Source: a virus (Duplodnaviria > Caudoviricetes). From it: a DNA stretch of 64,000 nucleotides. Under the pieces are notes generated by a model. That model had not been told where the DNA came from. It worked only from the letters and a program-made list of their open reading frames with translations, and made no database searches. The stretch spans positions 1 to 64,000 of IMG/VR virus record IMGVR_UViG_3300031836_000002; one strand, given 5' to 3'. The position numbers were made by a program, and so were the translations under genes. Positions within the stretch are counted from its first letter, which is position 1, and each line of letters begins with the position of its first letter. Below are positions 1-64,000 of this stretch, piece after piece.

Positions 1-440
1 ACGTCTGGGTAGTCGAGAACGAGGTTACCCGTAAGCGACTGCCAAATCATGAATTCCGCGAAGTTGTCAAAGCGCTGGTTGAGGTCCTTGACCTCGCGCA
101 TGACAGCCTCTTCGGCACGAACCCTGTTGAGATCCGAAAGGTTGTTTGCTGCTGCACGTAGCCAGTGGAGAGTCGTAGGTTCGAAAACCTTCTTCTCACG
201 TAGGTAGACGAATGCTGCACTCTCGGTCGAGCGTCCGAGACGAGGCACAATGTGCGCTTCGCTGTTCGGAACGTTCGGACGAGCGATTGCTCGGCTACCA
301 CGTAGCACTTCCCACTGAACAGTGGGGAATGGCCAAGGCGTCTGTGGGACGCGATTGAGCATGGTGAGCTTCTCGGGAGCGGTGAACTTCTCCACCACAC
401 CCCGCAGCACTGTGGGCTGGAGGAGGGAAATTTCAGGCAC
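1..440 (-). CDS. Major capsid protein, 5' part (truncated at window edge)
   Basis: Not in the ORF track. GTG at 440 with SD AAGGAG upstream; frame open to the window edge (VPEISLLQPTVLRGVVEKFTAP...REKKVFEPTTLHWLR...LNQRFDNFAEFMIWQSLTG), resembling lambda gpE-type capsids; lies directly downstream of the protease/scaffold and decoration genes. Confidence 0.85.
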   Translation of the reverse strand, partial: MPEISLLQPTVLRGVVEKFTAPEKLTMLNRVPQTPWPFPTVQWEVLRGSRAIARPNVPNSEAHIVPRLGRSTESAAFVYLREKKVFEPTTLHWLRAAANNLSDLNRVRAEEAVMREVKDLNQRFDNFAEFMIWQSLTGNLVLDYPD

Positions 441-454
441 CGTAATCTCCTTAT

Positions 455-590
455 CGTTGCCTATTGGAATAGGAATCAGCGACCCGGAGGCCCGACCTGC
501 ACCTCCCCCAAATGGGGGACACTAGGCTGGTCTAGTTGAGTTTCTCTTCGAGCTACTCAAGGATCGGTACCTACAAGAGGTACCTCACCT
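455..590 (-). ncRNA. Putative structured RNA leader between decoration and major capsid genes
   Basis: Consecutive inverted repeats: CCTATT/AATAGG 460-473, TCCCCC/GGGGGA 504-519, ACTAG/CTAGT 521-536, TTGAGT/ACTCAA 536-560, GGTACCT/AGGTACC 566-584. Confidence 0.4.
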
Positions 591-610
591 TCAACGTCTC
601 GATCTCAGCT

Positions 611-1030
611 TTAGAACTTGAAGAAGCCCTCGACTGCGTTCACCTGTGCAGGAAGGGAGGCAATGCTGCCCAACGCCACACCGGAGTTCGCTGCCTGCAT
701 TGCTGCAAGCTTGAGAAGACCTGAGTACAAGATATTCGCTTGCCAGATTTGTGCATCTGCCGTAGCTCCGGTGTCCACCGTCTTGCGGAGGATTCCCAGA
801 GCGACAGTTGCGCCGTCTGCACCGAGCGCATCGTACTTGACGTAGCGCTTGGTCGTCGTCTTGCGAGCGAGGACGGTTCCAAGCAGAAGAATGCCTTGAC
901 CGGGTTCAAGGGTCACGCCCTTCTGGGTGTAGTTCTGTGCGGAGTACAGCAGCTCGTCATCGACGGTCTGCCCTCCAGTAGCGAGGCCGGGAGCCGGAAT
1001 CGCATTTCCGGGATACTCAGTAGTAGCCAT
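611..1030 (-). CDS. Head decoration (capsid cement) protein
   Basis: 139 aa; pattern VTLEPGQGILLLGTVLAR...KYD...A.GIL is typical of gpD-like decoration proteins; located between scaffold and capsid genes. Confidence 0.8.
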   Translation of the reverse strand: MATTEYPGNAIPAPGLATGGQTVDDELLYSAQNYTQKGVTLEPGQGILLLGTVLARKTTTKRYVKYDALGADGATVALGILRKTVDTGATADAQIWQANILYSGLLKLAAMQAANSGVALGSIASLPAQVNAVEGFFKF

Positions 1031-1066
1031 TGTTTTTTTCTCCTGTTCGAAGCTTAGGGACGTTGA

Positions 1067-2149
1067 TTAGTTGGCGTATTCAGCCGTGAGACGAGCAATG
1101 TCGTCTTGGACGGCCTTATCGTGAGACTCGTCGGTTGGCTCGAAGCCAAGCTCGTCGCCATCAGCGGAGAGCTTGACGAGTGCCTTCTCAGGGAGAAGCT
1201 CTTCGAAAAGCTCAGGGTTCGAGAGGAGCAACTTCACAGAAGCTTCCTTCGTCTTCGGGAGGATGCGTCCCTGTCGGACGAGTCCAGCCACACGCTCTTC
1301 CGCCGCGGCCTTAGCTCCCGACTCAACAAGGTCATTGACCTTCGTGGTGAGTTCGACAATCTGGCTACCTGCTTCAGCGACTGCACCAATGAGGTCATCA
1401 GCCGTAGCTTCTTCCCCGTTCGACAGCTTCAGGAGGCCAGAGTTACCCAGCTCTTCCTGAATCTTGTTCGACAGTGCGATTGCCTTGTCTGCGTCCGCGG
1501 CCTTCTTCTGAAGCTCCGGAACGTCAATGTTGTGTTCGGAACGAAGGGTTCCGATCATCTCATCAAGATCCATTGATCTCTCCTTGTTTGGTGCTGTCAG
1601 AATTACAGCGTCACTCCTACCATCGGCAGAAGCCGCAATGACTTCAGAAAAGTCATCCAAGTCTGTGATGTAGGGGCGGTTTGTCACTGCAACATGAAGC
1701 AGAGTTGGTCCCGCAGGCTTACCTGTTCGAGTATCTATGTAGTTCAGGTGCATCATGGCGGACGCACCCAAGAGGGTCTTGCCCAGCTTGTCGGCGGCTG
1801 TTTCGTCGCGGGCGTCAATCTGTGCGTAGATCTTGCCATTGCGCTTGGTCAGGCCAATAACCTCACCGATGTTGCGGTCTGGGTCTTCCGTGTGTTGGTT
1901 CTTGGCATCAGCCTTAGGAACCTGCACGATGTCGCAGACTTTGTTGGTGAAGTTGGCGATCAGCTTGTCCGCGAAGGAGTCATTGATGTTGACCTTGCCT
2001 CCGCGCACGCCGGGATAGATCAAATCCCCATAATTGAGGATGTGCTTTTCGAATACGCGGCCCTTGGTGGACCGAGACAGCTCGACAAAGTTCTCTCCGT
2101 TTACCGGGGGTACAATCACAAATCCGTCCATGGTTTCTACCATCGGCAA
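1067..2149 (-). CDS. Capsid maturation protease/scaffold fusion (Mu gpI-like)
   Basis: N-terminal half with HTEDPDRNIG...ASA...GPTLLHVAVTNRPYI (Mu-like protease pattern); acidic helical C-terminal scaffold; synteny. Confidence 0.8.
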   Translation of the reverse strand: MPMVETMDGFVIVPPVNGENFVELSRSTKGRVFEKHILNYGDLIYPGVRGGKVNINDSFADKLIANFTNKVCDIVQVPKADAKNQHTEDPDRNIGEVIGLTKRNGKIYAQIDARDETAADKLGKTLLGASAMMHLNYIDTRTGKPAGPTLLHVAVTNRPYITDLDDFSEVIAASADGRSDAVILTAPNKERSMDLDEMIGTLRSEHNIDVPELQKKAADADKAIALSNKIQEELGNSGLLKLSNGEEATADDLIGAVAEAGSQIVELTTKVNDLVESGAKAAAEERVAGLVRQGRILPKTKEASVKLLLSNPELFEELLPEKALVKLSADGDELGFEPTDESHDKAVQDDIARLTAEYAN

Positions 2150-2168
2150 TTGTCCCGGAGACTGATTT

Positions 2169-2444
2169 TTAGTCGAAGCTAGTGTCTGCTGAGGCTTGAT
2201 CTAGGACAGCTTCCAAGTCTTCCAGCGTGCTCGGATAAACCGTCCACATGGCCGTGGGGGTGGGAGTGGAGTCTGAGAGCTGGTCAATCCAGTCTTCCCA
2301 CTCCACGGCACTGCCTCTAGCGGCCACCACCAAGGCTCCATAAGCCTTCAAATTGGTGTGGGTGGGGTCGTAGTAGCTTTCCGTCTCTGTGTAGACACCC
2401 ACGGGGATCCCACTTGCTGTTTGGTGAAGTAGATAATCAGACAT
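2169..2444 (-). CDS. Small acidic hypothetical protein, candidate immunity protein
   Basis: 91 aa; overlaps the upstream small gene; second of two small ORFs after the giant effector gene. Confidence 0.55.
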   Translation of the reverse strand: MSDYLLHQTASGIPVGVYTETESYYDPTHTNLKAYGALVVAARGSAVEWEDWIDQLSDSTPTPTAMWTVYPSTLEDLEAVLDQASADTSFD

Positions 2445-2748
2445 CGTAGGAATCCAGTTCCTTCTTCAAAAGTCGCCCTTTCAGTTCCGGAGCTTTTCTC
2501 CAGACCCAGCTCTGTTTCGGGGTGGTAACGAACCACTCACTCTCTACTTCCTCGATGGAATTTATCTGAAGGATGACATCCTTCTCAGGATGCACTATCA
2601 GAGAGACCTCCAGCTCGTCTTTGTCGTCAGAGACATTTCCTAGAAGGACTATCAGATCAAGATCTGTCTTGTCACTGATGGCGTGCACTCCGAAAGGGAA
2701 GAAGGCTTTGAACTTCTTCGTAAACTCTTCTTTTGTTATTTGAGCCAT
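2437..2748 (-). CDS. Small acidic hypothetical protein, candidate immunity protein
   Basis: 103 aa; overlaps the stop of the giant effector gene (translational coupling). Confidence 0.55.
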   Translation of the reverse strand: MAQITKEEFTKKFKAFFPFGVHAISDKTDLDLIVLLGNVSDDKDELEVSLIVHPEKDVILQINSIEEVESEWFVTTPKQSWVWRKAPELKGRLLKKELDSYDV

Positions 2749-5700
2749 TGCTTCTTCACCTTGTTCAGTGCTTCCAGTACGTTAGCTTTCATCACCAAGC
2801 GCTCCTCAATAGGAAGCCCTCGGATCATTTCAATGCCACGCTTCTTCAGTGCCTGTATCGCGTGATTTCTCTTGGCTGAGTCCTTGAAAGCGTACACCTC
2901 AACGATGTCCAGCAAGGCTGCCGAATGGGGAAGCATGGTCTCGTTAGCTGATCCGGTGAACTTCTCCAACGCGTACTTGGGATTGGATGGAGCATCCGAA
3001 GACTTCCACTGCACATCCCCATAGCGGTCATAGGAGTAGGAGTACGTCCGAGTACGGAGAAGAGCTGCTGGGTCGAAGAAAGCATTGAAGCTGTTGTGTT
3101 CAGAAATCGAATGGATTCTGGTGTACACGTTGCTGGCAGAGTCATTGGTCTGGTCAGTTGTGGCTGACATTCCATTGACCCAGTAACCGTTCTGGCGAAG
3201 ACGTTCTTCCGCTCCCAGTGAGCCTCCTACAAGAGATTGTCGGAGAGGGTCATTCGTGGATGATGTCATCAGCATCTTCCCTGTCTCTCGGATCTCCTCC
3301 GGTGTGAAGTCGTAGCGGATCCAGTGGGGCTTTCCTGTTTCCATTTCAGGCTGGGACATCATCTGGTGGTCGTATTGTGGCAGGTAAAGCTCCTCTTTCA
3401 GAACTCTGCTGACCTTCTCTTCTCCGAAGTGCTTGGTGTGGAGGTCTCTCCAGAAAGTTAGCTCCTCTTGAGAGGTCATGGAGTCGCTAAGAGTCTCTAG
3501 GAACGTCTCAGACACGTCACTCTTCTGCGTCTTGAAGTCTTGCAGGTCAGCCTTGGCTGCGGCGTATGGAGACCCTACCTCGTGCATTCTGTTGTCGAGG
3601 ATCTGGTACATCTCCCTCCAGTACACCAGCTCGGCTCCAGCCTCGTCCATGGGAGTGGAGTCGATACCCATGGTCTGAAGAATTCCCTCGATTCTCTCCA
3701 AGGAGTTCGCTACAGCTGCTGTGTCCTTACCAGATCCGTCTGCTCGGAACATCACCTTGCCTCGTTGGCTGGCTACGGTGTTGGTCTGTCCACTATTTCG
3801 GAAAAATACACGCTCACCAGTATCAAGCTTGATCTCGTACTCGACGCCACTCGATCCCTCGACGCCTCCTGTGGATTCCGGGTTGGAGGTCTTGATGTTC
3901 TCCTCCACAGATCCGGACATCTCGTTGGTGTGGTGGTTCAATTTCACGACGTAGCCGAGAGACTTGGGCTGCTCGACAGTGACCGGGGTCCACTCAGACG
4001 TGTCCAGTTCAGAGCTATTGACGAAGCTAACCTGAGCAGTGTCCAAGTTCTTCAGAAGGTACGAACCGTTCGCCATCAATGTGGCTGTCTGTACCCCATC
4101 CGGGTTCGTGTATACCTTCAAGTCATCTGAGAGATTCAATGGAGTGAACTTCTCGATTTTGGGTGCTACCTTGCCATTCTCCTCATGGGCCTTTTCAATG
4201 TCTGCCAGACGTGGTTGGTAGAAGTCCAGAAGCATCTTGTACTGATCCACATGGACCATGGGCACAGTGGTTCCAGACTTGAACTTGTAGTGGTCCACTC
4301 CCACCACGGAGATGTTCGAGATGAGGTTCGGTGACCACTCCTCAAAATCTTCTCTAATGGTCTTTGCCGTCTCTGCAAATTTGGTCATCTTCGCGGCGTT
4401 GTAATCCTTGTCCAACGCGTGATGGTTCACGGTCTTCGCGGCATCCAAGAGACTGGAGTGATGAACATCCACAGCGCTGAATCCCTGAGAGGCTGACTTG
4501 TCCTTGTCAAACTGAGCTGTAGCCGTCTGGAGGAACTCAAGGACAGCTTTCTGCTTCTTCGGTCCAAGTGTTAGCTCACCCAGAAGGTTTTTACTTCCAC
4601 TCTCGTACTCATCTGTCCAGACAGTGGCGAAGCCTCCTTGAATGTCAGCTCCTCCCACCATGGTGGATTTTCCAACTGAGCCGGTGGTCAATACCTGTTC
4701 GTGTAGTCGAGAGTCTCCCAGACCTGAAAGTACATCGCCCAAAGGGGTGTCTGGGATCTCTGGAAGGACTCCAAGCTTGGAGTCTTTGTAGGCTCCTGCC
4801 CAGAGGGTTTCGAAGTCTACACTCAGGTGGTCTCGCCGGTCTAGAACAGCTGCCATGAGACCTTCAAAGTCCTGTGATACCAACGTGCCGTCGATCTTGT
4901 AGGGAACGTCATAGCCCGTGTCTCTGCTCTTCATTCCTTCGACCATCAAGTCTCGGATAGAGGCATCATCAATCTTCGAGACGTTGGTAATTCGACGTTG
5001 GATCTTGAGGTAGGCCGCGTCTGCTGTGGCTTTGTCGATCTTTCCTGCACGCATGGAGTCGAACAGTTGGGTGTAGACGGTCTTGGCGTTGCTGTCTGCT
5101 TTGTGGTCCCCGGAGAGTCCCTTCCACGAGCCATACGATCTGAACGCTCGACCCTTGTCAATTCCGACAATCTTTCCACTGCCATCAATGATGGCGTTGT
5201 CACCCTTTGTGTCGTCGTTGTCTAGGAGCCAGTCAAGAACGTGCTCCCCTCCGACCCCGGCGATCTGATCCACACTCAGGGTTCCGTAGTCGGCTCCCAT
5301 GAGGTCACCCACGCCATGTACCTTGGACTGCAATAGGCCATACTGGCCATCAATGGTGACCAGACGAGGCTCAGCGGAGTTGAATCCCCAGAGGCGTCCC
5401 AGAGAGTTTCCTAGCCCTTCGACCTCGGCTCTGAATCGTCCATTGTCGGTGTCTGGACGCGGCTTGAAGAAGTAGTCGTTTCCGTGCTGGTCGGAGTACT
5501 CCGCAATGGGGTGTGTGCCTTGCTTGACCGTCTGGAGAGGCTTCTTGGTGTACACCGGAATCAAAGACTCTAGGTACTGCTCGTGAGACTTCTTTTGGAA
5601 ATAATCGGTGACAGCCTTGTTCTTGACAATCGACGGGTTTCCAAATGTGCTTGCCGCTAATGCTTCTTCGTAGATCGCTGTCAGTTCCGGGTTGCTCTCT

Positions 5701-8700
5701 GCCACATCGTCGTAGTACTTCTCGGAAAGAGAAGTTGTCCAGCCCTCGGTGGGGAATTGGGAGTTGTCGAACAGTTGATCATATGCCTTGGCTGGAACGA
5801 TGTCATCGGTCCACTCCACAGGATCAGAGAGGGTTTTGTTTCCGTCCTTGGATCGCTTCTGTGCCGATAGAGATAGCTTGTCTACCAAAGCCTTTTGATT
5901 GTTTCGGTGAGCAAACACCCAAGCGCGTCGATCTGCCACCGTCAAGTGCTCTGGGTATTTCATTTGAGCCTTGATCAAATAGTTGTCTAGCTCAGCTATG
6001 GGGATTTGGGTTGTTCCCATCGGAGTCCAGTCACCCTTGACTGGTCGAAGTGCTGACACCTCTCCGGGGACTGCTGCTGCCCAGTGGACCTTGTGGGTTC
6101 CTTCATTCTCTTGGTAGCCGGGGTGCTTGTATCCAGATTTGTGTGCTTTTCCCTCGGCTGCTGCGGCTTTCACTTCGATGTTGTACACCTGAACGAAGTC
6201 GCCCTTGTTGAAGGCTGAGATCCACTGCTGCTTGTCGTAGATGTCCATCTTGGTGGAATGCAGACCAATAATCTCACCGTTGCCTATGGACATTGAAGCT
6301 TTCTTGATCCAAGCCTTTTTCTCTGCGTTGGTGGTCACGTTTACCGAGTCCATCAACTCTTCGGGCATGACAGCGGATCCTTGGATGTCCCAAGTGAAGA
6401 GCTTCGTGGTGTTGGAATCCGGGATCTCTGTATTCACGCCCGCGAGCATGGCGTCTACTGCATCTGCTACAACTTTGAGCTTGTCGTCATTGCTCTGGGA
6501 AGTACTCTTGTCGTCATCGAATGGGGTGCTGGGCTGCTCGACGGCATACTTAAGGACAAGAGCTGCTTCGTATACTGCTCCAGCTTCCTTCACAGCATTG
6601 ACTACCTTATTCTGCTCAGCTAGGGTGCCTTTGTTCTCTGAGGTCTCGTACTCCTTGAATAGCTTCTGTGCTTCCAAGAGAGAGTACGTGGACACCTCCT
6701 TGCCAAAAAATGTCACATCTCCTGTGTACCCCTGAGGCAGCACGGAGTTTCCGAACTCATCCGTGAGCTTTCCCTGAACAAAGAGGGTCTGAATCTTTGC
6801 CTTGGTGAGCTGAACAGGTTCTGCATCTCCGTGAGATTTGATCTTGTAGTAGGGGTAGTAGCTGGACGCAGACTTCAATACCTCTTCAGGAGTGGGGTCC
6901 CCATTCGACTTCTTCCACGAGCCATCTGCTTGCTTGGTGTGGCTATCCATATCGTCATAGTTGCCCACGATCTGTGCACCTGTGGAGGCCTCGAACAGCC
7001 ACAGAGCTGTAGTCTTCTGTCCTATCTTTCCTGTCGAGCCAACAGTCGCACTCTTGGGTTTGGTGACAGTAACTACGTCTCCATTGACTTCATACGTCCA
7101 CGCCTTCGCCCCGGAAGGAGAACCGTTGAAGTACGTGCCGTCTTCCAAAGCCTCTACGTTTTTCAATTTAGGCTTGAGGACTGACTTGTTCGTGCTCGAA
7201 GTCTTCTTTTCCGCTGGCTCTGGGTAGTCGCTAGGAATACCTAGGTACTTGTTCATTCCGGCCTTGTGGTTAGCCTTCACCTTGGCTGTCGTCAGGGAGG
7301 TGGCCGCACCTGTGGAGTTGACGTATACTCCTGTGCCATCTTCCTTGACCACCATGTACGTTGGTCCTCCGCCTGTGTACTTTCCGGGATGCAGACCACT
7401 CTTGTTCTTCTCTGTGTCGATCTCGTCTAGCTTCTTCAGCTGACCAAGAGACGCTGCATTCTTTTGGGTACCTCCTATCCCAATTGAGATTCCCTCTTCG
7501 TCCGCGTTGAAGAACTCCCATTGAGTGTCGGTGGTCTTTGTGTGGAAGCCTCCGAAGGTGTCTTCAAATATGTCACCCTTCTTGGCATTCTCTACATCCG
7601 CTGGGGTCGCATCGGCGTTGTCGGAGTAATCAAGACCGTCATCAGAGTTGGGGAGCTTCTTGAGGATGTCTCCTATGGGGTCCTGAGAATCTTCTTCGAG
7701 AAGCTCAGTCTTCAGTTCAGGGATGGATCCGTAAACAGTGCTTTCCCAGACATCATCATCTGAGAAGAGTCCCGTGAGGACTCCATCGTCATCCAAGTAA
7801 TTCCATTGGTCTGTCTGCGTCTTCAGGAAGTGTCCTCCAGCCTCGGCTGGTACCACGGTTCCTTCAGGAGCATTGATGATGTCGGCTGCCTCGGTAAGCC
7901 CATCTCCCACGTTCTTCGATGTCTTCTCTTCCTCGGCCTGCGGGAACTTGGTCAGCTTGCTCTTCAGAAGGTCGATGAACTTCTGCTTGGTGACGGTCTT
8001 GTCCTTGTCGAACCCTACGATGTCATTGGGGCTGAGCTTTCCTAGAGCGTTGCCTTTCTTGTTCAGCTCGCTCTTGAAGATCTTCCCGTTGAAGCCTTCG
8101 AGGATCTCGATGGCTTGCTCGATGTCGTCCTTGGTGAAGGCTCCTCCAGTCTCACCGGTGGGTGTGGTCTGGGACTCTGCACTTCCGATGTTGACCGTGG
8201 GGCCTTCAGAGTTCTTCTCTTTCTTGGTCTCCGTCTTGATTCCAAGCTTGTCCTTCAGCATCTGAACCACGCCCTGCTTGGGAGGTAGGTCCGGGTGGGC
8301 AGTCTTAGCCCATACCTTGAGTTGGTCCTTCGGTAGCTTGGCTAGAGGGTTCTCAGGAACCGACTTCAGTCCGTAGGCGATCTGGAATGATGGGTGACCC
8401 TCCAGAGCATTCAGAGCCTCTTGCATCTCATCAGGGGAGAAACTCTCGCCGCCTGTCTCGAAGGTCGTTTCGAGAGGGTCTGGGTTCCCTGAGTCCTTAG
8501 AGGCCACCGAGAACTTACCGCTAGCTGCGGAGTTCTTGAGGTCGGAGGAAAGAAGAGTTTGACCTCCGGGAGTCAGCCATTTTCCGGTGTCGAGCTTGGT
8601 GTACTGGCTAAGCTTCCCATCCTTCTTAGCAAAGTTGAGTATGGTTCCATTTTCCAGTTCGTCCATCTGCTCGTAGCTTGTGATGACTCCTTCTGGGGCC

Positions 8701-10304
8701 TTCTCTGGGGCCTTCACAGAGTAAACAATCTCACCCTGATAGTTAGAAATGATGGACTCTAGAGCAGTTGAGTCTACGTCGCTCCCAAATTTACTGTGAG
8801 TCCAGACTCCGCCAGCAAGCTTCTCCCAGTTCAGAGGGTCACTAGGCACACTCGAATAACCCAGCTTGTATTTGTAGTCAATCACGGTGCCGGGTCTGTA
8901 ACCCTCAAGATCCGAAAGGGTGAAGCCTTTCATTGCATCGTCAGGCTCTTCAGTTGATTGTGGCTTAGCCTCTTCAACTTCCGTGGGGGAGGGGATCGAG
9001 TACACCCGTCCGGATTCCAGTGCCTCAGCAAAGGTCTCGGTGGGCCACTCCCATCCCATGTCCGGCTCAACATCTACTGCTTCTTCGGTGTCTTTTTTCT
9101 TGAATGTGAGGAAGGATTTTTCTGAGGTGGGGTTATTAAGAGCCTGCACAAAGAAACCGTCTGGCTCAACCTCATCCAAGGAACTGACCAGCTCTGCTCC
9201 CTCAGGAAGGTTCAGAGACTCCTTAGATGCGACCTTAGGGGCCTCTTCTGTCTTGTCTGGGGTCTCGGTTACTTCTTTGTCCTTTGGGGCCTCTACGGGC
9301 GGCTCAGCGTCAGGTGTTGGCGCTGGGGCCTCATCCGATGGAAGTCCACCGTTTGAGTCTTCTTCCACTGGGGCAGGCCCCATGACTAGGAGACCCTTCA
9401 GAAGAGCCAGCTGTGGGGACTCGATCTGGGCCTCAATGCCTTCTGTTCCCCACGCGCCACTCTCAAGCTTTGTTGTGTTGGCTCCAGACGGACCCGGAAG
9501 GTGGACAGTGGTTCCTACAGCCATAGCCTCAAGAGCTGCTGTAGCTGCCGGAAGATCCATTTCTGAAAATGAGGTCTCAGCCACTTCACCGAAGGTGCTC
9601 TGAAGAGCTTCATCCTCTGGAGTCTTCTCAGGGATCAACTCACCAGAATCGTAGAAGCCCTGAAGGTCCTTCTCGTCCACCTCGACATTGAGCTGTACGT
9701 GACGCCAAGACTTCTCTGAGACCTTGGTGAACTGAGGCTCACCATCTGGGTCTGTGAGTGTGGATCCCACGGGAAGGGATGGCATCGAGTAAGGGCTGGC
9801 CGTTGCCTCGAAGTCGATCTCTTCGTATTTTTCGTCTTTCTCCAGATTTCCAGAGAACTTGACCTTGAGCACATTCTTGAGTCCTGTTGGGATGCTTACC
9901 TCGCCACCGGCTGTGAATGCGTGCACCTCGCCTTCCGGGGTCAGGACGTAGAGGAAGGCCGCTGTTTCCTTGTTCTTCGACTTGATCAGTTTTGATCCTG
10001 CGGGGGCCGAGTACTTCGAGTTCCCTACGGAGAATTTCTTGTTTCCGGTAAGGGCAGACTTCGAGGTCTTGATGGAGGCTTCCACAGCCTTGGCCGTGGA
10101 CGCTGAGGGTGCGCCAGAGATGGCATTCTTTGGAGGAGTGATCCCCAACTTAGCTGCCGACTTTTGCTTGGTCTCCTCCACATCTGGGGTGATGATCGAC
10201 CCTACGGGCAGGCCATAGAACTCCGCTCCCTCTACCGTCCGGACGAACCTAGGATCCGCGGCTAGAAGAATGAGATCTTCCAGCAAGTTGTTCGAGTCGT
10301 TCAC
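2736..10304 (-). CDS. Giant (~2520 aa) polyvalent virion-associated protein: targeting-like N-terminus, repeats, HipA/PI3-PI4-kinase-like domain, C-terminal ART-like domain
   Basis: Start revised to GTG 10304 (SD AGGAGA overlapping the upstream stop). Kinase-like motifs YFFKP, RAEVE..N.L..LWG, DWLLDNDDTKGDN, GIDKGRAF (~4780-5560). C-terminal EERL..G...GMS...D....ASNVYTR...NETM pattern. Located between MuF and protease. Confidence 0.7.
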   Translation of the reverse strand: MNDSNNLLEDLILLAADPRFVRTVEGAEFYGLPVGSIITPDVEETKQKSAAKLGITPPKNAISGAPSASTAKAVEASIKTSKSALTGNKKFSVGNSKYSAPAGSKLIKSKNKETAAFLYVLTPEGEVHAFTAGGEVSIPTGLKNVLKVKFSGNLEKDEKYEEIDFEATASPYSMPSLPVGSTLTDPDGEPQFTKVSEKSWRHVQLNVEVDEKDLQGFYDSGELIPEKTPEDEALQSTFGEVAETSFSEMDLPAATAALEAMAVGTTVHLPGPSGANTTKLESGAWGTEGIEAQIESPQLALLKGLLVMGPAPVEEDSNGGLPSDEAPAPTPDAEPPVEAPKDKEVTETPDKTEEAPKVASKESLNLPEGAELVSSLDEVEPDGFFVQALNNPTSEKSFLTFKKKDTEEAVDVEPDMGWEWPTETFAEALESGRVYSIPSPTEVEEAKPQSTEEPDDAMKGFTLSDLEGYRPGTVIDYKYKLGYSSVPSDPLNWEKLAGGVWTHSKFGSDVDSTALESIISNYQGEIVYSVKAPEKAPEGVITSYEQMDELENGTILNFAKKDGKLSQYTKLDTGKWLTPGGQTLLSSDLKNSAASGKFSVASKDSGNPDPLETTFETGGESFSPDEMQEALNALEGHPSFQIAYGLKSVPENPLAKLPKDQLKVWAKTAHPDLPPKQGVVQMLKDKLGIKTETKKEKNSEGPTVNIGSAESQTTPTGETGGAFTKDDIEQAIEILEGFNGKIFKSELNKKGNALGKLSPNDIVGFDKDKTVTKQKFIDLLKSKLTKFPQAEEEKTSKNVGDGLTEAADIINAPEGTVVPAEAGGHFLKTQTDQWNYLDDDGVLTGLFSDDDVWESTVYGSIPELKTELLEEDSQDPIGDILKKLPNSDDGLDYSDNADATPADVENAKKGDIFEDTFGGFHTKTTDTQWEFFNADEEGISIGIGGTQKNAASLGQLKKLDEIDTEKNKSGLHPGKYTGGGPTYMVVKEDGTGVYVNSTGAATSLTTAKVKANHKAGMNKYLGIPSDYPEPAEKKTSSTNKSVLKPKLKNVEALEDGTYFNGSPSGAKAWTYEVNGDVVTVTKPKSATVGSTGKIGQKTTALWLFEASTGAQIVGNYDDMDSHTKQADGSWKKSNGDPTPEEVLKSASSYYPYYKIKSHGDAEPVQLTKAKIQTLFVQGKLTDEFGNSVLPQGYTGDVTFFGKEVSTYSLLEAQKLFKEYETSENKGTLAEQNKVVNAVKEAGAVYEAALVLKYAVEQPSTPFDDDKSTSQSNDDKLKVVADAVDAMLAGVNTEIPDSNTTKLFTWDIQGSAVMPEELMDSVNVTTNAEKKAWIKKASMSIGNGEIIGLHSTKMDIYDKQQWISAFNKGDFVQVYNIEVKAAAAEGKAHKSGYKHPGYQENEGTHKVHWAAAVPGEVSALRPVKGDWTPMGTTQIPIAELDNYLIKAQMKYPEHLTVADRRAWVFAHRNNQKALVDKLSLSAQKRSKDGNKTLSDPVEWTDDIVPAKAYDQLFDNSQFPTEGWTTSLSEKYYDDVAESNPELTAIYEEALAASTFGNPSIVKNKAVTDYFQKKSHEQYLESLIPVYTKKPLQTVKQGTHPIAEYSDQHGNDYFFKPRPDTDNGRFRAEVEGLGNSLGRLWGFNSAEPRLVTIDGQYGLLQSKVHGVGDLMGADYGTLSVDQIAGVGGEHVLDWLLDNDDTKGDNAIIDGSGKIVGIDKGRAFRSYGSWKGLSGDHKADSNAKTVYTQLFDSMRAGKIDKATADAAYLKIQRRITNVSKIDDASIRDLMVEGMKSRDTGYDVPYKIDGTLVSQDFEGLMAAVLDRRDHLSVDFETLWAGAYKDSKLGVLPEIPDTPLGDVLSGLGDSRLHEQVLTTGSVGKSTMVGGADIQGGFATVWTDEYESGSKNLLGELTLGPKKQKAVLEFLQTATAQFDKDKSASQGFSAVDVHHSSLLDAAKTVNHHALDKDYNAAKMTKFAETAKTIREDFEEWSPNLISNISVVGVDHYKFKSGTTVPMVHVDQYKMLLDFYQPRLADIEKAHEENGKVAPKIEKFTPLNLSDDLKVYTNPDGVQTATLMANGSYLLKNLDTAQVSFVNSSELDTSEWTPVTVEQPKSLGYVVKLNHHTNEMSGSVEENIKTSNPESTGGVEGSSGVEYEIKLDTGERVFFRNSGQTNTVASQRGKVMFRADGSGKDTAAVANSLERIEGILQTMGIDSTPMDEAGAELVYWREMYQILDNRMHEVGSPYAAAKADLQDFKTQKSDVSETFLETLSDSMTSQEELTFWRDLHTKHFGEEKVSRVLKEELYLPQYDHQMMSQPEMETGKPHWIRYDFTPEEIRETGKMLMTSSTNDPLRQSLVGGSLGAEERLRQNGYWVNGMSATTDQTNDSASNVYTRIHSISEHNSFNAFFDPAALLRTRTYSYSYDRYGDVQWKSSDAPSNPKYALEKFTGSANETMLPHSAALLDIVEVYAFKDSAKRNHAIQALKKRGIEMIRGLPIEERLVMKANVLEALNKVKKQWLK

Positions 10305-10311
10305 GGTTCTC

Positions 10312-10533
10312 CTAATCGTCGTACCGGATAGCTCCCGGAACTTCTTCAAGCTTAGATGCGACCGTTTCTATGTCTCCTTCGAGATGAAGACCAGAAACAA
10401 GAATTTGTGCTGCGCTCAAGCTGCCGAACTGATACTTACTATCGGTCTTTCGCGCATCCTCTAGAACCATGAGTAGTCCTGTCGCTGCTGCCCCAAGACT
10501 ATCAAAGAAGAATCTTGCTGTGGTTCCGGACAT
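10312..10533 (-). CDS. Hypothetical protein (73 aa)
   Basis: Fills the gap between MuF and the giant gene; its stop overlaps the SD of the giant gene. Confidence 0.6.
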   Translation of the reverse strand: MSGTTARFFFDSLGAAATGLLMVLEDARKTDSKYQFGSLSAAQILVSGLHLEGDIETVASKLEEVPGAIRYDD

Positions 10534-10535
10534 GG

Positions 10536-11330
10536 TTAGACTCCCGTGACGAACGAAATAATCTTCTTTAGTGCACCTATGATGGCTGAAAAAATCTTGA
10601 GTGGGAGTCTTTGAACTCCATCGGTGTCCATGGTCTGCTGAGGCTCTCCGGGGGACTCAATGTCTAGTTCCTCGAAGGCGTTCTCTAGTGACACCACCAG
10701 AATCACCAAACAGCACCGACAGCGTGGGTGCCTTGGGGGACCTTGAAGGTTAACGTACACCCCCGGAGAATTCCCTGTCACGGGGAATTCATCATTGAGT
10801 CTCACCACGGTGCCATGAAGTCGTCGGCAATGCTCGCACGGAGTGTTGTTGACGAAGTTAGCTAGCCACAACTTCTTGAGCTGGTGTCCAAAGTCTGAAA
10901 GCTCCGCGTAGGAAGCAATCAGGGCATCTGTGTATCCACGCTGCGCACCAACTCCGGCGCTGTGCTGCATTCGAAGGAGGGCCTTACGCCGAGCCTTATC
11001 TTCTTTGTCGCTGGACTTGTAATCCCGGAGGTTACGTCGGATGTCTGAGATGAGGTCCTTGAGGTACTGGGTATTGAAAATCTGGCCCTGTGGGTACCAT
11101 CCGGGGATCTCGGACTGTCGTGCGGTGTGTTCGGCTGCCACGGCTGCACTGGTCCTATACGCGGCGCGGACGATGGCTTCCAGACGATACCGGACAGTCT
11201 GAGCATTCAACTCACCACGATCCCATGCGTCGAACGCTTCGGAGATGTGTACTCTGACCTGATCCTCTATTGAAGAGGCTGCTAGGTGGGCTACACGGGC
11301 TGCCGCGAGCTGCTCCCCAAAACTAGCCAT
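10536..11330 (-). CDS. MuF-like minor head protein
   Basis: KKLW...TPCEHCRRLHG...PPRHPRCRC, the characteristic Phage_Mu_F Cys/His motif; downstream of portal. Confidence 0.85.
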   Translation of the reverse strand: MASFGEQLAAARVAHLAASSIEDQVRVHISEAFDAWDRGELNAQTVRYRLEAIVRAAYRTSAAVAAEHTARQSEIPGWYPQGQIFNTQYLKDLISDIRRNLRDYKSSDKEDKARRKALLRMQHSAGVGAQRGYTDALIASYAELSDFGHQLKKLWLANFVNNTPCEHCRRLHGTVVRLNDEFPVTGNSPGVYVNLQGPPRHPRCRCCLVILVVSLENAFEELDIESPGEPQQTMDTDGVQRLPLKIFSAIIGALKKIISFVTGV

Positions 11331-11616
11331 CAGACTTTCCCGTGGCCTCGCGAGAGAGGATCGCTGTCACTTCGGAGGAGGTTTTTCCTTCCGAGAACAC
11401 TCGAAGCTCTTCTATGAACTTCAGCTTGAGCGTCTTTCTCAAGTCTTGGTTTCCAGTCTTGTCTGCTTTCTGGATCTGCCGTTGAAGAGACTGGAGACGA
11501 ACAAATGTCACCGGTCTGGGTTCGGGGAGAACTTCACTGCCTTTTCCAATCTCGGAGCCGACAGGCTTGTTGAAGTGCTTCTCACCCGCAGGCGTCAAGA
11601 CTTGGCGCGGGGCCAT
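11323..11616 (-). CDS. 97-aa protein carrying the shared N-terminal effector signature
   Basis: RQVLTPAGEKHFNKPVGSEI aligns with the N-termini of the 1044-aa and giant proteins. Confidence 0.65.
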   Translation of the reverse strand: MAPRQVLTPAGEKHFNKPVGSEIGKGSEVLPEPRPVTFVRLQSLQRQIQKADKTGNQDLRKTLKLKFIEELRVFSEGKTSSEVTAILSREATGKSDG

Positions 11617-11617
11617 A

Positions 11618-11815
11618 CTAGCTCCAGTCGCTGGGGATGGTCATCTGCTGACCGGGCTTGAGGTTGTTGAAGTCGTTCTCTATGAGGTCATAGTAGTCCT
11701 CTACAGCCTCAACGCGATCTGCTGGAACGCTGTTATCTTCTAGGTACTTCTCCACTGGATGTTCTGCCATCACATATGAGGAGATCCTAGACATCTCATC
11801 TACTGTCAATTTCAT
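11618..11815 (-). CDS. Small acidic protein, candidate antitoxin/immunity
   Basis: 65 aa, very acidic; second small gene behind the 1044-aa toxin-domain protein. Confidence 0.55.
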   Translation of the reverse strand: MKLTVDEMSRISSYVMAEHPVEKYLEDNSVPADRVEAVEDYYDLIENDFNNLKPGQQMTIPSDWS

Positions 11816-11827
11816 GATTGTTCCGTC

Positions 11828-12037
11828 CTAGGCGAAAGCCTCTGGTGTGAGCTTCCGTGCTTTTTTCTCGTCTATGGCGTCCGTGCCAATCTCGTTGTTA
11901 TAGATCCGCTCGTACAAGCTAGGAGCAACATTTACCCATGCTGATGTCTTCGTGTCCCAGCGCTCTTGTGTGCTCTCCTCTGAGGAGTACCGAAACAGTG
12001 CCCTTACGGACTCTTTGTAATAATACTGAATTTTCAT
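11828..12037 (-). CDS. Candidate immunity protein for the alarmone-synthetase domain
   Basis: 69 aa with YY..LFR...E.WD...W...Y.RI.....I.E..A.KL pattern; directly follows the RelA/SpoT-like C-terminal domain; has its own SD (GGAGGTG) and promoter. Confidence 0.6.
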   Translation of the reverse strand: MKIQYYYKESVRALFRYSSEESTQERWDTKTSAWVNVAPSLYERIYNNEIGTDAIDEKKARKLTPEAFA

Positions 12038-12083
12038 ATTTCACCTCCACTACCACTATAACAGACAGATTGCATTTGAAATC
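12038..12083 (-). promoter_or_regulatory. Internal promoter with the phage palindrome, in front of the candidate immunity genes
   Basis: Minus strand GATTTCAAATGCAATC-N7-TATAGT with extended -10 TG, same geometry as the early cassettes. Confidence 0.65.
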
Positions 12084-15000
12084 TTACGAGATGGCTGAGA
12101 AATTATCTTCCGATGGAATGTCGTTGGCCATCGAGAACATGGCCACGTCCAGCTCAGTGGCCCGTTCACGTTTCTCAGGAGTCAGCGGAGGTGGGCTGAA
12201 GATGGCTCGTCGTTCCTCGTAAAGAGCGTGCATTCTTTCCATCTTCACATCCAGTGATTCTGGGGTGTGGAACTGAAGCTCGTAGGTTAGCCCATCCTTG
12301 GTTGTCACTGCGGTGTTGATTCCTCGGTAAGGAATATCTGTACTCCCCCACGAGTTTTTCACGCGGACGGTGTTTCCCTCGGCACGTAGCTCATCAATCG
12401 CTGATTGAGAGGTCTCCACGTAGCTTCGAGAGTCTGTCACCATGGTGTAGCGAACAGTGTCCCCTAGTTTCTCTCTGGCTTGTGCGTGCGTGATTCCGTC
12501 TGTGGTGGCATCCTTCCGGATCTTTCTCTCCAGAGAGTCCTTCTCCTTGAGTTTGAAGTCCAGTCCGGAAAGCTCTGCCTTCAGGGAATCGGCCAGTTTC
12601 TGTATTCTGGACGTAACAACCGGCTCTTCTGCGGTGGCTTGCTCGTAGGCCTCATCGGTCAGTGCAGAAATCTGCTCATCGGACCCTTCGGGAAGATCCG
12701 CACTGCTTGGACGCCCTGAGGCTACTTTCTTGGCTGCCGCTACCTTCTTGGCTGCCGCTACCTTCTTGGCTGCCGCTACCTTCTTGGCTGCTGCGGCTTT
12801 CTTGGTTGCCTTCTTCTCGGCAACCACCTTCGGAACCTTGAATCCATCCCAAGCTGACTCTCCTGAGGATAGGTAGCTGTCGAATGCTTTCTGGTTAGTG
12901 ACATTGAAAGACTTGCCGTCACCGCTTCCGACCAACGTGGCGGGCTTTCCATCCACATTGTTGTCGAACAGGTTCACCTTGTCGAAGGTTCCATCGTCCT
13001 TCAAGGCGTCAAAGATCTCAGGAAGAACCGCGTAGGTTCCTCGGATCTGAGCTTCTGGAACAATTCGGTGGGAACGCTCGGCACGGGTCTGTGCTCGTGA
13101 GATTCCCTGCCGTGGTTCTAGGTACAGGTAGTTGGCCTCTACTGCGTAGCCTGCCTTGCGGGCTGCTCTCACCTTTGCTCTAACAGAGTCTGCACTGCCA
13201 TTTCCGGTGCCATCGTAGATCACATTGTATCCGCGGTCGAGCGCTGCTGAGTGGAGGCGCTTGGCTAGCTGGCTTGACTCCTCGTGGGAGTGACCTGCCC
13301 AGCTCATGTCTTCCTTCTCGTAGTCTCCGGAGCGGATGCGCTCTAGTGCTAGTTTCACTTCCGGGAACTGCATCTTCACAGCATCCGGGTCGATAAGCAA
13401 GGCTCCGGGGGTTCCCTCGAAAGGCTCAAGGTCGCCGGTGGCGTCGTCCACAGCACGAGATGTGGGGTACTTCGTCAGCTCGGCGTTTCTACCCTTGGTC
13501 ATGGATCCCTTGCCAGAGGCTGGGCCTCCACCGTTCATGTACTGAACAGGGTTGTCCTGAGGCTCTAGTCCTACAAGGAAGTCAGAGATAATCTTGTCAT
13601 GCAATTTCTTGCGGGCTGCCGTGAACTCGCCCTTCTCATTCACGTGCGCTGACGTATAGGGGCTGGCGGACAGTGCTTTGATCTCACCCTCGTCTGGAAT
13701 GCGTGCTGACTTCTCTCCCAAGCTCTTGGGGTTCCGCTTGAATCCCGCCCTGTCGGCGGATGTTTCAGTCTTTGGGGAGGAAGACACTGATGACTTGGCG
13801 GCTTCTACCGCTGAGTCGTAGTCAGCCGCATACTCTCCCTCACCGGGGGTGTATGGAGTGTCAAGCTTGCTCTCGTCGTAAGCCAAGAAAGTAACGTCTG
13901 GCTCTCCTCCGTTGAAAGCTGCGTAGTCTTTCTTGTTCCAGTCGTCCGGAGCTTCGTCGTCGTCCCACTTGAGTCGTGATTTGACTCGAAGTCCTTCCAG
14001 AGCGTAGATTCCGGGGAGCACTGTGTCGAATGCGTCTGCTCGTCGCCCACCTTGAGAAATTGCTGTGGCCATGAGATGTCTGGCTACTTTCTTGTTCTCA
14101 CTGGAGGGGTCTGCCCACACCGAAACAATCTCATCACCATCCTTAAGAGCCATTCCAGATTTTCCATCTTCGGACATGAAGAGTCGCATCTCGGAGTACT
14201 CACTCTCGTCGTACACCCAGACAGAGCTAGAGAATTTGTTGTTCTCCTTCATCTTCTGCATGGCGGAGTGAAATCTGGAAGCTTCAGCTTTTGATTCGAG
14301 TTCGTAAATTACTGGAGTGGAACCACCAGCGGCTTTGATTACCGCGTTACGCTTTGTTCCGTTCTTGAAAACGGCTTTGGTTTTGACGGAAGAACCATCA
14401 ACTACAAGCCCATCTCCTCCGCTGCCTGAATCCGCTCGTCTGTCCAGTGTTTTTGGATCTGACTCTTTTGCTCCGGTGTCGCGTCCTCCGGAGTCACGTA
14501 CTTCAGGTACGCTTTTCTGGCTTCCGGCGTCAGTGGACTTATCGGAGTATTTTTCTCCATTGTTTGACCTTTTTTCGTCTCTTGTTTTATTGAGATTATC
14601 ACGATTTGAAGTCTCTGAGGCATTCTTCGCCTTGTCGTTCGCATCCATGTTTGGAGTTTTCGGATCACCCGTCACATCAGTGAGATCTCCTGAGGAGTCC
14701 GCCATGAGAGATTTGACGCGAGCCTCTGTCGTAGAGGACAGCTCGACCTCTCCCTTGCTGTTGAAGAATCGAACAGATCCATCAGGAAGTACCAACATGG
14801 TGGCGTCTGGAGCGCTTGAGTGTGTGAAGGCTTTGGACCCAGCGGGGGCTTCGTAGTCAGAGCCTCCGGCTGTGAATTTCGTGGGTCCAGAAAGCGTCGG
14901 TGTGGTAACCTTGGCCTTCCCTTTGACCTTCCGAGATGCCTTGGTGCTGACCTTTCCTGCTTTAGGCGTCTCCGCGGCTGCCTTGGCTGCTGCGGCCTTG

Positions 15001-15218
15001 GGATTGGCCTTAGCGGTCTTTACCTGTGCGGGGGCTGAATTCTCCGGGAGAGCTGCTGTAGAGCCTCTACTGGTAGTTCTGGACTGCTTGGAGGCTCCCT
15101 TGGGTGGTGGCTTACCTTTGTTGGCCTTGCGTGCTTTATCAAGAACGTCAGCGGTGATGGGTGTACCAATGGGAAGGCCGTAGTACCGAGACCCCTCTGG
15201 GCTTGCAACCTTACGCAT
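12084..15218 (-). CDS. 1044-aa polyvalent effector: GNAT-like, zeta-toxin-like P-loop kinase and small alarmone synthetase (RelA/SpoT-like) domains
   Basis: GNAT-like segment (GGRRADAFDTVLPGIYALEG..., ~13870-14290); P-loop GGGPASGKGS, IDPDAVK, HEESS, VIYDGT (~12880-13660); LKEKDSLERKI..DTVRYT..YRGIN..YELQFHTPES..H.LYE (~12090-12660). Confidence 0.8.
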   Translation of the reverse strand: MRKVASPEGSRYYGLPIGTPITADVLDKARKANKGKPPPKGASKQSRTTSRGSTAALPENSAPAQVKTAKANPKAAAAKAAAETPKAGKVSTKASRKVKGKAKVTTPTLSGPTKFTAGGSDYEAPAGSKAFTHSSAPDATMLVLPDGSVRFFNSKGEVELSSTTEARVKSLMADSSGDLTDVTGDPKTPNMDANDKAKNASETSNRDNLNKTRDEKRSNNGEKYSDKSTDAGSQKSVPEVRDSGGRDTGAKESDPKTLDRRADSGSGGDGLVVDGSSVKTKAVFKNGTKRNAVIKAAGGSTPVIYELESKAEASRFHSAMQKMKENNKFSSSVWVYDESEYSEMRLFMSEDGKSGMALKDGDEIVSVWADPSSENKKVARHLMATAISQGGRRADAFDTVLPGIYALEGLRVKSRLKWDDDEAPDDWNKKDYAAFNGGEPDVTFLAYDESKLDTPYTPGEGEYAADYDSAVEAAKSSVSSSPKTETSADRAGFKRNPKSLGEKSARIPDEGEIKALSASPYTSAHVNEKGEFTAARKKLHDKIISDFLVGLEPQDNPVQYMNGGGPASGKGSMTKGRNAELTKYPTSRAVDDATGDLEPFEGTPGALLIDPDAVKMQFPEVKLALERIRSGDYEKEDMSWAGHSHEESSQLAKRLHSAALDRGYNVIYDGTGNGSADSVRAKVRAARKAGYAVEANYLYLEPRQGISRAQTRAERSHRIVPEAQIRGTYAVLPEIFDALKDDGTFDKVNLFDNNVDGKPATLVGSGDGKSFNVTNQKAFDSYLSSGESAWDGFKVPKVVAEKKATKKAAAAKKVAAAKKVAAAKKVAAAKKVASGRPSSADLPEGSDEQISALTDEAYEQATAEEPVVTSRIQKLADSLKAELSGLDFKLKEKDSLERKIRKDATTDGITHAQAREKLGDTVRYTMVTDSRSYVETSQSAIDELRAEGNTVRVKNSWGSTDIPYRGINTAVTTKDGLTYELQFHTPESLDVKMERMHALYEERRAIFSPPPLTPEKRERATELDVAMFSMANDIPSEDNFSAIS
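12721..12792. repeat. Tandem 18-bp repeat x4 encoding (AAKKVA)n linker
   Basis: GCTACCTTCTTGGCTGCC x4 (near-identical), between the zeta and SAS domains. Confidence 0.95.
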
Positions 15219-16878
15219 GGTTCATATCCTCCGCTGCCATATCCAACATCTCCCGCGCCAACGATAGTAGCCCAGAACCATCTCCAGTCAGGGACAGCCG
15301 TCTCTCGAACTCTTCCAGATCTTCGTCCTTCTCATCCGGGGGTTTTTCTTCTGCTCCCACGTCTGAAATCTTCTTTAGGAATTCTTCCAGAGTCCAGTCT
15401 CCCTCTAGTCCCAGTTCGGATCCTGCTACGTCTACCGGGGCTGCTGGATCTACCGGGGCTGCTGAGGGATCAACACCCTGCTGCTGAGCTGCCAGATCTT
15501 GTGCCTCTGCCTCTGCCTCAGCCTCAGCCTCCTCACTCTCTCGCATATCCACTTCGTCGTAGTCAATCTCCAAACCAAACTCTTCTGCTTGGTGCTCTTC
15601 GAGCGCTCGCAGGAACTCGGGGGTAACCGTGGTCTGGTTGGCCAGCTTGTCGAACGTGGCTGCAATTGCACCCTTTTGTTCGTCTGTGAGCTTTCCCCAT
15701 GTGAAGGTGGGGTACCGACCTCCGGTGAAGTTGTAGTCCACAAGCTGAGGAATAATGTAGTGGTTGATCTGGGCTGCAATGTCGTCCATGACGGCTCGAA
15801 GCATCAACACAAACATGTCGTCGCCGGGGGCTGCAAAGTTGACTAGAGAACCTTCTCCGGCTCCCGCTCCTTGCTCCTTGTCGAAGAACGACGCGAGGAT
15901 GGACTTCGACATCTGAGAGTTGTGGTGGTTCACCCAGTTCAAGAATTCGAAGGATCCGGCTTCCTTGAGCACCTCTACCTTGAATCCTTCAGGCATCATC
16001 ATCCACTGAGCCAGTGCGAGGTTGGCTAGTGAGGTGTTGAATTCCTTCTTGGACGCTGTAGTGGCACCTGCCGGTACTGTTCCCACGCGGGTACCTACGG
16101 CTGCACGCTGTGCAGCCAAGTGAGCAATGAAGTAGGTCTTGACTTTCTTGTCATAGTGATAAAAAGCAGACTGGAAGAAGCTAACTCCGTAGAACTTGCG
16201 CTCTTCTTCTTGTGCTGCGTAGTAGAAGGCTTGCTCGCGTGGGATGAAAACGTCGAGCTGCTTTCCTCCCATGTAGGAGCGCTGACGCAGGCCGGAGAAC
16301 CCTCCAGACTTGTCCACTATGAACGTGACAGTCTCTGCTGGACGGTGTGCCAGCTTCTTGAGGGTGATCTTCCCAGCAAGAGGTCCGGTCTCAGGTGCCC
16401 AGAAAACCTTCTCGAAGGCTGCAAAGCCATCGAACATTCCCTGAAGCATTTGGCTGATGAATCGGTGGAAGGTGACTGTCATTCCACCACTCTCAGGAGG
16501 AGTTCGTAAGACTGCACTGATGAAGTCTGCTTCCTCTTCTCCATCCTCGGCAGGGACGAACGTAGCGGTGCTCAGAGCTGATCTGATCGGTAGAGTCAAG
16601 AGACGGTAAAGAGCGCGTGCTTGGCCATCCATACGGCGCATGGTGACAAGCTGGCGGACAGTGGGTCCCCACTCTTCACTCTCGTCGCGGAAGACTTCCT
16701 GTAGGTCCTTTTGAGGATCCTTCTTAGTACCATTCTTGATTGGCTGGTACGGAGAAGCGAATGGAAGTAGGGAGTCGGAGCCTAGCTCTACGTTCAGAGC
16801 GGCGATCTCTATGCTCGCAGGCTTGGGTGTCTTCTTCTTGCGATTCGATGTCGGTGTGACCTCATCGTCTTTGGCCAT
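15211..16878 (-). CDS. Portal protein (Mu gp29-like)
   Basis: 555 aa directly after TerL; M.RMDGQARA, GFAAFEKV, YGVS.FQSA, HHNSQMSKSILA, IIPQLVDYNF patterns; acidic C-terminal tail. Confidence 0.88.
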   Translation of the reverse strand: MAKDDEVTPTSNRKKKTPKPASIEIAALNVELGSDSLLPFASPYQPIKNGTKKDPQKDLQEVFRDESEEWGPTVRQLVTMRRMDGQARALYRLLTLPIRSALSTATFVPAEDGEEEADFISAVLRTPPESGGMTVTFHRFISQMLQGMFDGFAAFEKVFWAPETGPLAGKITLKKLAHRPAETVTFIVDKSGGFSGLRQRSYMGGKQLDVFIPREQAFYYAAQEEERKFYGVSFFQSAFYHYDKKVKTYFIAHLAAQRAAVGTRVGTVPAGATTASKKEFNTSLANLALAQWMMMPEGFKVEVLKEAGSFEFLNWVNHHNSQMSKSILASFFDKEQGAGAGEGSLVNFAAPGDDMFVLMLRAVMDDIAAQINHYIIPQLVDYNFTGGRYPTFTWGKLTDEQKGAIAATFDKLANQTTVTPEFLRALEEHQAEEFGLEIDYDEVDMRESEEAEAEAEAEAQDLAAQQQGVDPSAAPVDPAAPVDVAGSELGLEGDWTLEEFLKKISDVGAEEKPPDEKDEDLEEFERRLSLTGDGSGLLSLAREMLDMAAEDMNHA

Positions 16879-16880
16879 AA

Positions 16881-19616
16881 CTACATCATCCCCTTCATCC
16901 CGATAGGCAGCTCAAGAGGCCCTCCGAGCATAAATCCTACCTCGTCACTGCCTTCCAGCTCCGAGATTGCGGAGCCGACTTCGAAGAAGGGAACGCCTAC
17001 CTCTGTACTTCTACCATCGGCATCTTCTTCTCCGCCTGCTTCAATGGCTCCAACAATGGAGCATGCGAGTGCGTCTGCGAGGTCTTTTGAGTTGTGAACG
17101 AACACCCCGCCAGACAATGCGAAGTTATGAAACTCGTCCACTTCTAGGTCGAAAACAGGCTCAGGCTCGTCCAGAACCACCGGAATGACGGCTCGAACCT
17201 TGTGGTTGTTATCTGTCGATGCAAGCAATTCAGGGAAGGTCACTCTCTCCACTCGAAGTCTGCCCTCCACTACCTTCCAGTCACAGTTCAAGATCCGTGC
17301 GGCTTCAGCTCTGTTGGTAGCTCCTTCCCGAATAGCTCCAAGGATGCTGTCCACAGTCACGTCCTCCCGGAAACGGGCTACCCTCCGGCCCGAGTAGGCG
17401 GCTGCTTTGCGCTCTGGATCGGCTGCCCATTCAGTGTGGCCTGCTCGCATTGCCACGACTCGATCACTCCAAAACTCGTTGCCGTGGTGAGTCACATGAT
17501 CGACCTGAGAAATCATCTCCAGATTCTCGGGTCGATTGTCGATCTTCACCTCGTTCTTGTGGTGTACTACCTCATGAGAGACCCGCGTGCGCCCCTCGAA
17601 ATGTTCCGACACCATGTGGTGCGCCAGAGTCCGCAGGCCATCCTTGTCAGTGAGTCTGGTGTAGCCACCGTTGACTGGCCAATTGAAGGTAATCGGCATA
17701 AGTCGGTCGATTCCCGGTCGAAGGTCCTTAGCCTCCCGATAAGAGCCATCACGGAGCATCCAGAGGTGTTCTGGAGTGCAGCGAGCGACGTAGCCGCTGT
17801 CCAAAATCACGTCCACCAACTCTGTGGTCATCTTGGTCATTCTCCCTCTGGCGAGTCCCGGCTTGATCTTGCCACAAGCATTGACAGAGTAGACCCACAC
17901 CTGTTGCCCAACCAGTTCGCTGATTTGGGGGAAGGTCCCATCCAGCAGCGGAATCCGTGTCTCACCAACAAAACATCCGTGCGGAGGATGATCCACTTTG
18001 TTGTTCACACGGTTCAGAGAGACCAGTTCGTCCATGAGTAGCTGATCGAAGGGCATGTGGAGTCGCCCATCTGAGGCCACATCCTTGAGGGTCTTCCACA
18101 CATCGTCGTTGATGTCCGCGGAGACTCTCTTGGATTCGATGCCGTGCCTATTGAGGACTTGGATCGTGTCGGCTGATTGGAACCCGTCGAAGGTGAAGCT
18201 CCGAATGTAGAAGCCTCGTTTGATTAGTTCGAAGGCCAGCATGCGTGCCCACCGGATCTGGATCTCTCTGGGAGGGAGGGCTGAACTCTTGGCAGAGAAT
18301 CCAAAAACGAAGTCCACCTTGATGATAGGTACCAGCGTGGCTATCGGGTAGAGGCCACCCTCTTCGTCCTCCACCATATCTACCTGCTCGATCCACTTTT
18401 CCACGTGGCTCATAGCAATTCCAGCTCGGTCGCCCTTGATCGCGAGGTCGCCGTGCATGGCGTAGTTGGCTCCTTGAATGGGAACGAAATCTGGAGCGAA
18501 GTTATATACCGGCTCCCATCCCTCCGTCACGGTGCCTGTCTGATCGGACTTGATCTTGGTGAGCTTGTAGTCCACCGTCAGTGGAGACTCATCTCGAACC
18601 ACAGCGTTTTTGAAAATAGCGGGGTTACGGAAGTAGGCGTCCACAGCACGGGTCGGCTTGCACTCGTACATAGCTGCTGCGGCATCCGGGTCTTCCTCGT
18701 AGTCTTCCGCGAAGTCTTCCTTGCCGGACACGCGAGGATTCACTTCCCAAGTTGCTAGTGGCCCAGAGACGAAGTGGATCGAGGAATCTCCGTACTTCTC
18801 GATGGAGGCATTGCCTTCGGCAGTCAGCCGTTGGATTGTCGATCCCTTATAGCGAGGGTACGAGATCGAGACGCGCTTGTACGTGCGTGGGAATCTGGTA
18901 GCTGCTGACCCTTTGAGCATCTTCAGGATGGACTCCGCGGATGTCGATGCCTCTCGTGCTCGCTTGCCCTGACCCACCATCTCGTCCTTGGCCTTGAATG
19001 CGTCGATCTCATCGGCAACACCAAGGATGAGGTTCAGCCCTTCTTGACCTTCGGCATCAGAGTGGCCAGAGATAGCTTCGAGGTATTTGTCATACTGGAT
19101 GTGACCCTGCTTGGGGTCGGCCTTATCTTTGAACCACCCGCGCTTGACGGCTTCAGTCATCGGCTTGAAGAAGGCTTGGTTAGCCTGTCCGGAGTTGGCC
19201 GCAATGTTGAGCATGTGGATGGAGTCAGTCTCAGGCATCTGGAAGTAGAGCTGAGGAGATTTCAGACATAGGAGAAGATATGCGATCCTCAATGAAGAGA
19301 GTCGAGCAATCATGTCCTTGCCTGCACCCTTGCCGTATTGGAGGGTGATGATGTTCTTCACTGGAAGATCGGCTGCCCAGTACTCAGAGTCAAATTCTTC
19401 TGCCATGAGAGGGTACAGCTCTGGATAGTAGACCCGCTCGATGTGACGAATAGCGTTCGCCTGCACAGTGGAAAGCTCTACATTGGTCTGGCCTAGGAAT
19501 TTCTTGTCTTGGACAAACGTCTGTAGGGGGACAGGCTCTTCCTCAAAGATCTGAGCCAGAGTACTCTGTTCTGGTTCCTCGTCTTGGAGGAAGAATCCTG
19601 AAAGGGGTCCTTGCAT
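16881..19616 (-). CDS. terL: Terminase large subunit with intein
   Basis: Walker A GKGAGKD, Walker B VADEID, nuclease motifs HGDLA..GD and DHPPHG|SKDLADA split by an intein. Confidence 0.92.
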   Translation of the reverse strand: MQGPLSGFFLQDEEPEQSTLAQIFEEEPVPLQTFVQDKKFLGQTNVELSTVQANAIRHIERVYYPELYPLMAEEFDSEYWAADLPVKNIITLQYGKGAGKDMIARLSSLRIAYLLLCLKSPQLYFQMPETDSIHMLNIAANSGQANQAFFKPMTEAVKRGWFKDKADPKQGHIQYDKYLEAISGHSDAEGQEGLNLILGVADEIDAFKAKDEMVGQGKRAREASTSAESILKMLKGSAATRFPRTYKRVSISYPRYKGSTIQRLTAEGNASIEKYGDSSIHFVSGPLATWEVNPRVSGKEDFAEDYEEDPDAAAAMYECKPTRAVDAYFRNPAIFKNAVVRDESPLTVDYKLTKIKSDQTGTVTEGWEPVYNFAPDFVPIQGANYAMHGDLAIKGDRAGIAMSHVEKWIEQVDMVEDEEGGLYPIATLVPIIKVDFVFGFSAKSSALPPREIQIRWARMLAFELIKRGFYIRSFTFDGFQSADTIQVLNRHGIESKRVSADINDDVWKTLKDVASDGRLHMPFDQLLMDELVSLNRVNNKVDHPPHGCFVGETRIPLLDGTFPQISELVGQQVWVYSVNACGKIKPGLARGRMTKMTTELVDVILDSGYVARCTPEHLWMLRDGSYREAKDLRPGIDRLMPITFNWPVNGGYTRLTDKDGLRTLAHHMVSEHFEGRTRVSHEVVHHKNEVKIDNRPENLEMISQVDHVTHHGNEFWSDRVVAMRAGHTEWAADPERKAAAYSGRRVARFREDVTVDSILGAIREGATNRAEAARILNCDWKVVEGRLRVERVTFPELLASTDNNHKVRAVIPVVLDEPEPVFDLEVDEFHNFALSGGVFVHNSKDLADALACSIVGAIEAGGEEDADGRSTEVGVPFFEVGSAISELEGSDEVGFMLGGPLELPIGMKGMM
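17091..17975 (-). mobile_element. Intein (295 aa) with HNH homing endonuclease
   Basis: Starts CFVGETRI, block B CTPEH, ends FDLEV..HNF...VHN followed by Ser; internal VHHKNEVKIDNRPENLEMI HNH motif. Confidence 0.92.
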
Positions 19617-19618
19617 TC

Positions 19619-20359
19619 CTACAGCTTAGCTGCCATTTGTGAAATTCTATCAAGTGGAGACGTGGAGAGGTTCAAGAGATCTCCAAGCAGGGCGATCTCA
19701 CTCTCCGAGAGGTCCTCGTCCGGGTCGATGACTTCCACGTACTCCTGAGTAACCGGGGTGGACTCACCGAAGTGAACAGTGGATCCCTGCACGCCATAAG
19801 GAACCTTCAGAAGCTGCAACTTGTCATCGACAGGAGTTTCTACTTCAACGATGATGTAGTCCGTCCACAGTTCCTTGATGTACGTGTACGGAATCGGGTC
19901 GTACATGTCATCCCTGCCGAACTCTTCTCTGTGAGTTTTACGGAGTCGAGACTGCTCACCGTTGTAGGCGCGGCGCACGAGGTCGGTGTTGAATGACCCT
20001 ACGTTGGAGAGCATGATGTACTTGTCTTCCCCGTTGGGGTGACTAGCTGCTACCAACTTCTTGGCTTTGTTCTTGGCCTTAAGGGCTGTCCACTGTGCTA
20101 CTGCCTTGGCTGCCTTGGCCTTGGTGTCAGCATCTACGTCTCCGCCGCCAGCTGCCCACTTCTTGACTTGGTTCACTGCAATGGCAATGGCCGCGGACTT
20201 GGACTTGCCTGACTTCATGATGCCTTTGGCAATTTTGCAGATGTAGTTCGGGAGTCCTCCGGACTTCTCCACCCAATTCTTCTTTGGACTGGAATCCAGA
20301 GAGCATCCACCACCGGGGGTCCCGGCTAGGAAAATGATCAGGTCGTAATCGTCACTCAT
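19619..20359 (-). CDS. Conserved-looking head-associated hypothetical protein
   Basis: 246 aa, NWVEKSGGLPNYI..IAK...AIAIAVN.VKKWAAG; in the packaging operon; contains several [ILV]-x-L-[SA] motifs. Confidence 0.6.
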   Translation of the reverse strand: MSDDYDLIIFLAGTPGGGCSLDSSPKKNWVEKSGGLPNYICKIAKGIMKSGKSKSAAIAIAVNQVKKWAAGGGDVDADTKAKAAKAVAQWTALKAKNKAKKLVAASHPNGEDKYIMLSNVGSFNTDLVRRAYNGEQSRLRKTHREEFGRDDMYDPIPYTYIKELWTDYIIVEVETPVDDKLQLLKVPYGVQGSTVHFGESTPVTQEYVEVIDPDEDLSESEIALLGDLLNLSTSPLDRISQMAAKL

Positions 20360-20361
20360 GA

Positions 20362-20694
20362 CTACTTGCCCCTGCTGAAGATGCCCTGCTTCTTCGTGCC
20401 TTCGTCCGGTGTGGTCTCCGGCTCCACTGCTGGTTCTGCTGCTGGCTCCACTGCTGGTTCTGCTGCTGGCTCCACTGCTGGTTCTGCTGCTGGCTCCACT
20501 GCTGGTTCTGCTGCTGGCTCCACTGCTGGTTCTTCGGCAGGAGTTTCCTTGTCCTCTGGAGCTGCTGGAGTTCCCTGTAGCTCAGCGTATGTGGCTCCGC
20601 TGGCCATGCTCTCTCCCTCTTCGAGAGTGGAGCTGAGGACTTCCTTGCCTGCTGAGTTGATTTTCAAAATTGAGCTTGAGAAGTGAATAGTCAT
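20362..20694 (-). CDS. Low-complexity Glu/Pro/Ala-repeat protein
   Basis: 110 aa, SD AGGAG, (EPAVEPAA)n tract. Confidence 0.65.
   Translation of the reverse strand: MTIHFSSSILKINSAGKEVLSSTLEEGESMASGATYAELQGTPAAPEDKETPAEEPAVEPAAEPAVEPAAEPAVEPAAEPAVEPAAEPAVEPETTPDEGTKKQGIFSRGK
20420..20533. repeat. Tandem 24-bp repeat x~4.7
   Basis: GGCTCCACTGCTGGTTCTGCTGCT repeated. Confidence 0.95.
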
Positions 20695-20703
20695 GGGGAT
20701 CTC

Positions 20704-21153
20704 CTATAGTCCGATGTTGGCAAACTTGTCCGCCAGAACTCGGCGCACAGTGCGTCGATCCTCTGGGTCCTTTACCTCTGAGACAGCCTCAGACACGATG
20801 GTCTGAACTTCAATCAGAAGTGCACTGCGTAGCTTATCGTCACTGGCCGCAAGGAGTCTATTGAACTCTTGAGTCAGGGACAGCCAGTAGACGTTGAATT
20901 CTTTCTGCTGATTCATCGTGAAGGTGCTGGTGTTTTCCTTGTGCTTGATCTGCACGTAGAAAGACGAGATGCGCTCGATGAGCAATTGCTGGAGGGTGTT
21001 CATCGGAAGACCCTTGGCTTCCTGCCTTAGGCGCTTCACCATCTCCTCATAGAGGGTCACCAGAGGCTCATTCTCCATGATGAACTCTGGCAACATGAAG
21101 GCGTTGTCCAGCCCATCCGGGGTGGGTTCATCCAAGGGAGAGATTTCAGTCAT
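20704..21153 (-). CDS. Helical hypothetical protein, possible small terminase
   Basis: Start revised to ATG 21153 (SD AGGA); position upstream of terL; function inferred from synteny only. Confidence 0.45.
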   Translation of the reverse strand: MTEISPLDEPTPDGLDNAFMLPEFIMENEPLVTLYEEMVKRLRQEAKGLPMNTLQQLLIERISSFYVQIKHKENTSTFTMNQQKEFNVYWLSLTQEFNRLLAASDDKLRSALLIEVQTIVSEAVSEVKDPEDRRTVRRVLADKFANIGL

Positions 21154-21895
21154 GGTTCCTACTATCGACCAAACGATACGCAGGAGTGTTCCTGTGCTGT
21201 ACAAAGTCTTCAAGGTGTAAGAAGTTACCCGGCGTTCCGTGGGTTCCCACTACTCCGATGTTGTTGGTTCTGCTCACCACAGGACACACGCTCGTGAGAC
21301 CCAGCCGAGGAAGTAGCCGTGTGTTGATATTCCAGTCCCAGCCTGACTGGTTTCCGGGACGAAGATTGAAGGTGGAGTAATCGTGGTCCCATGTTGGGCT
21401 GAGAAGTTCTTGCCATCTGTCCCGCCATGTTCCCCACATCAATGGGCTGAATTTGGAAATTAGCTCCACATCCCGCGCACTTCCTTCGGCTTCTGAGAAG
21501 GCATGAACTGTGGCCACCGAAGGATCTAGCTTGAACTTTTTTGCTGCCCATGAGAAGTACTCCAGCACGTCATTGGAGACGATGATGTCATCCTCTGCCC
21601 GAACCACGAAATCGTAATTTCCTTGGAGGTTTGTGGAGAACAAATTCTCGAATCCTACCCATGGGTGGTGGAGGACTCCGTAAACCTGTGGATTGACTTG
21701 GATGGAGAATCGTCGGAACTTGGTCTTCCTACTGAACTCTTCAAATTCTTCTACGATCTGGTGAGACAGATCGCTAGGTTCGATCATGGCAACCATGTCC
21801 CATTCCTCTACTCCGACCACACTCTCCCAAGTGTGGAGTACCTGCTGAAGGTAGGAAAGGCGGTTATACGCCGTCAGGAATAACGCTTTTCTCAC
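21146..21895 (-). CDS. Glycosyltransferase (GT-A fold)
   Basis: LFLTAYNR..YL start, RAEDDI (DxD-like), WGTWRDRW, PVVSRTNNIG..G.H. Confidence 0.8.
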   Translation of the reverse strand: MRKALFLTAYNRLSYLQQVLHTWESVVGVEEWDMVAMIEPSDLSHQIVEEFEEFSRKTKFRRFSIQVNPQVYGVLHHPWVGFENLFSTNLQGNYDFVVRAEDDIIVSNDVLEYFSWAAKKFKLDPSVATVHAFSEAEGSARDVELISKFSPLMWGTWRDRWQELLSPTWDHDYSTFNLRPGNQSGWDWNINTRLLPRLGLTSVCPVVSRTNNIGVVGTHGTPGNFLHLEDFVQHRNTPAYRLVDSRNHD

Positions 21896-22593
21896 TGGGT
21901 TCCAGTTTCCACGAAGTTGGTTCGTCCGTCTTTCTTGTGTCCCCAGTGATGCACTGCGATGGTTCCCGAATGGAAGTTTGCTTCTTCTACATACATGGAT
22001 GCGTCCCCACCCAGATCCACGTCTCGCCAGTGAACCGGGTTGAAGGCTTCAACGGGATAGACGTGGATCTGGTCTGGGTTCTTTCGAGCTTGGTCTGTAA
22101 GAAGGCTGGGTCCGGTGGTCTTCACCATCTCGTCCGTAGGGTTAGCAAAATACCGTTCCGGAAGCTCCTTCAAGAGTTGGGTCCAAAAAGGGTTGTGAGG
22201 CTCTGGTGCACCTATGGCGGAGTTGACAATGCTCCAGTCCGAAGTGTTTTCATAGGAGGCCCAAGCCTTCTGTGGCATGTCTGGAAAGGGTCTGATGGGT
22301 TGCATGTCACAGTTGACGTAAACCCCTCCCCAGCGCTCTACGAGAGCATATCCAAGGACATCAGCCAGCTGGACGTAGTACTCAATTCCATTTCGTCCAG
22401 CGTCGCGGTCTTTGAGGCTTTGGAACACAGGAAGAAGCTCTGGGAAATCAGCAATACATCCCATATCCCAGTCGATTACCTGCCACTCCGGATTCATCTC
22501 TTGCCACATCTGACCGAAAATCGTGTACTCATCCGGCATGTCTCTGCCCGCCCAGAAGCGGTGGATGGTGTGGAGGTAATCTCTATCGCTCAT
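21892..22593 (-). CDS. Glycosyltransferase (DxD-type, OCH1/GT32-like)
   Basis: IHRFW, W..MNPEW, ADVL.Y..V..WGGVYVNCD, TGP.LLT, AVHHW. Confidence 0.82.
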   Translation of the reverse strand: MSDRDYLHTIHRFWAGRDMPDEYTIFGQMWQEMNPEWQVIDWDMGCIADFPELLPVFQSLKDRDAGRNGIEYYVQLADVLGYALVERWGGVYVNCDMQPIRPFPDMPQKAWASYENTSDWSIVNSAIGAPEPHNPFWTQLLKELPERYFANPTDEMVKTTGPSLLTDQARKNPDQIHVYPVEAFNPVHWRDVDLGGDASMYVEEANFHSGTIAVHHWGHKKDGRTNFVETGTQ

Positions 22594-23510
22594 TTGAAAT
22601 TCTTCCTGTAGTAGGCCACAGTCTTGGCGATTCCTTGCTCCAGTGGAATCAACCTCTTCTTGCCCGTACCATAGAGAATCTCCTGTGTGGAAGTGTCTGC
22701 TTTGACAACAGCTCCGGGAGTCTCTCCGGGTCGGAGTGGGAGGTGGGTGATCTGTCCTGATCCGGTGTGGTGTATCACCTGACGAGCTATATCTAGGACC
22801 GTGGTGTTTCTTCCCGTTCCTGCCTCGATGGGGTTTTTGAAGAATCCTGTTGCTGCCGTGGCGTACAGGGCATCTACGAGGAAGTCGGCCACGTCCGAGA
22901 CGTAGATCATGTCCATGACCTGACTGCCATCTCCGTAGACCTCGATGTCATCCTCATGCAAGGCACGTTGGATGAAGCTGGGCATGATCTTGCGGACCTT
23001 GCTCGTGCCATACGGGGCAGACACCGACTGGCGCGGTCCGTAGGCGTTGAGTGCCCTTACGATGCTCACTTGAGTGCCTCGGTAGTCGTTGAACATGTGG
23101 ACCAAGCGCTCGACTGTGCTCTTCGAGATTGAGTAGGGGTTGTTCTCCCAGTGATTGCCTACCGCGATGTTGACGCCGGGAACGTCGTACTGAGCAGCGG
23201 CCTCCAGAACATTCAGACCGGCAACGATGTTGGTCATCACAGCCGGTCTGGGGTTGGAGATAGTCTCTTGCGTTCCAAGGACTCCTGCGAGGTGAATGAA
23301 CCCGTCCACGTGCGCCATAGCTTCTGTGACTGCCACCTCATCGCGAATGTCTCCAAGGAAGTATGAGACTTCGGGAATCCGTTCTGAGTCTGCTGGGACG
23401 GAGTGGTCAAGGACAACCACTGACAGTCCGTCTCTCAGCAATCTTTCAATCACATAGGATCCAATAAACCCGGACCCTCCCGTCACGAGGACTTTGGAGA
23501 CATGGGTCAT
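22590..23510 (-). CDS. NAD-dependent nucleotide-sugar epimerase/dehydratase
   Basis: VLVTGGSGFIG, HLAG, YSISK (YxxxK), NAYGPRQ, YGDGSQ..D.IYVSD. Confidence 0.92.
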   Translation of the reverse strand: MTHVSKVLVTGGSGFIGSYVIERLLRDGLSVVVLDHSVPADSERIPEVSYFLGDIRDEVAVTEAMAHVDGFIHLAGVLGTQETISNPRPAVMTNIVAGLNVLEAAAQYDVPGVNIAVGNHWENNPYSISKSTVERLVHMFNDYRGTQVSIVRALNAYGPRQSVSAPYGTSKVRKIMPSFIQRALHEDDIEVYGDGSQVMDMIYVSDVADFLVDALYATAATGFFKNPIEAGTGRNTTVLDIARQVIHHTGSGQITHLPLRPGETPGAVVKADTSTQEILYGTGKKRLIPLEQGIAKTVAYYRKNFK

Positions 23511-23522
23511 GGTTCCCTGCTT

Positions 23523-24650
23523 TCAGTTCTTTCGCTGCCGGATGTCCGATAGCGATAATTTACGGGGGGGTTCAGGTGCTGCCTTGGGTGGTTCTGATGT
23601 GGTCACTGGAGAACCTACAGGGGCTGTAGCCACCGGTGTCTTCCCGCGTGTGATAGCTTCCGCAATAAGCATAAGGGCTATTTCAAGATTTCCTCTTGGG
23701 TCATCGGATACACGAATTCTTGTTTTTAGGTCCCAGAGGATCCTGCTGGCCATGAAGAGTCGGTCGGTATCCACCCGCTGCGCGATGTTGGAGCGGGCTT
23801 GAGCACGAGTTCCGGAGAGTTGGAGAGTGCCTCCGGCCTTGAGGACGTAGAGATCTCGAATCAGCTTGGAGAGCTGTGCTGCCACCACAGACGCATTCCC
23901 AACCGAGAGCATGATCTCATCGAACGCGGCGTAGAACTTTGCTGGGTCCCCTGTCAGGAGCGCGGAGAATAGCACTGGGGCTGTGTCCGTCTCGCGAAGG
24001 AAGCTAGTGAACTCGTCCGCGGTCGTGATCTGCGCTCGCGATACCTGATCCAGAGACGTGATGGCCGTCCGGACGTTGCCGCTAGCGCGCTCAGTGAGAA
24101 TCGAGAGAAGCTCTGGAGAGGCTTCGATGTTCTCGGCTTTAGCTATCTTGCCTAGTCGAGTAACGATGTCTCCCGGAGATACCCGATAGAACTGGAACTC
24201 GGTCAATCGAGTCTGGACCGTCTCCGGAATCTTCTCTGGCTCGGTGGTGACCATGACGAAGATGGTTCCCGTGGGTGGGTTCTCCAGCGTCTTCAGAAGA
24301 GCATTGAAGGCGTCTCTCGACATCGAGTGAGCCTCATCGTAGATCACAATGCGGTGCTTGCTCCCAGAGGAGTATCGCAGAGACTCGATCAGCGAGCGCA
24401 CGTCGGCCACGCCACCATTAGACGCCGCGTCCACCTCGATCACGGAGAGGTCGTCAGCGGAGCCATTCAGCTCTGCTGCCAAAACCCGTGCCGCCGATGT
24501 TTTGCCTGTACCGGAAGGGCCGGAGAAGAGTAGACCATCTGGGACTTCTCCAGCTTCGACCATGCGACTAAGAACTACGGCAGTGAGAGGCTGGCCTATC
24601 ATTTCTGAAAATGACTTGGGACGGTATTTTGAGGCTAACGATTCCTTCAT
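23523..24650 (-). CDS. dnaX: DNA polymerase III gamma/tau-like clamp loader subunit
   Basis: KYRP.SF....GQ, GPSGTGKTS, EVDAASNGGV, DEAHSMS..AFNALLKTLE.PP; start revised to ATG 24650. Confidence 0.88.
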   Translation of the reverse strand: MKESLASKYRPKSFSEMIGQPLTAVVLSRMVEAGEVPDGLLFSGPSGTGKTSAARVLAAELNGSADDLSVIEVDAASNGGVADVRSLIESLRYSSGSKHRIVIYDEAHSMSRDAFNALLKTLENPPTGTIFVMVTTEPEKIPETVQTRLTEFQFYRVSPGDIVTRLGKIAKAENIEASPELLSILTERASGNVRTAITSLDQVSRAQITTADEFTSFLRETDTAPVLFSALLTGDPAKFYAAFDEIMLSVGNASVVAAQLSKLIRDLYVLKAGGTLQLSGTRAQARSNIAQRVDTDRLFMASRILWDLKTRIRVSDDPRGNLEIALMLIAEAITRGKTPVATAPVGSPVTTSEPPKAAPEPPRKLSLSDIRQRKN

Positions 24651-24747
24651 ACTCGATTGCCACAATACAAGCACGTCTGATATTCAGCATCCGGGCCGTC
24701 GATCCCAACGTGGTTGCCTTTGGGGGAGTAAGTGCAGTCTGGAAGAG

Positions 24748-24975
24748 CTACCATGATTCAGCCTCAATATCGTCTCGGAAGTCTGCCACGATGGCTGTCA
24801 ACATCTCGTGTTCGGTGGTGCAGTGTGCATAGTAGAAATCGAACGCGAGGGTGATCCGGTCGGAGCACTGGGTGCAAGGCTTCTGCGAGATGATGCAGTC
24901 GTTGTGCACTCCGAGCTGGTGTGCTTTCTTCAGCACCTTACGAGGGATTCCAACTACGGGAGCCAAATCAAGCAT
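24748..24975 (-). CDS. Small Cys/His-containing hypothetical protein
   Basis: ATG overlapping the SbcC-like stop; HNDC..CTQC..HC. Confidence 0.45.
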   Translation of the reverse strand: MLDLAPVVGIPRKVLKKAHQLGVHNDCIISQKPCTQCSDRITLAFDFYYAHCTTEHEMLTAIVADFRDDIEAESW

Positions 24976-25618
24976 CTTCCTGTACCTGCGTCTTTCCATC
25001 GAGCGTCGTGAACCGGTACACCTTGTCGGCATAATCGGCAAACTCCGGCTGATGAGTGACCATCACAATCTGAACATTCGTCTTGTCTACGATCTCCCGG
25101 ACAAACTCCCCCAGTGGTGCTAGGTACTCGGCGCTCACGTGAGCGAAAGTCTCATCCAAGATCAGGATGTTCTCCTCCTTGGTACCACCACGCAGAAGCA
25201 TGACTACCAGTCGTAACAAGAACCCAATAGTAGCTGCTAGACCACCTCCACGGGCATCCATCACGGAAGTTTCGATGACAGATTCTGGAAGCGTCGTGCG
25301 GACGATGAAGTCCACGTTGGCTGTCTTCCCACGCACCGACTGGATGATGTGGAAACTCAGGGTGGAATCGAAGATCGTCTGAAGGCCGCGGGTGACCAGA
25401 TCCTCGATCACGGTCTGCGCCTTGAGCTGCTTCTCTTCCCCCAGTGAGTTCAGGAGAACAGTCACACGCTCGTAATCAGAAATGTAATCTGTCAGATCCG
25501 AAATCTCTGCTTGGATCTCCTTGCCGCGAGTCAGGACAGCGCGAGCTTCTCCCGCAAGGCCGTCGAGTTCCCGGCGTCGTCGTTGTGTGCGCGAGGTGAG
25601 TGTATCTAGATCAGTCAT
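24968..25618 (-). CDS. SbcC/Rad50-like ABC ATPase, C-terminal half only
   Basis: Coiled coil, signature-like RGGG, Walker B/D-loop LILDETFAHVS, H-loop MVTH; no Walker A. Confidence 0.8.
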   Translation of the reverse strand: MTDLDTLTSRTQRRRRELDGLAGEARAVLTRGKEIQAEISDLTDYISDYERVTVLLNSLGEEKQLKAQTVIEDLVTRGLQTIFDSTLSFHIIQSVRGKTANVDFIVRTTLPESVIETSVMDARGGGLAATIGFLLRLVVMLLRGGTKEENILILDETFAHVSAEYLAPLGEFVREIVDKTNVQIVMVTHQPEFADYADKVYRFTTLDGKTQVQEDA

Positions 25619-26000
25619 GGAGTGCCTTCTGTCGTTCTTCGAATGTGGGTGAGGCATTGATGTCTTCTGCAATGTAAAGAGCTGCTGTCTCAGTCTGGCT
25701 TCCCGCGTCGGCTATCATCCCCGCCTGAAGGATGGTCAAGATGACACTCTTCAGATCGTGTAGCAAAAGAGCAAGATCCGCGAACCTGTGATCTGGGAAG
25801 GTTGCCACGAATGAGGACATACTGAATCCCATGCTGTCGTCCTCTCCGGAGTCCCTCTGTGCAGCCTCGCCATAGACGTGGTGTCCATTCTTGGAGGTAT
25901 GCAGGAACCAATGCGAACCAGAGTGTGCATTGCTCTCTGCCACAGCATTGGTCAGACGGGTGAGCGCCTGCTGAATTGGGTCTTTGTTTGGAGTGTTCAT
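25611..26000 (-). CDS. Hypothetical protein
   Basis: 129-aa ORF coupled to the downstream gene. Confidence 0.55.
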   Translation of the reverse strand: MNTPNKDPIQQALTRLTNAVAESNAHSGSHWFLHTSKNGHHVYGEAAQRDSGEDDSMGFSMSSFVATFPDHRFADLALLLHDLKSVILTILQAGMIADAGSQTETAALYIAEDINASPTFEERQKALHD

Positions 26001-26430
26001 GTCACACTCTTATACGCCGTGTACCCCGGTATTCACCAACGCAGGTTTCGTGCGTTTGGGTGCTCTCACGCACGTATCAAGAACAAGCTCTTTGATCATG
26101 AAGATTCTGTATTTTCTTGAGGAGAGTGCTCCAGAGCTTTGAGGATGTTGGATAAGACCCCTTACCCCACCCAGAGAGTAAAATTCTCCTGTGGAATTGA
26201 GTCATCATTCGAAAACTTCATCGTTTTCAGTTGATGCTCAGGCCCTTCCAACTCCAGCTCTGAGGCAATCTCTCAAGAAACACTTGAGGTATCGCGACCG
26301 TCGCTCCCCGGCGAGACCCAATGGGCGTCATTATGGGGGATGGAGTGGTTGGAGCTGACAGATGCCAGCGACCCCTACCTTTCGGTGGGGCGACTCTATA
26401 CGACGAGCGCGTCCGAATGCAAGACGGTAT

Positions 26431-26468
26431 GAAAAAGGCCCGCCACAGGGGTCTGTAGGCGGGCCTTC
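26431..26468 (-). terminator. Intrinsic terminator-like hairpin
   Basis: AAGGCCCGCC..GGCGGGCCTT stem followed by TTTTTC on the minus strand. Confidence 0.65.
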
Positions 26469-26625
26469 GTTTAGACATTAGCTTATCTCAGGGTTGTTGT
26501 CCAGTCCTTGTCGGCGTATAAGGACTGAAAGCTCCCTGTGAATCTTTTTACTGTTGAGCTTGCAATTGCAATCCGTCTGTGTAACACTGACGTTAGTTCA
26601 TAAAAATCAACACTAAGGAGACACC

Positions 26626-26967
26626 ATGGCAGAACTTCCCGCAGGAATCACCGAGAAGGAGATCATTCGCTACGGCAAACTCGATCTCGGTATCAAGAAA
26701 CTTCAGCCTGAGCACAAGATGCTCAACGAAAAGATCAAGACCGCTTTCGCAGCCATTGGAACATGGGTCGTGGGAAACGTCGTGATCAAGCGCACCGAAG
26801 CCAACAGCTTCGATGCCAAGGCAGCCGAGAAGAAGTACCCGTTCGATAAGTTCCCGGAGTACTACAAGTTCACCTTCGACCCCACCGAGCTTCCCGCGGA
26901 CATTCGTGGAGAGTTCACTTCCAAGAGCCAACGTCTCTCGGTCACGGTCGCGGAGCTGACCGAATAA
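26626..26967 (+). CDS. Hypothetical protein (113 aa)
   Basis: Strong SD AAGGAGACACC-ATG; palindrome TTGCAATTGCAA upstream. Confidence 0.8.
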   Translation: MAELPAGITEKEIIRYGKLDLGIKKLQPEHKMLNEKIKTAFAAIGTWVVGNVVIKRTEANSFDAKAAEKKYPFDKFPEYYKFTFDPTELPADIRGEFTSKSQRLSVTVAELTE

Positions 26968-27079
26968 CCAAGCATCTCCCCTAACGGGGGGTCGAGCAGT
27001 CCTCACTGATCTGTGTAGACTGCAATTGCAATCCGAAATGGCCAACAGCCATTCAAGGATCTCAACCCGAGGAGGCTCC

Positions 27080-28144
27080 ATGGCATTAGTAGTTCTTGTC
27101 CCCGCACATAATGAGGAGGATCAGATTGAAGAGACTCTGTTCTCTCTTCTGCGCCAGAACCTGTGTCCGGACCGAATCGTCGTAGTGTCGGACAATTCCA
27201 AAGACGCGACGGTTTCTATCGCCACCTCCGTAGCAGGTACACCTGAGGCATTTGGCCGAATCGTGGTGATGGAGACGGTGAGCAACACGCACAAGAAGTC
27301 AGGTGCGCTGAATCAGGCGTGGTTGACGCACGCTCAAGACGCGGACTACGTGTTCACCATGGATGCAGATACGGTGCTGGCTGAGGATTTCTTTGACCGT
27401 GCTGTCCGTCTCATGGATACCAGCGCGGTGGCAGCTGCGTGTGCTTGCCCCATGCTGAAGCCGATGCCTTCGGAACTGGGCTTCTGGGGTCGGATGTTGT
27501 GGCGCATGGGGAAGAATGACTTCGGTGGCTACATGAGGATGCTCTGCCGCTGGAAAATGCGTCCCGAGGTTCTCTTCGGCTATGGCAGCATCTTTCGCCA
27601 GAGTTCCCTCCGTGAGGTAGCAGAACTCCGAGGCATTCCGTGGGATGTGAACTCCATCGTGGAGGACTATCGAATCACCCTCGACCTTCGCGCCATGGGA
27701 CACGAACTGGCAATTATTCCGGGAGCAAACGCTTATACCGACGTTCCTACCACCATGCGAGAACTGTGGAGGCAGCGGATTCGGTGGGCGGGAGGAACGT
27801 GGCAGGAGCTTCGTCGGGAAGGCTTCAATTCACGAACTTGGCGAGTGTGGTTCTCTTCGATGGGGTCTCTTGGTTCCATGACCCTTCGAACGGTTGCAGT
27901 AGGTCTGTGGATCATCGTGTTAGCTCTTGGGCTGCCCATAGCACTGAACCCTATCTGGCTCATCCCCATAGGAGTGGGAATTCTGAATCAGCTCGACATC
28001 ACCAGATACACCCACGGGTCTGATAGAGGGGATCGGCTGCTGGCGCTGACCATCGTGCCTCTTGAGTTGATGTCAATTGTCCGGGAAGCATGGACTTTTG
28101 CTTCCCTCATTGTTGTCGCTAGCAAGCGGCACCTTATTTGGTAG
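27080..28144 (+). CDS. Processive membrane glycosyltransferase family 2 (poly-GlcNAc/cellulose/hyaluronan synthase-like)
   Basis: PAHNEE, DNSKD, K.GALN, MDADT, VEDY, QRIRW (D,DxD,D,QxxRW) plus C-terminal TM helices; SD GGAGG before ATG 27080. Confidence 0.9.
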   Translation: MALVVLVPAHNEEDQIEETLFSLLRQNLCPDRIVVVSDNSKDATVSIATSVAGTPEAFGRIVVMETVSNTHKKSGALNQAWLTHAQDADYVFTMDADTVLAEDFFDRAVRLMDTSAVAAACACPMLKPMPSELGFWGRMLWRMGKNDFGGYMRMLCRWKMRPEVLFGYGSIFRQSSLREVAELRGIPWDVNSIVEDYRITLDLRAMGHELAIIPGANAYTDVPTTMRELWRQRIRWAGGTWQELRREGFNSRTWRVWFSSMGSLGSMTLRTVAVGLWIIVLALGLPIALNPIWLIPIGVGILNQLDITRYTHGSDRGDRLLALTIVPLELMSIVREAWTFASLIVVASKRHLIW

Positions 28145-28158
28145 AAGGGAGGAAACCC

Positions 28159-28374
28159 ATGTACGGAGGAAGAACAACTACGTGTGTTGGAGCAATTGGC
28201 GGAATGTGTGCGCTGCCAGTCACCGGATTCGACGCTCTTTGGTGGATCATCAGCGCATTCGTCTTGGTTATCGTTGGGTTCACGCTGTTTCAGATGGCGC
28301 GGACTCGCCCAGCGATGATGACGGGAACAGTGCGCGGACGCCGCAAGAGCAACTGGTTCACACGAGGCAACTAG
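28159..28374 (+). CDS. Mini-protein consisting mainly of an LPxTG-type sorting signal
   Basis: SD GGAGG; LPVTG followed by a ~20-aa hydrophobic helix and an Arg-rich tail. Confidence 0.65.
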   Translation: MYGGRTTTCVGAIGGMCALPVTGFDALWWIISAFVLVIVGFTLFQMARTRPAMMTGTVRGRRKSNWFTRGN

Positions 28375-28547
28375 AAGGTCCCGTCGTTCAGGCGGGTCTG
28401 GAGGGCATTGATTGTGTTCTTTCCCCTGATGCCTTCCTGCATGCTGCCGAGGTGGCGCTGGCCGCGTTGCTTCTCCTGATCGGCACAGCTGGAGTGGTTG
28501 CAGCTCGTAAGGTTGCAGTACTCTAGAAACAGAAACACCTAGCAAGG

Positions 28548-28587
28548 AAGCCCCTCGGATGAGAATCTGAGGGGCTTTTCTGTGTTT
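28548..28587 (+). terminator. Intrinsic terminator
   Basis: AAGCCCCTCGGAT-GAGA-ATCTGAGGGGCTT followed by TTCTGTGTTT. Confidence 0.8.
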
Positions 28588-29389
28588 CTCATGTACCCCA
28601 TCTGGGGGTATACACAGAGAACCGACTGTCCTCCTATCTGAGGACGCATAAATCAGATAGCATCCATAGTCAAGGAGCAAAATGCAATCTCTTCCCAGTC
28701 CGGCTCCGAAGCACACGTTGGGTGTGAGAGAAGGCGCTTTCGGCATGGATCTGACAGTAGAGAATATGTTCTCCCAGAAGTCTTACGAGATAACCAGACT
28801 CGTAGGTGAAGAGAATCTGCCCCCCACAGACCGTAAGCGACTCACTGAGCACGTTATAGCTCAGGTTGTATCTCAGATACTCTCCCAGCCGGGATCGGAC
28901 CCCTCAGGGCTAGCTGTGACCGTTACGGGTGTCCCCGGACCCCAAGAGGGAACCACACAGCTCCTGATCACCGCTACATCTCCTCGGTATGTGCTAAGTG
29001 ACGAGTTCATAAAGGACATCACCGTTTGATGTTGGTCGTCCTATACATCGGTGCCAGTCTGGCCATTGCGCTCGTCTCTGCCGGGATCCTGTATCGCTGG
29101 CCACCTGTGGACGATTCCGAAGTCATCAGCGCAAAAGAAATGGCCCCGGATCTATTCGACCCAGAGCCATAACCAAATTCTTCTTTTTACACGCAGTCCT
29201 CATCGAGATCCCCACAGCGTCCACAACGTGTGGTGAGCGTGATCTGGTTGAAGTTGCCGTCGTACCAGTGACTCTCTCCTAGGAACTTGGCGAACCGTCC
29301 GCAGCCGGGGCACTTAGCTGTGATCCTTTGCGGAGTAAGAGATGAGGACAAAGGGATAGCTGAGAAGAAGAACTCGGAGGGGAGCACGG

Positions 29390-29722
29390 TTACTCCGCGA
29401 GAAGGTTCTCGATGGTCGCGAGTTTCTCTTCCGCTGAGCTATTCCTCATGTCGAAGACAACCTTGATGGACTTCAGCTTCATGGTCGTGGCATCCCGGTC
29501 TGGGTGGATGGCATCCATGAGAACCACCCGGTCGGTGAAGTAGCGGTAGATCGTGCCAATTGAGCAACCGGCCAGCTTGGCCACCTCAGCGGTGTTGAAG
29601 CGGTCCCGGCCAGCTTCCGTGTAGTGGCGGCGAGAAGCGTCCAGAATCGTCTCCAGACGTGCGTGAGAGCGTGCCTGTGTCGGAGAGTTACGGAGGGATG
29701 GAGCGGGGGCGTTGTTTGTCAT
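29390..29722 (-). CDS. TetR-type HTH regulator (short)
   Basis: PTQARS..R.ETILDA.....G...FNTAEVAKLAGCSIGTIYRYF; only ~40 aa after the HTH. Confidence 0.85.
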   Translation of the reverse strand: MTNNAPAPSLRNSPTQARSHARLETILDASRRHYTEAGRDRFNTAEVAKLAGCSIGTIYRYFTDRVVLMDAIHPDRDATTMKLKSIKVVFDMRNSSAEEKLATIENLLAE

Positions 29723-30352
29723 AGTGACTTTCCTTCGGTCGGTGTTTCTGTTTGGTGTTGTACTAGTGGTCTGTTGGTGATGCACTCGAACGGTCCGTAG
29801 ATGCCATCGTCGTAGGTGTTCACGTTGCAGAAGATACAGCGCTCACCCTCGTAGATGTGAGGATCGACCAGCACATCGTCCGTCTCACCGGGAAGCTTTC
29901 GCTCAGCGTCCTTCTCAAGTCGTAGAGCCAAGACTTTTGAGTTCACTCTGGCAGTCATAGATCCTCCATGGAGCGTTCGGTGATCACATACCAGCTCTCG
30001 AAGGTGTGCCCTTTCGCGGCCAGTGTTCGGAAAGCGTCCAAGACCTTCTCGAAATCCTTCACGAGCTTGGAAGGGTCCCGGCAATTGTCGGACCAGAGGA
30101 CCTTGTTAGATTGCCAGACCTCCGCATGCCAGTTCCATGAAGGCTCTCTGTTGAAAGCATCCGGGATGGCATGGAATCTTCCTCGTACTACGTCACTCAT
30201 GAGTAGTCCTTCAGAGAGATGCGGATGACATCCTTTTTGGTTCTGGATCGGCGCAGCCTACGGTCTTCGTGGGGCTGAGCTGCTGAGGATCGACGGAAGC
30301 CAATCATGGCTTGGTGAAGCTCTTTATTGGCTATGTTGCGGTGTTTGGCCAT

Positions 30353-30409
30353 GGTGGCCTCCTTTCGATGAATTTAGATCAGCTTATCACACAGATTGCA
30401 TTTGACTTA
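30353..30409 (-). promoter_or_regulatory. Palindrome-promoter cassette variant
   Basis: GTCAAATGCAATC-N7-TAAGCT, then SD AAGGAGG before ATG 30352. Confidence 0.6.
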
Positions 30410-31654
30410 GCTGAAAAATTCTCCACGCATCTGCTGAACAATTCCAGAGAAGCCCAGAGCTGTGTCTTCGATGAAGAGAGGATTCTTGACCGACTTGGTG
30501 TCTTCTCCGAGTCGGAAGATTGCGTCGTCTTGGTTGTAGGACGTTAGGAGGTCGGAGAGATACCGGTGATTCACACAGACCTCCCGTGGCTTCGAGGATC
30601 CAATCCACCGGCACTCCATCAGCTCCTGTGCTGAGTTGCCAATCCGGTCACGAGCGCGCACCGCGAGACTCCACATGAGGGTCCCCTCGGTGTCCTTCTG
30701 GCCGGGAACGAGCACGAGGTAGATTCCGGAGTAGTCAGGATCTGCATTGACGCGGACGCGCTTGACCACCTCAGCGAGCTGGTTGGAATCCACACCGAGA
30801 CTGTTCTGGTTCGAGAAGGCCGGTCCCAACAGAAGAGGATCGACATCAGGGAAGGGAATCAAGAGACGCTGAGCAATGAGAGAGTCTTGGTCGATTTGAA
30901 AAACGAGATGGTAATCGCTCGCTCCTAGCTCGATCTTCTCGGCGTCACTGGCGCGGAGCGCACTCATTAGCTCGTCCATCACTCGTACAGGGATGGCGAA
31001 GTCGAGTTCGTCTGTCAGACCATCTACACGCTGTCGGTGCACGCGGCCACCATCGGCAGCCGTAATCGCCCCGTCGCGGACTTGGGCCTGCATTAGGGCC
31101 GGACGTGCAGCAGTTCCCGCTACGGCCTTCCTAGCCACCTCTAGGCCACGGAGGAGAGGCTTTCTGCCCACAGAGTGCAGCTCGATATCAGAGATGTCCG
31201 GCGTCGGTGGCAAGGAGTCTCCTGTGGGAGTCTGCACGGTCCACTGTGCGCGTCCGGAGCGGAGGGTGGCGGAGTTGCCTAGTACCTCCAGCTTCACGCT
31301 GTCGGTGGGAGTCCTCTTCAGGATCTCCAAAATCTTCTGGGCAGGGACTAGTACGGCTCCCGCCATGGCCACCTTGATGCCCTCCACCACGACAGAGATA
31401 GTTTGCTCTCCATCAGTGGCAGAGATCTTGACGTAGGAGGTGGCAGAGGAGTCCGCGGCGAACCCCTCGATGAGGGAGTATCCCGTTCCCGGAATGATCT
31501 CCTTCTTCGGAGAAACGCTCGCGGCGCGCTCGAATAGCTCGATGAAGCGCGCAACAGGCCCACGTAGGCTCAGTCGTGCATCGACAGGGAGTATCTCAGG
31601 AACGTACTCTGGATCCTCGTGCTCTAGCTCAGCTAGTTCTTCGAGAAGACTCAC
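30407..31654 (-). CDS. dnaN: DNA polymerase III beta sliding clamp-like protein
   Basis: ISATDGE, AGAVLVPAQKI.EI, RPAL, AADGGR, IP.R...EL, RLL..FPD; ~415 aa; start revised to GTG 31654. Confidence 0.82.
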   Translation of the reverse strand: MSLLEELAELEHEDPEYVPEILPVDARLSLRGPVARFIELFERAASVSPKKEIIPGTGYSLIEGFAADSSATSYVKISATDGEQTISVVVEGIKVAMAGAVLVPAQKILEILKRTPTDSVKLEVLGNSATLRSGRAQWTVQTPTGDSLPPTPDISDIELHSVGRKPLLRGLEVARKAVAGTAARPALMQAQVRDGAITAADGGRVHRQRVDGLTDELDFAIPVRVMDELMSALRASDAEKIELGASDYHLVFQIDQDSLIAQRLLIPFPDVDPLLLGPAFSNQNSLGVDSNQLAEVVKRVRVNADPDYSGIYLVLVPGQKDTEGTLMWSLAVRARDRIGNSAQELMECRWIGSSKPREVCVNHRYLSDLLTSYNQDDAIFRLGEDTKSVKNPLFIEDTALGFSGIVQQMRGEFFS

Positions 31655-31832
31655 TTCTTGGCTCCTAGAGCTTTCATGGTTCGGCAGGGCACTACTTGAT
31701 TGCACTCAACGCAGTAGGTGACAATCTCGGTGCGAATGACGATCCCACTCTCGTAGATCTTTCGAGTCCCCAGATTGGGCCTATGGACTCTGCGAAGAGC
31801 TTCGAGCTGCTTGGCAGTGGGGTTCTCGACAC

Positions 31833-32078
31833 TCAAGCCCCTGCTTCTTCCAACTCACGTTCGACAGTGGCCACAGCTTCGACAAGAGCCTCTTCCAGCT
31901 CCTTGAGCTTGGCCTTGGCTTCGTCGTTGGTCACCACCCCAAAATCTTGTTTCAGAGCAGCCTTGGCCGCGTCGCGCTTTTCCGTGGCATTGTCCAGCTC
32001 GACCTGCGAGCGAGCCACCTTGCTTTGTACCTGAGAGATCCGTGTTTGGATCGCTCGAAGCTTGTCATCTAGTTCCAT
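31833..32078 (-). CDS. Small coiled-coil protein
   Basis: 81 aa with heptad pattern; possibly part of the split SbcC complex. Confidence 0.6.
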   Translation of the reverse strand: MELDDKLRAIQTRISQVQSKVARSQVELDNATEKRDAAKAALKQDFGVVTNDEAKAKLKELEEALVEAVATVERELEEAGA

Positions 32079-32090
32079 TGAAAAATCCTC

Positions 32091-32942
32091 CTATATTAGA
32101 GTGATACGCCGACTCCCTGACGATTTGACAGGGGTGAATCGAGAACATGCGTGTTTGACCTCGCAGTACGTGCATTCTGAGGTGTCGGCGCGGGGCGTCC
32201 GATCCTCTGTCCATACGTCGTTGGCCATCCCAGCCACTCTCTGCATGAGCTGGCTCCGGAACTCTCCGCTTGTGGGGATGCGCTTCACCATGGGGGTGGC
32301 CAGCGGCTGGAGGAGACCTGACATCACGGTAGGCTTCCCGAACATGATTTCCACAGCGAGGTCGTAAACTCCGATCTGCCCTGCCGTCTTCTTGTAGTAC
32401 TCATTGTTTCTGGTGTGCTTCACGTCCCAGACCCAGTAACGGTCCAGATCGTCCTGCACGATGATGTCCATGTAGCCATTGATAACCACCAGCTCGGTGC
32501 CACCAGCGGGGTGCGAGACCTTGATGGGTGCCTTGAATCGGAAGTCTGCTTGGTACCGGAAAGGCACGACGTATTTCAGGAGAGCAGGCTCAATTTTGGA
32601 AACAGCTTCTCGGCATTCTTTCTCCACCTGATCGCGGTCGCTCTTGTCCTTCCAGAGCATGGTGTCGCCCTTTTCGAGGATGGCATCCCGCTCGCGCTCG
32701 ATGATCGAGGACACCATGTCAGGCATCCCACCCACGTTCTCGGCTGGTTCATTGCGGAGCCAGTCTCGAACTACTCGGTCGGTCACTGTGCCGGGAAAGA
32801 AGATTCTCGTATTGGCCATCGGTGCGGACTTCTTCTCGCGCTTCAGGTAGCCCTTCTGCTTGCACTCTTCGTGTGTTCGCAAGGCAGACCAGCTTATGTA
32901 TAAAGTCACTCGACCACATTCCTTGCATTTTTGGGAAGCCAT
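32091..32942 (-). CDS. Cas4/RecB-like PD-(D/E)xK exonuclease
   Basis: ISWS.L...EEC, GYMDII, DVKH, QIGVY, C-terminal CTYC....AC Fe-S cysteines. Confidence 0.85.
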   Translation of the reverse strand: MASQKCKECGRVTLYISWSALRTHEECKQKGYLKREKKSAPMANTRIFFPGTVTDRVVRDWLRNEPAENVGGMPDMVSSIIERERDAILEKGDTMLWKDKSDRDQVEKECREAVSKIEPALLKYVVPFRYQADFRFKAPIKVSHPAGGTELVVINGYMDIIVQDDLDRYWVWDVKHTRNNEYYKKTAGQIGVYDLAVEIMFGKPTVMSGLLQPLATPMVKRIPTSGEFRSQLMQRVAGMANDVWTEDRTPRADTSECTYCEVKHACSRFTPVKSSGSRRITLI

Positions 32943-32971
32943 CAGGTTACGGTAGTTCCCGTTTCAGTATG

Positions 32972-33364
32972 TCAGCGAGGTGTGGCAGAGAGGATGTTCG
33001 GGAACAGCGACAGAAAACCGTTGCGCCAGCCCACGACATCGAAGTTGTATGTGTCACCAATCTCGATCTGGCTATATGTGTCGGAGGCGTTGAAAGCCCC
33101 CAAGAGCCACTCGTCACCAACCTTGAAGGTGCCGCAGTCTTCCGTGTAGACCCGGTGGTCGGAAACACCTTCGGCGGTCGTGGTGCGGTCTTTGTCAGTC
33201 ACGGTGCACGTGACACTAGTCTGGGTGGTGAAGTAGAGAACCGCAGTTCCCACGATTCCCAGAACGACAACACTTCCGAGAAGCCATCCTCCTAGGATGC
33301 CCCAGTAAGGTTCGCTCCTGTTTTGATTTCTTATCATCAGCTGTCTCCGTGTTTCAGTGACCAA
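32972..33364 (-). CDS. Membrane-anchored hypothetical protein
   Basis: N-terminal TM helix, then CTVTDKDR...VYTEDCGTF...GWR pattern. Confidence 0.65.
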   Translation of the reverse strand: MVTETRRQLMIRNQNRSEPYWGILGGWLLGSVVVLGIVGTAVLYFTTQTSVTCTVTDKDRTTTAEGVSDHRVYTEDCGTFKVGDEWLLGAFNASDTYSQIEIGDTYNFDVVGWRNGFLSLFPNILSATPR

Positions 33365-36300
33365 GATTCGGCGGCGTCCACCACGGTTGGGTGGATCGTT
33401 TCTAGTTGTTGACTTTCCTCCGGGGAGTACACGTGATCCATGTCGTGAAGATCAGCGAGCACATCGAGAGGGCCTCCGTTGGTATCCACAGCTCGGATCC
33501 GGGACTCGATCTCTTGGACCTTGGTGATGCGCGAGAGGCGGAAAGTGCGTCCTCGGTAGTTGAACCATGTAGCCACTAGGGCCTCCTATTTCATTGACTT
33601 CTTGAAAGACTCTCCGATTTTGTAGCTGAGGGACTCAAGCTGAAGCTTGGGTCTCCAGTATCCTTCATCTGAGTCATCTTCGAAAACGCTGTACGCGGAC
33701 GCAGCCTGATTCAGAGTTTTCAAAATCAGCCTGACCTCATCCGGATTGAGTCGAAGGACAACCTTCTTGGTCATTTGATGTTCGATTCAGCGGTCTCCAC
33801 GAGGGACTGAACTACGTCAGCCTTGATTCCCTTGAAGTTTCTCTCGGCACGGTCGCGGCGAAGCTTCTGGACGTATTGCCAGCCTGCATCCGTGAACTCC
33901 ACGAAGGCGTTGCTGCTGAAGTGGAGCAAGCCGAAGTGTTCTGCGTCCCGCAAGCAGTCGTAGTCCGTGTGGCCCTTCAAGTGCTCTCCGTTGGCCAAGT
34001 ACGACGGATATGCGTTGCCGTCCCTACGCATGTGGGCAGGCTCCAAAACACCGCCATAATCGACCACACGGGTCTCGGCGTAGGTGAGGGTGGAGATGTG
34101 ATCCCTGCCCCAAAATTCCATGGGCACGAAGCCCGTGGAATTTCGACGGTCGGTGGGTGCTGTAGCTGTTTGCGTCATAGTGTCTCCTTGATTGAGGTGT
34201 TGACCTACCCTCACAATAGATTATTTAGAGTTCAAGTGCAATCTAGACAGCCTTCTGGACTCGGTGGTCGTTGGCGATAGTCACTGGACCCCGCTCGGTG
34301 CCGACATGGAGATGTCCGGAGACAAGATCAATGGACTCGACCTTGCCGGGGACCCACGCGCCAGCCCGCAGGACCTCAACGAAGTCTTCCACGGCATAGT
34401 CCTTGAGTTGGTGGTGGAGTGGGCTAGCCTCCACGGGAGACTCTTCTACTTTGGCAGGAGCCAGATCGAGAGCACGCTGGAGGTATGGAAGGACGAAATC
34501 CTGCATGCGTTCTTCGCCCGCTTCATGATCTTCCAGAGCCTCTGCCATCTCTTCAGCCAGTTCATTCAGTTGTTCAGACATTCGTCTCGCTCGATTCTGT
34601 TTCTGCCTTCTCTCGAAGGTCTGCCATGTAGTTGATGATGCGGATGATTTCTTCGATCTGCGCGGTGTCGGAGGTGCGCTCATAGTCTCCGGCAATCAGC
34701 ACCTCAATGCGGCCTATGTAGCCCTGCAAACGCTCAGGATTCGCGTGAGCTGTGACGATCTCCCGCAAAGGGATCTCGCGCTCCTTAGCGAGCATTCGAG
34801 CTTGCTGGTAATTTCCAAAAACGACAATCATGTGACTGCTCCGGTGTCTAAGGGGTTCCAGTCGGTGTGCATAGCTCGACGCTCTGCCCGCTGGGGTTCC
34901 CAGCCCAAGCTTATGTCGTAGCATTCGTCCACGTTCAGCCGGGAGGGGAACTTGGTTACCGGATCCTCTCCCGGCATGACCCATATCGACTCGTTGTCGA
35001 AGTCCACTCCGTTATGAGCCACAATCATGTGACTGGCTCCGGCCTCCTCGGCTTCCTTGAAAGCTGCTTCGATTTGATCAACTCTCCACGACATGGTTAC
35101 TCCTTGGTGTAAGCCGTCTGGCCCGTGAGGGGAGCAAGCGCTCCGATGGTTCCGGACATCGAGCGCTCAGGGTCGAGAAGGTGCTGCTTGGCTAGTCCCA
35201 AGGCCATGGCGTGCTGATTGCCGGTGGTTCCCTGCTCGTCGGCTAGCTCGGTGATCTCGGTAGTTTCCAACGGTCGGATGTCAGTCAGGGTCTTGTCGAG
35301 GATCTGCTCCCCAATCTTGGCGTACATGACGGCAAGCTCGGAGATGACGAGTTCGTAGCCCCAGCCCTCAACTTCAAATTCTTCTTTGTCTTGTTCTCGG
35401 AAGTATTCCAAACGCTCGCGGATCCACGTAGGGAGTTTGGCCTCGCGGGCCTGCCAGTTGGGGCGATTGCTTTCCAAGGCATCGAGACGCCTCTTCTTCG
35501 AGTTATCTAAGAACAGCTCGAAGTCCTCTCGGATCGCATTGTCAGAGCGGCGTGCATACCAAACTCCGTCGATGTGCCATCCGGAGATCTCGTTGAAGCC
35601 TTTCGTCTCCAGTCCAAAGTAGCTACCCACCTTGAGGAGAGCTGCCACCTCATCGGGAGCAATCATTGTCCAGCCGTCACTTCCTGTGATGGCCTTCCCA
35701 TCCTGAGAGATGTGGGTGACAGTCTGGAAGGTGAGCTTCCTTTCTGTGTGGCCTTCAGTGCTGGAATCTGTAACGGTGTCTTTGGTCATGTCATTCTCCG
35801 GTTTTCTTGTCGATGGGGTACTAAGGTCGCTGCGGATCAAGCGGCCACTCCCAGAGGCTGTTCCGCCTTGATATAGCACAAGGTGCACCAAAAATGCCCA
35901 TTCTCTGGGTTGTAGGTGCCTTCCTCATTCTGGACAGCGGCCAGAGCGTTGGGGTGGCCCTCGTAGAGAGCAAGTTCTGTGTACTCAGAGAGTTCGTAGG
36001 GTGCCTTGAGACATCCGTTGCATCGAGTTTCCATAGTGGTCCTTTCGAGATTGGTGGCCATGGTTAGCCCAGAGCCAGTTCGTCTTTTTCGAAGTCAGGG
36101 TCCGCGGCCAGAACGGCTGCACGAACTACTGTGCCGTGGTCTCGAACAATCTGCCACTGAGTGAAGGTGAGTCCTTCAGTTTCTGCAATGTCTTGGACTC
36201 CAGCATTGGTGGCTTCTGCTGTCAGCTCATCGAAGAGTCGATCTGCGGAGCCTCCATTGTGGAACAGGCGTGACATGTTTGTCATCTGCTGAGTTGTGTA

Positions 36301-36642
36301 TCGAATAGCCATGGTGTTCTCCTCTAGTTGACCTTACGGTTTGAGCGTAGCACAAGATTGCATACGCAATCTATGCGGCTTGACGGCTCCGGACACAAGC
36401 ATTGTGGAGAAGGGCAGCTCGATGAATCTTCGCTTCCCGGAGTTGCTGTTCGAGCTTCGAGATCTGACGATCAGCCTCTGCAAGCGAGCGGCGTCGATGG
36501 TCTTCAGGGGTTGTGAGGGTTCTTCCAAGTTTCATGGGGTCTCCTAAATCTGGACCATATCGGGATGGTGCATCATGAAATGTTCGATCCGCTCGATGTG
36601 GTAGAAGCAGATCTCCACTAAATTCTTGAACCAGTTCTTCAT
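33337..36642 (-). other. Run of small hypothetical early genes
   Basis: About 11 tightly packed or overlapping minus-strand ORFs with AGGAG SDs; no recognisable domains. Confidence 0.6.
36313..36371 (-). promoter_or_regulatory. Repeated palindrome-promoter-leader-SD cassette
   Basis: GATTGCGTATGCAATC-N6-TACGCT...GTAAGGTCAAC..AGGAG..ATG. Confidence 0.75.
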
Positions 36643-36704
36643 GATGTCTCCCTTGCTAACTGACCTTACTCTTTGAGTATAGCACATAGATTGCATTTGC
36701 AATA
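36643..36704 (-). promoter_or_regulatory. Repeated palindrome-promoter-leader-SD cassette
   Basis: TATTGCAAATGCAATC-N7-TATACT-CAAAGAGTAAGGTCA. Confidence 0.75.
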
Positions 36705-37109
36705 CTGACTAGAAGGAATAAATAGAGATTGCTTTTGACATCTATATGTGACATGCTGGAGGTACATTGACTTTGGAGGTCACCATGGAAAATTCACCCA
36801 CGTACAACAGCTTCGGAAGTGCTGTTCGCGCTCTCTACCAAGCTCACACGGTCAATCGAGCACGGTTTCACGCCATGCGTCGAGTCATCGGCTACCGTGG
36901 CGCTGTCGCTTCAGTGTGGACTAATCCGTACTGGGGCAGCTAATGGGAGCATCCCGATGGGTCCGGGTGATCTCCGGGGTGGGTCCAGAAGATCAGCACC
37001 GATGCGTTCAGTATCAGGCAGACTCTGAGGGAGCTGCTGAGGCTCAGTTCCTTGAGGAGTTCCCCGGCTTTGAGATTTCTCGCCGGGAGCACTACATCTC
37101 AAAAGGACG

Positions 37110-37628
37110 CTAGTAGCCTTCGATTCGTCCCCGCAGAAACCCCACGGCTTTATCCTCTGGGTAGAGCCGTATTGCTGTCTTCGTGACCGCTCGCGTGAGG
37201 GTGGCCTGAAGGTGTCGAGGCATCGGAAGAGGGTCCCGGCGTTCTGCTTGTACAGCTACACGGATCCCAGTTCCATAGCTGTGCATGAGTCCCCAGCCCT
37301 CTGGAAGCTCCCCCGGCTTCACGATGGTCTTATCACTGACCACCAGCCACCAGAAGTCGCAGTACTGAGCGAACTCTTCAGCTTTCGTGGGGTCCTTCAG
37401 CTCGGTGAGCCAGTCTGATCGGGAGACCTTGACCTCGTGCCCATGAAGCTTGGGTCCTGAGTGGATTCCATAGCCTCCCCAGAGATCCATGGCCATATAG
37501 TCACATACTCGACTTGAACTGAAGCCCGTCATGTTCTTGACGTGCTCGGCTCTCGTGTAGCGGATTCCGTTTCCGTTGTACTTCCCGTACTTAACATTCA
37601 GTCGGTCGAGCATCTCGCGCTCGTTCAT
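37110..37628 (-). CDS. MmcB-like PD-(D/E)xK nuclease
   Basis: D.MAMD.W...LHGHEVKVSRSDWL.EL..P.K.......D.WWLV...ELPEGWGL. Confidence 0.75.
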   Translation of the reverse strand: MNEREMLDRLNVKYGKYNGNGIRYTRAEHVKNMTGFSSSRVCDYMAMDLWGGYGIHSGPKLHGHEVKVSRSDWLTELKDPTKAEEFAQYCDFWWLVVSDKTIVKPGELPEGWGLMHSYGTGIRVAVQAERRDPLPMPRHLQATLTRAVTKTAIRLYPEDKAVGFLRGRIEGY

Positions 37629-37910
37629 TGCAGATCCTGAGGATCTTCGATAAATCCAGACCACTCAAAGTCGGTGACAGCTTTGTCTTTAGCTCCATGG
37701 TGCACTCGTGTGTACATTCCCTTTCGAGTGGCTTGTTTTCCCCTGTGATCGCCCACAGTGTTGACAAGGATGGTTGGGGATCCTCCGTGGACAGAGACCC
37801 TATTGCCGTGCATTGGTCCTCCATGGAGCTGTGCGGTCTCTGCGGTCATAGGGGTCTTTACTTTCGAGCACTAGAACGCAAGAACTCAGCATCCGTTGTG
37901 AGCTGTAGGC

Positions 37911-38930
37911 TCATTTTTCTACCTCTTCCAGAATGGTGATGGCGGTCTTCTTCACGCGCTCGGTAACGTCCATGGTCTTGATGTGCTCGATGACCGCACC
38001 GGTGCTGCTGATGTCGAGCGTGCTGCTGCCAACGTCATTGAGGAACCGATCCAAGCTGAGCTTCTCTGATTTTGAGATCTGAGCTGCTTCGAGCTTGAAG
38101 ACTTCGGAAGCGGGCTTGTGGGGAACGGCCACCTCACGGAATCCCAGCTCGGTGCCATCCTCACCGTCTGCCCAGACAGCTACCTTGATCGAGCGCTCCA
38201 CGTTGTACTCGTGCAGGGATCCGCGGCTGAGCGCTCCCATGTTGGCGTAGGTGACTCCATCGTCTTCCCAGATGCCGTGATCTTCGTGAATGTGTCCGTA
38301 GTAGAGGAACCCCATGTGTCCCATGGCCTCTCCTAGGCCGTGGGGGCCTGTTGTGGGCACGAGTTCGAACAACTGCTTGGCAGCGTCCACCGGTGGGTAG
38401 ATCGGAGCGTGAGTGACCGTCAGGGCGTGCGTGAGGTCAACTTGGGCGTAGTCTCCACCTTCGTCCACGCCACCTGCGGAACGCCAGCGGTCGAAAGCCT
38501 CCATAGGAGTGTCCTCGTGAAGCCAGCGCTGCTGCCACGGAACTCCGAAGATTGGAAGCGTCTCATGCCAGCCATTCAGCTCGCGTGCGCCAGAGGCTAG
38601 GAGCACACCAAGTGGCTGCTTCTCCGTCACGCTCTCTAGAACGTCGTTGCTGATGTCGTGGTTGCCTACGACGATGAGAAGCTCGATTCCCAGACGCTTG
38701 GCATCTTGAACCACCTCGATCATGCGAAGCACGAGAGCGTGGGACGTTCGTCCGGGCTGCTTGTGATTGAAGATGTCTCCGGCCCATACAATGGCGGGGA
38801 TATCTCTGTCCGCGGCGTAGGTGTTGATCCAGAGAAGCATCTCGATCAGATCATCCATGTAGCTGTCATGGACAGAGGCAGGGGGTCGATCCATAGCGTG
38901 GATGTCACCAACGAGAAGTACTTCAGACAT
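37911..38930 (-). CDS. SbcD/Mre11-like metallophosphoesterase nuclease
   Basis: GDIH, AGDIF, VGNHD, VTH, GHIH, N.GALSR motifs. Confidence 0.85.
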   Translation of the reverse strand: MSEVLLVGDIHAMDRPPASVHDSYMDDLIEMLLWINTYAADRDIPAIVWAGDIFNHKQPGRTSHALVLRMIEVVQDAKRLGIELLIVVGNHDISNDVLESVTEKQPLGVLLASGARELNGWHETLPIFGVPWQQRWLHEDTPMEAFDRWRSAGGVDEGGDYAQVDLTHALTVTHAPIYPPVDAAKQLFELVPTTGPHGLGEAMGHMGFLYYGHIHEDHGIWEDDGVTYANMGALSRGSLHEYNVERSIKVAVWADGEDGTELGFREVAVPHKPASEVFKLEAAQISKSEKLSLDRFLNDVGSSTLDISSTGAVIEHIKTMDVTERVKKTAITILEEVEK

Positions 38931-38993
38931 GGGGGCCTTTTCTATGTTCAGGGTCTACTAAGTATTACGGGGATCCGGCAGGTATCAACAGGG

Positions 38994-41580
38994 TCAGTCT
39001 CGTTCTACCCATGCCTCTTCGATCCCAGAAGGGCACTCCACGCAGTTGAGGCATGGAGGAGACAGATGGCAGAAACACGTGTGCGAGGGAGACTCCCAGA
39101 TGCAGTTATCGTGGTCCCACAACAGGTAGCCAAATTCTTCTCTGAGTTCCATTACGCACTCCGAAGTTGGAGAGTTACGAGATCGTTCCGGGTGAAGGAG
39201 CTGAGTACTACCCACATTGTGGTCTCAATGATGTAGGCACTGTCTCGCTTGAAGAGGATAACCTGCCCCGGCTCTAGCTCAGGAAAAGTATTCAAGCCAG
39301 CCACCGAGACGTAGGCACGTGTTCCATCGCGGCGCGCAGCATACGTGCCTACGTCTGGAATAGTGAGGATGTCGGTCATGAGATCAGCCCTGATCATTAG
39401 TCTCCTCAGGGAGTTGGGTCAGTGTGTAGATCACGGGGGATTCCATGGAATACTCTTTCCTGAGCCTGATGTCGAGAGACACTGCTTGGAGCGTCTCTCG
39501 CTCCATAAAGTAGAGAGACTCATTTCCATGGAACACTGGTTCGCGGTACTCGTAGTTCAGGATCACCTTCGACATGGGATCGAAGCCACCCTTCATCTCT
39601 AGCTGAGTGCGTACACCTTCTGAGTTTTTGAAAACGATGGTGAATTTGTCAATTTCCGTTCTGATCTCAGTCATTCGTTCTCTCCTTCTCTGTTCCAGTG
39701 TCCTGCCTCATCGAGAGCTGCCGACAAGTATCCGAGGTACTCAGGCTGAAGAATCTTCTTCATGTCCTTGAGAAGGTCGCGAGAGGAGACCTCGATGTTT
39801 TCTGATAGCTCCGTGAACATCTCCATCAAGGAATCTCGAATAGCTAGAGATTTCTCATCTTTCTTCATGTCTTGTCCTCTTCGGTGAAGGTGGATCGGGC
39901 CAGATGGCCAAGGATCGACATGGCTTCCACAATTGCCGGGAAGCGCATGTCAACGTAAATGGAGCCTTCGTCTATCTCACTCTGGATGGTGCGGGCAATG
40001 ATCTCCCACGTGAACGGGGTCCCAGCCTCCAGCCCTCCTGTGTAGCTCCGCAAGGCATCTGCGAGGATCTCGTTCACCTCGGCGCGGTGTTTCGTTTGGG
40101 TGGTCACAGGAGTTCCCCATCCAGTCGTCTGGTCAATTTTTCTATCTTGTCGCGAGCGTCCCGGAATGACTTGTTCTCGTCGTACTCGGAAGACCGTGGC
40201 CTACCTCCGGGCCAGATTCGAGTGAACTCTTCTTTCAGGTGAGCCAGATAGGCAACACGAGCTGTGTTGAGATCAACTGGATCAGGGTGGTGAGTTCCGG
40301 ATCCATCGGGACCTTCGGAAGGCTCTGCCGGTATGGTCTTCATTGGGTCTCCTAAATGACCGTGGATTACTTGAGTGCTTGGTAGAGAAACTGGTACTGG
40401 GCGAACTCTGACTCAGAGAGATCTACTTCAAGATCTGCCCAGTGGTGGTTGGGAATGGATCCGTGTTCAAACTTCAGTCGCTCCCGGACCAGATCTAGTA
40501 CCACCTTGGGGGTGGCCTCCAAACTGTTCACTGGGCTGCTGGTAGCCGCCACAACACGCTCGTGGGTCTTCCACCCTTCCATGAACACGTAACGAGCATT
40601 CAGAGTCTGCCCTTTCACGAACTGGCCGAGCCAGCCATTGAAGGGGTCAGAGAATCCAATGGGGTGTTTCGTGGAAGCGCGAGGCAGAACAAGATTTTGT
40701 TCTCGCACGCTCTGAGCCTCAGCCCACGCGACCAAGCGTTGTCGTGTGGCCTTGATGGCGTCCGACTCCGCCCGCATAATGAACGTGATCAAATCCCACT
40801 TCGTGTACGTCATGTAGACGCGTCGAAGCTCACTGGGAGACTGGGCACGGGTTTCCATGCCAAGCTTCTTCCACTCTTCTTTGATGGCTTCCCTGCGCTC
40901 TGTGTAGCGGGGTACGTCCTCTTCGTCATAACTCATGGGGTGTCTCCTCTTTGGGGTAGCTAGAGGCCTTGGGAGGAGTCTCTGGTGGGCATTCAAGATG
41001 GACGTACTTGTTCAGGGCACTGAAGACATCCCCGTGCGGGTACTTCACCTCGAAGCGGGCTACCTGAACAGTTAGCTGTCCTTGACGGAAAGATTTCTTG
41101 CATCTGAGGCAGATCATAACTACTCGCTCGTGCCGTCTTCGAGACCGAAGTAGAAGCGGGCGAAGTCTAATCTCATGGCCAAGCCGCGCTCGATCTTCTC
41201 GATCTGGCGTTCGCCTTTTCCAGATACGTCGATTCGATCAATCTCTTCGCTCGTTGTGAGATCTCGAATAACGAAAGCTTGCGAGGGTACTGGTGTGGTG
41301 CTTGTCTCCTTCATGGGACCTCCTGTTTATTGACCTTACTCTTTGAGCATAGCACATAGATTGCATCTGCAACCTAGATGGTGGTGAACACCATGAACAG
41401 CGTAGCTACCCAGCCCATGTACAGGAGCAGAGACAGAACACCAGCTATAAGAGCTGGGACGAACCCCAGATGCTCCTTGATAGGTTCTGATATACGCTCG
41501 ACAATGTAGTCACCAACGATGCCTCCTACGACAGCAAAGCCAAGGAAGGCGATAACGAGAAAGAAAACTTCAGCTGACAT
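38994..41580 (-). other. Run of small hypothetical genes, including a 2-TM protein at 41374-41580
   Basis: Overlapping stop/start junctions and SD sites. Confidence 0.6.
41315..41374 (-). promoter_or_regulatory. Repeated palindrome-promoter-leader-SD cassette
   Basis: GGTTGCAGATGCAATC-N7-TATGCT-CAAAGAGTAAGGTCAA. Confidence 0.8.
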
Positions 41581-41649
41581 AGTGCCTCCGATGTTTAGCT
41601 GGTTGGCCTTACGTTTTGAGCTTACGTCATTGAGAAGTCAAATGCAGCC
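41581..41649 (-). promoter_or_regulatory. Repeated cassette, near-identical to 46797-46857
   Basis: ~50 bp shared with 2 mismatches; CTGCAT-N17-TAAGCT. Confidence 0.75.
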
Positions 41650-44543
41650 TACACTGAAGCTCAGTGATTATCCGCAAAATCTCCCCAGTAGCCTCCGCCT
41701 GCTCTCCGCGTAGATGCTCGCGCTGATCCTCGCTAAAGGCGTGATACCCCATGTGAGGGTGATCTGCTTTCGGGTTATTCGAGCGGCACCTGTAGTAAGC
41801 CAAAGTGTCAGCAATCCGAAAGGCTAGTTCCCGTTCTCGCTCGGTCGGTACGGTGGCGTGGATATCTGGGCATTCGTGAGCGTCACTCATTTGTTTCTCA
41901 TTTCGGGACACTCGAAGTCGTGGCGGCTGCTCGTGTAGATCAGTCGGCAGCGGTGGCACCTTTTCGCCCACGCCGGACGCGTCTCTGGCTCCGGCCATAG
42001 CCCTGCAATTACCTCATCCGAGACGGTTTCGTCTGTAGTGCTCATGACTTGCTCCTAATGCTCAGGAGCCACGGCCCCAGATAGATATAGATGTTGCGCT
42101 CATGGTCGCCCCACTTCTGCCAAGACGCTCCCAGCAGAAACCCGCTCATGTACTTGCGTCCACTAGGTCGGTAGCCCATGTTCCAGCCGAAGCCCGTCAC
42201 TGCTCACCACCACCCATAGCAGCTTCGAGGGCCGCCCTCATTACGTTGTAGGCGTTGTCCAAGCCACGCTTCATCGGGAACTCGCGAGATATCTCCAACC
42301 CTCGCTCAACCATCGCGTTCGTCACCTCTACCTGTACCGACTCAGCAGTGTCGAGAAGTGCCAACACCATCGAAGATGTCTCCACTGTCTTACCGCGGCG
42401 CGCGTAGTCGATTGCCCAGTTTGCCAGATGCTTCAAACCGTGCTTACGGTCATGCTCGGCGGTGTAGCCCTTATCAGGATGACGGGCGCGCTCAGCCGCC
42501 ACTTCCGCTGACCACTCCTCGACCGTAGGCTCAACCTTGCGGGATGCCTGCCACCTAACCGCACCATCCCACATCCAGTCAGCAAACGTACCGCCATACT
42601 CTGGGTCGCACCGAACTATATGCCACTCAGCTATCAGTTGGTCACGTGCATTTTCCTCGGAGCGTGCTTCGTTTTCACTCACTATTATTTCCTTCCGTGA
42701 TCTCATCATGAGGTACCGGCTGCGTCACTTGAACATCACCAGTTCGATAAATCCCCGCGCGGCGCTTCAACATTGAAGCCCCTAGAACCCATGCTGCTCT
42801 GCTCTTTTTTGCGCCATAAGAGCCGTACTTTGCGCTCAGGTTGTCGAATTCGTTCTGCCAGTGTTCTGCCTCCGCTTCCAGTACTGCTGCGGCAAACTCC
42901 CCCCAGTTGGATTCGTCTATTCCTTCACCCATCCGCGCCGCCTGCTCCACCGTCTCGTCGGTGATCTCGACCTTGCGGGATGCCTGCCACTCAGATTCGA
43001 GACGCCAACCGCTCGCCATGAACACCTTGACATCTTCGGGGTGTACATTGAAGCGCTTCACCTCTTCATAGATCATGGCGACTCTCTCGGCTTCGTCGCG
43101 TGCTTCTTCGTCTGTAGTGCTCATCGCGTCTCTCCTTTGGTAATTGGGTTGCCCAGCGCTATCGCCGCATTGTGCAAGTCTTCGATGCGTTCGCTTAGAG
43201 TCTCAACTCGCCTCTGATCTTGCCGTGATCTCTTTAGGCTTTCCTCCGCAGGTAGGGCAGTTGCTGTGGCACTCGGCTCCGTGGTCATGCCACCTGAAAC
43301 CACAAGCCCTGCTATGTGGCTCGCTCTCGAATTGAGCCGGTGGTTCAGGCTCTACCGGCTGCCACTCGCCTGCGCTGACCCGCTTGACGAACTGAATCAA
43401 AGGGTCCCCACGACGCCACTGCCTCTCAATGTGTTCGCGGTCGGTGCTGACTAGGTGCGCTCGATCATCGCGCCCGTATTCGCCAAACTCGGCATCCGGG
43501 TTGACCAGTCCGTACTCCCACCCTGCTTCGCCCTCTACCGAGGTGTCAACCGGATGTGTAACAGGGGGCCACTCACCGGCAGGGACGGCCTTGGTGCGGC
43601 GTTCGATATACCAGCCCAAGTCGATGATTGGGGAATCCTCCCATGCGGCTACGGGAGTACCGTCACTCCGAACACGGCGTGTTTCCCATTCAGGCTCAGC
43701 AACCACCTCTGGGTACGGGTTGGTTTCGCTCTTACGCCACGGACCCCCGTTGTGTTTATCGTTCCACCCGAACCTGTAGCCAGCACGCCACGCATTATGC
43801 GGCGAATCGGTAGTGCTCGCGCTATGCAGCGGATCAGTCGTTGGCAATTCCTCTACCGGGACAGCCGCAGGAGAGTTGGGGTCGCATATGTCTAGGTTCA
43901 CCCCTTTTGTGGGGTGATCGGTCATGCCAACATCCCAACCTTGACTGCCCAGATTGGCGAAAACTTCATCGAGAACAGCCTCGCGAATCTCTTGCTCCCG
44001 CTCTACCGGGACAGGGAGACGGAGACCCGCTTTCACTGCTGCCACAAGTCGCGGGATAAGGTCAAGCATTTGGGTTCGATCCTCGCCGTCGAAGCTCTCC
44101 GCCTCAGAAATTAGACACATCAGGTCTTCGTCATCGACGGACTCTGACCACATATCAACCTCAGCCGCAAGTGATCGCAACCGCTTCAGTTCATCAATAG
44201 CCGACGCGATGCTATCCGCAGGGAAATGGAACTCTTGCTGTCGCAATAACAACATCGCAGACACTAGACCTTGATATCGTTCGTTCTCGGTCGGTACGGT
44301 GACAGCCTCTGGGCATTCGTGAGCAGTCACCTTCTCTCCCTTGTCTATGGGGATTTGCTTTGGCTCAGGGGTTTTTCGGCTCTTAGGGACGAACTCCAAG
44401 CAGTCATCGAAGGTATTGGTGCCAGTGTCATCGAACAGGCAGGCACCATCAACAAGCCCATCGTCGTACCATGTGGTGCCGGAGACGTTGTGCTGGTTTC
44501 GTGGGTGGCCACATCCGGGCTGGTCACACATTGGCTGTGTCAT
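41650..44543 (-). other. Mosaic accessory ORFs built from shared modules (block 1)
   Basis: Recurrent peptides MSTTDE, WQASRKVE, V.VEVT..MV, GGGE, AHECP...TVPTE.ER. Confidence 0.65.
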
Positions 44544-44544
44544 T

Positions 44545-45129
44545 TCAAGCTCCTGCCTGTACATCGTTGGTCGTGAGCCACTCAAGGACTGTGTGTTGGC
44601 TAACAAGGTGACCAGCCCACGCGTCTACTCCCACGTGGAGCATGCTGCTGTGGCCTGTTTCCTTGCCGTGCGTGTGGCCATGAAGAAGAGGCATTCCATG
44701 GTCAGGCAAGCGGTACTGGTTGTACCGTGATCCCGGTCGAGCGGGACCATCTCCCCACGCCTCATACGGGAAGTGGGAGAGAAGGAACTCGATTCCATCC
44801 AACGAGTGAAGTGCAAAGGGCTGAATGGTGTCAAAGACTTCCAGCCAGTCCGTCATGTGTACCACCGCGGTGTTGTGCATTGGGTGAACCGGGTCATGGT
44901 TTCCAGAGATCAAATGCTTCGTCCCCGTGCGCTGAGCTACCCATTCCAAGACGGATGGACCCTTCTTAGCTGAGACATCTCCGAGAAGGAACACTACGTC
45001 GTCCTCTCCCACAACGGAGTCCCACTGGTGAGCTAGGTGATCATCGTGCTCTTCAACGCTTCCGAACCCTCGGCGCTTGGCCACGTTCGACTGCTTGATG
45101 TGTTGATCTGATGTGTAGAAAATAGTCAT
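44545..45129 (-). CDS. Calcineurin-like metallophosphoesterase
   Basis: TSDQH, LLGDV, GNHD, LSHFP, LHGHTH, VGVD.W. Confidence 0.88.
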   Translation of the reverse strand: MTIFYTSDQHIKQSNVAKRRGFGSVEEHDDHLAHQWDSVVGEDDVVFLLGDVSAKKGPSVLEWVAQRTGTKHLISGNHDPVHPMHNTAVVHMTDWLEVFDTIQPFALHSLDGIEFLLSHFPYEAWGDGPARPGSRYNQYRLPDHGMPLLHGHTHGKETGHSSMLHVGVDAWAGHLVSQHTVLEWLTTNDVQAGA

Positions 45130-45939
45130 CTCAGGATCCTGCCTGTAGGTCCTTGGTAGCTGCTTCATGCAGCACCTTATTGCGCACGAGGGCGTCTTCG
45201 TTGGTCATGGGGTTTCCCACCAGCCACTCATCGAACAAAAGATCAGAGTCCGAGAAGCAGATCCAGAAGTCGTAGAGCTGGTCGATACCATTAGCCTCAC
45301 GATACTTCCGTTCTGTCTCTTCCTTTGCGAGTCGTCTCTCCTGATCCTGTAGGCGATCCAAGTGGATCTCGGCCTGCTTCTCAGTCAAGTGAGATGTCTG
45401 CACCCACGCCTCGAATGCCTTCTCCTTGAAGTGGATTTCCCAGAGCCTACGAAGGGATGTGTCAGACATCTCGGACTTCCTTTTCAGGGGATAGGCACGT
45501 GGCATTGAGGTATTCCCAAATGCACTGTGGTTCTGGATGAGGGTAGCCATATCCTGAATACTCCGAAGAGAACCAGTCGTCTCGGCGCGCTCCGTACCAG
45601 TTGTCGTAGTACTCGGTGTAGGTAGCCCACTCCGGGGACTCCCCACAGTAAATGCACTGTCGAGTATTGATCTCCAGCTGGTGGAAGGGGAGGTCCGCGT
45701 ACTCGGCCCCACGCAGTTCGCTTTCAATGGGGGCGTCGAATATGTGGCGGGTGTTGAGTGTCTGTGTCATGGTGTCTCCTCTATGGCAGGCGGGTCAGCT
45801 GTTCAGCTACCCAGATCTGAAATTCGGGCCTCATGGCCGCGTTGTAGGCGTCACGTTGAGCGATTGCCTCTTCTTCCGTGGGGTGGAAGTTGATGGAGGG
45901 GAAGTCTGCTGGCATCGTGCTTCGAACAATGAATCCCAT

Positions 45940-46004
45940 GAGAACTCCTTCGCTTGGTTGACCTTACATTTAGACTCTACACACCATAGGTTGCAATTGC
46001 AACC
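45940..46004 (-). promoter_or_regulatory. Repeated cassette with perfect 16-bp palindrome
   Basis: GGTTGCAATTGCAACC; TTGCAA-N17-TAGAGT; GTAAGGTCAAC; SD. Confidence 0.8.
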
Positions 46005-46796
46005 TCTACGCCTTTACTGATCTCTCCGCATGGCTGCTTTGATCTCGTCGTAGTACCACACGTCACGAGTGCACCTTCACTGGATTTCGTATGTCAGGAG
46101 AAGCTCCTAGCGGGGACTCCAAGGCGCTTGCGAAGCTTATCGAGGTGATTCATCACATCTCGGTACGAAATAGGAGTTCCGTAGAGCTGATCTCCAAAGT
46201 GGTCCTCCATCTTCGCGATCTCGTCCGAAATCTTCTTTTCCATGTCCTTGAGGTGCTTCGCGTAGACAGCATCTCCAATGAGCTGGGCGTCTTCCCAGTA
46301 GATATTTCCGTGGAGGTTCCCGCGCTTCAACCAGATGGTGTCATGGACGGAGTAGCGGATTTGGTCGTCAGTCTGAGTTGTCATAGTAGCTCCTTTTCAG
46401 AAACGAAGGTTAGGGTCGTTGGAGAACCCATCTTTGAATTGGGTGTTGATGTAGCCGAGGCGGTCATTGACCACGAGGACTCGATCATCCTCGTGATTGT
46501 CGGTGGACTCGCGGGCGAAGATGAAAGCATCATCAGGATTGGCGAAGCGAGCTACGACGGATCCATCCTTGAGGTCTGTGACCGTGATCCGGAGCCTTGC
46601 TGCCCTAGCCACGAGTGATCATCGAATTCTGGATCGTCTGAGCTGCGTCGATGGCCGCGGCCTCAGTAGTGGCGGGCTTTGCGTCGATGGGATTCTTGCC
46701 GATCAGGAAAATCGTTCCTGCGGTGTCAGTAACGTGCCAGAAACCTCCAGCATCGAAAGCGGTCCAGTTCTGGGTGGGGGCTGTTGCAGTTGCCAT

Positions 46797-46857
46797 GTTG
46801 TCTCCTCTGGTTGACCTTACGTTTTGAGCTTACGTCATTGAGAAGTCAAATGCAACC
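46797..46857 (-). promoter_or_regulatory. Repeated palindrome-promoter-leader-SD cassette
   Basis: TTGCAT-N17-TAAGCT, GTAAGGTCAAC, AGGAGAC. Confidence 0.8.
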
Positions 46858-48501
46858 TAAGCCGAAAACACTCGGTACAGGACGTAGACGATGGCGGGTG
46901 TGCACAAGAGAAGGATCAAGTGTGGGAGGTACCACACGCTGCTTCGTGGGGAATGCCAGAAGGTCATGTGATCGAGTCCTTCCCACTTCAATAGGGCTTT
47001 CAGCTTGTCGTGTTCTTTCGCAGGAGAGCCAAAACGCTCCGGCATGGTGATGATCACGAACTTGGCACACGTGCAGCGCATGGTTCCCACGGCTCGATTG
47101 ATGTTCGGATTGTAGCCGTACTCGTAGCTGACGCTATGTGTGCCTGTGAGGGACCTCCACCAGCGAACCAAAAGCTTCTTTGCAACCTTCACTGGTTCTT
47201 CTCCCAGACTTCGTAAGCCTTAGCGAACATCGTCGTGTCCTCTTCGCCATGGTCGATCATGTCATCAAGGTACTCGTTCAGCTCAGCTTGTGACATCAGC
47301 TCTGGGTCCTTCTTCACTGAGCACACCGCCCGCGGCCTTCACACTCTCGGTCGTATTCGTGCATTTCCTCCAAGGCTGTGTTCAAGTCACCCTGAGCGGC
47401 CCTGACGGCTCGCTCCAGTCCTCTGCGGGTCCAGTCGTCACCTTCCTCCACAATGGCTCCGGCAACAACGATTCTGTACGTTCTTGCCTTCTGGTCGAGA
47501 ACAAGAATTTGGTTGTCGTCGTTGAGGGTAGCTTTGATCCCCAGAAGGAATCCCCACGCCAGTGCTACACCTTCTGCGAACGATTCAGCGGAGGAGATCT
47601 TATTGTCTGTTTTGAGGTCGACAACATGGACAAAAACTCGGTCGGCGTCGATGGCACGCAACTCTTGAGTGAGTGGGTAGACGATCTCCTTGACCTCCGC
47701 GGCGGCATACCTCTTTCCGATGGGTTCGTTGAGTATGCGTTCCAGTGCGGTATCAATTAGCTTCGACCGGTCGGTCATGGTGTCTCCTTGATAATGGCTT
47801 GTGCTAGCTCTACAGCCTGTGCGAATGCGGCAGGCTCATCGTGCGATCCTTCAGCGTCTCCGAGAGCACTCTTCAGGATGGCTATCTGTGCTTCGATGGT
47901 GCGGTGCAGTGCGACAATCAGCTTGCCGTCCTCGGCTGACCACAGCCCTCCGAATTTGGGGGTGGCTCCAACTACCTCGGAGCCGGGAACCTCTCCGTAG
48001 ATGGCGTGTGTGACGTGCTGGCCATAGGTGAGACGCCACGGTCCCGGAGTCGTAACACTCTTCATGGCCACAAGCGTCGCGAGCGCTCTGACCAGAACGC
48101 GGGTGTCTTCTTCGTTCTTAATCATGGCCTCGGCGTTCTCCTTGTTGACGAATTGGTGGAAGCTACGCATGAATGCTCGGTGGGAGATCCACAGGTAGGG
48201 GTTGGCAGGGGAGAAGCACGAGGATGCGGCGCGTGTGGCGGGAACCTCACGAGACCCTAATAGTGCCCACGTGTTTCCCAGCTCGATTCCATCTCGGATC
48301 CTGCGTGCGGTGTCTGTCTTCACGACAATCCCCTCAGCCGGGTTTCTACGGCTTCCCAGAACGTGTCTGAGCCGATCTCGTCAACACGCATGCTGACTTC
48401 GAATTCGTTGGTCTCGGCGGCGATAGCGAGGTTCGTAAATAGCCATCCGTGCAACTCCTTGATTTTCAGAGCCTTGGGAGACTCGGCCAGCTCCAGTTCG
48501 C

Positions 48502-49314
48502 TCACAGTTCCACCAGATCCAGTAGATGGCGCGGAACATGAATAGGCTCAGGCCAGACAATCGTGGCGTTGCGAGCAAGGTCGAGAGGCTGGTACTTGGT
48601 AACGGAGACGCGGCGGAATTTTGCACCCTTGCGATACGTGATACGTGCCATGCCGAGGCCATTGTCTGCGGAGATTGCTGTCTCTTCTCGCATCTCCAGA
48701 ACCTGACCGACAACGTTCTTCGGCGTCTTCCTCTTCTTCGGTGTCTTCCGCTTCGTCGGCGCACTGTCTGACTCTGGGTTCTTCTCTGGGGTCAGACCCT
48801 TTGAGTCGATCTTCAGGAAACCGCCATACACGCTAGTGGCGTGGGTAGCGATACTGAGCGGATGGTACATACCGTTGCCCAGAGAATGGAAGCGCGCTCC
48901 TGCGTTGTAGCTGATGACTGCATAGGAGTAGTCGTCATCCGGGGAGGTCGGAATCTCGAACCGCTGATCGTGGGTCAGTATGAACACGCGGCCTACCGGA
49001 TCGGGCAGTAGAAGAGTCTTCGGGATTATGATCGTGCGCTCGTACATCTCCGTAGCCTTTTCAGCGAGGTCGAGTGCCTTGTAGCCTTTCGAGTTACCTC
49101 GGCGCTCGAACCGTGCTCCACCGGGGTACACGATGAGCGTGCCATCATTCGAGGGGAGATTGAATGCGGTCCTATTGATCAGGACGTAGGTACCGGGCCT
49201 CAAAGGAGCTGTAAGGAGTTCCTGTAGCTTGGCTTCGTCCTCCATCTGGTTCATGAGGTCGCGGTGCTCTCGGCGGTCTTGTGCAAGAGAGTTCGCGGGT
49301 GCTGAGGGCGTCAT
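48502..49314 (-). CDS. Hypothetical protein with three internal repeats
   Basis: Y..GA(R/K)F...G..Y.(P/A)L.(L/I)A..AT..(Y/W) x3; SD AAGGAGACACC. Confidence 0.7.
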   Translation of the reverse strand: MTPSAPANSLAQDRREHRDLMNQMEDEAKLQELLTAPLRPGTYVLINRTAFNLPSNDGTLIVYPGGARFERRGNSKGYKALDLAEKATEMYERTIIIPKTLLLPDPVGRVFILTHDQRFEIPTSPDDDYSYAVISYNAGARFHSLGNGMYHPLSIATHATSVYGGFLKIDSKGLTPEKNPESDSAPTKRKTPKKRKTPKNVVGQVLEMREETAISADNGLGMARITYRKGAKFRRVSVTKYQPLDLARNATIVWPEPIHVPRHLLDLVEL

Positions 49315-49408
49315 GGTGTCTCCTTTTTTGTTGAGCCTTCCATAGGTTGTACGCCGGTAACGTCGAGTTGACCATCGTCGGTCAGGATGTCCGACTCGTT
49401 GAAGGTCT

Positions 49409-49924
49409 TCATGATTCCCTCCGCATAGGCTCTGCACGGAAAGACTTGATGGCGGTGTGTACGCAAGCATCTGGGCCTGCGCCCACCAACCAACTCTCGA
49501 ATTCTTGTTCGTGGTCGAACTTCTCTGTGGAGTTCGCGAAGGTGTGGTCGTTCCACAGGAAGCGCATTTGGTCGATGAACTTCTGTGGTGGTAGAGGGTC
49601 CGGCGTGAACAGGGCCAGCTTGGTGAGCGCCATGTGCTTCTCGTTGTTCAGCCGTGCGGTAACTAACTGCACCCCGCCATACCGGGGTCCAATCAACACC
49701 CGCGTGCCCATGAATGTCTCTAGGTGGCGCATGTTCGGGGACCCTGCCACATACCGAATGGTGGTCTCGTCATCCTCCACGGTGTACCCAGACTGGTACA
49801 TCTTGCCTGCGAACTTAAACTCGATCACAGGCTTCTGGATGTCTCCCTTGGCAGCCTTCAAGGCCTCCACGAGGATCGGAACAGCTGCAATGATGGCGTC
49901 TTGGCCAACAAATTCTTGTTTCAT
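49409..49924 (-). CDS. Hypothetical protein, paralog of 51012-51299
   Basis: Shared M.Q.FVG.D.II.A.P.L...P.IEF...G..Y.S.Y.V.D...GTRVL.G. Confidence 0.7.
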   Translation of the reverse strand: MKQEFVGQDAIIAAVPILVEALKAAKGDIQKPVIEFKFAGKMYQSGYTVEDDETTIRYVAGSPNMRHLETFMGTRVLIGPRYGGVQLVTARLNNEKHMALTKLALFTPDPLPPQKFIDQMRFLWNDHTFANSTEKFDHEQEFESWLVGAGPDACVHTAIKSFRAEPMRRES

Positions 49925-50200
49925 GGTGTCTCCTAGTCGCGAGCTTCTCGTTGGCGCTGAGCTTCTTTGTACTCGTGCTCTCCGGGGGGTGTGGGGAAGG
50001 GAACAGGGGGAGTGTACTTGTAGTCCGTGGAGTGGTCCCGAACGAATTCCACCAGCATCTCGTCATAGGTGCCGAATAGCTCCTTGAGAGCTTCGTACTC
50101 TGCGGCAGTCACCCCACAAATTCGGAGGGTGTGGAAGGTACGCCACGGCACAGGGCCATAGGCTTCTGTTTCGAATAGTCGAGTCATGGCTTCACCATAG

Positions 50201-50842
50201 TCATCGAATGAGATTCGGCTGTAGCAGGTATTCGAGTGAGTTCTCGCCCTCACTACGAGTGAACATGAGTGGACTGTTCTTTCTCCCGTTATCCGAATTT
50301 TTGGTAGTCAATTCCCATGCCTGCACTTTGGCTTTAGCTGGGGTTTCTCCCGGCAGTCGAAGTAGGGCTAACGTTGCCAGTCTCCCAGCATCCAGTAGTA
50401 CGCCACTGTAGATGTCATCGTAACGATCTCCTTCCAGTAGACGTTCCACCGGGGGGTAGCTGCCAACTACGGAGTCAGCTAGCACCTTAGTTCCCGTGTG
50501 TGTCAATTCGATACTGATAGGTTCATATGTATCAGCTGTCTGGTGGATCTTGATTACTGGGGCGTCATCCATGCCCTTACCCATCATCTTGAGCGCTTGC
50601 TCTAGCACTGCTGGTCTTAGGATTAGAGGATCCCCTGCGATCTGGTACCCATCACTTGTATCAGCGGGGATTGTGAGACGCACGACACGAAATCTGTCTG
50701 TGGCCACCACCACGATGTTCTTGTGATCGAGTCGGATAGATAGCGCGTCGATCCCGTTGATCTTGGATGTGCCTGTGGATAGGACTTTAGCCGTACTCAG
50801 TATTGATGCTGCTTGACGGGGCGTTACGAGAATGGTTGTCAT
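50201..50842 (-). CDS. Second, shorter beta-clamp-like protein
   Basis: VATDRFR, GSYPPVERL, C-terminal YLLQP; 213 aa. Confidence 0.65.
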   Translation of the reverse strand: MTTILVTPRQAASILSTAKVLSTGTSKINGIDALSIRLDHKNIVVVATDRFRVVRLTIPADTSDGYQIAGDPLILRPAVLEQALKMMGKGMDDAPVIKIHQTADTYEPISIELTHTGTKVLADSVVGSYPPVERLLEGDRYDDIYSGVLLDAGRLATLALLRLPGETPAKAKVQAWELTTKNSDNGRKNSPLMFTRSEGENSLEYLLQPNLIR

Positions 50843-51011
50843 GATGTCTCCTCAGACTTGGCTTGGATTGCCCTGACAGGCTCTCCGGGGTACTGATCGC
50901 TGAAGTCCCGGTCTGTGATTTCTTGGTCGTCGTCCTCTGCCATCTGGCGGAGTTCTTGGCGGCGGAAGAATGCGGCGTCTGCTTCGATGAGTTGAGTATT
51001 CATGGTGTCTC

Positions 51012-51299
51012 CTAGTCCTGTGTGATCAAGGTGATTGAGGTCAGGGTGGCAGGCGTCAGGTTGTTGTACTGATCTCCGACCAATACGCGGGTGCCTATAC
51101 GATCCACCAGTGGTTGAACCGAACCATTCAGGTACAGGGCCAGTGTCTGGCCTTCATCAACGACACGGTAGGTCGAGACATAGATGTCACCATTGATGAC
51201 GAACTCGATACGGGGGCGTCGGCCTTCTGTTTCGTTCGCGGCAGCGAGAGTGGGTAGCGCTCCAATGATCTGGTCGCGTCCGACGAATGTCTGTTCCAT
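51012..51299 (-). CDS. Hypothetical protein, paralog of 49409-49924
   Basis: ATG directly after the cassette SD; N-terminal similarity as above. Confidence 0.7.
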   Translation of the reverse strand: MEQTFVGRDQIIGALPTLAAANETEGRRPRIEFVINGDIYVSTYRVVDEGQTLALYLNGSVQPLVDRIGTRVLVGDQYNNLTPATLTSITLITQD

Positions 51300-51359
51300 A
51301 GTGTCTCCTTCAGTTGACCTTACATCCTGAGCATAACACACTAGATTGCAATTGCAATA
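51300..51359 (-). promoter_or_regulatory. Repeated palindrome-promoter-leader-SD cassette
   Basis: TATTGCAATTGCAATC-N8-TATGCT...GTAAGGTCAACTGAAGGAGACAC. Confidence 0.8.
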
Positions 51360-51360
51360 C

Positions 51361-54300
51361 CTAGAGCCAGAACTGCCCTCTCCCGCTCTCCTCCTCTATT
51401 TCTCCAGTCGCACTACAGCGTGAGCAGAGCAGAATGCGATCCGCTTCTACCGATGTCCCTTGACCAGCACAGTCGGGACAGTCCACTCTCTCTGGGCCAC
51501 ATTCTTTGCAGTTAGCTTCATGGTCAGCCCACCCTTCGGGGTCGGTATACCAGCGGGTTGAGTCGTGCTCATTCCACAGGTGGCGCGGATTGATTTCAGA
51601 CTTTGCGTAGTTGTCGCAGCAGCCCTCCGCTCCTATAGGTGCGCTCCTGCCGAAAGGATTCATGCCTGTGCCATGCTCGGGGCAAGGAATGCGTGTCCAA
51701 CACTTCGAAGTACACGTCATTGGTTTGCCCTCGCGAATAGGGTCGTCATGCACTCCCCACACAACTCACCATCATCGCCACTGTACCAACCCGGAGCCTG
51801 CCCTGTGAGTAGCTGAATCGGGTTGTAGTCAGGCTCGTCAGATTTACGCTCGCGGCCACACTCGTCACAGCTCATGGCGTCTCTCCTTCGTTCGGTTGTG
51901 CGCGGACAGCGGCGGCAGCCCAGTTGCCATACTGATACCACTCGGCCTCCAGCGGTGTCGATGTTCCGATGGGCTTGATGCCCTCTGACAAGTCGCTCTC
52001 GCGTTGCGCCTTGGCGGTTTCGGTGGCGACTACAAGGATCCACTGCGCATCCTTCTCGATCTGATCAGCACGTATCTCGGCATCATGGGTGATAAGCCAA
52101 CGGTCAAACATGCGAAGCAGGTCGCCCGAAAGCCAGTTGCGGATGTCGTCTCGCTCGTCACTCATGGTCACCACCCAGAGCAACAGCCACTATATGCTCG
52201 GCGTGCTTCCTGTCAGTCCAACCCATCGGACACCATCCGCAACTGCATCTCCGGTTAGTCCAAGCATCTCCGACAATGACACGGTGCTTCAAAAGAGCCT
52301 CCACCATCTCGTCGGTGACCTCAACCCGTACCGGCTGAGGGGTTATGCGGAGGGCGTCGAGCACATTGTCGTACTCGGTAATCGTTTTCTCGTGGTAGTC
52401 GGCATCACCCGTGACTTCACCCCGCTTATCATCAGGGTGAGCGCGGAGCCAGTCACGCCATTCCACGTGCGTCTGGCGTGAGAACTCGATTGTCGCGATT
52501 GCCGACTTCGCCCTGTCGGAGGATTCGGTACGTGCGTCTTCGTCTGTGGTGCTCACGGGGTTACTCCTGTCGTTGAATCGTGCGGTGCAAACGACGGGCA
52601 CGTGATAACCAACCTTGAATCTTGGGTAGTTATTTTGATGCTCTCGTCAGATGCTGGTTTCTGGCAGCAGAGAGATATATTCGACCCCTCCAAAAATAGG
52701 TGAACAACATTTTCGCTCATAGCTTCTCTCCTTCGGTCTTGGCGGGGTGCGGGTTCACGGGTGAGTACTTCTCTCCGCTCGGCCAGAGCGCCTGAGCGCG
52801 TGCGAAGCCTTCGCGCCACGCATCATGCTTTACGGCTTCGAGAGCGTCAGTGGGAGACTGGTCGAGGACTGCCCTGATGTCGCGCCCAAGGTATGAGCAG
52901 TGCGACTCTCGCTCTATAGCGTCCGCTAGCTCACGCCCCTCCGCAATAACCGCCTGTGCTGCCGCCAACTGCTCGGTGAGGGCATCACGCTCGATAGTGA
53001 TATTCGCGAGTTCCATCATCCGGCTCGCCCACTCGTTACGCTGCATCGTGCGCTCGGACAACTCCCGCCCTAGCTGTGCCACATCCGCAGCAAGATTGTT
53101 TGCCTGATCCTCCGCCTGTTGCGCATCACGCTCTGAGGCTTCGAGAGCATCCGCCAAGTCCTCAAGCAGCGGACAAATACCTGCCTGAGTCAATAGCGGA
53201 CTAGCTGCCCACAGTCGAGCCTTCGCAATCAGGTCGGCGATAGATACATCAGACATCGAGTTCTCCTGTCTCTGAGCCGTGCGGGTTCGAATCAACTACC
53301 ATCTCGGTAACGAGAACCTTGACCAACGTCACGTTGCGGACGAATCCGATTTCAGAGTCAGACCACTCTTTGAGTTTGTTGTACTGAGAATGCGGGTTCG
53401 AATCGAGTTTCGTTATCCGTTCCCATTCGTCATCAGGGATCTGCGAATTCGGCACCGTCTGCGTGGTGTTCTTGTAAAAACTTGGGTCAGCATTGCTGTA
53501 TTTCCACAGTGACCCGAGCTGCACAATCTCCCAAGAGAGGCGATACATTTCCGTTGCTGGGTCGGTGATAGATACATCAGGCATCAGCGGTGCATCTTCC
53601 GCGCTTTTTTCTGCGCTTTCCGCTTAGCTCGGTGCTGATCTCGCACCGCAGCGGAGATTCGCTGTACCGCGTCTGGTGTGCCGATTATCTCAACCGGGTC
53701 TTTCACCCCTGCATAGAGCGCGTGCTCAAGTGATTGGTAAATTCTTCCACTATTTGGATCCATCATTCTCTCCTTCTATTGCCTCAGAAATGTCATAGTA
53801 GTCGAGAATTCCCTCGCTGTTAGAGGCGGCGAGGATCGTGCACAGAATCTTGTCCCTCGCGGCCATTGGGAGATTTTCGAGCAGTGTCTTGATCAGTTCC
53901 TTCTTAGTCATAGCTTCTCTCCTTCGGTCTTGCGGTACGGGTTCAGAGCCTTGTAGTCGGCCAGCGGCCACCCCTGATCACGGTAAACGAGGCGTATACC
54001 CTCATCTACCGCCGCCTCTTTCACAGCATCGAGAGCATCCGTAGGAGACTGGGCGAGGACCGCCATGAACTCCTGCCCGACAGCGGTAGTTGGCGCGTAC
54101 TCACCCTTCGGTGAATCCAGCCACTCCTGAGCGTTCGCCCGCGCCTCCGCGATGACTGCCTGCGCTGCCGCCAACTGTTCGGCCAAGTCATCTGCGTAGG
54201 CATTCGTCGCCTTGATAGCCTCCGAATACGTTTGCGCATGGTCAGCACGTACCTCGGCATCGTGGTCGGTCAGCCAGCGGTCAAATTCCTCTACCCGATA

Positions 54301-55490
54301 GTCCTCCGACCAACGCTCACGAACGCCCTCGGTCGTCGGCGTGTACTCGGCAGCTTTCTGCCGGGAGATGTTCTCCTGAGTTCTAGCACGCATGGCGCTG
54401 AATATCTTGGTCTTGTCGTCACTCATGGTCACCACCTTCTTTTCGTCGTCGGTTGTCCCAAAGAACGCCCCCATGAACCGAGCCGAGATTGTGCTGCAAA
54501 GACTGCATAGCTTCCCAGTACCCGAGCAGGAACGGGTTATCGGTGTCTGGCTTCTGGAACGGGTTATCGGGAACGACTACCCCATTGCGTTTTAGACGGT
54601 TGCGGAAAGCCAGCCTCGCCTGAACCTCGACCGCTTCGAGAGCCTTGACCTGAGCGCACCCAATCTCATCCATGTCATCCGGAATATGGAAGCCCATCAC
54701 TCACCACCACCTAGAGCAGCGTCATCGTGCCAGAAGAACCCGTTTGCGGTTGTGTGCGGGAGTCCCGCTTCGGTGTGCCCAGCGAGGTAGCGGCACGGTG
54801 CGCCGCCGTCGATGTTCGGATGGGTCGCGGAGCACTGCACTGCCTCGTCGGTGACCTCTACCTTGCGGGATGCCTTCATGGTCATTCCTTCCTGAGTTCC
54901 TTGAGTCGGGTGTAGCTGATGGATTCGATCCTTTTGAGCTGGTCGGGTCCGGCGACTTGCCGCCGCTCCTCAGCGTGCTCGTAAACGCGAATACTTCTGG
55001 TCTCCTTGTGGTCAATCGCGAACTCCCGAAGCATGTCAATTGCGGTGGGGTTGCCCTCTACGATGATCTGCTTGTGGGCGAACGTTTCGATCAGGATTGA
55101 ACGTGAAATGTCCAGCGTGTAGCTCGGCTCAAGTGGCTTAGTCATCTCGTCGGTGGCCTCGACCTGTACCGGCTGAGGGGTGCGAGAGAGCGTTTCGATA
55201 ACGCGACTCAACTCTTTCGCCACCAGATCCCCAGCCTGAACGGGCGTGCGGGAACTCGCGTACCGGCGCTCCTGCCAGATAGCGCGGATGTTGCGCAGTT
55301 CTGTTAGTAGGTCGGTGTCGGATGGTGCAGCCTCGACCCTTCGGGATGCTTGCCACTCAGCACCCGCGATGAATGTCTCACGGCGATCATCATAAATGGG
55401 TGGCCGACCCCATGCCTCATCCGAGGTGGAGTGCCACTCCAAGGGCCAGCGCCCTACGGCCTCGGCGCGGGCTTTGTCTGTAGTACTCAT
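51361..55490 (-). other. Mosaic accessory ORFs built from shared modules (block 2)
   Basis: Duplicated modules EQLAAAQAVIAE, QSPTDAL.AVK, NP...KTEGEKL, FDRWL..HDAE.RAD, PQPV.VE.TDEM, DVSI.D. Confidence 0.65.
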
Positions 55491-55549
55491 GGTGTCTCCT
55501 TCAGTTGACCTTATGATCTGAGCATAGCACAAGGATTGCATTTGCAACA
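55491..55549 (-). promoter_or_regulatory. Repeated palindrome-promoter-leader-SD cassette
   Basis: TGTTGCAAATGCAATC-N7-TATGCT...TAAGGTCAACTGAAGGAGACACC. Confidence 0.8.
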
Positions 55550-55717
55550 CTTATAGCCAGAACTGCCACCAACGCTTCGGAGCTACAGGTCCATATTTTG
55601 CATACTCGCAGTTGTAGCAGATGGCACTGAGGTCGAATCCTGATTGATCCCCCCGCCAATAGATGCACTCGGAGTCTTCTGGGTTGTGTCCTGCCTTGGT
55701 CATGAATTTCTTCTTTC

Positions 55718-56911
55718 CTAGTTGGATGTTGGTATTCTTTCAATACGCTGGACAATCAACGGCAGATACTCCTCCTCGCGCTCGGAGGCAATCACGCGGA
55801 ACCCTTCCAGCAGTGCCGCCTCCACGGTGGCTCCTGACCCCGCGAAAGGCTCCAAGATCATCCCTCCGGGAGGAGTGACGAGCTTGACCAAATAGCGCAT
55901 CAGCGCCAGTGGCTTGACCGTGGGATGACCTTTGCCGTCCACCGTAGGGCGTTCTGACTTGGGTGACTTGGCGCAGTAGAAGAATCTGGAAGCTCCCTCC
56001 GATTGTGAGTCGAGAACTCCTGCCTGAGACTCGTCCAAGATCACATTGGCTGGATAACGCCCAACAGCCGGGTTATACACAGGCGCTCCGGCACTGTCTC
56101 CATACACGCTAGCGTCCCCGTGTCCGAACCCTCCAACCGTGGAAGGGTTCTTGGCGTGGATGTCATCGTTCTCCGAGACACTGATGCGACTGTCGTCGAT
56201 GTTTAGCGCCCCCGTGCCATGCTTCAGCACATTCTTAAATAGTGCACCTTTGAAAGGCTTGCGGGCCATAATTATCGGCTCGAACGCAGGCTTGAGAGCG
56301 CTGTTCCAACCTGTCCACTGTTTGCCCTCCTCGGTGGCTGGTGCAGTGATCTGTGCTTCTTTCTCCGAGTCATTGAAGTCTCCGTAGGCAACTCTGACTT
56401 CATCGGCATTCACTGCCAACGAGTATCCCGGCTGTCCAATCTTCGATCCAACAACCTCACGGGTAGCACCTGCTGCCTTGTCAATGACCTTGCCGATGTC
56501 CTGCCCCTTGGGGAAACCGGAACCATACATCCACGCGATGCTGTCTCGAATGTCGAACCCCGCAAGTCGAATGCTCATCTCCATAAGACCCATGGTTCGA
56601 GTCCCCGCGAAACAGAGCAAGTGCCCTCCCGGCTTGAGCACGCGCAGCGCCTCGTCCCATACAGCGGGAGGAGGCACGAAGTTGTCCCAGCTCTTGCCCA
56701 TGAATCCACCAGAGGTGGCGGGAACGAACTCTCTGTCCCCTCCGATCCACGCGGTCATTGCCTCGACAACGTGCTTGGGCGTCGTGTTGCTCAGCCCATA
56801 CGGAGGGTCTGTGATTACGCTGTCGATGGAGTTGTCCGGGAGCTTCCGGAGCATCTCTAGGCACTCAGCGTGGATGACCTTGACTCCTCGACTGTGATGA
56901 AACAACTTCAT
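55718..56911 (-). CDS. DNA amino-methyltransferase (N4-C/N6-A, beta class)
   Basis: TDPPY, RVLKPGG, HPTVKP, LEPFAGSG.T. Confidence 0.92.
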   Translation of the reverse strand: MKLFHHSRGVKVIHAECLEMLRKLPDNSIDSVITDPPYGLSNTTPKHVVEAMTAWIGGDREFVPATSGGFMGKSWDNFVPPPAVWDEALRVLKPGGHLLCFAGTRTMGLMEMSIRLAGFDIRDSIAWMYGSGFPKGQDIGKVIDKAAGATREVVGSKIGQPGYSLAVNADEVRVAYGDFNDSEKEAQITAPATEEGKQWTGWNSALKPAFEPIIMARKPFKGALFKNVLKHGTGALNIDDSRISVSENDDIHAKNPSTVGGFGHGDASVYGDSAGAPVYNPAVGRYPANVILDESQAGVLDSQSEGASRFFYCAKSPKSERPTVDGKGHPTVKPLALMRYLVKLVTPPGGMILEPFAGSGATVEAALLEGFRVIASEREEEYLPLIVQRIERIPTSN

Positions 56912-57229
56912 GAATTTCTTCTTTCTAACTGAGTAAATCGTCGATGTTGGAATCTAGATATGGAGAATTGCCATGGTTACAGTCTTGTCATTGGTCGGCG
57001 GATAGCGGCGCGTGACGCTTTGCGGGCGTGCTCTCGGCGCTTGGCTGCAAGTCGAGCGTCTGTTCGTTCCCATGACGCTCGGAGCAGCTCATCAACTCGT
57101 GTGTAGCGTGGTAGCTCTCGCGAGTTGATGAGCTGGTCAATGGTCCGTCGTGGGTAGTTGATCGTGCCTATCATCGTGTCTCCTCTGTTGGGTGCTTCGA
57201 GTAGTAGTGCTCGGTGTCCTCTGTGACGC

Positions 57230-57940
57230 TCATTTGAGGTCATCCAGCTCTGGGAAGTCCAACGTCACCAGATGGGTCTGTGGGTCGATCTCCACGGTGA
57301 ACCCTACGGATCTCAGGCGGGCGCGTAGGGAGGCGAAGGATCTTCTGGAGATACGGAGGCGTCCATAGGAGGCAAAAAACACATCCCCTAGGTACTGAAT
57401 GTTCTCACGTGCGGTGCCTGCCAGTAGCTCATTGACGAAACTCTGCTGGCCTGATCCGTATGCGCACGCGGTAGCTAGGCGGCGCACTACCTTGGACAAT
57501 AGATCGGTGGGAGTCATGGGAAGCTTAGGTGGGCTGCCCTGCGCTGTGTAGCGCTTACACGGGCAGAAGATGAGGCGTCCGCGGTCCTCCTCTGGGGGGC
57601 TGCCGAAACACGTTGTGGTGTTTTTCTTGCCCCCGTGGTTGGACTTCTTGTGGCCACACGTGCACCTCTTGGCCTTGGCTTTCTTGATCTTGGTGTTCTC
57701 CGCGGTGCCTAGGCGTCCGTTGATGATGCCACTCACAATGGTTTGGGCGTGCTCGATGTTCCCTGCGTGCGAGATCTCTTTGCCTGCCACGGTAATGACA
57801 TATTTCACCTTGTGGATCTTGGTGTTCTCTGGAGTGCCTATGCCTCCAAGGATGATGGTGTTGGCGGCGATCTTCGCTTGCCACAGGGCGTCGGTGTGGT
57901 CGATCTCTTCGCCCTTTACCGTGATGATGAATTTCGTCAT
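57230..57940 (-). CDS. Hypothetical protein with tandem N-terminal duplication and Zn-finger-like motif
   Basis: Two ~42-aa repeats (K(F/Y)(I/V)ITV.G.EI.H...G..GT.ENTKI), then CTCGH....H...C...CPC. Confidence 0.7.
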   Translation of the reverse strand: MTKFIITVKGEEIDHTDALWQAKIAANTIILGGIGTPENTKIHKVKYVITVAGKEISHAGNIEHAQTIVSGIINGRLGTAENTKIKKAKAKRCTCGHKKSNHGGKKNTTTCFGSPPEEDRGRLIFCPCKRYTAQGSPPKLPMTPTDLLSKVVRRLATACAYGSGQQSFVNELLAGTARENIQYLGDVFFASYGRLRISRRSFASLRARLRSVGFTVEIDPQTHLVTLDFPELDDLK

Positions 57941-58792
57941 GATGTCCTCTGTGGTAGTCGGTATGGGTTACTGGGGAGCTTGGTGATTCCGGACGCTGCT
58001 GCCACGTCTGCCATGGTGAGCACTCCGCGGGTCCATGCTGCCTGCTGTACGCCTCTGAGAGCGCTCTGGAGGCGTATATCGGCCTTCTCGTAGGATCGGT
58101 CTGCTAACTCGATTTCAAGGTCTGTGTCTCCCACGAGAGCCTCTGCTCGGCGTGACGTGGTGGTGATCATGTAATTGAGAGCCTTCTGGAATTCGTCCTC
58201 TAGCTGCGTCTCGGCGTCCTTCATGAGGGCGCTCTGTCGTAGCTGGATCTCGGTCTCTGTGCGATCCCGTACTTGTCGAGCTTGCTGGAGCGAGTGCGTG
58301 GCGTCGCTGCCATAGGACCTGCCCGTATCGGACAGGGAACCCATGGCTTCTTTGACCTGCTGGGTGTCTCGGTCAATGCCGTCTTGGTAGCTCATTTCCG
58401 TACCCCTTCTGGCCATGCAAGGCCGCGTTCTTCGCGGATGGTGTCGAGCACCTTCAGGGTGTCTCGCAAACTGGCTGCGTACTCCTGCATCGAGGCGTAC
58501 AGGACTGCACTCTCGTGAATCTCTGTAGTGAATGTGATCTTGTTGATGAGCTGCCAGTCGGTCAGCTCGCGCTGTCCTGCAATGAACTCGGTGGCTTCGT
58601 CTGGTGTCTTCGTCATGGTGTCTCCTTACGTCAGTTCTTCTGGGAACACACTGAATGTGTGTCCATCTTCTGCTTGCACGAGAATTCGGGTTCCCTCGGG
58701 GCGTGCCTCAATGATCTCGACCTGCTGCCCGCTGTACTTGTTCAGGCGGTGATTCCCGCCCTCTCCAAGGGTGAATGTGGTCACGATGTCTC

Positions 58793-59191
58793 CTAGATGT
58801 TGTGGAGGGCTACGCGGATCCGAGCCTGCGAGCGCATCTGCTGTACAAATTCTTCTATGGTCAGTGATTGGCTCTCACCATTAGGCAGTCCTTCTTCGTT
58901 CAGGACCCATGCCTCGATGGTGCCTTCTTCTTCGATCTGCGATACCTCTCGGACCCATTCGGTCAGCTGGTCTTCGCTCTGCTCGATGATCCACACGTTG
59001 TGTGCGTTCTGAGCTTCTTCGCTCTTCCGGAGAGATGCACTCTTTCGGCCTGCTGCGGCTGCTCGGCGGCGGTTCAGCGCTGCTGTGGTGTATGTGTTCG
59101 TTCCGGTACCGTTGCATCCCCAGCACGTGCCCCATCCGAAGTTGCCACTGCCATTGCATTTCCAGCAACTCACTGTCGTCATGTCTGCCAT
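58793..59191 (-). CDS. Protein with DnaJ-type CxxCxGxG zinc-finger motifs
   Basis: CWKCNGSG...CWGCNGTG; ATG 59191 follows the cassette SD. Confidence 0.7.
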   Translation of the reverse strand: MADMTTVSCWKCNGSGNFGWGTCWGCNGTGTNTYTTAALNRRRAAAAGRKSASLRKSEEAQNAHNVWIIEQSEDQLTEWVREVSQIEEEGTIEAWVLNEEGLPNGESQSLTIEEFVQQMRSQARIRVALHNI

Positions 59192-59250
59192 GGGATCTCC
59201 TTCAGTTGACTTTACTCTTTGAGCATAGCACATAGATTGCAATTGCAATA
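59192..59250 (-). promoter_or_regulatory. Repeated palindrome-promoter-leader-SD cassette
   Basis: TATTGCAATTGCAATC-N7-TATGCT-CAAAGAGTAAAGTCAACTGAAGGAG. Confidence 0.8.
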
Positions 59251-59867
59251 CCAACTAGAAAGAAACTCGGTCAGTTGGCGAGAGTTCCTCCTGTGGGGCA
59301 TGGAAGATCTCGCGTGTGGCCACAGACTCGATGATGCACTCCCCATCTGGAAGATCGTGGGAGTACAGGAAGTAGTTACCCTGCGTATCGGCCACAATCT
59401 GTCCTCTGCGGAATGTCATGAGGCTTTCCGGGCACAAGGGGCCACGGCGTACCAATCGTCTTCGTAGCCGTCATCCTCGGTTGGTATGAATTTTCTGGCC
59501 CGTACCTCGGTGTGAGCGCGGCGTCCGTGAGAGCATCCCACTGCATGGATCGTGGTGGGCTTATCTGGGGCCTGATGGATCTCGATGGCTTCGACCTTGA
59601 TGGGATGTGTCAGGTGGCTCATATCGACTCCTAACCGAATCGCTTCATCTGGCGGTGGAAGTTCTTTCCCTTGTCGGTGAACATCAGGCGTCCTGCGCGG
59701 CTGCTCCAGCGGACGTATCCCGATGAGGTGGCTGCCCGTACTGCACCGGACAGTTCCAGTCCTGCGGGCTGCTTAGCGGCTACTGCGCGGAATAGGGCCT
59801 TGATCTGTGCGACCTGTGGGGCCAGCTCTCCATTGACCTGAGCTTCTAATTCTTGAATCGTTGCCAT

Positions 59868-59928
59868 GGTGTCTCCTTCAGTTGACCTTACTCTTTGAGT
59901 CTAGCTGGTTAGGATGTCAATTGCAACC
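59868..59928 (-). promoter_or_regulatory. Repeated palindrome-promoter-leader-SD cassette
   Basis: TTGCAA-N17-TAGACT-CAAAGAGTAAGGTCAACTGAAGGAGACACC. Confidence 0.8.
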
Positions 59929-60389
59929 TATGCGGCTACGGTCTCGCTAACCAGTGTCAGCTCTGGAAACTTGCCACGTCGGCCTGCCGGGAAATTGACG
60001 ACGAATCGTGCGCCCATGAATATCAAGATTGTGCCCTCTTCGATGAGGTAGGCGATCTCGTCGGGCTGTGCATGCGCGGTGAGCATCGTGCCCTGTTCGA
60101 ACATATAAGCATGCGGGCCTTCGACTAGAGGGCCTCGGTACTCGGTACGGTGGAAGCTCCCTGCATCCCATCCGCCAAAGCTGTAGAAGTCGTGCAGCGT
60201 GTGGCCGTGGTACATGTTGGGGTTAGCGGCCAACTTGATACGAGAGAAGCTGTTGAGGGCTACCGTGTCATTGTTGCCACCCTCTGGTGTGCCTTCGAGT
60301 ACATGCACGGAGTTGTCGGTAGTCAGTTGACTCTCGAAAAGAATGTCGAGGTTGATCTCTGGGCCTATGTCCATAACGTGTGTCTTCAT

Positions 60390-60450
60390 GGTGTCTCCTT
60401 CAGTAGTTGACCTTACTCTTTGAGCATAGCACAAGATTGCTTTTGACTCA
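60390..60450 (-). promoter_or_regulatory. Repeated palindrome-promoter-leader-SD cassette
   Basis: GTCAAAAGCAATC-N6-TATGCT-CAAAGAGTAAGGTCAAC. Confidence 0.8.
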
Positions 60451-60660
60451 CTACTCTCCACGGGCCTCTCGGCCTGCCTTACGGGCTGCTGTGCATACCT
60501 CTGTGAGATGGGCGATTGTCTCGGTGGTCATGGTCATCACAGGTTTTCCTCCGCTGAGCGCTGTCCACTCGTTACCCTGCTCGTCTAGGTAGGTCTCGAT
60601 CTCGGCCTGTCCTGATCCCATGGTTGAGCGGGTCGTGCGTATGAGCTTGAGTGGTGCCAT

Positions 60661-60716
60661 GGTGTCTCCTAGTGTCTGGTGGGCTGTGAGCTTAGCACAA
60701 GATTGCATTTGACTCA
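60661..60716 (-). promoter_or_regulatory. Cassette variant lacking the leader box
   Basis: GTCAAATGCAATC-N6-TAAGCT; SD AGGAGACACC. Confidence 0.65.
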
Positions 60717-60721
60717 CTCAA

Positions 60722-61186
60722 CTAGCCCACCTGTTTCGTAATATGGAACTTGCCACACGTGCAGCGGTAGACACGCATCCCGTGCCCGGTGCCTCCTGAT
60801 GACTTCAGTGCCCATCGGCTGGCGTAGAACTCGCTGGGGAATGCACGCTTCTTAGGCGTTGGACACTTCGGCTTCCCTTTCTTCGTGTACTCCACTGGCG
60901 GTTGCTCCACTGGTTGCTCCGCTCGGCTGCTCGGTGTGCGGTGCCGCTGGCAGTACCTCGGTGCCTCCGCGGTGGGTTCGTGCCATGGCGGGGTGAAGCT
61001 CCACTCGGCGTCACAGAAAGTGCACACGTGCTTCTGAGGATCGGGTTCCCGTGAGATAGTCCGGGCGAGGATACCGAGCTGGAACTCTAAATCTTCTTTC
61101 CTCAGTGGCTCCTCGTAGTCGGCGTGGGCCTTTCGGGTTCTCCCGTTGGTGTCGGTAATGGTGATGCTCAAGCTGCGTGCTTTCAT
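60722..61186 (-). CDS. Cys/His-rich hypothetical protein
   Basis: CTFC, YC..H, CPTPKKRAF...RVYRCTCGKFHITK. Confidence 0.7.
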   Translation of the reverse strand: MKARSLSITITDTNGRTRKAHADYEEPLRKEDLEFQLGILARTISREPDPQKHVCTFCDAEWSFTPPWHEPTAEAPRYCQRHRTPSSRAEQPVEQPPVEYTKKGKPKCPTPKKRAFPSEFYASRWALKSSGGTGHGMRVYRCTCGKFHITKQVG

Positions 61187-61263
61187 ATCGGTCTCCTCGA
61201 TGTCGGTATGGACTCTTTGAGATTAGCACAAGATTGCATTTGACATAGGTTGCAATTGCAACT
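61187..61263 (-). promoter_or_regulatory. Cassette with two tandem palindromes
   Basis: GATTGCATTTGACATA and GGTTGCAATTGCAACT adjacent (plus-strand reading); -10 TAATCT. Confidence 0.7.
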
Positions 61264-61822
61264 ATACTGAGAGTAGGCCTAGGTCCTCATTGGTGAGGGC
61301 GAACTCTCCGTGGTGTAGCTTCACGGCCTCGTCATAGGCTCGCGCGGCGTCTGCCACCTCTCGGTGCATGCTGCTGTAGACCTGCCTGCCGTTGAGCTTC
61401 ACACGGGCCTGCCAGCGTGCCTTGTCCTTTCTCCACCGGACACCCTTGAATCCTGAGGTCGCATTGATGCTGTATCGGTTGCGGGACTGCTCCCCTGCGG
61501 TTGCGGAGCGTAGGTTCTCCCGGCGATTGTCGAGCGTGTTCCGGTTGACGTGATCCACTGAGGTGCCCGAAACAAGAATCAGGCTTGCCAGCGCGTACGT
61601 GCTCCCAACCCGTAGGCCTCGACTGAGTGCGTACGTCGTGGGTAGGTGCGTGACTACCGCGATGTAATCGCCCTGCCTCACAACCCTGAGGGTGAATTGG
61701 GATGCGAATTCTAGGTCCTCTGGGGACACCAGAACCTCGTGCAGCTCGCCAGTGCTGCGATCCAGCGCCTCCAAGCGAGTGGTTCCGAGTATTGGTGCAT
61801 TACGAGGTCGGCCACGAGTCAT
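61262..61822 (-). CDS. HNH homing endonuclease with AP2 domain
   Basis: VDHVNRNTLDNRRENLR; SGFKGVRW...WQAR...AARAYD...HGEFA..N. Confidence 0.9.
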   Translation of the reverse strand: MTRGRPRNAPILGTTRLEALDRSTGELHEVLVSPEDLEFASQFTLRVVRQGDYIAVVTHLPTTYALSRGLRVGSTYALASLILVSGTSVDHVNRNTLDNRRENLRSATAGEQSRNRYSINATSGFKGVRWRKDKARWQARVKLNGRQVYSSMHREVADAARAYDEAVKLHHGEFALTNEDLGLLSV

Positions 61823-61862
61823 GGAAAAAAGGTTACACCAATATGCGCAAAAAGCTAGACAT

Positions 61863-62087
61863 GGTTGCAATTGACATCTATAATAAGAATATAGGGTAAA
61901 CCGAGACGGCAGAGGCCGAGGGAGGGGTGAGAGTAGAAGGCTGCCATAAAATAGTGGCGATATGAGCGCGCGGGTGGTACAACCCCTATCGGTTCATTCG
62001 CCGTGATTCCCGGCCCTGTCCTTCTGTCTCCTCTCGCTGGCTGACCTTACGTCTTTAGTCTAACAACTTTAGATGTCAATTGCAACC
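61863..62087. repeat. Non-coding segment bounded by perfect 18-bp inverted repeats
   Basis: GGTTGCAATTGACATCTA (61863-61880) and TAGATGTCAATTGCAACC (62070-62087). Confidence 0.85.
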
Positions 62088-62096
62088 TCTAGAGAC

Positions 62097-62138
62097 AAGA
62101 AAAGACGCATATCCAGATAATACAGATATGCGTCTTTG
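62097..62138 (-). terminator. Intrinsic terminator downstream of the dNMP kinase gene
   Basis: 13-bp stem AAAGACGCATATC/GATATGCGTCTTT with T-rich tail. Confidence 0.75.
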
Positions 62139-62190
62139 TGTCTTTGACTACACGATGGACATCGTACAGTCATCGACTACAGCCTGTCAA

Positions 62191-63519
62191 TTAGTGATCG
62201 TAGGGTGTGCCTGACTGAGCTGCGCGGATCTCGGCATCGGCTGCCAGTCGTGCCTTGTACTCGATCCTGTTGACTACCTGCCTGACTAGTACCTCCAGAT
62301 TCTTCAGGTTGCTGCTGTTGAAGATCACGTAGTCGGCATCGTCTTGACTGATGCTGTTCTCACTGCTGTGGTCGGTGACATCTTTCCCGTCATTGTCTCG
62401 CTGCACGTAGATGAGCACACCGCCCGCGGCCTTCACGGGTTCCCAGTCCTCGTGGTACCGCACACCTGCAACTATGCCTGAGTGCCCCTCGGCGGCGATC
62501 TGAGTGAGTTTCTCTGCTACGGGGATGTTCCATATGCCCATCCCGAATGTGCCTCGTGCTGCGTCGGTTCCCGAGGTGCGTAGTAGTCGCCTCACATCGG
62601 GAATATCCTTGGCGTCTTCATATCCGATTGCCTCAATGACATCCGCATATCTCATGTACTGAGCTGTGCCCTCTGGGACCATTCCCGCAGGCACCTGCAC
62701 GTAAGAGTTCTGTTGAATCAAGAATTTGTTCAGGGCATCCGAGACATTGAATTTCACATAAGGGCCTCGGCGTTCGATCATGTTGGCCACGGTGTCTTTT
62801 CCTGCTCGGGTACCTGAGCCTGCGATGGCAATTGGCACGGTGATGCGTTGTTTCTTTGTCGGTGTGCTGCCCAATATGCGCTGTGCTGCCGCCTGTGCGG
62901 CTATGTGGACCCTTTCACTGCTCTTGTGGGTTCGGCTAGGGGTAACTAGCTCTACGGCCTTCTGAGGGGCACTGAGCGATTCCCGTAGTGCTTGCTTGGC
63001 TTCCCCTACGGCCTCATGAGCTGTGGCGATCTGGATCGTGTCCGCGTGACCCATGATGCGGTCCAACTCATTCTCGGCGTCGATGAGTTTCTGGAGTGCC
63101 TTTGCTCGTATCGAGATCGTCCATGAGGGCGTCGCCATATCTGCTGGGAATATCGCCGGGTGATCGAGGTAGATCCTCTCGATACGGGCTGTGACCTTCT
63201 GAGCGTCCGCGGTCGTTTGATTAGCTGCCCGGTAGTCCTCGTCCTGCATCTGGGCGTAATAGTCCTCGTTCAGTTCCAATACCTCCGCTTGAAGCTTGCG
63301 CTCGGTGTCGAGGATCTCTTGAATGAGGTCACGGGTAAGTCTGACAGCTGTGTTGTTCTCATTCCACACTTCGGGTGCCACGTTGATACCTGTCGCGGGC
63401 TGCACTAGGTCACCGATATGCGTGAATTTGTTCTGCAAGTCCTCAGCGCGCTGTTCCCGTAGGCCTTGGCGCACGGCATCAGTGATGAAGGCTTTGAGCT
63501 TCTTGTCTGGGATGGGCAT
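62191..63519 (-). CDS. Deoxynucleoside monophosphate kinase domain with long helical N-terminal extension
   Basis: IAIAG.G..AGKDTVA, SDAL, VRRLL...GTD..R, GVRY..D, GG.LIYV.R, HSSE, ADYVIFN. Confidence 0.8.
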   Translation of the reverse strand: MPIPDKKLKAFITDAVRQGLREQRAEDLQNKFTHIGDLVQPATGINVAPEVWNENNTAVRLTRDLIQEILDTERKLQAEVLELNEDYYAQMQDEDYRAANQTTADAQKVTARIERIYLDHPAIFPADMATPSWTISIRAKALQKLIDAENELDRIMGHADTIQIATAHEAVGEAKQALRESLSAPQKAVELVTPSRTHKSSERVHIAAQAAAQRILGSTPTKKQRITVPIAIAGSGTRAGKDTVANMIERRGPYVKFNVSDALNKFLIQQNSYVQVPAGMVPEGTAQYMRYADVIEAIGYEDAKDIPDVRRLLRTSGTDAARGTFGMGIWNIPVAEKLTQIAAEGHSGIVAGVRYHEDWEPVKAAGGVLIYVQRDNDGKDVTDHSSENSISQDDADYVIFNSSNLKNLEVLVRQVVNRIEYKARLAADAEIRAAQSGTPYDH

Positions 63520-64000
63520 GGTCTACTCGTTTCCAAATTCTTGTTTGCGATCTGCTGCGGTGTCATGGTGTCTTATACGCCTTTGGCTCCATCTGGGCAG
63601 TGGTTCGCCTGACCGTCTCTGCGCGTAGCTCGGCTAGTTTGCGCTGGGCATAGTTGCCTTTGGGTTCCGCCCCGGTTGCGATCCTGTCCAGTTCCCTGAG
63701 CATGTCCACTCGTGCGAGGGCCTCTGAGGTGCCTTGGCTTTCGAGAAACTCGATGAGGGTCTTGTCATTCAATGAGCTGTGCCTCCAGCTGGGCAATCTT
63801 CTCGTCATACTTCTCGGCTAGCCTCCACAGTTCCCGGCGCACGGCCTGCGTCCTCTTGGACTGGATCGTGGCTATCGTCTGGGTTAGCTGTTGCTGCGAT
63901 AGCTGCACCTTCCCTCTCACGCTGCGTGCCCGTGCTCTAGCTCGGTAGTGCCTTGGCCACACGTAGGGCAGTTGCCTGCCTCGATGAGTAGCTCGGTGTA

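Follow-up and report, generated by a model that had tools for sequence, protein, structure and literature searches.

An uncatalogued short motif, here called M1, is a widespread and freely recombining module of phage head-module proteins. It occurs on three proteins encoded between the portal and the prohead protease of an actinobacterial phage whose genome is 124,209 bp (124 kb) and whose nearest isolate is Microbacterium phage Magritte. We infer, at a probability of roughly 55%, that M1 is a module that docks proteins for incorporation into the head and is in this respect equivalent to a MuF or portal fusion. The window, i.e., the whole stretch of DNA that was analysed, is 64,000 nucleotides long, and positions are given in its numbering. 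The section described here is the part of the head module that runs from portal to protease, and every gene in it, and thus every feature listed below, lies on the minus strand.

The M1 consensus is R-x-V-x-[TS]-x-x-G-x3-[YF]-[GN]-x-P-[IV]-G-x-x-I, with a core of ~22 residues. A profile composed only of copies from other phages, with the window sequences excluded, was run against the 2550 six-frame ORFs of the whole genome. Exactly three copies were found, all between portal and protease: copy 1 at residues 2 to 21 of a 1044-aa protein (RKVASPEGSRYYGLPIGTPI; 15156..15215; E 7e-14), copy 2 at residues 19 to 38 of a 2522-aa giant (RFVRTVEGAEFYGLPVGSII; 10191..10250; E 9e-11), and copy 3 at residues 4 to 23 of a 97-aa protein (RQVLTPAGEKHFNKPVGSEI; 11548..11607; E 4.5e-8). 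The next best match scored E 0.45, and M1 is therefore real and not a chance resemblance. The original prediction, that three genes of this interval share a motif, was upheld by this independent profile; its statement that the genes begin with the motif held for the 1044-aa and 97-aa proteins (residues 2 and 4) but not for the giant, in which M1 starts at residue 19. These near-N-terminal positions resemble those of capsid-targeting sequences of the T4/P1 type. For the giant, the most likely start codon is GTG 10304, which lies behind AGGAGA, rather than TTG 10349, and with this start its M1 is preceded by a short helix ('NLLEDLILLAAD'). AF2 modeled the M1 of the giant (pLDDT 81 to 88) as strand-helix-strand with the end strands paired, a confidently predicted local fold that would suit a self-contained module placed terminally, within a loop, or between two domains. 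No entry in Pfam, PHROG, or PDB covers M1.

The Mu-type portal protein (555 aa; 15211..16878; PF06074, E 5e-36; phrog_113) ends in a helix resembling the 'LELA' segment (M0), which precedes M1 in the portal-M1 fusions of relatives, and the gene for the 1044-aa polyvalent cargo protein (12084..15218) begins in overlap with the portal stop codon. The 97-aa portal-associated protein (11323..11616) consists of M1 and a helical domain whose conservation (RPVT..RL.SLQRQ) is seen by alignment. MuF is encoded, as originally proposed, by a gene of its own: the product is a 264-aa minor head protein (10536..11330; CxxC...HPxCxC) that matches PF04233 at 33 bits (cutoff, 29.6) and is without the M1 insert that alignment reveals in the MuF of more distant relatives. 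In all loci for which gene order was tabulated, giant-free ones included, the gene for a 73-aa protein (10312..10533; 55 ORF matches in fetched loci) immediately follows that for MuF, and the protein is a conserved companion of MuF, not of the giant; this ORF, located between MuF and the giant, had been left out of the original count of small ORFs. The gene for the giant cargo protein occupies 2736..10304, and a Mu-like prohead protease/scaffold protein (360 aa; 1067..2149; PF10123; phrog_328) bounds the section.

The two large proteins are multi-enzyme 'polyvalent' proteins with unrelated payloads. In the 1044-aa protein, M1, a linker, and a second module (M2) are followed by a weak GNAT-like region (residues 266 to 480; PF00583 at 14.1 bits, E 0.058, below the cutoff of 20.7), a zeta-toxin-type kinase domain (residues 553 to 754; 12957..13562; PF06414 at 73.6 bits, gathering cutoff 22.3, E 1.9e-20), and a RelA/SpoT-type small alarmone synthetase domain (residues 855 to 1029; 12132..12656; phrog_7625). 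The last was matched by phmmer to PDB 8vx3 'SaSAS' (E 4.3e-14), and no Pfam family was found over the same residues at E 0.01.

The giant comprises a short helix, M1, a further helix, 'GITPPK', a linker, M2, small beta-barrel repeats, and two regions that carry, according to structural modeling, a PI4K/HipA-like kinase fold and a DarT-like ADP-ribosyltransferase fold. The former, an atypical protein/lipid-kinase fold (residues ~1583 to 1839; 4788..5558; motif LDWLLDNDDTKGDN...GIDKGRAF), gave VIA-align Z scores of 15.1 to PI4K II-alpha 4pla (rmsd 3.9, 224 aligned) and 10.9 to HipA, with a Foldseek E of 3e-4. Its catalytic-loop/metal-binding motif, DNDDTKGDN...IDKG, lines up with the part of protein P0010 that PF00454 matches; PF00454 is found in 3 of 15 members of the giant's family, HipA_C in 1 of 15, and PF00454 does not match the window giant itself. 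The C-terminal fold (residues ~2331 to 2512; 2769..3314), which has no Pfam match, gave a Z score of 8.8 to DarT 7omu and 8baq (151 to 163 aligned). When the whole 1183-aa model was compared with BFVD, the best match, for which no aligned range is stated, was a mycobacteriophage protein annotated 'ADP-ribosyltransferase' (E 9.5e-9).

M2 lies at residues ~106 to 173 of the 1044-aa protein (14700..14903; M2 profile E 4e-23) and at residues ~82 to 151 of the giant (9852..10061; E 3e-24), where it is beta-rich and was modeled by AF2 with pLDDT above 90. BLASTP of the N-terminal 200-aa stretches of the two proteins gave E 5e-14, in agreement with the proposal that both share a second module and then diverge. 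M2 is limited to the Magritte-like clade and only M1 is widespread, so that the second part of the postulated two-part tag does not extend beyond that clade.

M1 itself ranges much more widely than was first seen. A profile search of the kind that the original prediction had proposed, run on 1.84 billion proteins, matched 1129 clusters at a threshold of E <= 1e-3, of which 125 passed E <= 1e-10, with one to seven M1 copies per protein. In 101 of the best 150 clusters the first copy lay no more than 60 residues from the N terminus, and in multicopy proteins, with two to seven internal copies, the spacing between copies had a median of 292 aa. Pfam matches among 61 M1 representatives were to Topoisom_I (10), ADPrib_exo_Tox (3), 2_5_RNA_ligase2 (3), MuF (3), Zeta_toxin (2), Gln_amidase (2), GNAT (2), PI3_PI4_kinase (1), and ParB_N (1). 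The payloads, which include topoisomerase IB, ADP-ribosyltransferase, zeta toxin, 2H phosphoesterase, and deamidase, are typical phage polyvalent-protein or toxin domains; the proposed sharing of one tag by otherwise unrelated multi-enzyme proteins was borne out, with many payload combinations in relatives and metagenomes. Six metagenomic contexts were fetched, of which one contig was too short to judge; the other five have an M1 protein beside portal/MuF-like genes, three of these five also show protease, capsid, or terminase, and together they represent lineages that differ in portal family.

In 80 related loci, M1 was found solely on head-module proteins. It occupies the N termini of giants and other cargo proteins and occurs in small proteins encoded directly behind the portal gene, on the C-terminal tail of the portal in at least 6 of the 80 loci, and, in ~18, as a loop insertion within the MuF domain. 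The counterpart of the 97-aa protein is fused to the portal C terminus in L003, L022, L027, L009, and L023. In L081 the giant has the M2 and C-terminal body of the window giant but begins with a MuF domain in place of M1, as anticipated by the claim that the tag replaces covalent MuF fusion. L079 and L080 also have a payload fused to MuF, and the fusion proteins of all three loci are without M1. The presence of M1 on portal C termini and inside MuF, and its exchange for MuF, indicate a modular mini-domain and not just an N-terminal leader. The idea of an N-terminal address tag accordingly describes the window, where M1 is near the N terminus, but not the portal C termini, MuF insertions, and up to seven repeats seen elsewhere.

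On the docking interpretation, M1 would tie minor internal proteins noncovalently to a common assembly component during procapsid assembly. The proteins so tied would be the cargo enzymes and the small portal-associated protein, joined in relatives by MuF or by the portal's own tail, and M1 would do the job that covalent MuF or portal fusion does in other phages. The tagged enzymes would be enclosed in the head and would leave with the DNA at infection. This interpretation is favored by the confinement of the three copies to the portal-protease interval, by the restriction of M1 to head-module proteins in the 80 loci, by the domain swap in L081 and the M1-free payload-MuF fusions of L079 and L080, by the polyvalent and toxin payloads among the 61 representatives, by the portal/MuF-like neighbors in metagenomic contexts, by the confidently predicted local fold of M1, and by the precedents of T4/P1 capsid-targeting sequences and of effectors fused to MuF or portal. 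Counting against docking, the M1 fold has no recognisable counterpart among solved structures. As receptor, the scaffold/protease or the procapsid interior seems more likely, with the portal next; the protease/scaffold protein is a candidate either for receiving M1-bearing proteins or for processing them. MuF would be the natural candidate but is not an obligatory receptor, since a 98%-complete relative in which MuF is absent keeps two M1 copies. Because M1 is strongly conserved across lineages that differ in portal and capsid families, a conserved protein receptor is not obvious. In phage P22, the portal and the ejection proteins reportedly depend on one assembly component, the scaffold, for incorporation, and we know of no motif shared by them. 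A motif common to portal tails and cargo would correspond, at the level of sequence, to such scaffold-dependent recruitment, with the difference that here there is only a candidate receptor.

Several known systems resemble this one in part. Phage-type polyvalent proteins (Iyer, Burroughs, Anand, de Souza, Aravind 2017; PMC5512222) likewise carry several unrelated effector domains per polypeptide, share with the present proteins the zeta kinase, RelA/SpoT-type synthetase, kinase, and, as judged by predicted fold, ADP-ribosyltransferase domains, and are encoded among late/head genes beside portal and MuF; they are presumed to be packaged and injected, as effectors fused to MuF or portal are held to be (PMC5512222). 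The 1044-aa protein and the giant, each with at least two unrelated effector domains and a head gene context, belong to this type. Polyvalent proteins are, however, tied to the head mainly via fused MuF or portal (PMC5512222), whereas here MuF is separate and the constant part is a short mini-domain without a Pfam match. MuF polymorphic toxins of temperate phages (Jamet et al. 2017; PMC5576092) are alike in their head-module location and in having variable toxin-like C termini, alarmone-synthetase-type included, on a constant head-incorporation part. They differ in that the present proteins have several payloads each, no recognisable immunity gene, and a constant part that is not MuF; PF04233 matched neither the 1044-aa protein nor the giant, so that the fusion typical of MuF toxins is absent from both. 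Capsid-targeting sequences load the T4 internal proteins and the 250-kDa P1 enzyme DarB (PMC9024508) and are, like M1, short N-terminal peptides on head-enclosed proteins. Their role was shown by experiment, whereas that of M1 is inferred, and P1 Dar proteins share no consensus (PMC9024508), in contrast to the M1 consensus common to several proteins and >1000 clusters. Unlike the T4/P1 sequences, M1 also occurs at C termini, in loops, and in repeats.

The occurrence of M1 on the portal and in two to seven internal copies would suit a junction or processing signal equally well. M1, together with the upstream 'LELA' or 'E-x-K' segment, might thus be a maturation signal at which the prohead protease docks or cleaves, with loading achieved by other means; the protease would trim the portal tail, remove the short N-terminal helix of giants, and cut multi-M1 polyproteins into single enzyme units. 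We regard both this role and these cleavages as unlikely, even though the copies are spaced at about one per domain-sized block, M1 is immediately preceded by a hydrophobic/acidic segment that is conserved, free-standing M1 proteins begin at M1 while giants and portal tails have a potentially removable upstream helix, and S78-type prohead proteases are present in two contexts with divergent portals. There is precedent in that the Mu portal gpH is reportedly processed during head assembly and that in T4 the targeting sequence serves for cleavage as well as for addressing. The ~22-residue conserved core with its confident fold nevertheless far exceeds known prohead-protease sites, cutting at the mid-MuF insert would split that domain in two, and an M1 that starts at residues 2 to 4, as in the 1044-aa and 97-aa proteins, leaves nothing useful to remove. 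Still less probable is that M1 has a structural or DNA-contacting role in the portal-proximal interior, where it would keep the portal crown and internal proteins attached to the end of the packaged DNA and so order ejection rather than mediate loading. The broad M1 consensus is basic (VRRVRTPEGARRYGQPIG), M1 is present on portal C-terminal tails, which face the capsid interior in solved portals, the MuF family member SPP1 gp7 binds DNA, and DNA would provide all lineages with the same 'receptor'. Conservation does not, however, extend to the charge (~0 to +2 net for the three window copies), the invariant V, G, Y/F, P, I, and G are typical of a fold or a hydrophobic contact, and entry into the procapsid before packaging is not achievable by DNA binding.

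The full original model, in which each tagged toxin-like protein has two dedicated immunity proteins encoded directly downstream, appears similarly improbable. In the window each large gene is indeed followed by two small ORFs, but the Magritte giant is followed by one, and the number varies between relatives. Cognate immunity proteins are reported to counter MuF polymorphic toxins of temperate phages (PMC5576092, PMC12226406). Behind the 1044-aa gene, the 69-aa ORF (11828..12037) is an orphan, with no Pfam match, only itself among 5.8 billion proteins, and no relative in the 80 loci; the acidic 65-aa ORF (11618..11815), also without a Pfam match, has as its sole relative a marginal one (E 8e-5), located behind the zeta-kinase protein of L004, a point in favor of pairing. 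Behind the giant, the 103-aa ORF (2437..2748) has no Pfam or other family match and one marginal relative, in L003, and the 91-aa ORF (2169..2444) is likely a conserved head-module gene, since it recurs just upstream of the protease/scaffold gene in L081, L034, and L006. The pairing with immunity genes thus found no backing: three of the small ORFs are orphans or near-orphans, and the fourth recurs as a head-module gene would.

Returning to docking, a broader form of it can be put forward tentatively, at somewhat less than even odds: M1 may be a portable, sequence-defined cargo-loading mini-domain across many lineages, such that any protein carrying it docks to a conserved procapsid component and is enclosed. 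It is possible, to a similar degree, that M1 acts in this way whether it is terminal, lies in a loop, or precedes every module of a polyprotein. If so, the motif alone would mark >1000 families of virion-delivered effectors, and M1 would be usable to load chosen proteins into actinophage heads.

Three proteins encoded on the minus strand between the portal and the head protease, of 1044 aa (12084-15218), 97 aa (11323-11616) and 2522 aa (the giant, 2736-10304), had been predicted to share a short motif, here called M1 (~22 residues). A profile built from the copies of other phages recovered all three at the predicted places, with E values of 7e-14 (1044-aa protein), 9e-11 (giant) and 4.5e-8 (97-aa protein); with this profile, from which the window copies had been left out, the next-best of the 2550 ORFs in the whole genome reached an E value of 0.45. 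The second module (M2) that was said to follow a linker in both the 1044-aa protein and the giant was likewise borne out (BLASTP E value of 5e-14; M2 profile E values of 3e-24 and 4e-23). The probable start codon of the giant is GTG 10304, preceded by AGGAGA, so that M1 of the giant comes after an 18-residue helix-like segment; the same layout of helix-like segment and M1 is found in gp17, the giant of Microbacterium phage Magritte, and in other giants. On the whole, what the original prediction had observed was confirmed and extended, and its interpretation, a capsid address tag with swappable enzyme payloads and paired immunity genes, stood only in part.

The source record (124,209 bp, with a 127-bp terminal repeat) is circularly permuted, and the window is its first 64 kb. 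Megablast of the first 20 kb and tblastn with an N-terminal 165-aa query, each against 50,697 phage records, returned no match. The portal shares 66% identity with that of Magritte (133 kb). From terminase to capsid, the genes of Magritte follow the same order, except that the 1044-aa gene and the two small ORFs behind it are missing there. Also on the minus strand are a 911-aa large terminase (16881-19616) that contains an HNH intein (Intein_splicing at residues 556-842, HNH_3 at 664-705), a Mu-type portal (15211-16878), MuF as a separate gene (10536-11330), a 73-aa ORF between MuF and the giant (10312-10533), a Mu-like protease/scaffold (1067-2149) and a lambda-D-like decoration protein (611-1030). 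The two record ends each hold part of the major capsid gene (window 1-521 and about 123482-124082 of the record). Terminases of relatives lack the intein or have inteins at other places. A 110-aa ORF just upstream of the terminase block (20362-20694, minus strand) consists mostly of PAVEPAAE-type tandem repeats.

The motif profile and the window proteins were used to scan 80 IMG/VR loci with related portals. Giants and other large proteins carry M1 close to the N-terminus, and small proteins encoded directly behind the portal gene begin with it; it also occurs in-frame on the portal C-terminus after an acidic linker and an "LELA" helix. The portal-fused copies are followed by the helical domain of the 97-aa protein (loci L003, L022, L027, and L009) or by an M2-like module (L034, L035, and L038). 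About 18 more distant loci carry M1 as an insert of ~32 residues within the MuF domain, between CxxC and HPxCxC. Genomes have one to three copies, every one on a portal, a MuF, a portal-adjacent small protein or a giant. An ESM Atlas look-up of the 97-aa protein gave nothing above chance. In the window, the start of the 1044-aa gene overlaps the portal stop codon (15211-15218, CATGCGTAA), and the terminal helix of the portal resembles the one that stands before M1 in portal-M1 fusions; the 1044-aa cargo gene seems to have been placed exactly at an old portal/tail junction. No slippery sequence for a frameshift fusion of the portal and the 1044-aa protein was seen at this junction.

Beyond these loci, a 35-column M1 profile (alignment A3) was run against 1.84 billion representative proteins and gave 1129 matches at E values of ≤1e-3, 125 of them at ≤1e-10. 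Among the best 150 of the 1129, a ranking that favors multicopy proteins, 35 had one copy, 89 had two, and 26 had three to seven; copies in this set were spaced by a median of 292 residues, and the first lay ≤60 residues from the N-terminus in 101 of the 150. A segment of the form hydrophobic-E-x-K often stands upstream of the M1 core. Tabulation of the payloads, as the original prediction had proposed, yielded a range of domains: Pfam assignments among 61 representatives comprised topoisomerase IB (10), ADP-ribosyltransferase exoenzyme, MuF and 2H phosphoesterase (3 each), LysM, DUF3626, glutamine deamidase, zeta toxin and GNAT (2 each), and PI3/PI4 kinase and ParB_N (1 each). None of the listed Pfam matches covers an M1 position, PHROGs has no entry for the giant, for the 97-aa protein or for the N-terminal part of the 1044-aa protein, and the M1 profile had a single chance-level match among PDB sequences (E value of 1.1). 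The M1 protein adjoins portal or MuF-like genes in five of six metagenomic contexts, the sixth contig being too short to judge; protease, capsid or terminase genes are also present in three of the five, and portal families differ among the lineages. As for the claim of a two-part tag, M1 is widespread, whereas M2 is limited to the Magritte-like clade.

Tblastn with two multi-M1 proteins matched only an ADP-ribosyltransferase domain in Gordonia phages, or nothing. When 185,579 prokaryote genomes were scanned for a DNA pattern, only two contigs matched. One (L087; NZ_BAED01000034.1, 133 kb) belongs to the isolate genome of Gordonia amarae NBRC 15530 and is possibly a prophage or a cosequenced phage; it encodes two M1-tagged proteins in succession, the second with a GNAT-like QGFG motif seen by eye. 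The other (L088; CAZIWB010000017.1, 126 kb) has a Magritte-like block of MuF, 73-aa companion and M1-giant. It is filed under an uncultured Cellvibrionaceae MAG, probably through misbinning of a phage contig.

Next, the relation of M1 to MuF was considered. MuF-payload fusions (loci L079, L080, and L081) have no M1 on the fusion protein. The giant of L081 (2830 aa; L081:11479-19968) has a MuF domain at its N-terminus and keeps M2 and the giant body; therefore, giants with a shared M2 and C-terminal body can be headed by either M1 or MuF, and M1 replaces MuF on related giants. The two look interchangeable. In locus L089 (L089:11178-20342), the MuF protein has a GNAT domain and two copies of M1, and the giant in the next gene, called at 3875 aa, continues past the end of the fetched locus. 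A 98%-complete relative has M1 on both its portal tail and its giant, and neither PF04233 nor a clade-specific MuF profile found MuF in it or in three less complete relatives. Because the 98%-complete relative keeps two M1 copies without MuF, MuF cannot be the obligatory partner of M1, and its candidacy as a universal M1 receptor was rejected. The 73-aa protein had 55 ORF matches in the fetched loci, and in every locus with a tabulated gene order, giant-less ones included, its gene comes immediately after MuF; it is a conserved MuF companion.

To gain insight into the structure of the tag, residues 1-330 of the giant were modeled with AlphaFold2 (mean pLDDT of 81). M1 is predicted, at pLDDT of 81-88, as a strand (residues 19-20), a helix (24-30) and a strand (37-38), followed by a helix (40-53). 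M2 (about residues 82-151) is beta-rich, with pLDDT above 90, and two more small beta-barrels come after it. In the model, M1 has a strand at either end, which would bring the two termini of the module close to each other and fits a loop insert in MuF. Foldseek with this model gave no match at E values of ≤1e-3, and the best VIA-align Z score of 4.7 was not above background; the matches at that score, SH3/Tudor-like small barrels and a TraI translocation-signal domain, cover residues 169-226, outside M1. The "PIGS" of M1 may resemble encapsulin cargo-loading peptides.

The payloads of the two large proteins proved to be unrelated, as predicted. The 1044-aa protein contains a zeta-toxin-type kinase (PF06414, E value of 2e-20) and, at the C-terminus, a small alarmone synthetase (PDB 8vx3, E value of 4e-14). 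For its middle domain, the GNAT match was subthreshold only; this weakly GNAT-like domain is also seen in related giants (L023 and L029). The giant of the window had no match in Pfam, PHROG or PDB sequences. An AlphaFold2 model of its residues 1340-2522 (mean pLDDT of 84) has a PI4K/HipA-type kinase fold (Z score of 15.1 to 4pla and 10.9 to HipA; Foldseek E value of 3e-4) and a predicted DarT-like fold at the C-terminus (Z score of 8.8); the model's closest viral match carries the annotation ADP-ribosyltransferase, and 3 of 15 members of the giant's family reached PF00454. A NUDIX domain occurs in 2 of 15 related giants (alignment A9). The two cargo genes exchange payload modules.

The small ORFs downstream of each large gene, all on the minus strand, had been taken for dedicated immunity pairs, a claim that found no support: they are without family or recur as head-module neighbors. 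The 69- and 65-aa ORFs, between the 1044-aa and 97-aa genes, matched only themselves among 5.8 billion proteins and had no match in Pfam. Between the giant and the protease/scaffold, the 103-aa ORF has a single marginal relative, and the 91-aa ORF has relatives ahead of the protease gene in L081, L034, and L006. The data are compatible with an orphan inhibitor among these small ORFs.

M1 is a self-contained conserved module; in head modules, it is common to portal tails, MuF and interchangeable enzyme payloads. We propose that M1 would dock minor internal proteins to an assembly component that all of them share and that the docked proteins would be enclosed in the head and later ejected, a noncovalent counterpart of MuF or portal fusion, which is covalent (PMC5512222). 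The suggested function is likened to that of the capsid-targeting sequences of T4 and P1 DarB (PMC9024508). The carriers of M1 in these loci are portal, MuF and cargo, never scaffold, protease or capsid proteins; therefore, the scaffold/protease or the procapsid interior is favored as the candidate receptor, with the portal as second choice. In P22, the scaffold recruits portal and ejection proteins alike, and this recruitment serves as a model for such a receptor.

In the main rival explanation, the prohead protease would recognize M1 as a maturation or junction signal, which would account for the repeated internal M1 copies and for the conserved segment upstream of M1. Docking and maturation signaling need not be mutually exclusive; the T4 capsid-targeting signal has both functions at once. 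Overall, M1 is a sequence-defined, widespread head-cargo module with a putative role in cargo loading.

Phages carry enzymes within the head and inject them. To our knowledge, the choice of proteins for head loading is understood for only a few model phages (T4 and P1), with no shared sequence rule there. A conserved, recombining mini-domain would supply such a rule for spotting injected effectors in metagenomes, and M1 is spread over portal tails, MuF and more than 1000 clusters of cargo-like proteins with swappable payloads. Both Magritte and its Microbacterium host are cultured, so that M1 would offer a direct experimental handle, and it could serve as a tool to load proteins into phage heads. 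For the biology of these phages, M1 would add a third, noncovalent solution beside the MuF-fusion and portal-fusion architectures.

Follow-up and report, generated by a model that had tools for sequence, protein, structure and literature searches.

The locus described here raises the question of what a protein of 2,522 residues, encoded among the head genes of an uncultured phage, may do for its virus. The gene was analyzed in a window of 64,000 nucleotides, positions 1 to 64,000 of the IMG/VR record IMGVR_UViG_3300031836_000002 (Duplodnaviria; Caudoviricetes); this virus record is 124 kb long and has direct terminal repeats. The encoded protein, herein referred to as the giant, carries an N-terminal "address" tag, a set of repeats, and a C-terminal four-part cassette that includes a kinase-like and an ADP-ribosyltransferase (ART)-like domain. 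With a probability of about 0.6 by our estimate, it is a capsid-internal "polyvalent effector", i.e., an enzyme cargo that is loaded into the capsid and enters the host along with the DNA. Proteins injected by phages decide the first minutes of an infection, and few of them have been studied (T4 Alt, N4 vRNAP, P1 Dar).

A giant gene in a Mu-type head operon

The giant gene (2736..10304) is located on the minus strand, as are all the features described below. Its reading frame (2736-10349) is open over 2537 codons when counted from a TTG at 10349. This TTG was rejected as the start in favor of the GTG at 10304, which has an AGGAG ribosome-binding site 5 nt upstream, directly follows the stop of a conserved 73-aa ORF (10312..10533), and yields 2522 codons plus the stop. 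The database entry P0002 (2522 aa) is identical to this product, and the coordinates and the length of ~2520 aa given in an earlier sequence-only reading of the window agree with both. Residue numbers used herein are counted from the TTG; numbers for the true protein are lower by 15. Full-length homologues share 31-44% identity with the giant. No matches were found for the whole protein in Pfam, PHROGs, or PDB sequences, or for eight of its segments in NCBIfam, and profiles of the giant family gave only chance matches to PDB sequences.

The gene belongs to a head-assembly operon with the order portal, small gene, MuF-like gene, 73-aa ORF, giant, two small genes, Mu-I protease, decoration protein, and major capsid protein. 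The MuF-like head-morphogenesis protein (264 aa, 10536..11330) matches PHROG head-morphogenesis families and Pfam Phage_Mu_F (33 bits, cut-off 29.6). The Mu-I-type prohead protease/scaffold gene immediately downstream (1067..2149) matches Pfam Mu-like_Pro and PHROG 328. At the position of the 73-aa ORF, a gene of 72-75 aa was found in almost all related loci. The gene order from portal to major capsid protein is shared by 11 further homologue loci that bear the cassette. Apart from the small genes after the giant, it is also kept in Microbacterium phage Magritte and in two loci that have the tag but no cassette.

These two small genes, s1 (103 aa, 2437..2748) and s2 (91 aa, 2169..2444), form a chain of overlaps, s1 overlapping the giant's stop by 13 nt and s2 overlapping s1. 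An HMM for s1 matched 9 of the 12 cassette loci and none of the three non-cassette loci (12/25 versus 0/32 in a wider set); for s2, the corresponding numbers were 11 of 12 and none of three (18/25 versus 1/32). The two genes tend to travel together with the cassette; in 7 of 25 cassette loci, they are missing or were not detected. When relatedness is considered, the association is not significant: s2 tracks the cassette in ~4.8 of five independent contrasts (p = 0.06). The products of s1 and s2 may be translationally coupled, cassette-specific partners of the giant, acting either as inhibitors that silence its enzymes in the producing cell or as packaging chaperones.

A shared "address" tag and a repeat-rich N-terminal half

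The address region (residues 34-156, 9882..10250) is common to other proteins of the same head slot. It is 28% identical (E 2e-11) to the N-terminus of a neighbouring 1044-aa protein, a toxin-type Zeta-toxin protein, and 32% identical to the corresponding region of Magritte gp17, which bears a different payload. The tag was also found on giants with further payloads, P0022 (NUDIX) and P0025. An HMM of the tag matched 79 of 164 family proteins, and it also matched many related loci in which the cassette is absent; a search among proteins of 378-2000 aa for longer ones with the tag found none at E <= 1e-5. On the protease tree, the state of the cassette changes at least eight times, with five changes forced by well-supported branches; the payload is therefore swapped among relatives.

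This modularity bears on an alternative explanation, by which the giant is a late enzyme that stays unpackaged in the cytoplasm of the producing cell and there modifies, for example, phage DNA, capsid proteins, or host factors late in infection; the position of its gene among the head genes would then be a matter of timing only. No MuF or portal domain or fusion was found in the giant itself, its packaging is something that we infer, and marking of DNA by a DarT-like enzyme is conceivable. Nevertheless, the tag is common to unrelated payloads in the same head slot, and timing alone is therefore hard-pressed as an explanation. Moreover, members of the kinase family are fused to head domains in mycobacterial prophages, and s1 and s2 are more sensible if the enzymes need silencing in the producing cell. 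We consider a purely cytoplasmic role improbable.

About 1,150 N-terminal residues of the giant are made up of repeats and low-complexity linkers. The sequence-only reading had listed seven copies of a repeat. All seven motifs are present, ending at W215, W300, W516, W591, W849, W944, and W1145, each with a Lys exactly 6 residues ahead of the Trp; statistics on the corresponding regular expression, being post hoc, were given little weight. When leave-one-out HMMs were trained on single sequences, they were weak and did not clearly recover the repeats, and repeat HMM matches in homologues partly reflect orthology. The evidence for the repeats therefore rests on a profile-profile test across the family. 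Scores between copies had a median of 20.3 and a maximum of 37, versus medians of 7.6 for repeat-control and 6.4 for control-control pairs (maximum 14.6; Mann-Whitney p = 3e-11). By these profiles, six copies are mutually related: those at W215 (9669..9791), W300 (9414..9539), W591 (8541..8666, with a similar copy in Magritte gp17), W849 (7770..7886), W944 (7482..7601), and W1145 (6879..7004). The copy at W516 (8766..8891), with profile scores of 6-13.5 that are indistinguishable from controls, is doubtful.

A duplicated helix noticed previously proved to be part of a larger duplicated module of ~85 aa. Copies A (residues 628-715, 8205..8468) and B (residues 729-812, 7914..8165) were found by self-alignment; their local alignment score is 70, versus 27 +/- 4.7 for shuffles (z = 9), and was reached by none of 2000 shuffles. 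Copy B is the most conserved N-terminal block across the family. Together, the repeats and the duplicated module may serve as a chassis or spacer.

The great length of the protein, its repeat-rich and linker-rich N-terminal part, and its position adjoining the scaffold/protease gene would also fit a mainly structural protein (an internal head, ejection-channel, or scaffold-like component) that uses inactive relics of enzyme-like domains as building blocks. This explanation is very improbable. Among 162 relatives, 154-160 retain the catalytic residues of the kinase and 157 the candidate catalytic Glu of the ART-like domain. In addition, the slot accommodates payloads of entirely different kinds, which speaks against the C-terminal half being structurally essential.

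The region between the repeats and the cassette, herein referred to as M (residues 1180-1575, 5625..6812), is conserved in 107 of 164 family proteins and has no matches in Pfam, NCBIfam, or PDB sequences. An ESM Atlas lead to NlpC/P60 was rejected (it scores only 0.80, and a conserved Cys is absent from the family).

A cassette with kinase and ART-like folds

The C-terminal cassette consists of a kinase domain, a "mid" domain, a beta/helical domain, and an ART-like domain. Its order and composition are invariant in all 162 proteins compared, with the mid domain always present and the ART-like domain always at the C-terminus. The cassette occurs in no fewer than 2,758 protein clusters (50% identity), nearly all of them unannotated, and the giant belongs to a very large family without a name.

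The first part is an atypical protein-kinase-like (PKL) domain (residues 1575-1874, 4728..5627). The kinase-like core reported earlier (DWLLDNDDTKGDN ... IDKG) is present as quoted and occupies the most conserved family columns. The model has a PKL fold, the absence of which the sequence-only reading had named as grounds against its kinase call, with the Lys, a DxHxxN catalytic loop, and a DFG-like Asp in place; the predicted catalytic residues are K1629, E1644, D1713, N1718, and D1731. Judging from the model and this conservation, the giant carries an atypical PKL kinase fold with intact catalytic residues. CtkA, PI4K, PI3K, and VPS34 are found among the best 50 structural matches listed, and HipA is not among these. 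At the sequence level, the threshold was reached by no Pfam family. PF00454 (PI3/PI4-kinase) has no match to the window protein at E <= 1 and matches 5 of 16 homologues (best E 1e-5), with P0097 at 22.1 bits, below the cut-off of 27.1. Similarly, PF07804 (HipA_C) does not match the window protein and matches three of eight short relatives at E 3e-6 to 3e-5 (24-28 bits, cut-off 30.5). Like the giant's domain, CtkA of H. pylori, PI4K type II alpha, HipA, actin-fragmin kinase, and MavQ are atypical PKL kinases; the giant differs in having a Lys where the DxHxxN motif of its family has His. This replacement was counted against the effector reading.

The kinase is followed by the alpha/beta mid domain (residues 1875-2080, 4110..4727), for which the model is confident, and by a beta-sandwich with a helical bundle (residues 2130-2324, 3378..3962).

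The last part (residues 2325-2537, 2739..3377) is predicted, at moderate confidence, to have a DarT-like ART-type fold. The C-terminal GMS, VYTR, and NETM motifs noticed earlier are indeed present and coincide with the columns most conserved across the family. The model can be superposed on DarT structures, and in the structure ranking all seven of these stand above every other ART; the lack of an ART split beta-sheet, which the sequence-only reading had named as grounds against its ART call, was not seen. Overall, the interpretation given in that reading is supported. Near-invariant residues of the domain are E2470, D2441, G2444, and R2385. The conserved acidic residue starting the candidate strand is Glu, not Asp, and the candidate catalytic E2470 is encoded at 2940-2942. 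R2345 was considered as the strand-1 Arg/His and dropped, as the structural alignment begins at model residue 217 and does not fit this assignment.

By sequence, no Pfam ART family matched the giant, and PF14487 (DarT) matched none of the phage proteins at E <= 10, versus 5e-53 for the EPEC DarT control. An hhalign comparison of the domain with 121 DarT sequences was not significant (probability 0.8%, P = 0.07), and its global mode was uninformative. The sole hhalign segment, itself not significant, pairs E2470 with E170 of EPEC DarT2, and E170A inactivates that enzyme (bioRxiv 10.1101/2024.11.17.623984). The structural match to ARTs may reflect only a common alpha/beta arrangement in a domain with an unrelated function, a possibility that we regard as unlikely but as deserving some weight.

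Another explanation keeps the fold and changes the chemistry: the domain could be a Tpt1/KptA-like RNA 2'-phosphotransferase, an OspC-like ADP-riboxanase, or an NADase, which together with the kinase would perhaps form a nucleic-acid repair or NAD-depletion module. The ranking of all seven DarT structures above every other ART argues against this. The known phage RNA-repair kinases belong to the P-loop enzymes, not to the PKL kinases. We consider such an assignment quite improbable.

DarT proteins (DarT1/DarT2; DarTG/DarT-NADAR; PF14487; PDB 8baq, 7omv-7omy, 7omu, 7yk3) also differ from the giant in organization. DarT is a toxin of ~210 aa that works against phage, whereas the ART-like domain analyzed here sits inside a 2,522-aa protein and is carried by a phage. 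DarT systems have a DarG macrodomain or a NADAR partner; neither Macro (PF01661) nor NADAR (PF08719) was found at E <= 1 in the whole phage record. This absence of a domain to reverse ADP-ribosylation was likewise counted against the effector reading.

Comparison with injected proteins and a proposed role

The closest described counterparts of the giant are found among polyvalent proteins (Iyer, Burroughs, Anand, de Souza, Aravind 2017, PMC5512222; PMC9503650). These are also large, combine several effector-type enzyme domains, have their genes in the neighborhood of those for portal, MuF, and capsid proteins, and have been predicted to enter the virion and be injected; their recurrent components include both kinase and ART domains (PMC5512222). 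The giant has two effector-type domains in one polypeptide, the kinase and the ART-type fold, and lies in a neighborhood of portal, MuF-like, and capsid genes. The ARTs of polyvalent proteins belong to the Tox-ART-HYD2 clade, with an active site of H (strand 1), Y (strand 2), and D (strand 5), whereas the giant's domain is closest to DarT and keeps Glu. The polyvalent-protein kinase, reported as being without the entire C-terminal subdomain and mainly from Verrucomicrobia-Chlamydia and Bacteroidetes (pro)phages (PMC5512222), shares with the giant's kinase a conserved Gln in the last N-lobe strand and a His-Asp insert, as compared by description. The fixed order of kinase, mid, beta/helical, and ART domains was not found described in this literature (PMC5512222, PMC9503650).

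In Mycobacterium abscessus prophages, "minor capsid and ADP-ribosyltransferase fusion" proteins (e.g., prophiFSQJ01-1 gp54, McProf gp54) contain a clear homologue of the kinase (E 6e-20) with its motifs kept. They are encoded in the head operon next after the portal gene and, as in the giant, have the kinase followed by an ART. Unlike the giant, these 1,170-aa proteins begin with a VG15 head domain, have a classical ADPrib_exo_Tox ART instead of the DarT-like domain, and are without the repeats and the M region. Phage T4 Alt represents the same concept, a late-made NAD+-using enzyme that is loaded into the head, delivered with the DNA, and modifies host components. Alt is an R-S-E clade ART of ~680 aa loaded via the T4 capsid-targeting system, while the giant has an ART of another clade, tied to a kinase and to a Mu-type head module.

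In the effector reading, the giant would be produced together with the head proteins, brought into the prohead by its address region, and released from the capsid alongside the DNA at infection. The cassette would then act within the new host. Its HipA/CtkA/PI4KII-like kinase would phosphorylate a host target with ATP as donor, and its DarT-like ADP-ribosyltransferase would use NAD+ to modify a host macromolecule, by precedent of the nearest structural neighbours a nucleic acid, although a protein is also possible. The outcome may be host shutdown, host reprogramming, or the disarming of host defences. Precedents are the head-packaged ART Alt and the predicted polyvalent proteins (PMC5512222, PMC9503650), as well as a phage kinase that serves as a broad anti-defence enzyme (PMC13645617).

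A bolder version of this reading, which is tentative and rather unlikely to hold in full, takes the cassette for an unrecognised and very widespread phage weapon. A capsid-delivered DarT-type nucleic-acid ART would modify host DNA or RNA at infection, cooperating with an obligatorily linked HipA/CtkA-like kinase and restrained in the producer by non-enzymatic s1 and s2 proteins, which would form a new class of ART/kinase inhibitors.

The cassette unites two toxin-type enzymes of bacteria, a HipA-like kinase and a DarT-like ART. If they are active, phages would be turning defence-type DNA- and protein-modifying chemistry on the host, and the cassette would be a source of new enzymes and inhibitors for studies of ADP-ribosylation and phosphorylation. 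The architecture of the slot, with its conserved tag, swappable payloads, and payload-linked small genes, provides a testable rule for the addressing of cargo to Mu-type heads.

Gene boundaries and architecture of the giant

The gene for the 2522-residue protein, herein referred to as the giant, lies in a minus-strand open frame extending from 10349 to 2736. The window covers the opening 64 kb of an IMG/VR virus record of 124,209 bp with direct terminal repeats. A conserved 73-codon ORF stops at 10312; after it come AGGAG, 5 bases, and a GTG at 10304. The 2522-aa database entry for the protein, P0002, begins at the same GTG, and about 17 residues precede the first conserved motif in the homologues. 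Since these three lines of evidence agree, the gene is assigned to 2736-10304, exactly as proposed by the sequence-only reading. Residues are numbered here from the TTG at 10349; positions in the true protein are lower by 15.

A word-indexed search found 24 relatives, 1.8-3.5 kaa in length; the contigs carrying them reach 137 kb, and 13 exceed 110 kb. In common they have the N-terminus (residues ~34-350), a block at 556-830 and, above all, the last ~1,350 residues. Among 1.84 billion representatives, a profile of residues 1575-2537 matched 2,758 clusters at the E <= 1e-3 level and 573 at the stricter E <= 1e-30; proteins of just 1,000-1,350 aa were included. Domain HMMs were scored on 164 collected family proteins. 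The kinase, "mid," beta/helical, and ADP-ribosyltransferase (ART) parts, together referred to as the cassette, were all found in 162 of these. The kinase was N-terminal to the ART without exception, and a median of 7.5 residues lay between the end of the ART and the C-terminus. Only 79 of the 164 proteins had the N-terminal tag (residues 34-156) and 107 had region M (residues 1180-1575); two proteins carry the tag and a duplicated module without the cassette. This distribution shows that the giant combines a chassis with a fixed payload of four parts. Region M (5625-6812, minus strand) shows good conservation and contains Trp, His, and Pro-rich motifs; it had no matches in Pfam, NCBIfam, or PDB sequences. 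A Pro/Glu/Ala/Lys-rich low-complexity linker (9150-9350, minus strand; residues ~330-400), very variable in length across homologues, lies between the N-terminal part with the tag and initial repeats and the remainder of the protein.

Seven copies of a short repeat had been claimed for the chassis. All seven motifs were found, each closing with Trp and having Lys six residues earlier. An HMM built on them matched homologues, partly through orthology, and no shuffled sequences; leave-one-out HMMs from single sequences recovered the repeats weakly. The main test was therefore hhalign between family profiles of individual copies and control profiles. Copy-versus-copy scores had a median of 20.3 and reached 37, against medians of 7.6 for copy-versus-control and 6.4 for control-versus-control pairs, both kinds together not exceeding 14.6 (p = 3e-11). 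The profile of the copy closed by W516 could not be distinguished from the controls; six copies are thus solid and one is doubtful. The duplicated helix noticed earlier proved to be part of a duplicated module of ~85 residues (628-715 and 729-812; self-alignment z = 9, with 0 of 2000 shuffles scoring as high).

Kinase and ART-like domains of the cassette

Both the kinase-like and the C-terminal motifs singled out by the sequence-only reading were found unchanged, in the alignment columns where the family is most conserved. Residues 1575-2080, folded from a 51-sequence alignment, gave a model with pLDDT 91.6, for which Foldseek returned a probability of 1.0 for many protein kinases and PI3K/PI4K enzymes. 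The catalytic set is conserved: of 162 relatives, 156 keep K1629, 154 E1644, 157 D1713, 156 N1718, and 160 D1731. The DxHxxN loop retains its His in 99 of the 162; the giant of the window has Lys at this position. Together, the model and this set support the predicted kinase-like fold. No Pfam matches were found in this giant; PI3_PI4_kinase was matched by 5 of 16 homologues (best E 1e-5), and short relatives matched HipA_C (3e-6) or PI3_PI4_kinase (1.6e-4), all under the curated cut-offs. The same kinase family was found in Mycobacterium abscessus prophage proteins annotated "minor capsid and ADP-ribosyltransferase fusion" (pairwise E 6e-20), flanked by a VG15 head domain on one side and a classical ADPrib_exo_Tox domain on the other. 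One of these is gp54 of prophiFSQJ01-1 (2627-6139 of that locus), and thus the kinase also pairs with a second ART, of another Pfam family.

In the model of residues 2130-2537 (pLDDT 93.6, pTM 0.91), an alpha/beta domain (model residues ~196-408) is joined to a small beta-sandwich and a helical bundle. A Foldseek search of the PDB returned no match at E <= 1e-3; DarT and OspC3 appeared there as weak rows only. In BFVD, weak matches (probability up to 0.98) were to uncharacterised proteins of nucleocytoplasmic large DNA viruses, iridoviruses, and baculoviruses. An ORF28 family of arthropod viruses, to which these matches may or may not belong, has been stated to be DarT-related (PMC9503650). 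ESM Atlas features pointed weakly to OspC and DarT/PARP-labelled clusters. The Pfam model PF14487 (DarT), which easily finds EPEC DarT, had no matches in the phage, and hhalign of the domain against 121 DarT sequences gave P = 0.07; membership of DarT as Pfam defines it was accordingly rejected. The sole hhalign segment aligns the NETM glutamate E2470, kept in 157 of 162 relatives, with E170 of EPEC DarT, and E170A is inactivating in that enzyme (bioRxiv 10.1101/2024.11.17.623984). No counterparts of the NAD-binding His/Arg and Tyr were recognised. The C-terminal domain probably adopts an ART fold, as had been proposed earlier.

The head-operon slot and its small genes

The genes around the giant are on the minus strand. 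Upstream are the large terminase, interrupted by an intein and HNH insert (16881-19616), the Mu-type portal (15211-16878), a Zeta-toxin-domain protein of 1044 aa (12084-15218), a 97-aa ORF, the MuF-like gene (10536-11330), and the 73-aa ORF (10312-10533). Downstream are s1 (2437-2748), overlapping the stop of the giant by 13 nt, s2 (2169-2444), overlapping s1, the Mu-I-type protease/scaffold (1067-2149), and the lambda-D-type decoration protein (611-1030). This order was repeated in 11 other loci with full-length homologues and kept in two tag-bearing cassette-less loci and Microbacterium phage Magritte, the last three having small genes unrelated to s1 and s2 after their giants. Magritte is the closest isolate (portal 66% identical), and therefore the host is probably an actinobacterium.

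The terminase intein matched Intein_splicing (2e-12) and HNH_3 (3e-6) in Pfam; in the related locus L010, it is of LAGLIDADG type instead. The 1044-aa protein, with its Zeta-toxin/AAA_33 kinase domain between portal and MuF-like gene, bears an N-terminal tag as in the giant; it is missing from most related loci and was found in locus L013. In locus L012 (1644-3617), no gene was called between the giant and the 119-aa gene following the portal, and so separate MuF-like and ~73-aa genes seem to be missing.

The tag shares 28% identity with the N-terminal part of the 1044-aa protein (E 2e-11) and 32% with gp17 of Magritte (1991 aa, same slot), which has only the tag and one repeat in common with the giant and differs in payload. 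This gp17 (12048-18023 of its locus), annotated "hypothetical protein," had a weak GNAT match (E 1e-3). With the protease gene as anchor, 80 related loci were collected, 57 of them with 4.5 kb or more upstream (cassette present in 25, absent from 32). The tag was still seen in many of the 32, and the protease tree requires at least eight changes of cassette state, five of them forced by well-supported branches. These comparisons are evidence that effector payloads can be exchanged in this head slot.

The s1 HMM matched 9 of 12 cassette loci and the s2 HMM 11 of 12, neither matching any of three cassette-less loci. In the larger set, s2 was found in 18 of 25 cassette loci versus 1 of 32 others, and s1 in 12 of 25 versus none of 32. 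After correction for relatedness, s2 tracks the cassette in ~4.8 of 5 independent contrasts, none of which runs in the opposite direction (p = 0.06, the pairs being too few for significance). For s1, the figure is ~2.6 of 5. In cassette-less locus L065, an s2-like small gene (~9674) lies immediately upstream of the protease gene, beside a short tag-bearing ORF. Neither s1 nor s2 had matches in Pfam or NCBIfam, and no Macro or NADAR domains were found in the phage. Both are candidate cassette-specific inhibitors or chaperones.

Proposed role of the giant

Overall, the initial observation was confirmed and its first interpretation supported. In the best-supported reading, the giant is delivered by the capsid as a polyvalent effector, as that term is used by Iyer et al. 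(2017; PMC5512222). It would be produced together with the head proteins, addressed by its tag, and ejected along with the DNA, after which it would act via its kinase and an NAD+-using transferase. Injection of an ART has a precedent in T4 Alt, and phosphorylation against host defences has one in the T7 kinase (PMC13645617). Unlike the described polyvalent proteins, which carry Tox-ART-HYD2 with Asp (PMC5512222), the giant has a DarT-like ART with Glu, a fixed four-part cassette, and linked small genes. A literature search found no paper describing this cassette. The interest of the giant lies in its cassette family, which is huge and unstudied.

Follow-up and report, generated by a model that had tools for sequence, protein, structure and literature searches.

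A question is raised by a short intergenic stretch in the head module of a tailed virus (Duplodnaviria; Caudoviricetes): why should a promoter-like motif stand between the gene of a putative toxin carrier and two small ORFs encoding proteins of 69 and 65 aa, and are these proteins antidotes that can be made apart from the toxin? The locus was analysed within a window of 64,000 nucleotides (positions 1 to 64,000 of IMG/VR record IMGVR_UViG_3300031836_000002). The phage record is complete, with direct terminal repeats, and comprises 124,209 bases. The features of the locus are listed in Table 1. The explanation that fits them best, and which we regard as probable without being secure, is a capsid-carried dual toxin with two antidotes, the latter separately promoted by a motif of the non-structural type.

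Table 1. Features of the cassette and of the adjoining head gene, in positions of the window or in residues of the protein
Feature	Position	Strand	Remark
1044-aa multi-domain head protein, putative toxin carrier	12084..15218	-	
N-terminal module	residues 1-200 of the 1044-aa protein		common to the giant head protein
Domain X	residues 290-468 of the 1044-aa protein		unnamed
Zeta-toxin-like kinase	residues 516-800 of the 1044-aa protein		
Apk-type alarmone ((p)ppApp) synthetase	residues 835-1044 of the 1044-aa protein		
Gap between toxin gene and 69-aa ORF	12038-12083	-	46 bp; promoter-like motif (predicted promoter)
Palindromic core, 16 bases	12083-12068	-	starts right after the stop codon of the 1044-aa gene (12084-12086)
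7-base spacer after the core		-	TGT at its end (12063-12061)
-10 element TATAGT	12060-12055	-	
Extended -10 TGTTATAGT	12055-12063	-	TGn + TAnnnT, the sigma-70/sigma-A extended -10 form
Predicted transcription start	~12047-12049	-	from spacing alone
Ribosome-binding site GGAGGTG	12048-12042	-	
69-aa IapK/Tis1-like immunity candidate for the Apk domain	11828..12037	-	from profile, position and predicted complex
65-aa acidic three-helix protein, candidate zeta antidote	11618..11815	-	founder of a zeta-linked small-protein family
97-aa head-module gene, homologue of Magritte gp14	11323..11616	-	first gene after the cassette

The 1044-aa protein and its cassette

Both putative toxin domains of the 1044-aa protein match known enzyme families. 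The kinase domain matches Pfam Zeta_toxin (PF06414) at residues 553-754 (E 1.9e-20) and the zeta protein of PDB 1GVN (E 0.0024), with the Walker A, IDxD and DGTG motifs aligned. These motifs are invariant in an alignment of three phages, and the zeta kinase fold and its catalytic Asp are both found. Residues 855-1029 match SaSAS (PDB 8VX3, E 4e-14), and over a length of 140 residues the C-terminus shares 42.6% identity with the C-termini of MuF toxins of Streptococcus (pneumococcal) phages. For the synthetase domain, 3,219 relatives were retrieved at E<=0.001, and 14 invariant columns are conserved in it, including the RYT, YxGxN and ExQ motifs; the nearest solved relative makes both (p)ppApp and (p)ppGpp, according to the accessible part of its description (PMC12691689). 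The N-terminus matches gp17 of Microbacterium phage Magritte as well as the window's own giant protein of 2537 aa, for which no Pfam or PHROG family was found. A Pfam search gave no MuF domain in the 1044-aa protein, and Phage_Mu_F is present only in a separate 264-aa protein (10536-11330). Domain X gave a GNAT hint at E 0.1 only and no PDB match. Megablast of positions 11000-15300 against phage records returned no match, and no related locus was confirmed in viral contigs with the whole 1044-aa protein as query.

Together with the two small ORFs, the 1044-aa gene forms a 3.6-kb cassette that is not found in the relative Magritte (portal 66% identical). There the portal gene is followed directly by gp14, the MuF-like gene, gp16 and the giant gene; the toxin gene and both small ORFs are absent, and the portal and gp14 genes overlap, leaving no gap. 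The 97-aa gene that follows the cassette in the present phage is recognizable as the counterpart of gp14 (tblastn 41.6% identity, E 1e-12). The best explanation is that the cassette entered the genome at a point flanked by the portal gene and the gene of the MuF-like head protein. Reads from four runs yielded the same phage in pieces, with no joints and no cassette-less variant. No match to Phage_integrase or Recombinase (serine recombinase) was found in the genome, so that the phage is probably virulent, which leaves room for a lysogeny system of a non-canonical kind. A genome-wide HD_4 search, made to look for an Aph1 HD hydrolase, gave nothing at E<=0.1.

Two small proteins and the domains they accompany

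In length and position the 69-aa protein agrees with IapK of Streptococcus and Pasteurella phages. With an IapK profile from which it had been left out, it ranks first among 1,849 ORF segments of the genome (E 0.0051; the next at 0.29). Its likeness to streptococcal IapK is weak (E 0.005, 20-25% identity), the same profile misses the 69-aa-type ORFs of the related loci L010 and L007 (best E 0.14 to 1.2), and the reverse profile, made from the 69-aa type, reaches true IapK at E 0.63 only. Relatives are the syntenic 74-aa ORF of L010 (BLASTP E 8e-5) and an ORF in L013 (tblastn E 2.4e-7); a word-indexed homologue search returned only its own cluster, and tblastn against phage records returned none. 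Kelch-repeat rows in a PDB sequence search were dismissed as repeat or composition noise, no single stretch having passed. Neither small protein has a Pfam or PHROGs family.

Multimer modelling, suggested in the original prediction as a check, yielded a predicted complex of the 69-aa protein with the Apk domain at 0.90, against 0.00 for the best of three controls. Three runs (0.90, 0.87 and 0.90) agree in at least 98% of contacts, with a partner pLDDT of at least 88; of 157 solved complexes 116 attain the mark used, as do 2 of 215 mismatched pairs, and these counts are a rough guide here, own alignments having been used. The predicted interface includes the domain's invariant residues Y130, G132, N134 and E146 and covers the active site, so that the model fits the occlusion mechanism set out in the accessible part of the published work (PMC12226406). 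A similar complex, that of Tas1-Tis1, has reportedly been solved, and the score may for this reason reflect likeness rather than binding by this particular copy. The modelling and the profile match support the view of the 69-aa protein as an IapK/Tis1-like inhibitor that would lie over the Apk active site.

For the 65-aa protein, an AlphaFold2 model from six sequences shows three helices (pLDDT 89.1), and the pI is 4.1. The syntenic 77-aa ORF of L010 is homologous (BLASTP E 5e-8), and matches to the profile adjoin zeta genes in L014, L015/L016, L013 and L017. Epsilon/PezA were absent from its sequence and fold matches (two models; nothing at E<=0.001, best Z 5.1), and no other solved protein was matched in sequence or fold, the PDB sequence search giving nothing below E 0.18. 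The nearest fold rows are weak helix-turn-helix proteins such as KorA (E ~1). A structure-atlas search gave no feature match and generic helical neighbours only, the word-indexed search returned its own cluster only, and tblastn against phage records gave two chance-level Shewanella phage rows (E 0.2-0.5). An origin as an Aph1 remnant was rejected, there being no HD signal and the ORF being too short, as was a role as DNA-binding regulator, given the pI and helix-turn-helix rows that are weak only. The sole metagenome match to the 65-aa alignment, in L012, is spurious, the matching stretch being out of frame in a polysaccharide locus of bacterial type.

The distribution of domains and small proteins across related loci shows which protein goes with which domain. 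Zeta, Apk and both small types occur together in the present phage, in L013 and in L010. The syntenic relative L017 (terminase 59%, portal 65%) has zeta without Apk, and of the small proteins the 65-aa type alone, encoded immediately downstream. L014 to L016, with zeta and domain X and without Apk, likewise have only the 65-aa type, the gene being upstream of the zeta gene and not downstream. Apk alone, followed by an ORF with a 69-aa-type N-terminus, is found in L007 and L008. Zeta and Apk are separate genes in L053, where a 69-aa-type ORF (so assigned from one directed comparison, E 1e-5) comes after the Apk gene and is itself followed by an HD_4 hydrolase; the ORF after its zeta gene gave no match to the 65-aa family. 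Both small types are fused in L013 in one ORF of 157 aa, the 65-aa type behind the 69-aa type. When the 65-aa family profile was run over 9,814 small ORFs from 80 zeta loci it gave 21 matches (E<10), and 13 of the 21 are directly downstream of a zeta ORF, compared with a background of 117 in 9,814 (hypergeometric 9e-21); about ten lineages are left once duplicate contigs are removed. The 65-aa protein represents a new family, members of which go along with phage zeta domains irrespective of Apk, as seen in five phage lineages.

The guess that each toxin domain has its own small ORF is consequently supported as a cognate pattern, for the 69-aa protein by profile, position and predicted complex, and for the 65-aa protein by its co-occurrence with zeta. 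Most likely, to judge from these sequence patterns, the 65-aa protein neutralises the zeta domain. It might instead assist the head protein that bears the zeta domain, as a chaperone or loading adaptor, or act as a small regulator, the 69-aa protein alone conferring immunity. This alternative, which we consider unlikely, draws on the absence of epsilon/PezA among the matches, on the weak helix-turn-helix rows and on the upstream gene position in L014 to L016, and effector chaperones are also small and acidic. The fusion to an IapK-type protein in L013 speaks against it, as does an occurrence that matches the zeta domain one to one, in the manner of immunity genes and toxin domains, while the low pI argues against DNA binding by a regulator. 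A zeta antidote remains the preferred reading of the 65-aa protein.

The motif between the putative toxin and antidote genes

The original prediction placed a palindrome, seven bases and TATAGT in the 46-bp gap, and this arrangement is indeed present on the minus strand as core, seven bases and TGT-TATAGT. With one mismatch in the 14-base core and a spacer of 7 bases, the gap copy has the full form by which the motif is defined, namely a 14-base core, 6-9 bases and TAnnnT on the coding strand, ahead of a ribosome-binding site and a start codon. Allowing up to 3 mismatches, the 16-mer has 22 matches in the window, palindromic sites being counted on both strands, relative to 0.41 expected and at most 2 in 100 shuffles. 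Over both strands of the whole genome the 14-base core (again up to 3 mismatches) matches 68 times, and 29 of these matches have TAnnnT 5-10 bases downstream; in all copies of this class TGn immediately precedes TAnnnT. The minus (coding) strand accounts for 26 of the 29, namely the gap copy and 25 others located at 30,394-96,632. A weight matrix made from 24 other copies ranks the gap site 17th of ~248,000 positions (21.7 bits; maximum 24.9), and the runner-up in the structural region, at 16.0 bits, lies within an ORF and has no -10. The further claim that the head module holds no other copy also stood, the gap copy being the sole one with this geometry in the structural region, the remaining 25 minus-strand copies being at 30.4-96.6 kb. 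These counts support its status as a true member of a family that is otherwise confined to the non-structural region. The structural region has a different motif, the 8-mer CGATAGTA, of which all seven minus-strand copies are located there. Magritte has just one match to the motif core, with 2 mismatches, and the core is absent from all 92 of the loci compared, indicating that the motif is lineage-specific.

The gap copy is unusual in some respects. The conserved leader GTAAGGTCAAC, which in most other copies separates the -10 from the ribosome-binding site, is missing here; it is also missing at 30394, 60701 and 61232, three sites that share the core variant TCAAATGCAATC. Unlike most copies, the gap copy has only 17 bases from the -10 to the ATG (12037), and would give a leader of only about 11 bases. 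A -35-like hexamer, TTTCAA, stands 15 bases from the -10, outside the usual 16-18 bases, and a scan with the plain sigma-70 consensus did not call the site. We infer promoter activity from the arrangement of the elements. An operator or a recombination scar devoid of promoter activity would be another possibility: a palindrome-binding regulator site, or a module-boundary repeat, that came with the cassette, the small ORFs being translated from the long head transcript only. The near-palindromic core is typical of dimeric regulator sites, and the missing leader and poor -35 spacing would agree with such a site. What makes it very improbable is that, besides the core, every other element of the arrangement is retained (7 bases, TGn, TAnnnT, ribosome-binding site and ATG), that an extended -10 is present in the same position in relatives whose motifs are unrelated, and that the L010 cassette is without the motif, which therefore did not travel with the cassette. 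The L010 gaps, of 14 and 28 bases, are too short for a promoter, so that a separate promoter is not universal in these cassettes.

Two relatives have an equivalent arrangement. In L013, TGnTAnnnT occurs once in 9,230 bases, and this is within the toxin/antidote gap (0.004 expected there); in L017 it occurs 3 times in 16,747 bases, once in the equivalent gap (0.007 expected). In the complete 125,778-base genome from which L017 derives, the palindrome-plus-(-10) element of the gap, 16 bases long, occurs 7 times on the forward strand (up to 3 mismatches, the gap copy included), each time shortly upstream of a start codon; the reverse strand has one more copy, compared with 0 and 0 for the reversed-pattern controls. 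The gap element of L017 is that phage's own, different repeated motif. The same layout in a related phage suggests that antidote and toxin are timed separately.

A promoter in the gap would not be private to the small ORFs. The stop codon of the 65-aa gene is 1 base from the start codon of the 97-aa gene, and no terminator-like site was found on the minus strand from 17500 down to 1714, so that transcripts starting at the motif would run on into the head genes. The description of the motif as the small ORFs' own promoter thus stood as to its place before the two ORFs and fell short as to its exclusiveness. With no terminator-like site in between, the promoter may be as important to the head genes as it is to the antidotes. 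It could even be that the motif works as an internal promoter and is retained because it raises or brings forward expression of the head genes (97-aa, MuF-like and giant protein), the small ORFs merely being first in the transcript, for which the 1-base junction and the lack of a terminator-like site would speak. This seems quite unlikely, as Magritte has the same head genes with no cassette and no gap between portal and gp14, as the extended -10 again stands exactly before the antidote-type gene in L013 and L017, and as a separate candidate, a CGATAGTA copy at 10437, is available upstream of the giant gene.

Known systems and the proposed role

Zeta/epsilon (PezT/PezA) systems consist of two free-standing genes, with the antitoxin first. 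The present locus is like them (PDB 1GVN) in having a zeta-family kinase, with Walker A and catalytic Asp, alongside a small, acidic, helical partner. It differs in that the kinase is an internal domain of a 1044-aa head protein, presumably a virion component, and not a free toxin, and in that the partner gave no match to epsilon/PezA in the sequence and fold searches and is located downstream in most lineages rather than upstream. Cyanophage PSS2 gp030 and the 'minor head proteins' of PHROG 16619 are also large head-module proteins with a zeta domain (33-36% identical) and small ORFs after them, but have no Apk domain, and the PSS2 small ORFs gave no match to the 65-aa profile.

The locus can be regarded as a variant of the known Apk2-IapK system. 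As in the Apk2-IapK-Aph1 MuF toxin modules, so far as the accessible parts of their descriptions go (PMC12226406, PMC10083569, PMC5576092), a head-module protein ends in a RelA/SpoT-type (p)ppApp synthetase and is followed by an IapK/Tis1-type ORF of some 69 aa, whose product is predicted to block the active site. In contrast to those modules, the carrier is not MuF, the MuF-like protein being a separate 264-aa gene; Aph1, an HD-domain (p)ppApp hydrolase variably present in such modules (PMC10083569, in the portion available), is lacking from this genome; and there are, in addition, a zeta domain and another small protein. A virulent lifestyle is probable for this phage, whereas in the available text the published family is described as temperate only. 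Toxin and immunity genes are parted here by a promoter-like motif, compared with gaps of 1-2 bases in IPP32, Javan452 and Pmp13. Bacterial T6SS and Rhs loci offer another parallel, in that an immunity gene has its own transcription signal in or behind the effector gene, so that immunity is made without toxin (PMC3857813 and PMC7043789, accessible parts). Those loci are chromosomal and, in the same parts, their promoters are shown by experiment, while here a phage head module is involved, the promoter is predicted, and the motif is borrowed from the phage's set of non-structural genes.

We propose the following course of events. The N-terminal module common to the giant internal head protein would bring the 1044-aa effector into the head, the cargo being the zeta-type kinase and the Apk-type (p)ppApp synthetase domains; the 69-aa protein would block the Apk domain and the 65-aa protein the zeta domain. 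Since the motif otherwise serves non-structural genes only, the antidotes would be transcribed with those genes and independently of the toxin. They would probably be made earlier than the toxin, which would be read with the head genes, and the cell would be loaded with antidote before new toxin appears. Toxin that the infecting particle ejects could be inactivated by the antidote as well.

What toxin domains do on the head proteins of phages is stated to be an open question, and such toxins are described in temperate phages only and fused to MuF, in the available parts of PMC10083569 and PMC12226406. New here are the presence of an Apk/IapK pair on a different carrier, in a phage in which no lysogeny genes were found, and its combination with a zeta kinase that has a previously undescribed family of small partners. 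The joint gain and loss of toxin domains and small proteins across phages provides a map of which protein answers which domain, and in two phages with different motifs the antidotes appear to be transcribed independently of the toxin. What was a vague question can now be put in a form open to test, namely whether the toxin is ejected and its activity subsequently stopped. Should the 65-aa proteins prove to be antidotes, they would represent a novel class of zeta kinase inhibitors. A broader and more doubtful reading, offered tentatively, is that large virulent phages deliver a zeta kinase and a (p)ppApp synthetase from the capsid under a transcriptional timer, the antidotes being wired independently to each phage's own non-structural (early or middle) promoter, and that the 65-aa family is a new and widespread class of zeta antidotes unrelated to epsilon/PezA. 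If the timer reading is true, the ejected toxin would act as a short pulse of host shut-off, ended by the first phage transcripts, and the toxin made late would be harmless until packaged.

Predicted toxin cassette in the head operon

The window covers the first 64 kb of a 124,209-base record, rated complete and with direct terminal repeats; the identical sequence is present in many brine metagenome runs. Its nearest named relative is the Microbacterium phage Magritte (portal identity 66%), and a genome search did not find an integrase, a serine recombinase or an HD_4 hydrolase. Magritte has the gene order terminase, portal, gp14, the MuF-like gp15, gp16 and the giant gp17. Relative to this, there is an insert of 3.6 kb between the portal and the gp14 homologue, consisting of the gene for a 1044-aa toxin carrier, a gap, and two small ORFs of 69 and 65 aa that are candidate antidotes. 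The genes around this cassette are on the minus strand throughout. The large terminase is interrupted by an intein that includes an HNH endonuclease (Pfam Intein_splicing, residues 556-842, and HNH_3); the Magritte terminase aligns across the insertion point, and is without an intein.

Positions of features in the window, the full record and related loci
Feature	Position	Strand	Remark
1044-aa ORF	12084-15218	minus	toxin carrier, directly 5' of the gap
46-bp gap	12038-12083	minus	between 1044-aa stop and 69-aa ATG
~20-residue motif	window 15150-15218, 10180-10250, 11550-11616	minus
~20-residue motif	Magritte locus (L001) 10665-10740, 12180-12250
Domain X	window 13815-14351	minus	also in L014, L015
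Domain X	L006 3001-3510
2537-aa head protein	2736-10349	minus
103-aa and 91-aa ORFs	2169-2444, 2437-2748	minus	after the 2537-aa gene
Large terminase	16881-19616	minus
Motif class with ~7-base spacer, TATGCT-like -10	30394-62085
Motif class with 9-base spacer, TAGACT	59913-81818
Leader GTAAGGTCAAC	30381-62087
CGATAGTA	10437	minus	in window; precedes giant gene
CGATAGTA	21160	minus	in window; precedes terminase group
CGATAGTA	103228, 104273, 106292, 119357, 123388	minus
Row of short genes in L053	6946-11924

Residues 2-195 of the 1044-aa protein are similar to the N-terminus of the 2537-aa protein from the same window and to that of Magritte gp17, and a motif of about 20 residues at its extreme start is common to a 97-aa protein and Magritte gp14. 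We infer that this N-terminal part is a head-incorporation module. The motif (R-x-V-x-T/S-P-E/A-G, then Y/F-G-L/V-P-I/V-G) opens the 1044-aa and 97-aa proteins, is found close to the N-terminus of the 2537-aa protein, occurs also in Magritte gp17, and may be a common signal for head incorporation or processing. The 2537-aa protein has no Pfam or PHROG family. Two ORFs of 103 and 91 aa behind its gene had been proposed as additional antidote candidates. At E<=1e-3, tblastn matched neither of them to Magritte, and no link to a toxin domain has emerged so far.

The next part of the toxin carrier (residues 290-468, domain X) matches the C-termini of minor capsid proteins in other Microbacterium phages; it has no family name, and its sole family hint is GNAT at E 0.1. 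In Caron, UtzChips and Barnstormer these C-termini are 44-47% identical, with no small ORF behind them. Residues 516-800 form a kinase of the zeta-toxin type (Pfam E 1.9e-20); its Walker A and catalytic motifs align to zeta 1GVN. The remainder (residues 835-1044) is a RelA/SpoT-type synthetase in which the family-invariant residues are retained. Its closest counterparts are the toxin ends of MuF proteins from Streptococcus, Pasteurella and related phages, which make up the published Apk2 family.

The two candidate antidotes

Apk2 genes are followed by iapK, the small product of which blocks the active site, and some additionally precede aph1, encoding an HD hydrolase (passages of PMC12226406), while a Tis1-like gene is described as invariably present, and aph as variably so (passages of PMC10083569). 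The ORF behind the toxin in IPP32, Javan452 and Pmp13 encodes 68-72 aa with 20-25% identity to the 69-aa protein. An IapK profile was derived from 95 search matches, 74 of them 64-75 aa long, which were thinned at 80% identity to 23 and, with 2 frameshifted sequences dropped, gave 21 representatives. Run filter-free against all 1,849 ORF segments of the genome of at least 40 aa, it ranks the 69-aa ORF first (E 0.0051; runner-up 0.29). The signal in sequence tying this protein to IapK is weak: the profile fails to detect the ORFs of the 69-aa type in loci L010 and L007, and the reverse profile meets the Javan452 IapK at E 0.63 only. The original prediction had called for multimer modelling; a complex predicted here from a 57-row alignment of the Apk domain and a 22-row alignment of the 69-aa protein scored 0.90, 0.87 and 0.90 in three runs, against 0.00 for the best of 3 controls. 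The runs share at least 98% of contacts, with a partner pLDDT of at least 88, and the predicted interface covers invariant catalytic-site residues. Among solved complexes 116 of 157 attain this mark, and among mismatched pairs 2 of 215; these counts are only rough here because our own alignments were used. Since the structure of Tas1-Tis1, a similar toxin-immunity pair, is reported solved, the modelled pass may reflect likeness instead of binding by this copy.

The 65-aa protein appeared orphan-like in the first searches, and its relatives were reached via the toxin. Among the 150 Apk relatives listed, one also has a zeta domain and led to L010, a 102-kb viral contig, where a 2320-aa protein ending in zeta and Apk is followed by two small ORFs. 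One (74 aa) matches the 69-aa protein (BLASTP E 8e-5) and the other (77 aa) the 65-aa protein (E 5e-8), whose C-terminal motif it shares. A scan with the zeta alignment gave 201 relatives, and 80 loci were retained, on the six-frame ORFs of which the profiles were run. ORFs of the 65-aa type are present in L013, L014, L015/L016, L017 and the L010 contig; those of the 69-aa type are confined to L013 and the L010 contig. Apk is found in three loci (L013, the L010 contig and L053) and domain X in three (L014 to L016), there inside giant zeta proteins. Two of the relatives, L013 and L017, are syntenic with this phage. In L017, terminase and portal precede a 702-aa protein that has the common N-terminus and zeta but lacks Apk; behind it come a 65-aa-type ORF alone and then a MuF-like gene. 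In L013, zeta and Apk are followed by a single 157-aa ORF, the first half of which is of the 69-aa type (E 2.4e-7) and the second of the 65-aa type (E 2.4e-11). The giant protein of L015, complete at 2907 aa, has zeta and domain X without Apk, and the 65-aa type lies alone immediately upstream of its gene. Outside these clear examples, weak matches to the 65-aa profile lie directly downstream of a zeta ORF in 13 of 21 cases, compared with a background of 117 of 9,814 small ORFs; about 10 lineages are left among these matches after duplicate removal. This distribution, together with the matches downstream of zeta, indicates that the 65-aa family follows zeta, and not Apk or domain X. A chaperone is the rival reading of the 65-aa protein, which is acidic (pI 4.1) and is modelled as three helices with a conserved C-terminal tail (pLDDT 89.1); fold searches with models of it gave no significant match.

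L053 has zeta and Apk on separate genes. A 69-aa-type ORF and an HD_4 hydrolase come after the Apk gene; the ORF behind the zeta gene has no match to the 65-aa family. It looks like a split, modular form of the fused toxin. Its short genes, which comprise a MuF-like gene, zeta, Apk and a further one, stand in a row and all begin with a common motif of about 30 residues. Behind each toxin gene lies a small ORF of its own, and behind Apk additionally the hydrolase.

Promoter-like motif in the gap

The gap comprises a 16-base core, a 7-base stretch with TGT at its end, TATAGT, 6 bases, GGAGGTG and 4 bases before the ATG of the 69-aa ORF, which is spaced from the 65-aa ORF by 12 bases. The 16-mer core has 22 matches in the window at <=3 mismatches, versus 0.41 expected. 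Genome-wide, counting both strands, a 14-base core has 68 matches, 29 of which have TAnnnT 5-10 bases further downstream. The coding strand carries 26 of these, namely the gap copy and 25 copies at 30,394-96,632. The region at 26-64 kb encodes a sliding clamp, nuclease, methylase, dNMP kinase and TetR-type regulator, so the motif-bearing region is non-structural. A weight matrix built from 24 other copies, with the gap copy left out, gives the gap site 21.7 bits (maximum 24.9) and rank 17 of about 248,000 positions, and the structural region has no further site above 16.0 bits. Both the palindrome/-10 geometry in the gap and the lack of a second copy in the head module are thus confirmed as originally described. 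A different 8-mer, CGATAGTA, has 7 minus-strand copies, all within the structural region and mostly in gaps or just 5' of gene starts, and is a candidate for a late-promoter element that differs from the palindrome motif.

The motif copies fall into two classes by spacer and -10, which occupy different genome regions and may be two temporal classes. The gap site belongs to the first (~7-base spacer), with TGn immediately 5' of the -10 as in that class. An operator without promoter activity is the rival reading of this site, which lacks the conserved leader and has a short distance from -10 to ATG. At most copies the leader lies about 12 bases past the -10, ahead of a GGAGACACC-type ribosome-binding site; it may be a processing site, a site for a regulator or part of the promoter. 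The minus strand after the 65-aa ORF has no terminator-like site down to 1714, so the motif would feed head genes too; a booster of head genes is another rival reading of it.

The gaps in L010 are only 14 and 28 bases, so that not every relative has a separate promoter. In the high-GC L013 and L017, a gap of 46-48 bases lies ahead of the antidote-type gene and includes TGnTAnnnT, of which L013 has 1 copy in 9,230 bases, situated in the gap, and L017 has 3 in 16,747 bases, 1 in the gap (expected in the gaps, 0.004 and 0.007, respectively). The L017 gap also holds a 16-mer, a palindrome overlapping the -10, which in the complete source genome (125,778 bases) has 7 forward-strand copies including the gap at <=3 mismatches, each with a start codon within about 50 bases after it, and 1 more on the reverse strand; reversed-pattern controls gave 0 and 0. 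The remaining copies are 23-85 kb away from the head genes. Thus this phage and the L017 phage each set one copy of their own repeated motif directly before the candidate antidote gene, the motif sequences being unrelated.

Relation to known systems

The Apk/IapK pair is itself already known from Apk2-IapK. This locus departs from it in several ways: the toxin domains sit on another carrier, the lifestyle looks virulent, Aph1 is absent, a zeta domain is added together with a partner family that is new, one relative has both partners fused, and a promoter-like element stands between toxin and antidotes. Internal promoters for immunity genes are described at T6SS and Rhs loci (PMC3857813 and PMC7043789). 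Searches found no literature joining ppApp, phage and zeta toxin, and listed none on IapK/Apk2 in the toxin sense beyond PMC12226406, PMC10083569 and related cited work. The best reading is of a dual toxin borne in the capsid, with both candidate antidotes under a predicted promoter of the non-structural class. Their transcription from it would uncouple the production of antidote from the production of toxin.

Follow-up and report, generated by a model that had tools for sequence, protein, structure and literature searches.

What is a polypeptide with three different enzyme domains doing among the head genes of a tailed phage? The question is raised by one gene in the window analysed here, a stretch of 64,000 nucleotides of viral DNA from an uncultured phage whose genome of 124 kb is 100% complete and carries terminal repeats. 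The gene product is referred to as P0001. The gene and its relevant neighbours are as follows.

12084-15218, minus strand: whole P0001 gene, an intact ORF for a tagged three-enzyme protein of 1044 aa, between the Mu-type portal gene and the MuF-like gene.
15211-16878, minus strand: Mu-type portal protein, directly upstream of P0001 (PF06074, E 5e-36; stop/start overlap).
10536-11330, minus strand: separate MuF-like minor head protein of 264 aa (PF04233, 33 bits; 57-67% identical across relatives).
2736-10349, minus strand: giant protein of 2537 aa that shares the N-terminal tag and beta module of P0001.

The P0001 ORF is uninterrupted, and its ATG start overlaps the portal stop by 8 nt. The head module runs in the order terminase, portal, P0001, MuF, giant protein and Mu gpI-like protein, and this order is kept in relatives. 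No match to PF04233 was found within P0001 itself, the MuF-like protein being the product of a separate gene. Megablast of the 10 kb around the P0001 gene against 50,697 phage records returned nothing, and the window yielded no tRNA genes. A metagenome scan for MuF-like relatives yielded 9 loci, mostly short.

P0001 begins with a two-part unit common to it and the giant protein. A weak copy of the first part was detected in a third, small protein.

15084-15218, minus strand: N-terminal tag, residues 1-45 (RKVxxPEGSRYYGLPIGTPITADV...), conserved in 12 homologues with differing payloads.
14694-14903, minus strand: small beta module, residues ~106-175, the second half of the N-terminal unit.
11323-11616, minus strand: W97, 97 aa, in which the tag motif is weakly recognisable (E 0.073 with the tag HMM, ranking third among the ORFs of the genome).

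The same tag is found at the N-terminus of the giant protein. The beta module of P0001 matches the giant protein N-terminus in BLASTP (E 2e-13), recurs in the giant protein of every relative, and is predicted to fold into six strands and a helix (pLDDT 52-82). Homologues of W97 are encoded by ORFs of their own or are joined to the C-terminal end of the portal protein. Behind the constant tag, the relatives carry zeta alone, GNAT and zeta, zeta and RSH, or all three. The tag has no known homologue and its role as a capsid-loading signal is a guess; if the guess is right, the tag would provide a defined handle on how phages load and deliver enzymes.

The full-length AF2 model of P0001 was of moderate quality (mean pLDDT 63) and was used only to delimit domains and to match folds locally. 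Long low-confidence linkers are predicted at residues 33-105, 174-267, 469-493 and 793-843, and disordered linkers account for about one third of P0001. An initial annotation, made from the letters alone, had noted low-complexity linkers including (AAKKVA)4. These were recovered in the model and as a tandem repeat in the DNA; the (AAKKVA)4 linker is absent from P0001 homologues. The repeat and the three domains are located as follows.

12721-12810, minus strand: Ala/Lys linker (AAKKVA)4 (TRF: 18-nt tandem repeat, 5.0 copies, 90% matches).
13809-14417, minus strand: GNAT-fold domain, residues ~268-470 (fold at residues ~285-470, AF2 pLDDT 95; GNAT-only structural matches).
12843-13646, minus strand: zeta-toxin-family P-loop kinase, residues ~525-792 (PF06414, E 2e-20; aligns to 1gvn_B).
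12114-12686, minus strand: Apk/EAS-type RelA-SpoT-homologue synthetase domain, residues ~845-1035 (syn1-5 intact; Apk2 homology).

For the GNAT domain, Pfam Acetyltransf_1 gave 14.4 bits, below the cut-off of 20.7. The profile of the GNAT-like family found only a low-complexity match among PDB sequences, and structure was therefore needed for the assignment. The best structural match was 1yvk (Z 11.1, rmsd 2.8 A over 133 residues; Foldseek, VIA), and all 50 matches listed were GNAT acetyltransferases, RimI among them. The family comprises 2256 representative homologues, mostly inside proteins of 2000-4000 aa. The beta4-alpha3 loop of the P0001 domain reads DPSSENKKVARH, with no glycine pattern and no recognisable Q/RxxGxG/A CoA loop; the family consensus has a Ser in this loop. 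Motif B (398-410) reads DTVLPGIYALEGL. Its Tyr405, before the GF/GL turn, is invariant in 30 family members, and we take it to be the general acid.

The kinase domain was recognised by sequence, with PF06414 (Zeta_toxin) matching residues 553-754 at 73.6 bits (cut-off 22.3), and Foldseek returned zeta, PezT and AvrRxo1. The Walker A motif is intact (GGGPASGKGS, 563-572). IDPD of P0001 aligns with IDND of zeta, so that Asp612, the equivalent of the catalytic base Asp67, is kept. DGTGN aligns with zeta EGTGR; here the Thr118 equivalent (Thr671) is kept and the Arg120 equivalent is lost, being Asn673. Both zeta residues are UNAG contacts, and Arg120 touches the UDP phosphates (PMC3062530). UDP-GlcNAc is not secured as the substrate of the P0001 kinase, because of Asn673 and because the NAD kinase AvrRxo1 belongs to the same family.

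The C-terminal domain is undetected by the Pfam RelA_SpoT model, and matches from PDB, NCBIfam XopAD, PHROG and tblastn were thus needed for its identification; PADLOC gave a weak match only (E 0.038). Residues 855-1029 matched PDB 8vx3 (SaEAS) in phmmer with E 4e-14. The domain is 43% identical over 141 residues (E 1e-31) to the MuF-Apk2 toxin domain of the S. pneumoniae prophage/phage IPP32, and tblastn matches were present in 35 Streptococcus phage records. The synthetase motifs were located at 889-902 (syn1), 919-925 (GDTVRYT), 964-969 (YRGINT), 979-985 (YELQFHT) and 997-1004 (HALYEERR). The signature residues of Apk2 are syn2 RYT, syn3 GxN and syn4 YH (PMC12226406); P0001 has VRYT at 922-925, GIN at 966-968 and FH at 983-984, with Phe for Tyr. 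In Foldseek, SaEAS (E 7.5e-11) and Tas1 (3e-7) ranked above RelQ, RelP and Rel (3e-4 or weaker). Together with the signature residues, this ranking bears out the initial proposal of a Tas1/Apk-type domain rather than a housekeeping RelA. Asp920 aligns with SaEAS Asp121, the residue that is substituted by Ala in the crystal structure. The P0001 enzyme may make (p)ppApp, (p)ppGpp or both, since SaEAS has the same signature residues and produces both, with a preference for guanylate acceptors (PMC12691689).

The initial annotation had thus described three enzyme domains in tandem correctly, each fold being confirmed (GNAT by AF2/Foldseek, zeta by PF06414, synthetase by phmmer/Foldseek). The Foldseek comparison that it had suggested gave GNAT, zeta/PezT/AvrRxo1 and SaEAS/Tas1 matches, and the predicted structures fit these folds. 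Its description of the motifs as apparently intact stood for the synthetase motifs it had quoted (889-1004) and for Walker A, Asp67 and Thr118 of the kinase, but not for Arg120 or for the CoA loop of the GNAT domain, which is atypical.

Two small genes and a promoter-like element lie immediately downstream of the P0001 gene.

12058-12078, minus strand: palindrome with an extended -10-like element, located in the 46 nt between the P0001 stop codon and W69; a zero-mismatch copy of the accessory-arm element.
11828-12037, minus strand: W69, 69 aa, resembling IapK and a candidate inhibitor of the synthetase (co-occurrence, hhalign, complex model).
11618-11815, minus strand: W65, a 65-aa candidate partner of the kinase, inferred from its being the constant companion of the zeta-bearing gene.

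W69 resembles IapK in size and in its position directly downstream of the synthetase gene. It is present in six of six synthetase-bearing loci and in none of the three zeta-only loci, a small sample of phylogenetically non-independent loci. Comparison with the IapK profile by hhalign gave E 1.8e-4 over 56 collinear columns at a probability of only 48%, as for a remote homology. The modelled complex of W69 with the synthetase domain reached ipSAE 0.90 in three runs against 0.31 for the best of 3 controls, a score which may echo the model's memory of a solved Tas1-Tis1-type complex and which was obtained with self-made, shallow alignments. Of 80 solved complexes, 58 attained this ipSAE mark, as did 2 of 110 mismatched pairs. 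In the models the partner has a pLDDT of 90 and at least 95% of contacts are common to the runs. The predicted interface involves syn3 (961-970), Glu980 (syn4) and Tyr1000/Arg1003-1004 (syn5), in agreement with the published mechanism of IapK, which occludes the acceptor site (PMC12226406). The synthetase motifs are degenerate in the homologues P0003, P0004, P0005 and P0012; the first three of these, which are the other three-domain homologues, still keep the W69 module. Its retention beside degenerate synthetases fits a chaperone or adaptor as well as immunity.

W65 is present in all nine distinct zeta-bearing loci for which DNA is available and is absent from zeta-less relatives. In 5 loci it follows the W69 module within one protein, and a word-based search for further W69/W65 fusion proteins found only two. 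The fusion mirrors the two-toxin payload and offers a tidy test case for the coevolution of toxin and immunity modules. For the P0001 kinase no epsilon- or PezA-like antitoxin was recognisable by sequence. The profile of the W69+W65 proteins found nothing meaningful among PDB sequences and matched no solved antitoxin. An Atlas search with W65 gave generic small helical neighbours only, and a likeness to epsilon or PezA is not claimed.

The palindrome-promoter element, which precedes accessory-arm genes, occurs 6 times in the window, where 0.00 matches are expected. TGnTAT[AG][GC]T occurs 7 times in the 124 kb, always on the minus strand. Scans with sigma-70 and terminator consensus sequences were at chance level.

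From the ORF, folds, motifs, synteny, co-occurrence pattern and promoter element, all directly observed, we infer packaging, injection, enzyme products, inhibition and timing. The explanation that we consider probable as a whole is that a large tailed phage, apparently virulent, packages and injects P0001 as a polyvalent effector and encodes an IapK-type inhibitor downstream of it. Injection is suggested by the gene position, by the common N-terminal tag and by the presence in virions of a distant relative of MuF-zeta type, cyanophage P-SS2 ORF030, which carries a zeta domain as MuF-type cargo and falls within a protein cluster detected by mass spectrometry in purified virions (PMC2784084). 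The tag and beta module would most likely steer the two proteins that carry them into the procapsid, close to the portal and MuF proteins, and P0001 and the giant protein would then exit the virion together with the DNA. Flexible linkers would connect the three enzymes of the payload. The first, of RimI-like GNAT fold, is a probable acyltransferase. The second, with catalytic base and P-loop intact, may act on a nucleotide or nucleotide-sugar. The third, an Apk2-like pyrophosphokinase, would probably convert ATP/ADP to (p)ppApp and drain the adenylate pool. W69 would be an IapK-type inhibitor that binds the active site of the synthetase from its acceptor side. W69 and W65 would be transcribed from their own palindrome-promoter element, which could allow the phage to keep the enzyme silent while particles are assembled and just after a host is infected.

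P0001 could instead remain unpackaged and act as a late intracellular effector, made with the head proteins, for example in host metabolic shutdown or as a lysis aid through a block of cell-wall precursors, with W69 and W65 tuning the timing. Over-expressed zeta toxins cause autolysis (PMC3062530, PMC4179160), the P0001 gene is probably co-transcribed with late genes, and a promoter of their own for the small genes would permit timed release. We consider this explanation unlikely. The tag, common to another large head-module protein, would be of no obvious use to a free cytoplasmic enzyme, and draining ATP during DNA packaging would hurt the phage. Moreover, each domain has been met in other genomes as part of a MuF or minor capsid protein: the GNAT domain in Microbacterium phage Caron gp4, the synthetase domain in Apk2 of Streptococcus and Pasteurella, and the zeta domain in the P-SS2 relative present in virions.

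It is quite unlikely that P0001 is a MuF-type polymorphic toxin for bacterial competition, as proposed for Apk2 of temperate phages, which would be released by lysis or in particles and kill neighbours without the immunity genes. The C-terminal domain is closely similar to Apk2 and the small gene downstream remotely resembles iapK, and polymorphic toxins typically swap their payloads as modules; however, P0001 has no MuF domain. No match to the Phage_integrase or Resolvase families was found in the complete 124-kb genome with its terminal repeats, and hence no lysogen is apparent that would profit. HD_4, the family of the HD-domain (p)ppApp hydrolase Aph1, likewise had no match at E <= 1 in the complete genome.

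That P0001 is mainly an internal head or ejection protein with decayed, inactive enzyme passengers is very unlikely, for despite the degenerate synthetases of four homologues, the atypical CoA loop and the extent of disordered linker, P0001 keeps five syn motifs, Walker A, the Asp67/Thr118 equivalents and the motif-B tyrosine, and an inhibitor-like partner is maintained beside it.

The packaged effector could further be imagined as a dead-man's switch, in which toxins are injected and their antidotes lie behind a host-readable promoter. Expressed DNA would supply the IapK-like protein and W65 and end a short pulse, and DNA that is destroyed or silenced would yield no antidote, so that the defended cell dies. 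This extension is improbable; were it true, the phage would punish immune hosts, and the common tag would be a general, swappable capsid-loading system in this phage group.

P0001 is a new architecture of the known polyvalent and MuF-associated toxin-immunity systems, not a new kind of system. With epsilon/zeta and PezAT (UDP-GlcNAc 3'-kinases) and AvrRxo1 (NAD 3'-kinase) it has the fold and P-loop in common, and it keeps the catalytic Asp and the Thr118 equivalent (PMC3062530). Unlike zeta and PezT, its kinase has Asn for Arg120 and is embedded in a multi-domain virion-type protein. The nearest solved structures to the C-terminal domain are Tas1/Apk1, a type VI effector, and SaEAS, which is exported (PDB 8vx3); their delivery modules, PAAR/T6SS and a Sec signal peptide respectively, differ from that of P0001. 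According to Iyer et al. 2017 (PMC5512222), the components of polyvalent proteins include GNAT, zeta-like kinase and RelA/SpoT domains, with MuF as a hub. Such proteins, like P0001, have at least two conflict-type domains in one polypeptide and a gene beside head/packaging genes; the domain combination and tag-based architecture of P0001 were not found described in the text examined. P0001 has, in addition, dedicated inhibitor-like genes under their own promoter.

Apk2, the MuF-family adenosine 3'-pyrophosphokinase toxin, has a homologous toxin domain with the same RYT, GxN and aromatic-His signature. Like the P0001 gene, apk2 genes directly follow the portal gene and are followed by a gene for 68-72 aa that is remotely similar to W69. 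Apk2 has MuF in the same polypeptide, whereas P0001 has another N-terminal tag and two extra enzyme domains upstream. Apk2 systems include an aph1 immunity gene, in contrast to the P0001 genome, and the relatives of P0001 usually have the immunity module joined to a second one, unlike Apk2-IapK. MuF toxins have been described as specific to temperate phages, and to our knowledge phage-delivered (p)ppApp-synthetase toxins have so far been met only as MuF fusions of such phages. The P0001 locus presents an Apk2-IapK-like pair in a large phage without signs of lysogeny, with another N-terminal carrier, two added enzymes and a candidate inhibitor under a separate promoter.

The P0001 gene lies in a Mu-like head module. 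The window spans the first 64 kb of a 124,209-bp IMG/VR virus record, which has direct terminal repeats and a completeness rating of 100%; the minus strand holds nearly all long ORFs. No close DNA relative of the locus was found among deposited phages by megablast of 10 kb around the gene against 50,697 records. The gene order of the head module, which is kept in related phages, is given along the minus strand.

16881-19616, minus strand: large terminase with intein and HNH nuclease
15211-16878, minus strand: Mu-type portal
12084-15218, minus strand: P0001 gene
Between the P0001 and MuF-like genes, minus strand: three small ORFs of 69 (W69), 65 (W65) and 97 aa
10536-11330, minus strand: MuF-like minor head protein, a separate gene
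Between the MuF-like and giant genes, minus strand: 73-aa ORF
2736-10349, minus strand: giant protein of 2537 aa
1067-2149, minus strand: Mu gpI-like protein

The terminase (911 aa) has an intein splicing domain with HNH nuclease by Pfam, with PHROG HNH matches at residues ~646-721; terminases of related phages are of 611-630 aa and are free of this insertion. Searches with Phage_integrase and Resolvase detected neither family in the phage genome. The phage is probably virulent.

The ORF of P0001 is intact (1044 residues). The full-length AlphaFold model has a short N-terminal segment, a disordered region (33-105), a small beta module (~106-175) and a second disordered stretch (174-267), followed by three folded domains joined by low-confidence linkers (469-493 and 793-843). 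The latter linker contains the (AAKKVA)4 repeat, which stems from five tandem copies of an 18-nt unit and is missing from the homologues. The initial annotation, a protein with GNAT-like, zeta-like kinase and Tas1/Apk-type alarmone synthetase domains in tandem, was correct, and all three domains were matched.

Residues ~285-470 gave only a below-threshold Pfam match, to Acetyltransf_1. The structure modeled from an alignment of 30 homologues (pLDDT 95) has strong matches to GNAT acetyltransferases exclusively (Foldseek probability 1.0; VIA, Z 11.1, rmsd 2.8 A over 133 residues; RimI, Z 10.3). In the family alignment the motif-B tyrosine, Tyr405, is invariant and the usual glycine-rich CoA loop is unrecognisable in P0001. 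An exhaustive search yielded 2256 representative homologues, mostly as parts of proteins 2000-4000 aa long; the Microbacterium phage Caron minor capsid protein ends with this domain. One family member additionally carries an ADP-ribosyltransferase domain, a pairing described for one polyvalent-protein GNAT family (Iyer et al., PMC5512222).

Residues ~525-792 form a zeta-toxin-family kinase (PF06414, E 2e-20), with zeta, PezT and the NAD kinase AvrRxo1 among its structural neighbours. Alignment to zeta toxin 1gvn_B showed that the Walker A loop GGGPASGKGS, the catalytic base (Asp612, zeta Asp67) and the equivalent of zeta Thr118 (Thr671) are present. At the position of zeta Arg120, a residue in contact with the phosphates of the UDP moiety of UDP-GlcNAc (PMC3062530), P0001 has Asn673. 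The kinase is probably active, with a nucleotide or nucleotide sugar as candidate substrate.

Residues ~845-1035 form a synthetase homologous to RelA/SpoT that belongs to the toxin/exported clade. The domain matches SaEAS (PDB 8vx3; E 4e-14) and XopAD effectors at their C-terminus (E 1e-27), and is 43% identical to the toxin domain of S. pneumoniae prophage MuF-Apk2, a (p)ppApp synthetase. Foldseek placed SaEAS and Tas1 far above RelQ, RelP and Rel. All five synthetase motifs (syn1-5) are intact, and the adenosine-type signature of Paulet et al. (RYT, GxN, aromatic-His) is present. From these residues (p)ppApp is the most likely product, though not a certain one, because SaEAS has the same signature and makes both alarmones with preference for guanylate acceptors (PMC12691689).

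P0001 lacks a MuF domain. Its N-terminal ~45 residues (the tag) and the beta module have homologous counterparts at the N-terminus of the giant protein, which is encoded in the same operon. A tag HMM run over the genome found exactly these two proteins, with a weak match to the 97-aa ORF. Among 24 metagenome homologues of P0001 the tag is well conserved but payloads differ: some carry only zeta, others GNAT+zeta or zeta+synthetase, and others all three domains. Some related phages are devoid of any P0001-type gene; the tag on the giant protein is kept in all. In one such lineage (L010/L011, 10953-18971) a GNAT-fold domain, 62% identical, lies within the tagged giant at residues 505-684; payload domains thus move between two tagged carriers. 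In the more distant relatives P0017-P0019, synthetase and zeta domains are fused to MuF. ORF030 of cyanophage P-SS2 is likewise a MuF-zeta fusion, and products of its gene cluster were detected in purified virions (PMC2784084). Together, the shared tag, variable payloads, MuF fusions and P-SS2 virion cluster support, short of proof, the assignment of P0001 to the polyvalent proteins that Iyer et al. define, as a capsid-loaded, ejected effector.

The giant protein had no match in Pfam, PHROG, NCBIfam or PADLOC. Its tag begins ~34 residues past the first possible TTG start, and the true start may therefore be further downstream. By eye, a DxxxxN-type kinase-like stretch is seen in its C-terminal half (~residue 1630). 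The tag motif is weakly recognisable at the start of the 97-aa ORF (11323-11616, minus strand) and clearer in homologues from related phages (RRVATKEGSDKFGAPIGTLIT). These homologues (L014, 8123-9994; L010, 8073-9989; L022, 6117-7994; L009, 9630-9998) are separate ORFs or extend the portal at its C-terminal end as fusions, in which the motif is physically linked to the portal. In the zeta-only relative L007 an extra 210-aa ORF (7941-8573) directly follows the tagged gene; it has a QGKGF stretch that looks like a GNAT CoA loop.

W65 accompanies the zeta domain in 9/9 distinct loci for which DNA is available, and zeta-less relatives all lack it. W69 is confined to synthetase-bearing loci (six with DNA and one judged by ORF size; 0/3 zeta-only loci), the loci in both counts being few and related by descent. 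The two modules, split in the window, are joined as one protein of ~150 aa in the remaining five loci that bear a synthetase. The stop of P0001 and the start of W69 are 46 nt apart, and this spacer contains a zero-mismatch copy of a palindrome + TGnTAT element that elsewhere in the window precedes accessory-arm genes (6 matches, with a chance expectation of 0.00). Over the 124 kb the -10-like nonamer has only seven copies, and each lies on the coding strand. The presence of this element implies that transcription of W69 and W65 could be uncoupled from that of the head operon. The palindrome ATTGCAAATGCAAT with TGnTATGCT, which has a conserved leader and a Shine-Dalgarno sequence behind it, is repeated before many accessory genes (30384-59245, minus strand) and looks like the operator-promoter unit of one regulator.

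The W69-synthetase complex was predicted with ipSAE 0.90 in three runs (best of three controls, 0.31), a mark reached by 58/80 solved complexes and 2/110 mismatched pairs; the score may partly stem from similarity to toxin-immunity complexes of known structure. The partner was modelled at pLDDT 90, and the runs agreed in at least 95% of their contacts. The model supports binding of W69 to the synthetase domain, with the predicted interface over syn3, Glu980 and syn5. W69 could also be an adaptor or chaperone, since its module persists in the other three-domain homologues P0003, P0004 and P0005, where the synthetase motifs are degenerate. Alignment of these and P0012, whose locus also keeps a W69-type module, revealed loss of key residues (syn2 Asp to Asn or Thr; syn4 Glu-x-Gln to Arg-x-His; syn5 His/Tyr gone).

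In Apk2 prophages a 68-72-aa immunity gene (iapK) occupies the place equivalent to W69. The W69-module profile aligns with that of IapK along 56 collinear columns, with E 1.8e-4 and a probability of only 48%, and the predicted W69 interface fits the mode published for IapK. In Apk2 loci iapK is followed by the HD hydrolase gene aph1, whereas a Pfam HD_4 search of the complete 124 kb found no such hydrolase in this phage. Expression, packaging, injection and catalysis of P0001 are predicted from genes and models. The locus is a new architecture among known phage polyvalent and MuF-associated toxin-immunity systems, distinguished by a distinct N-terminal tag common to P0001 and the giant protein, a payload of three enzymes, an IapK-like predicted inhibitor with its own putative promoter, and a probably virulent host phage.
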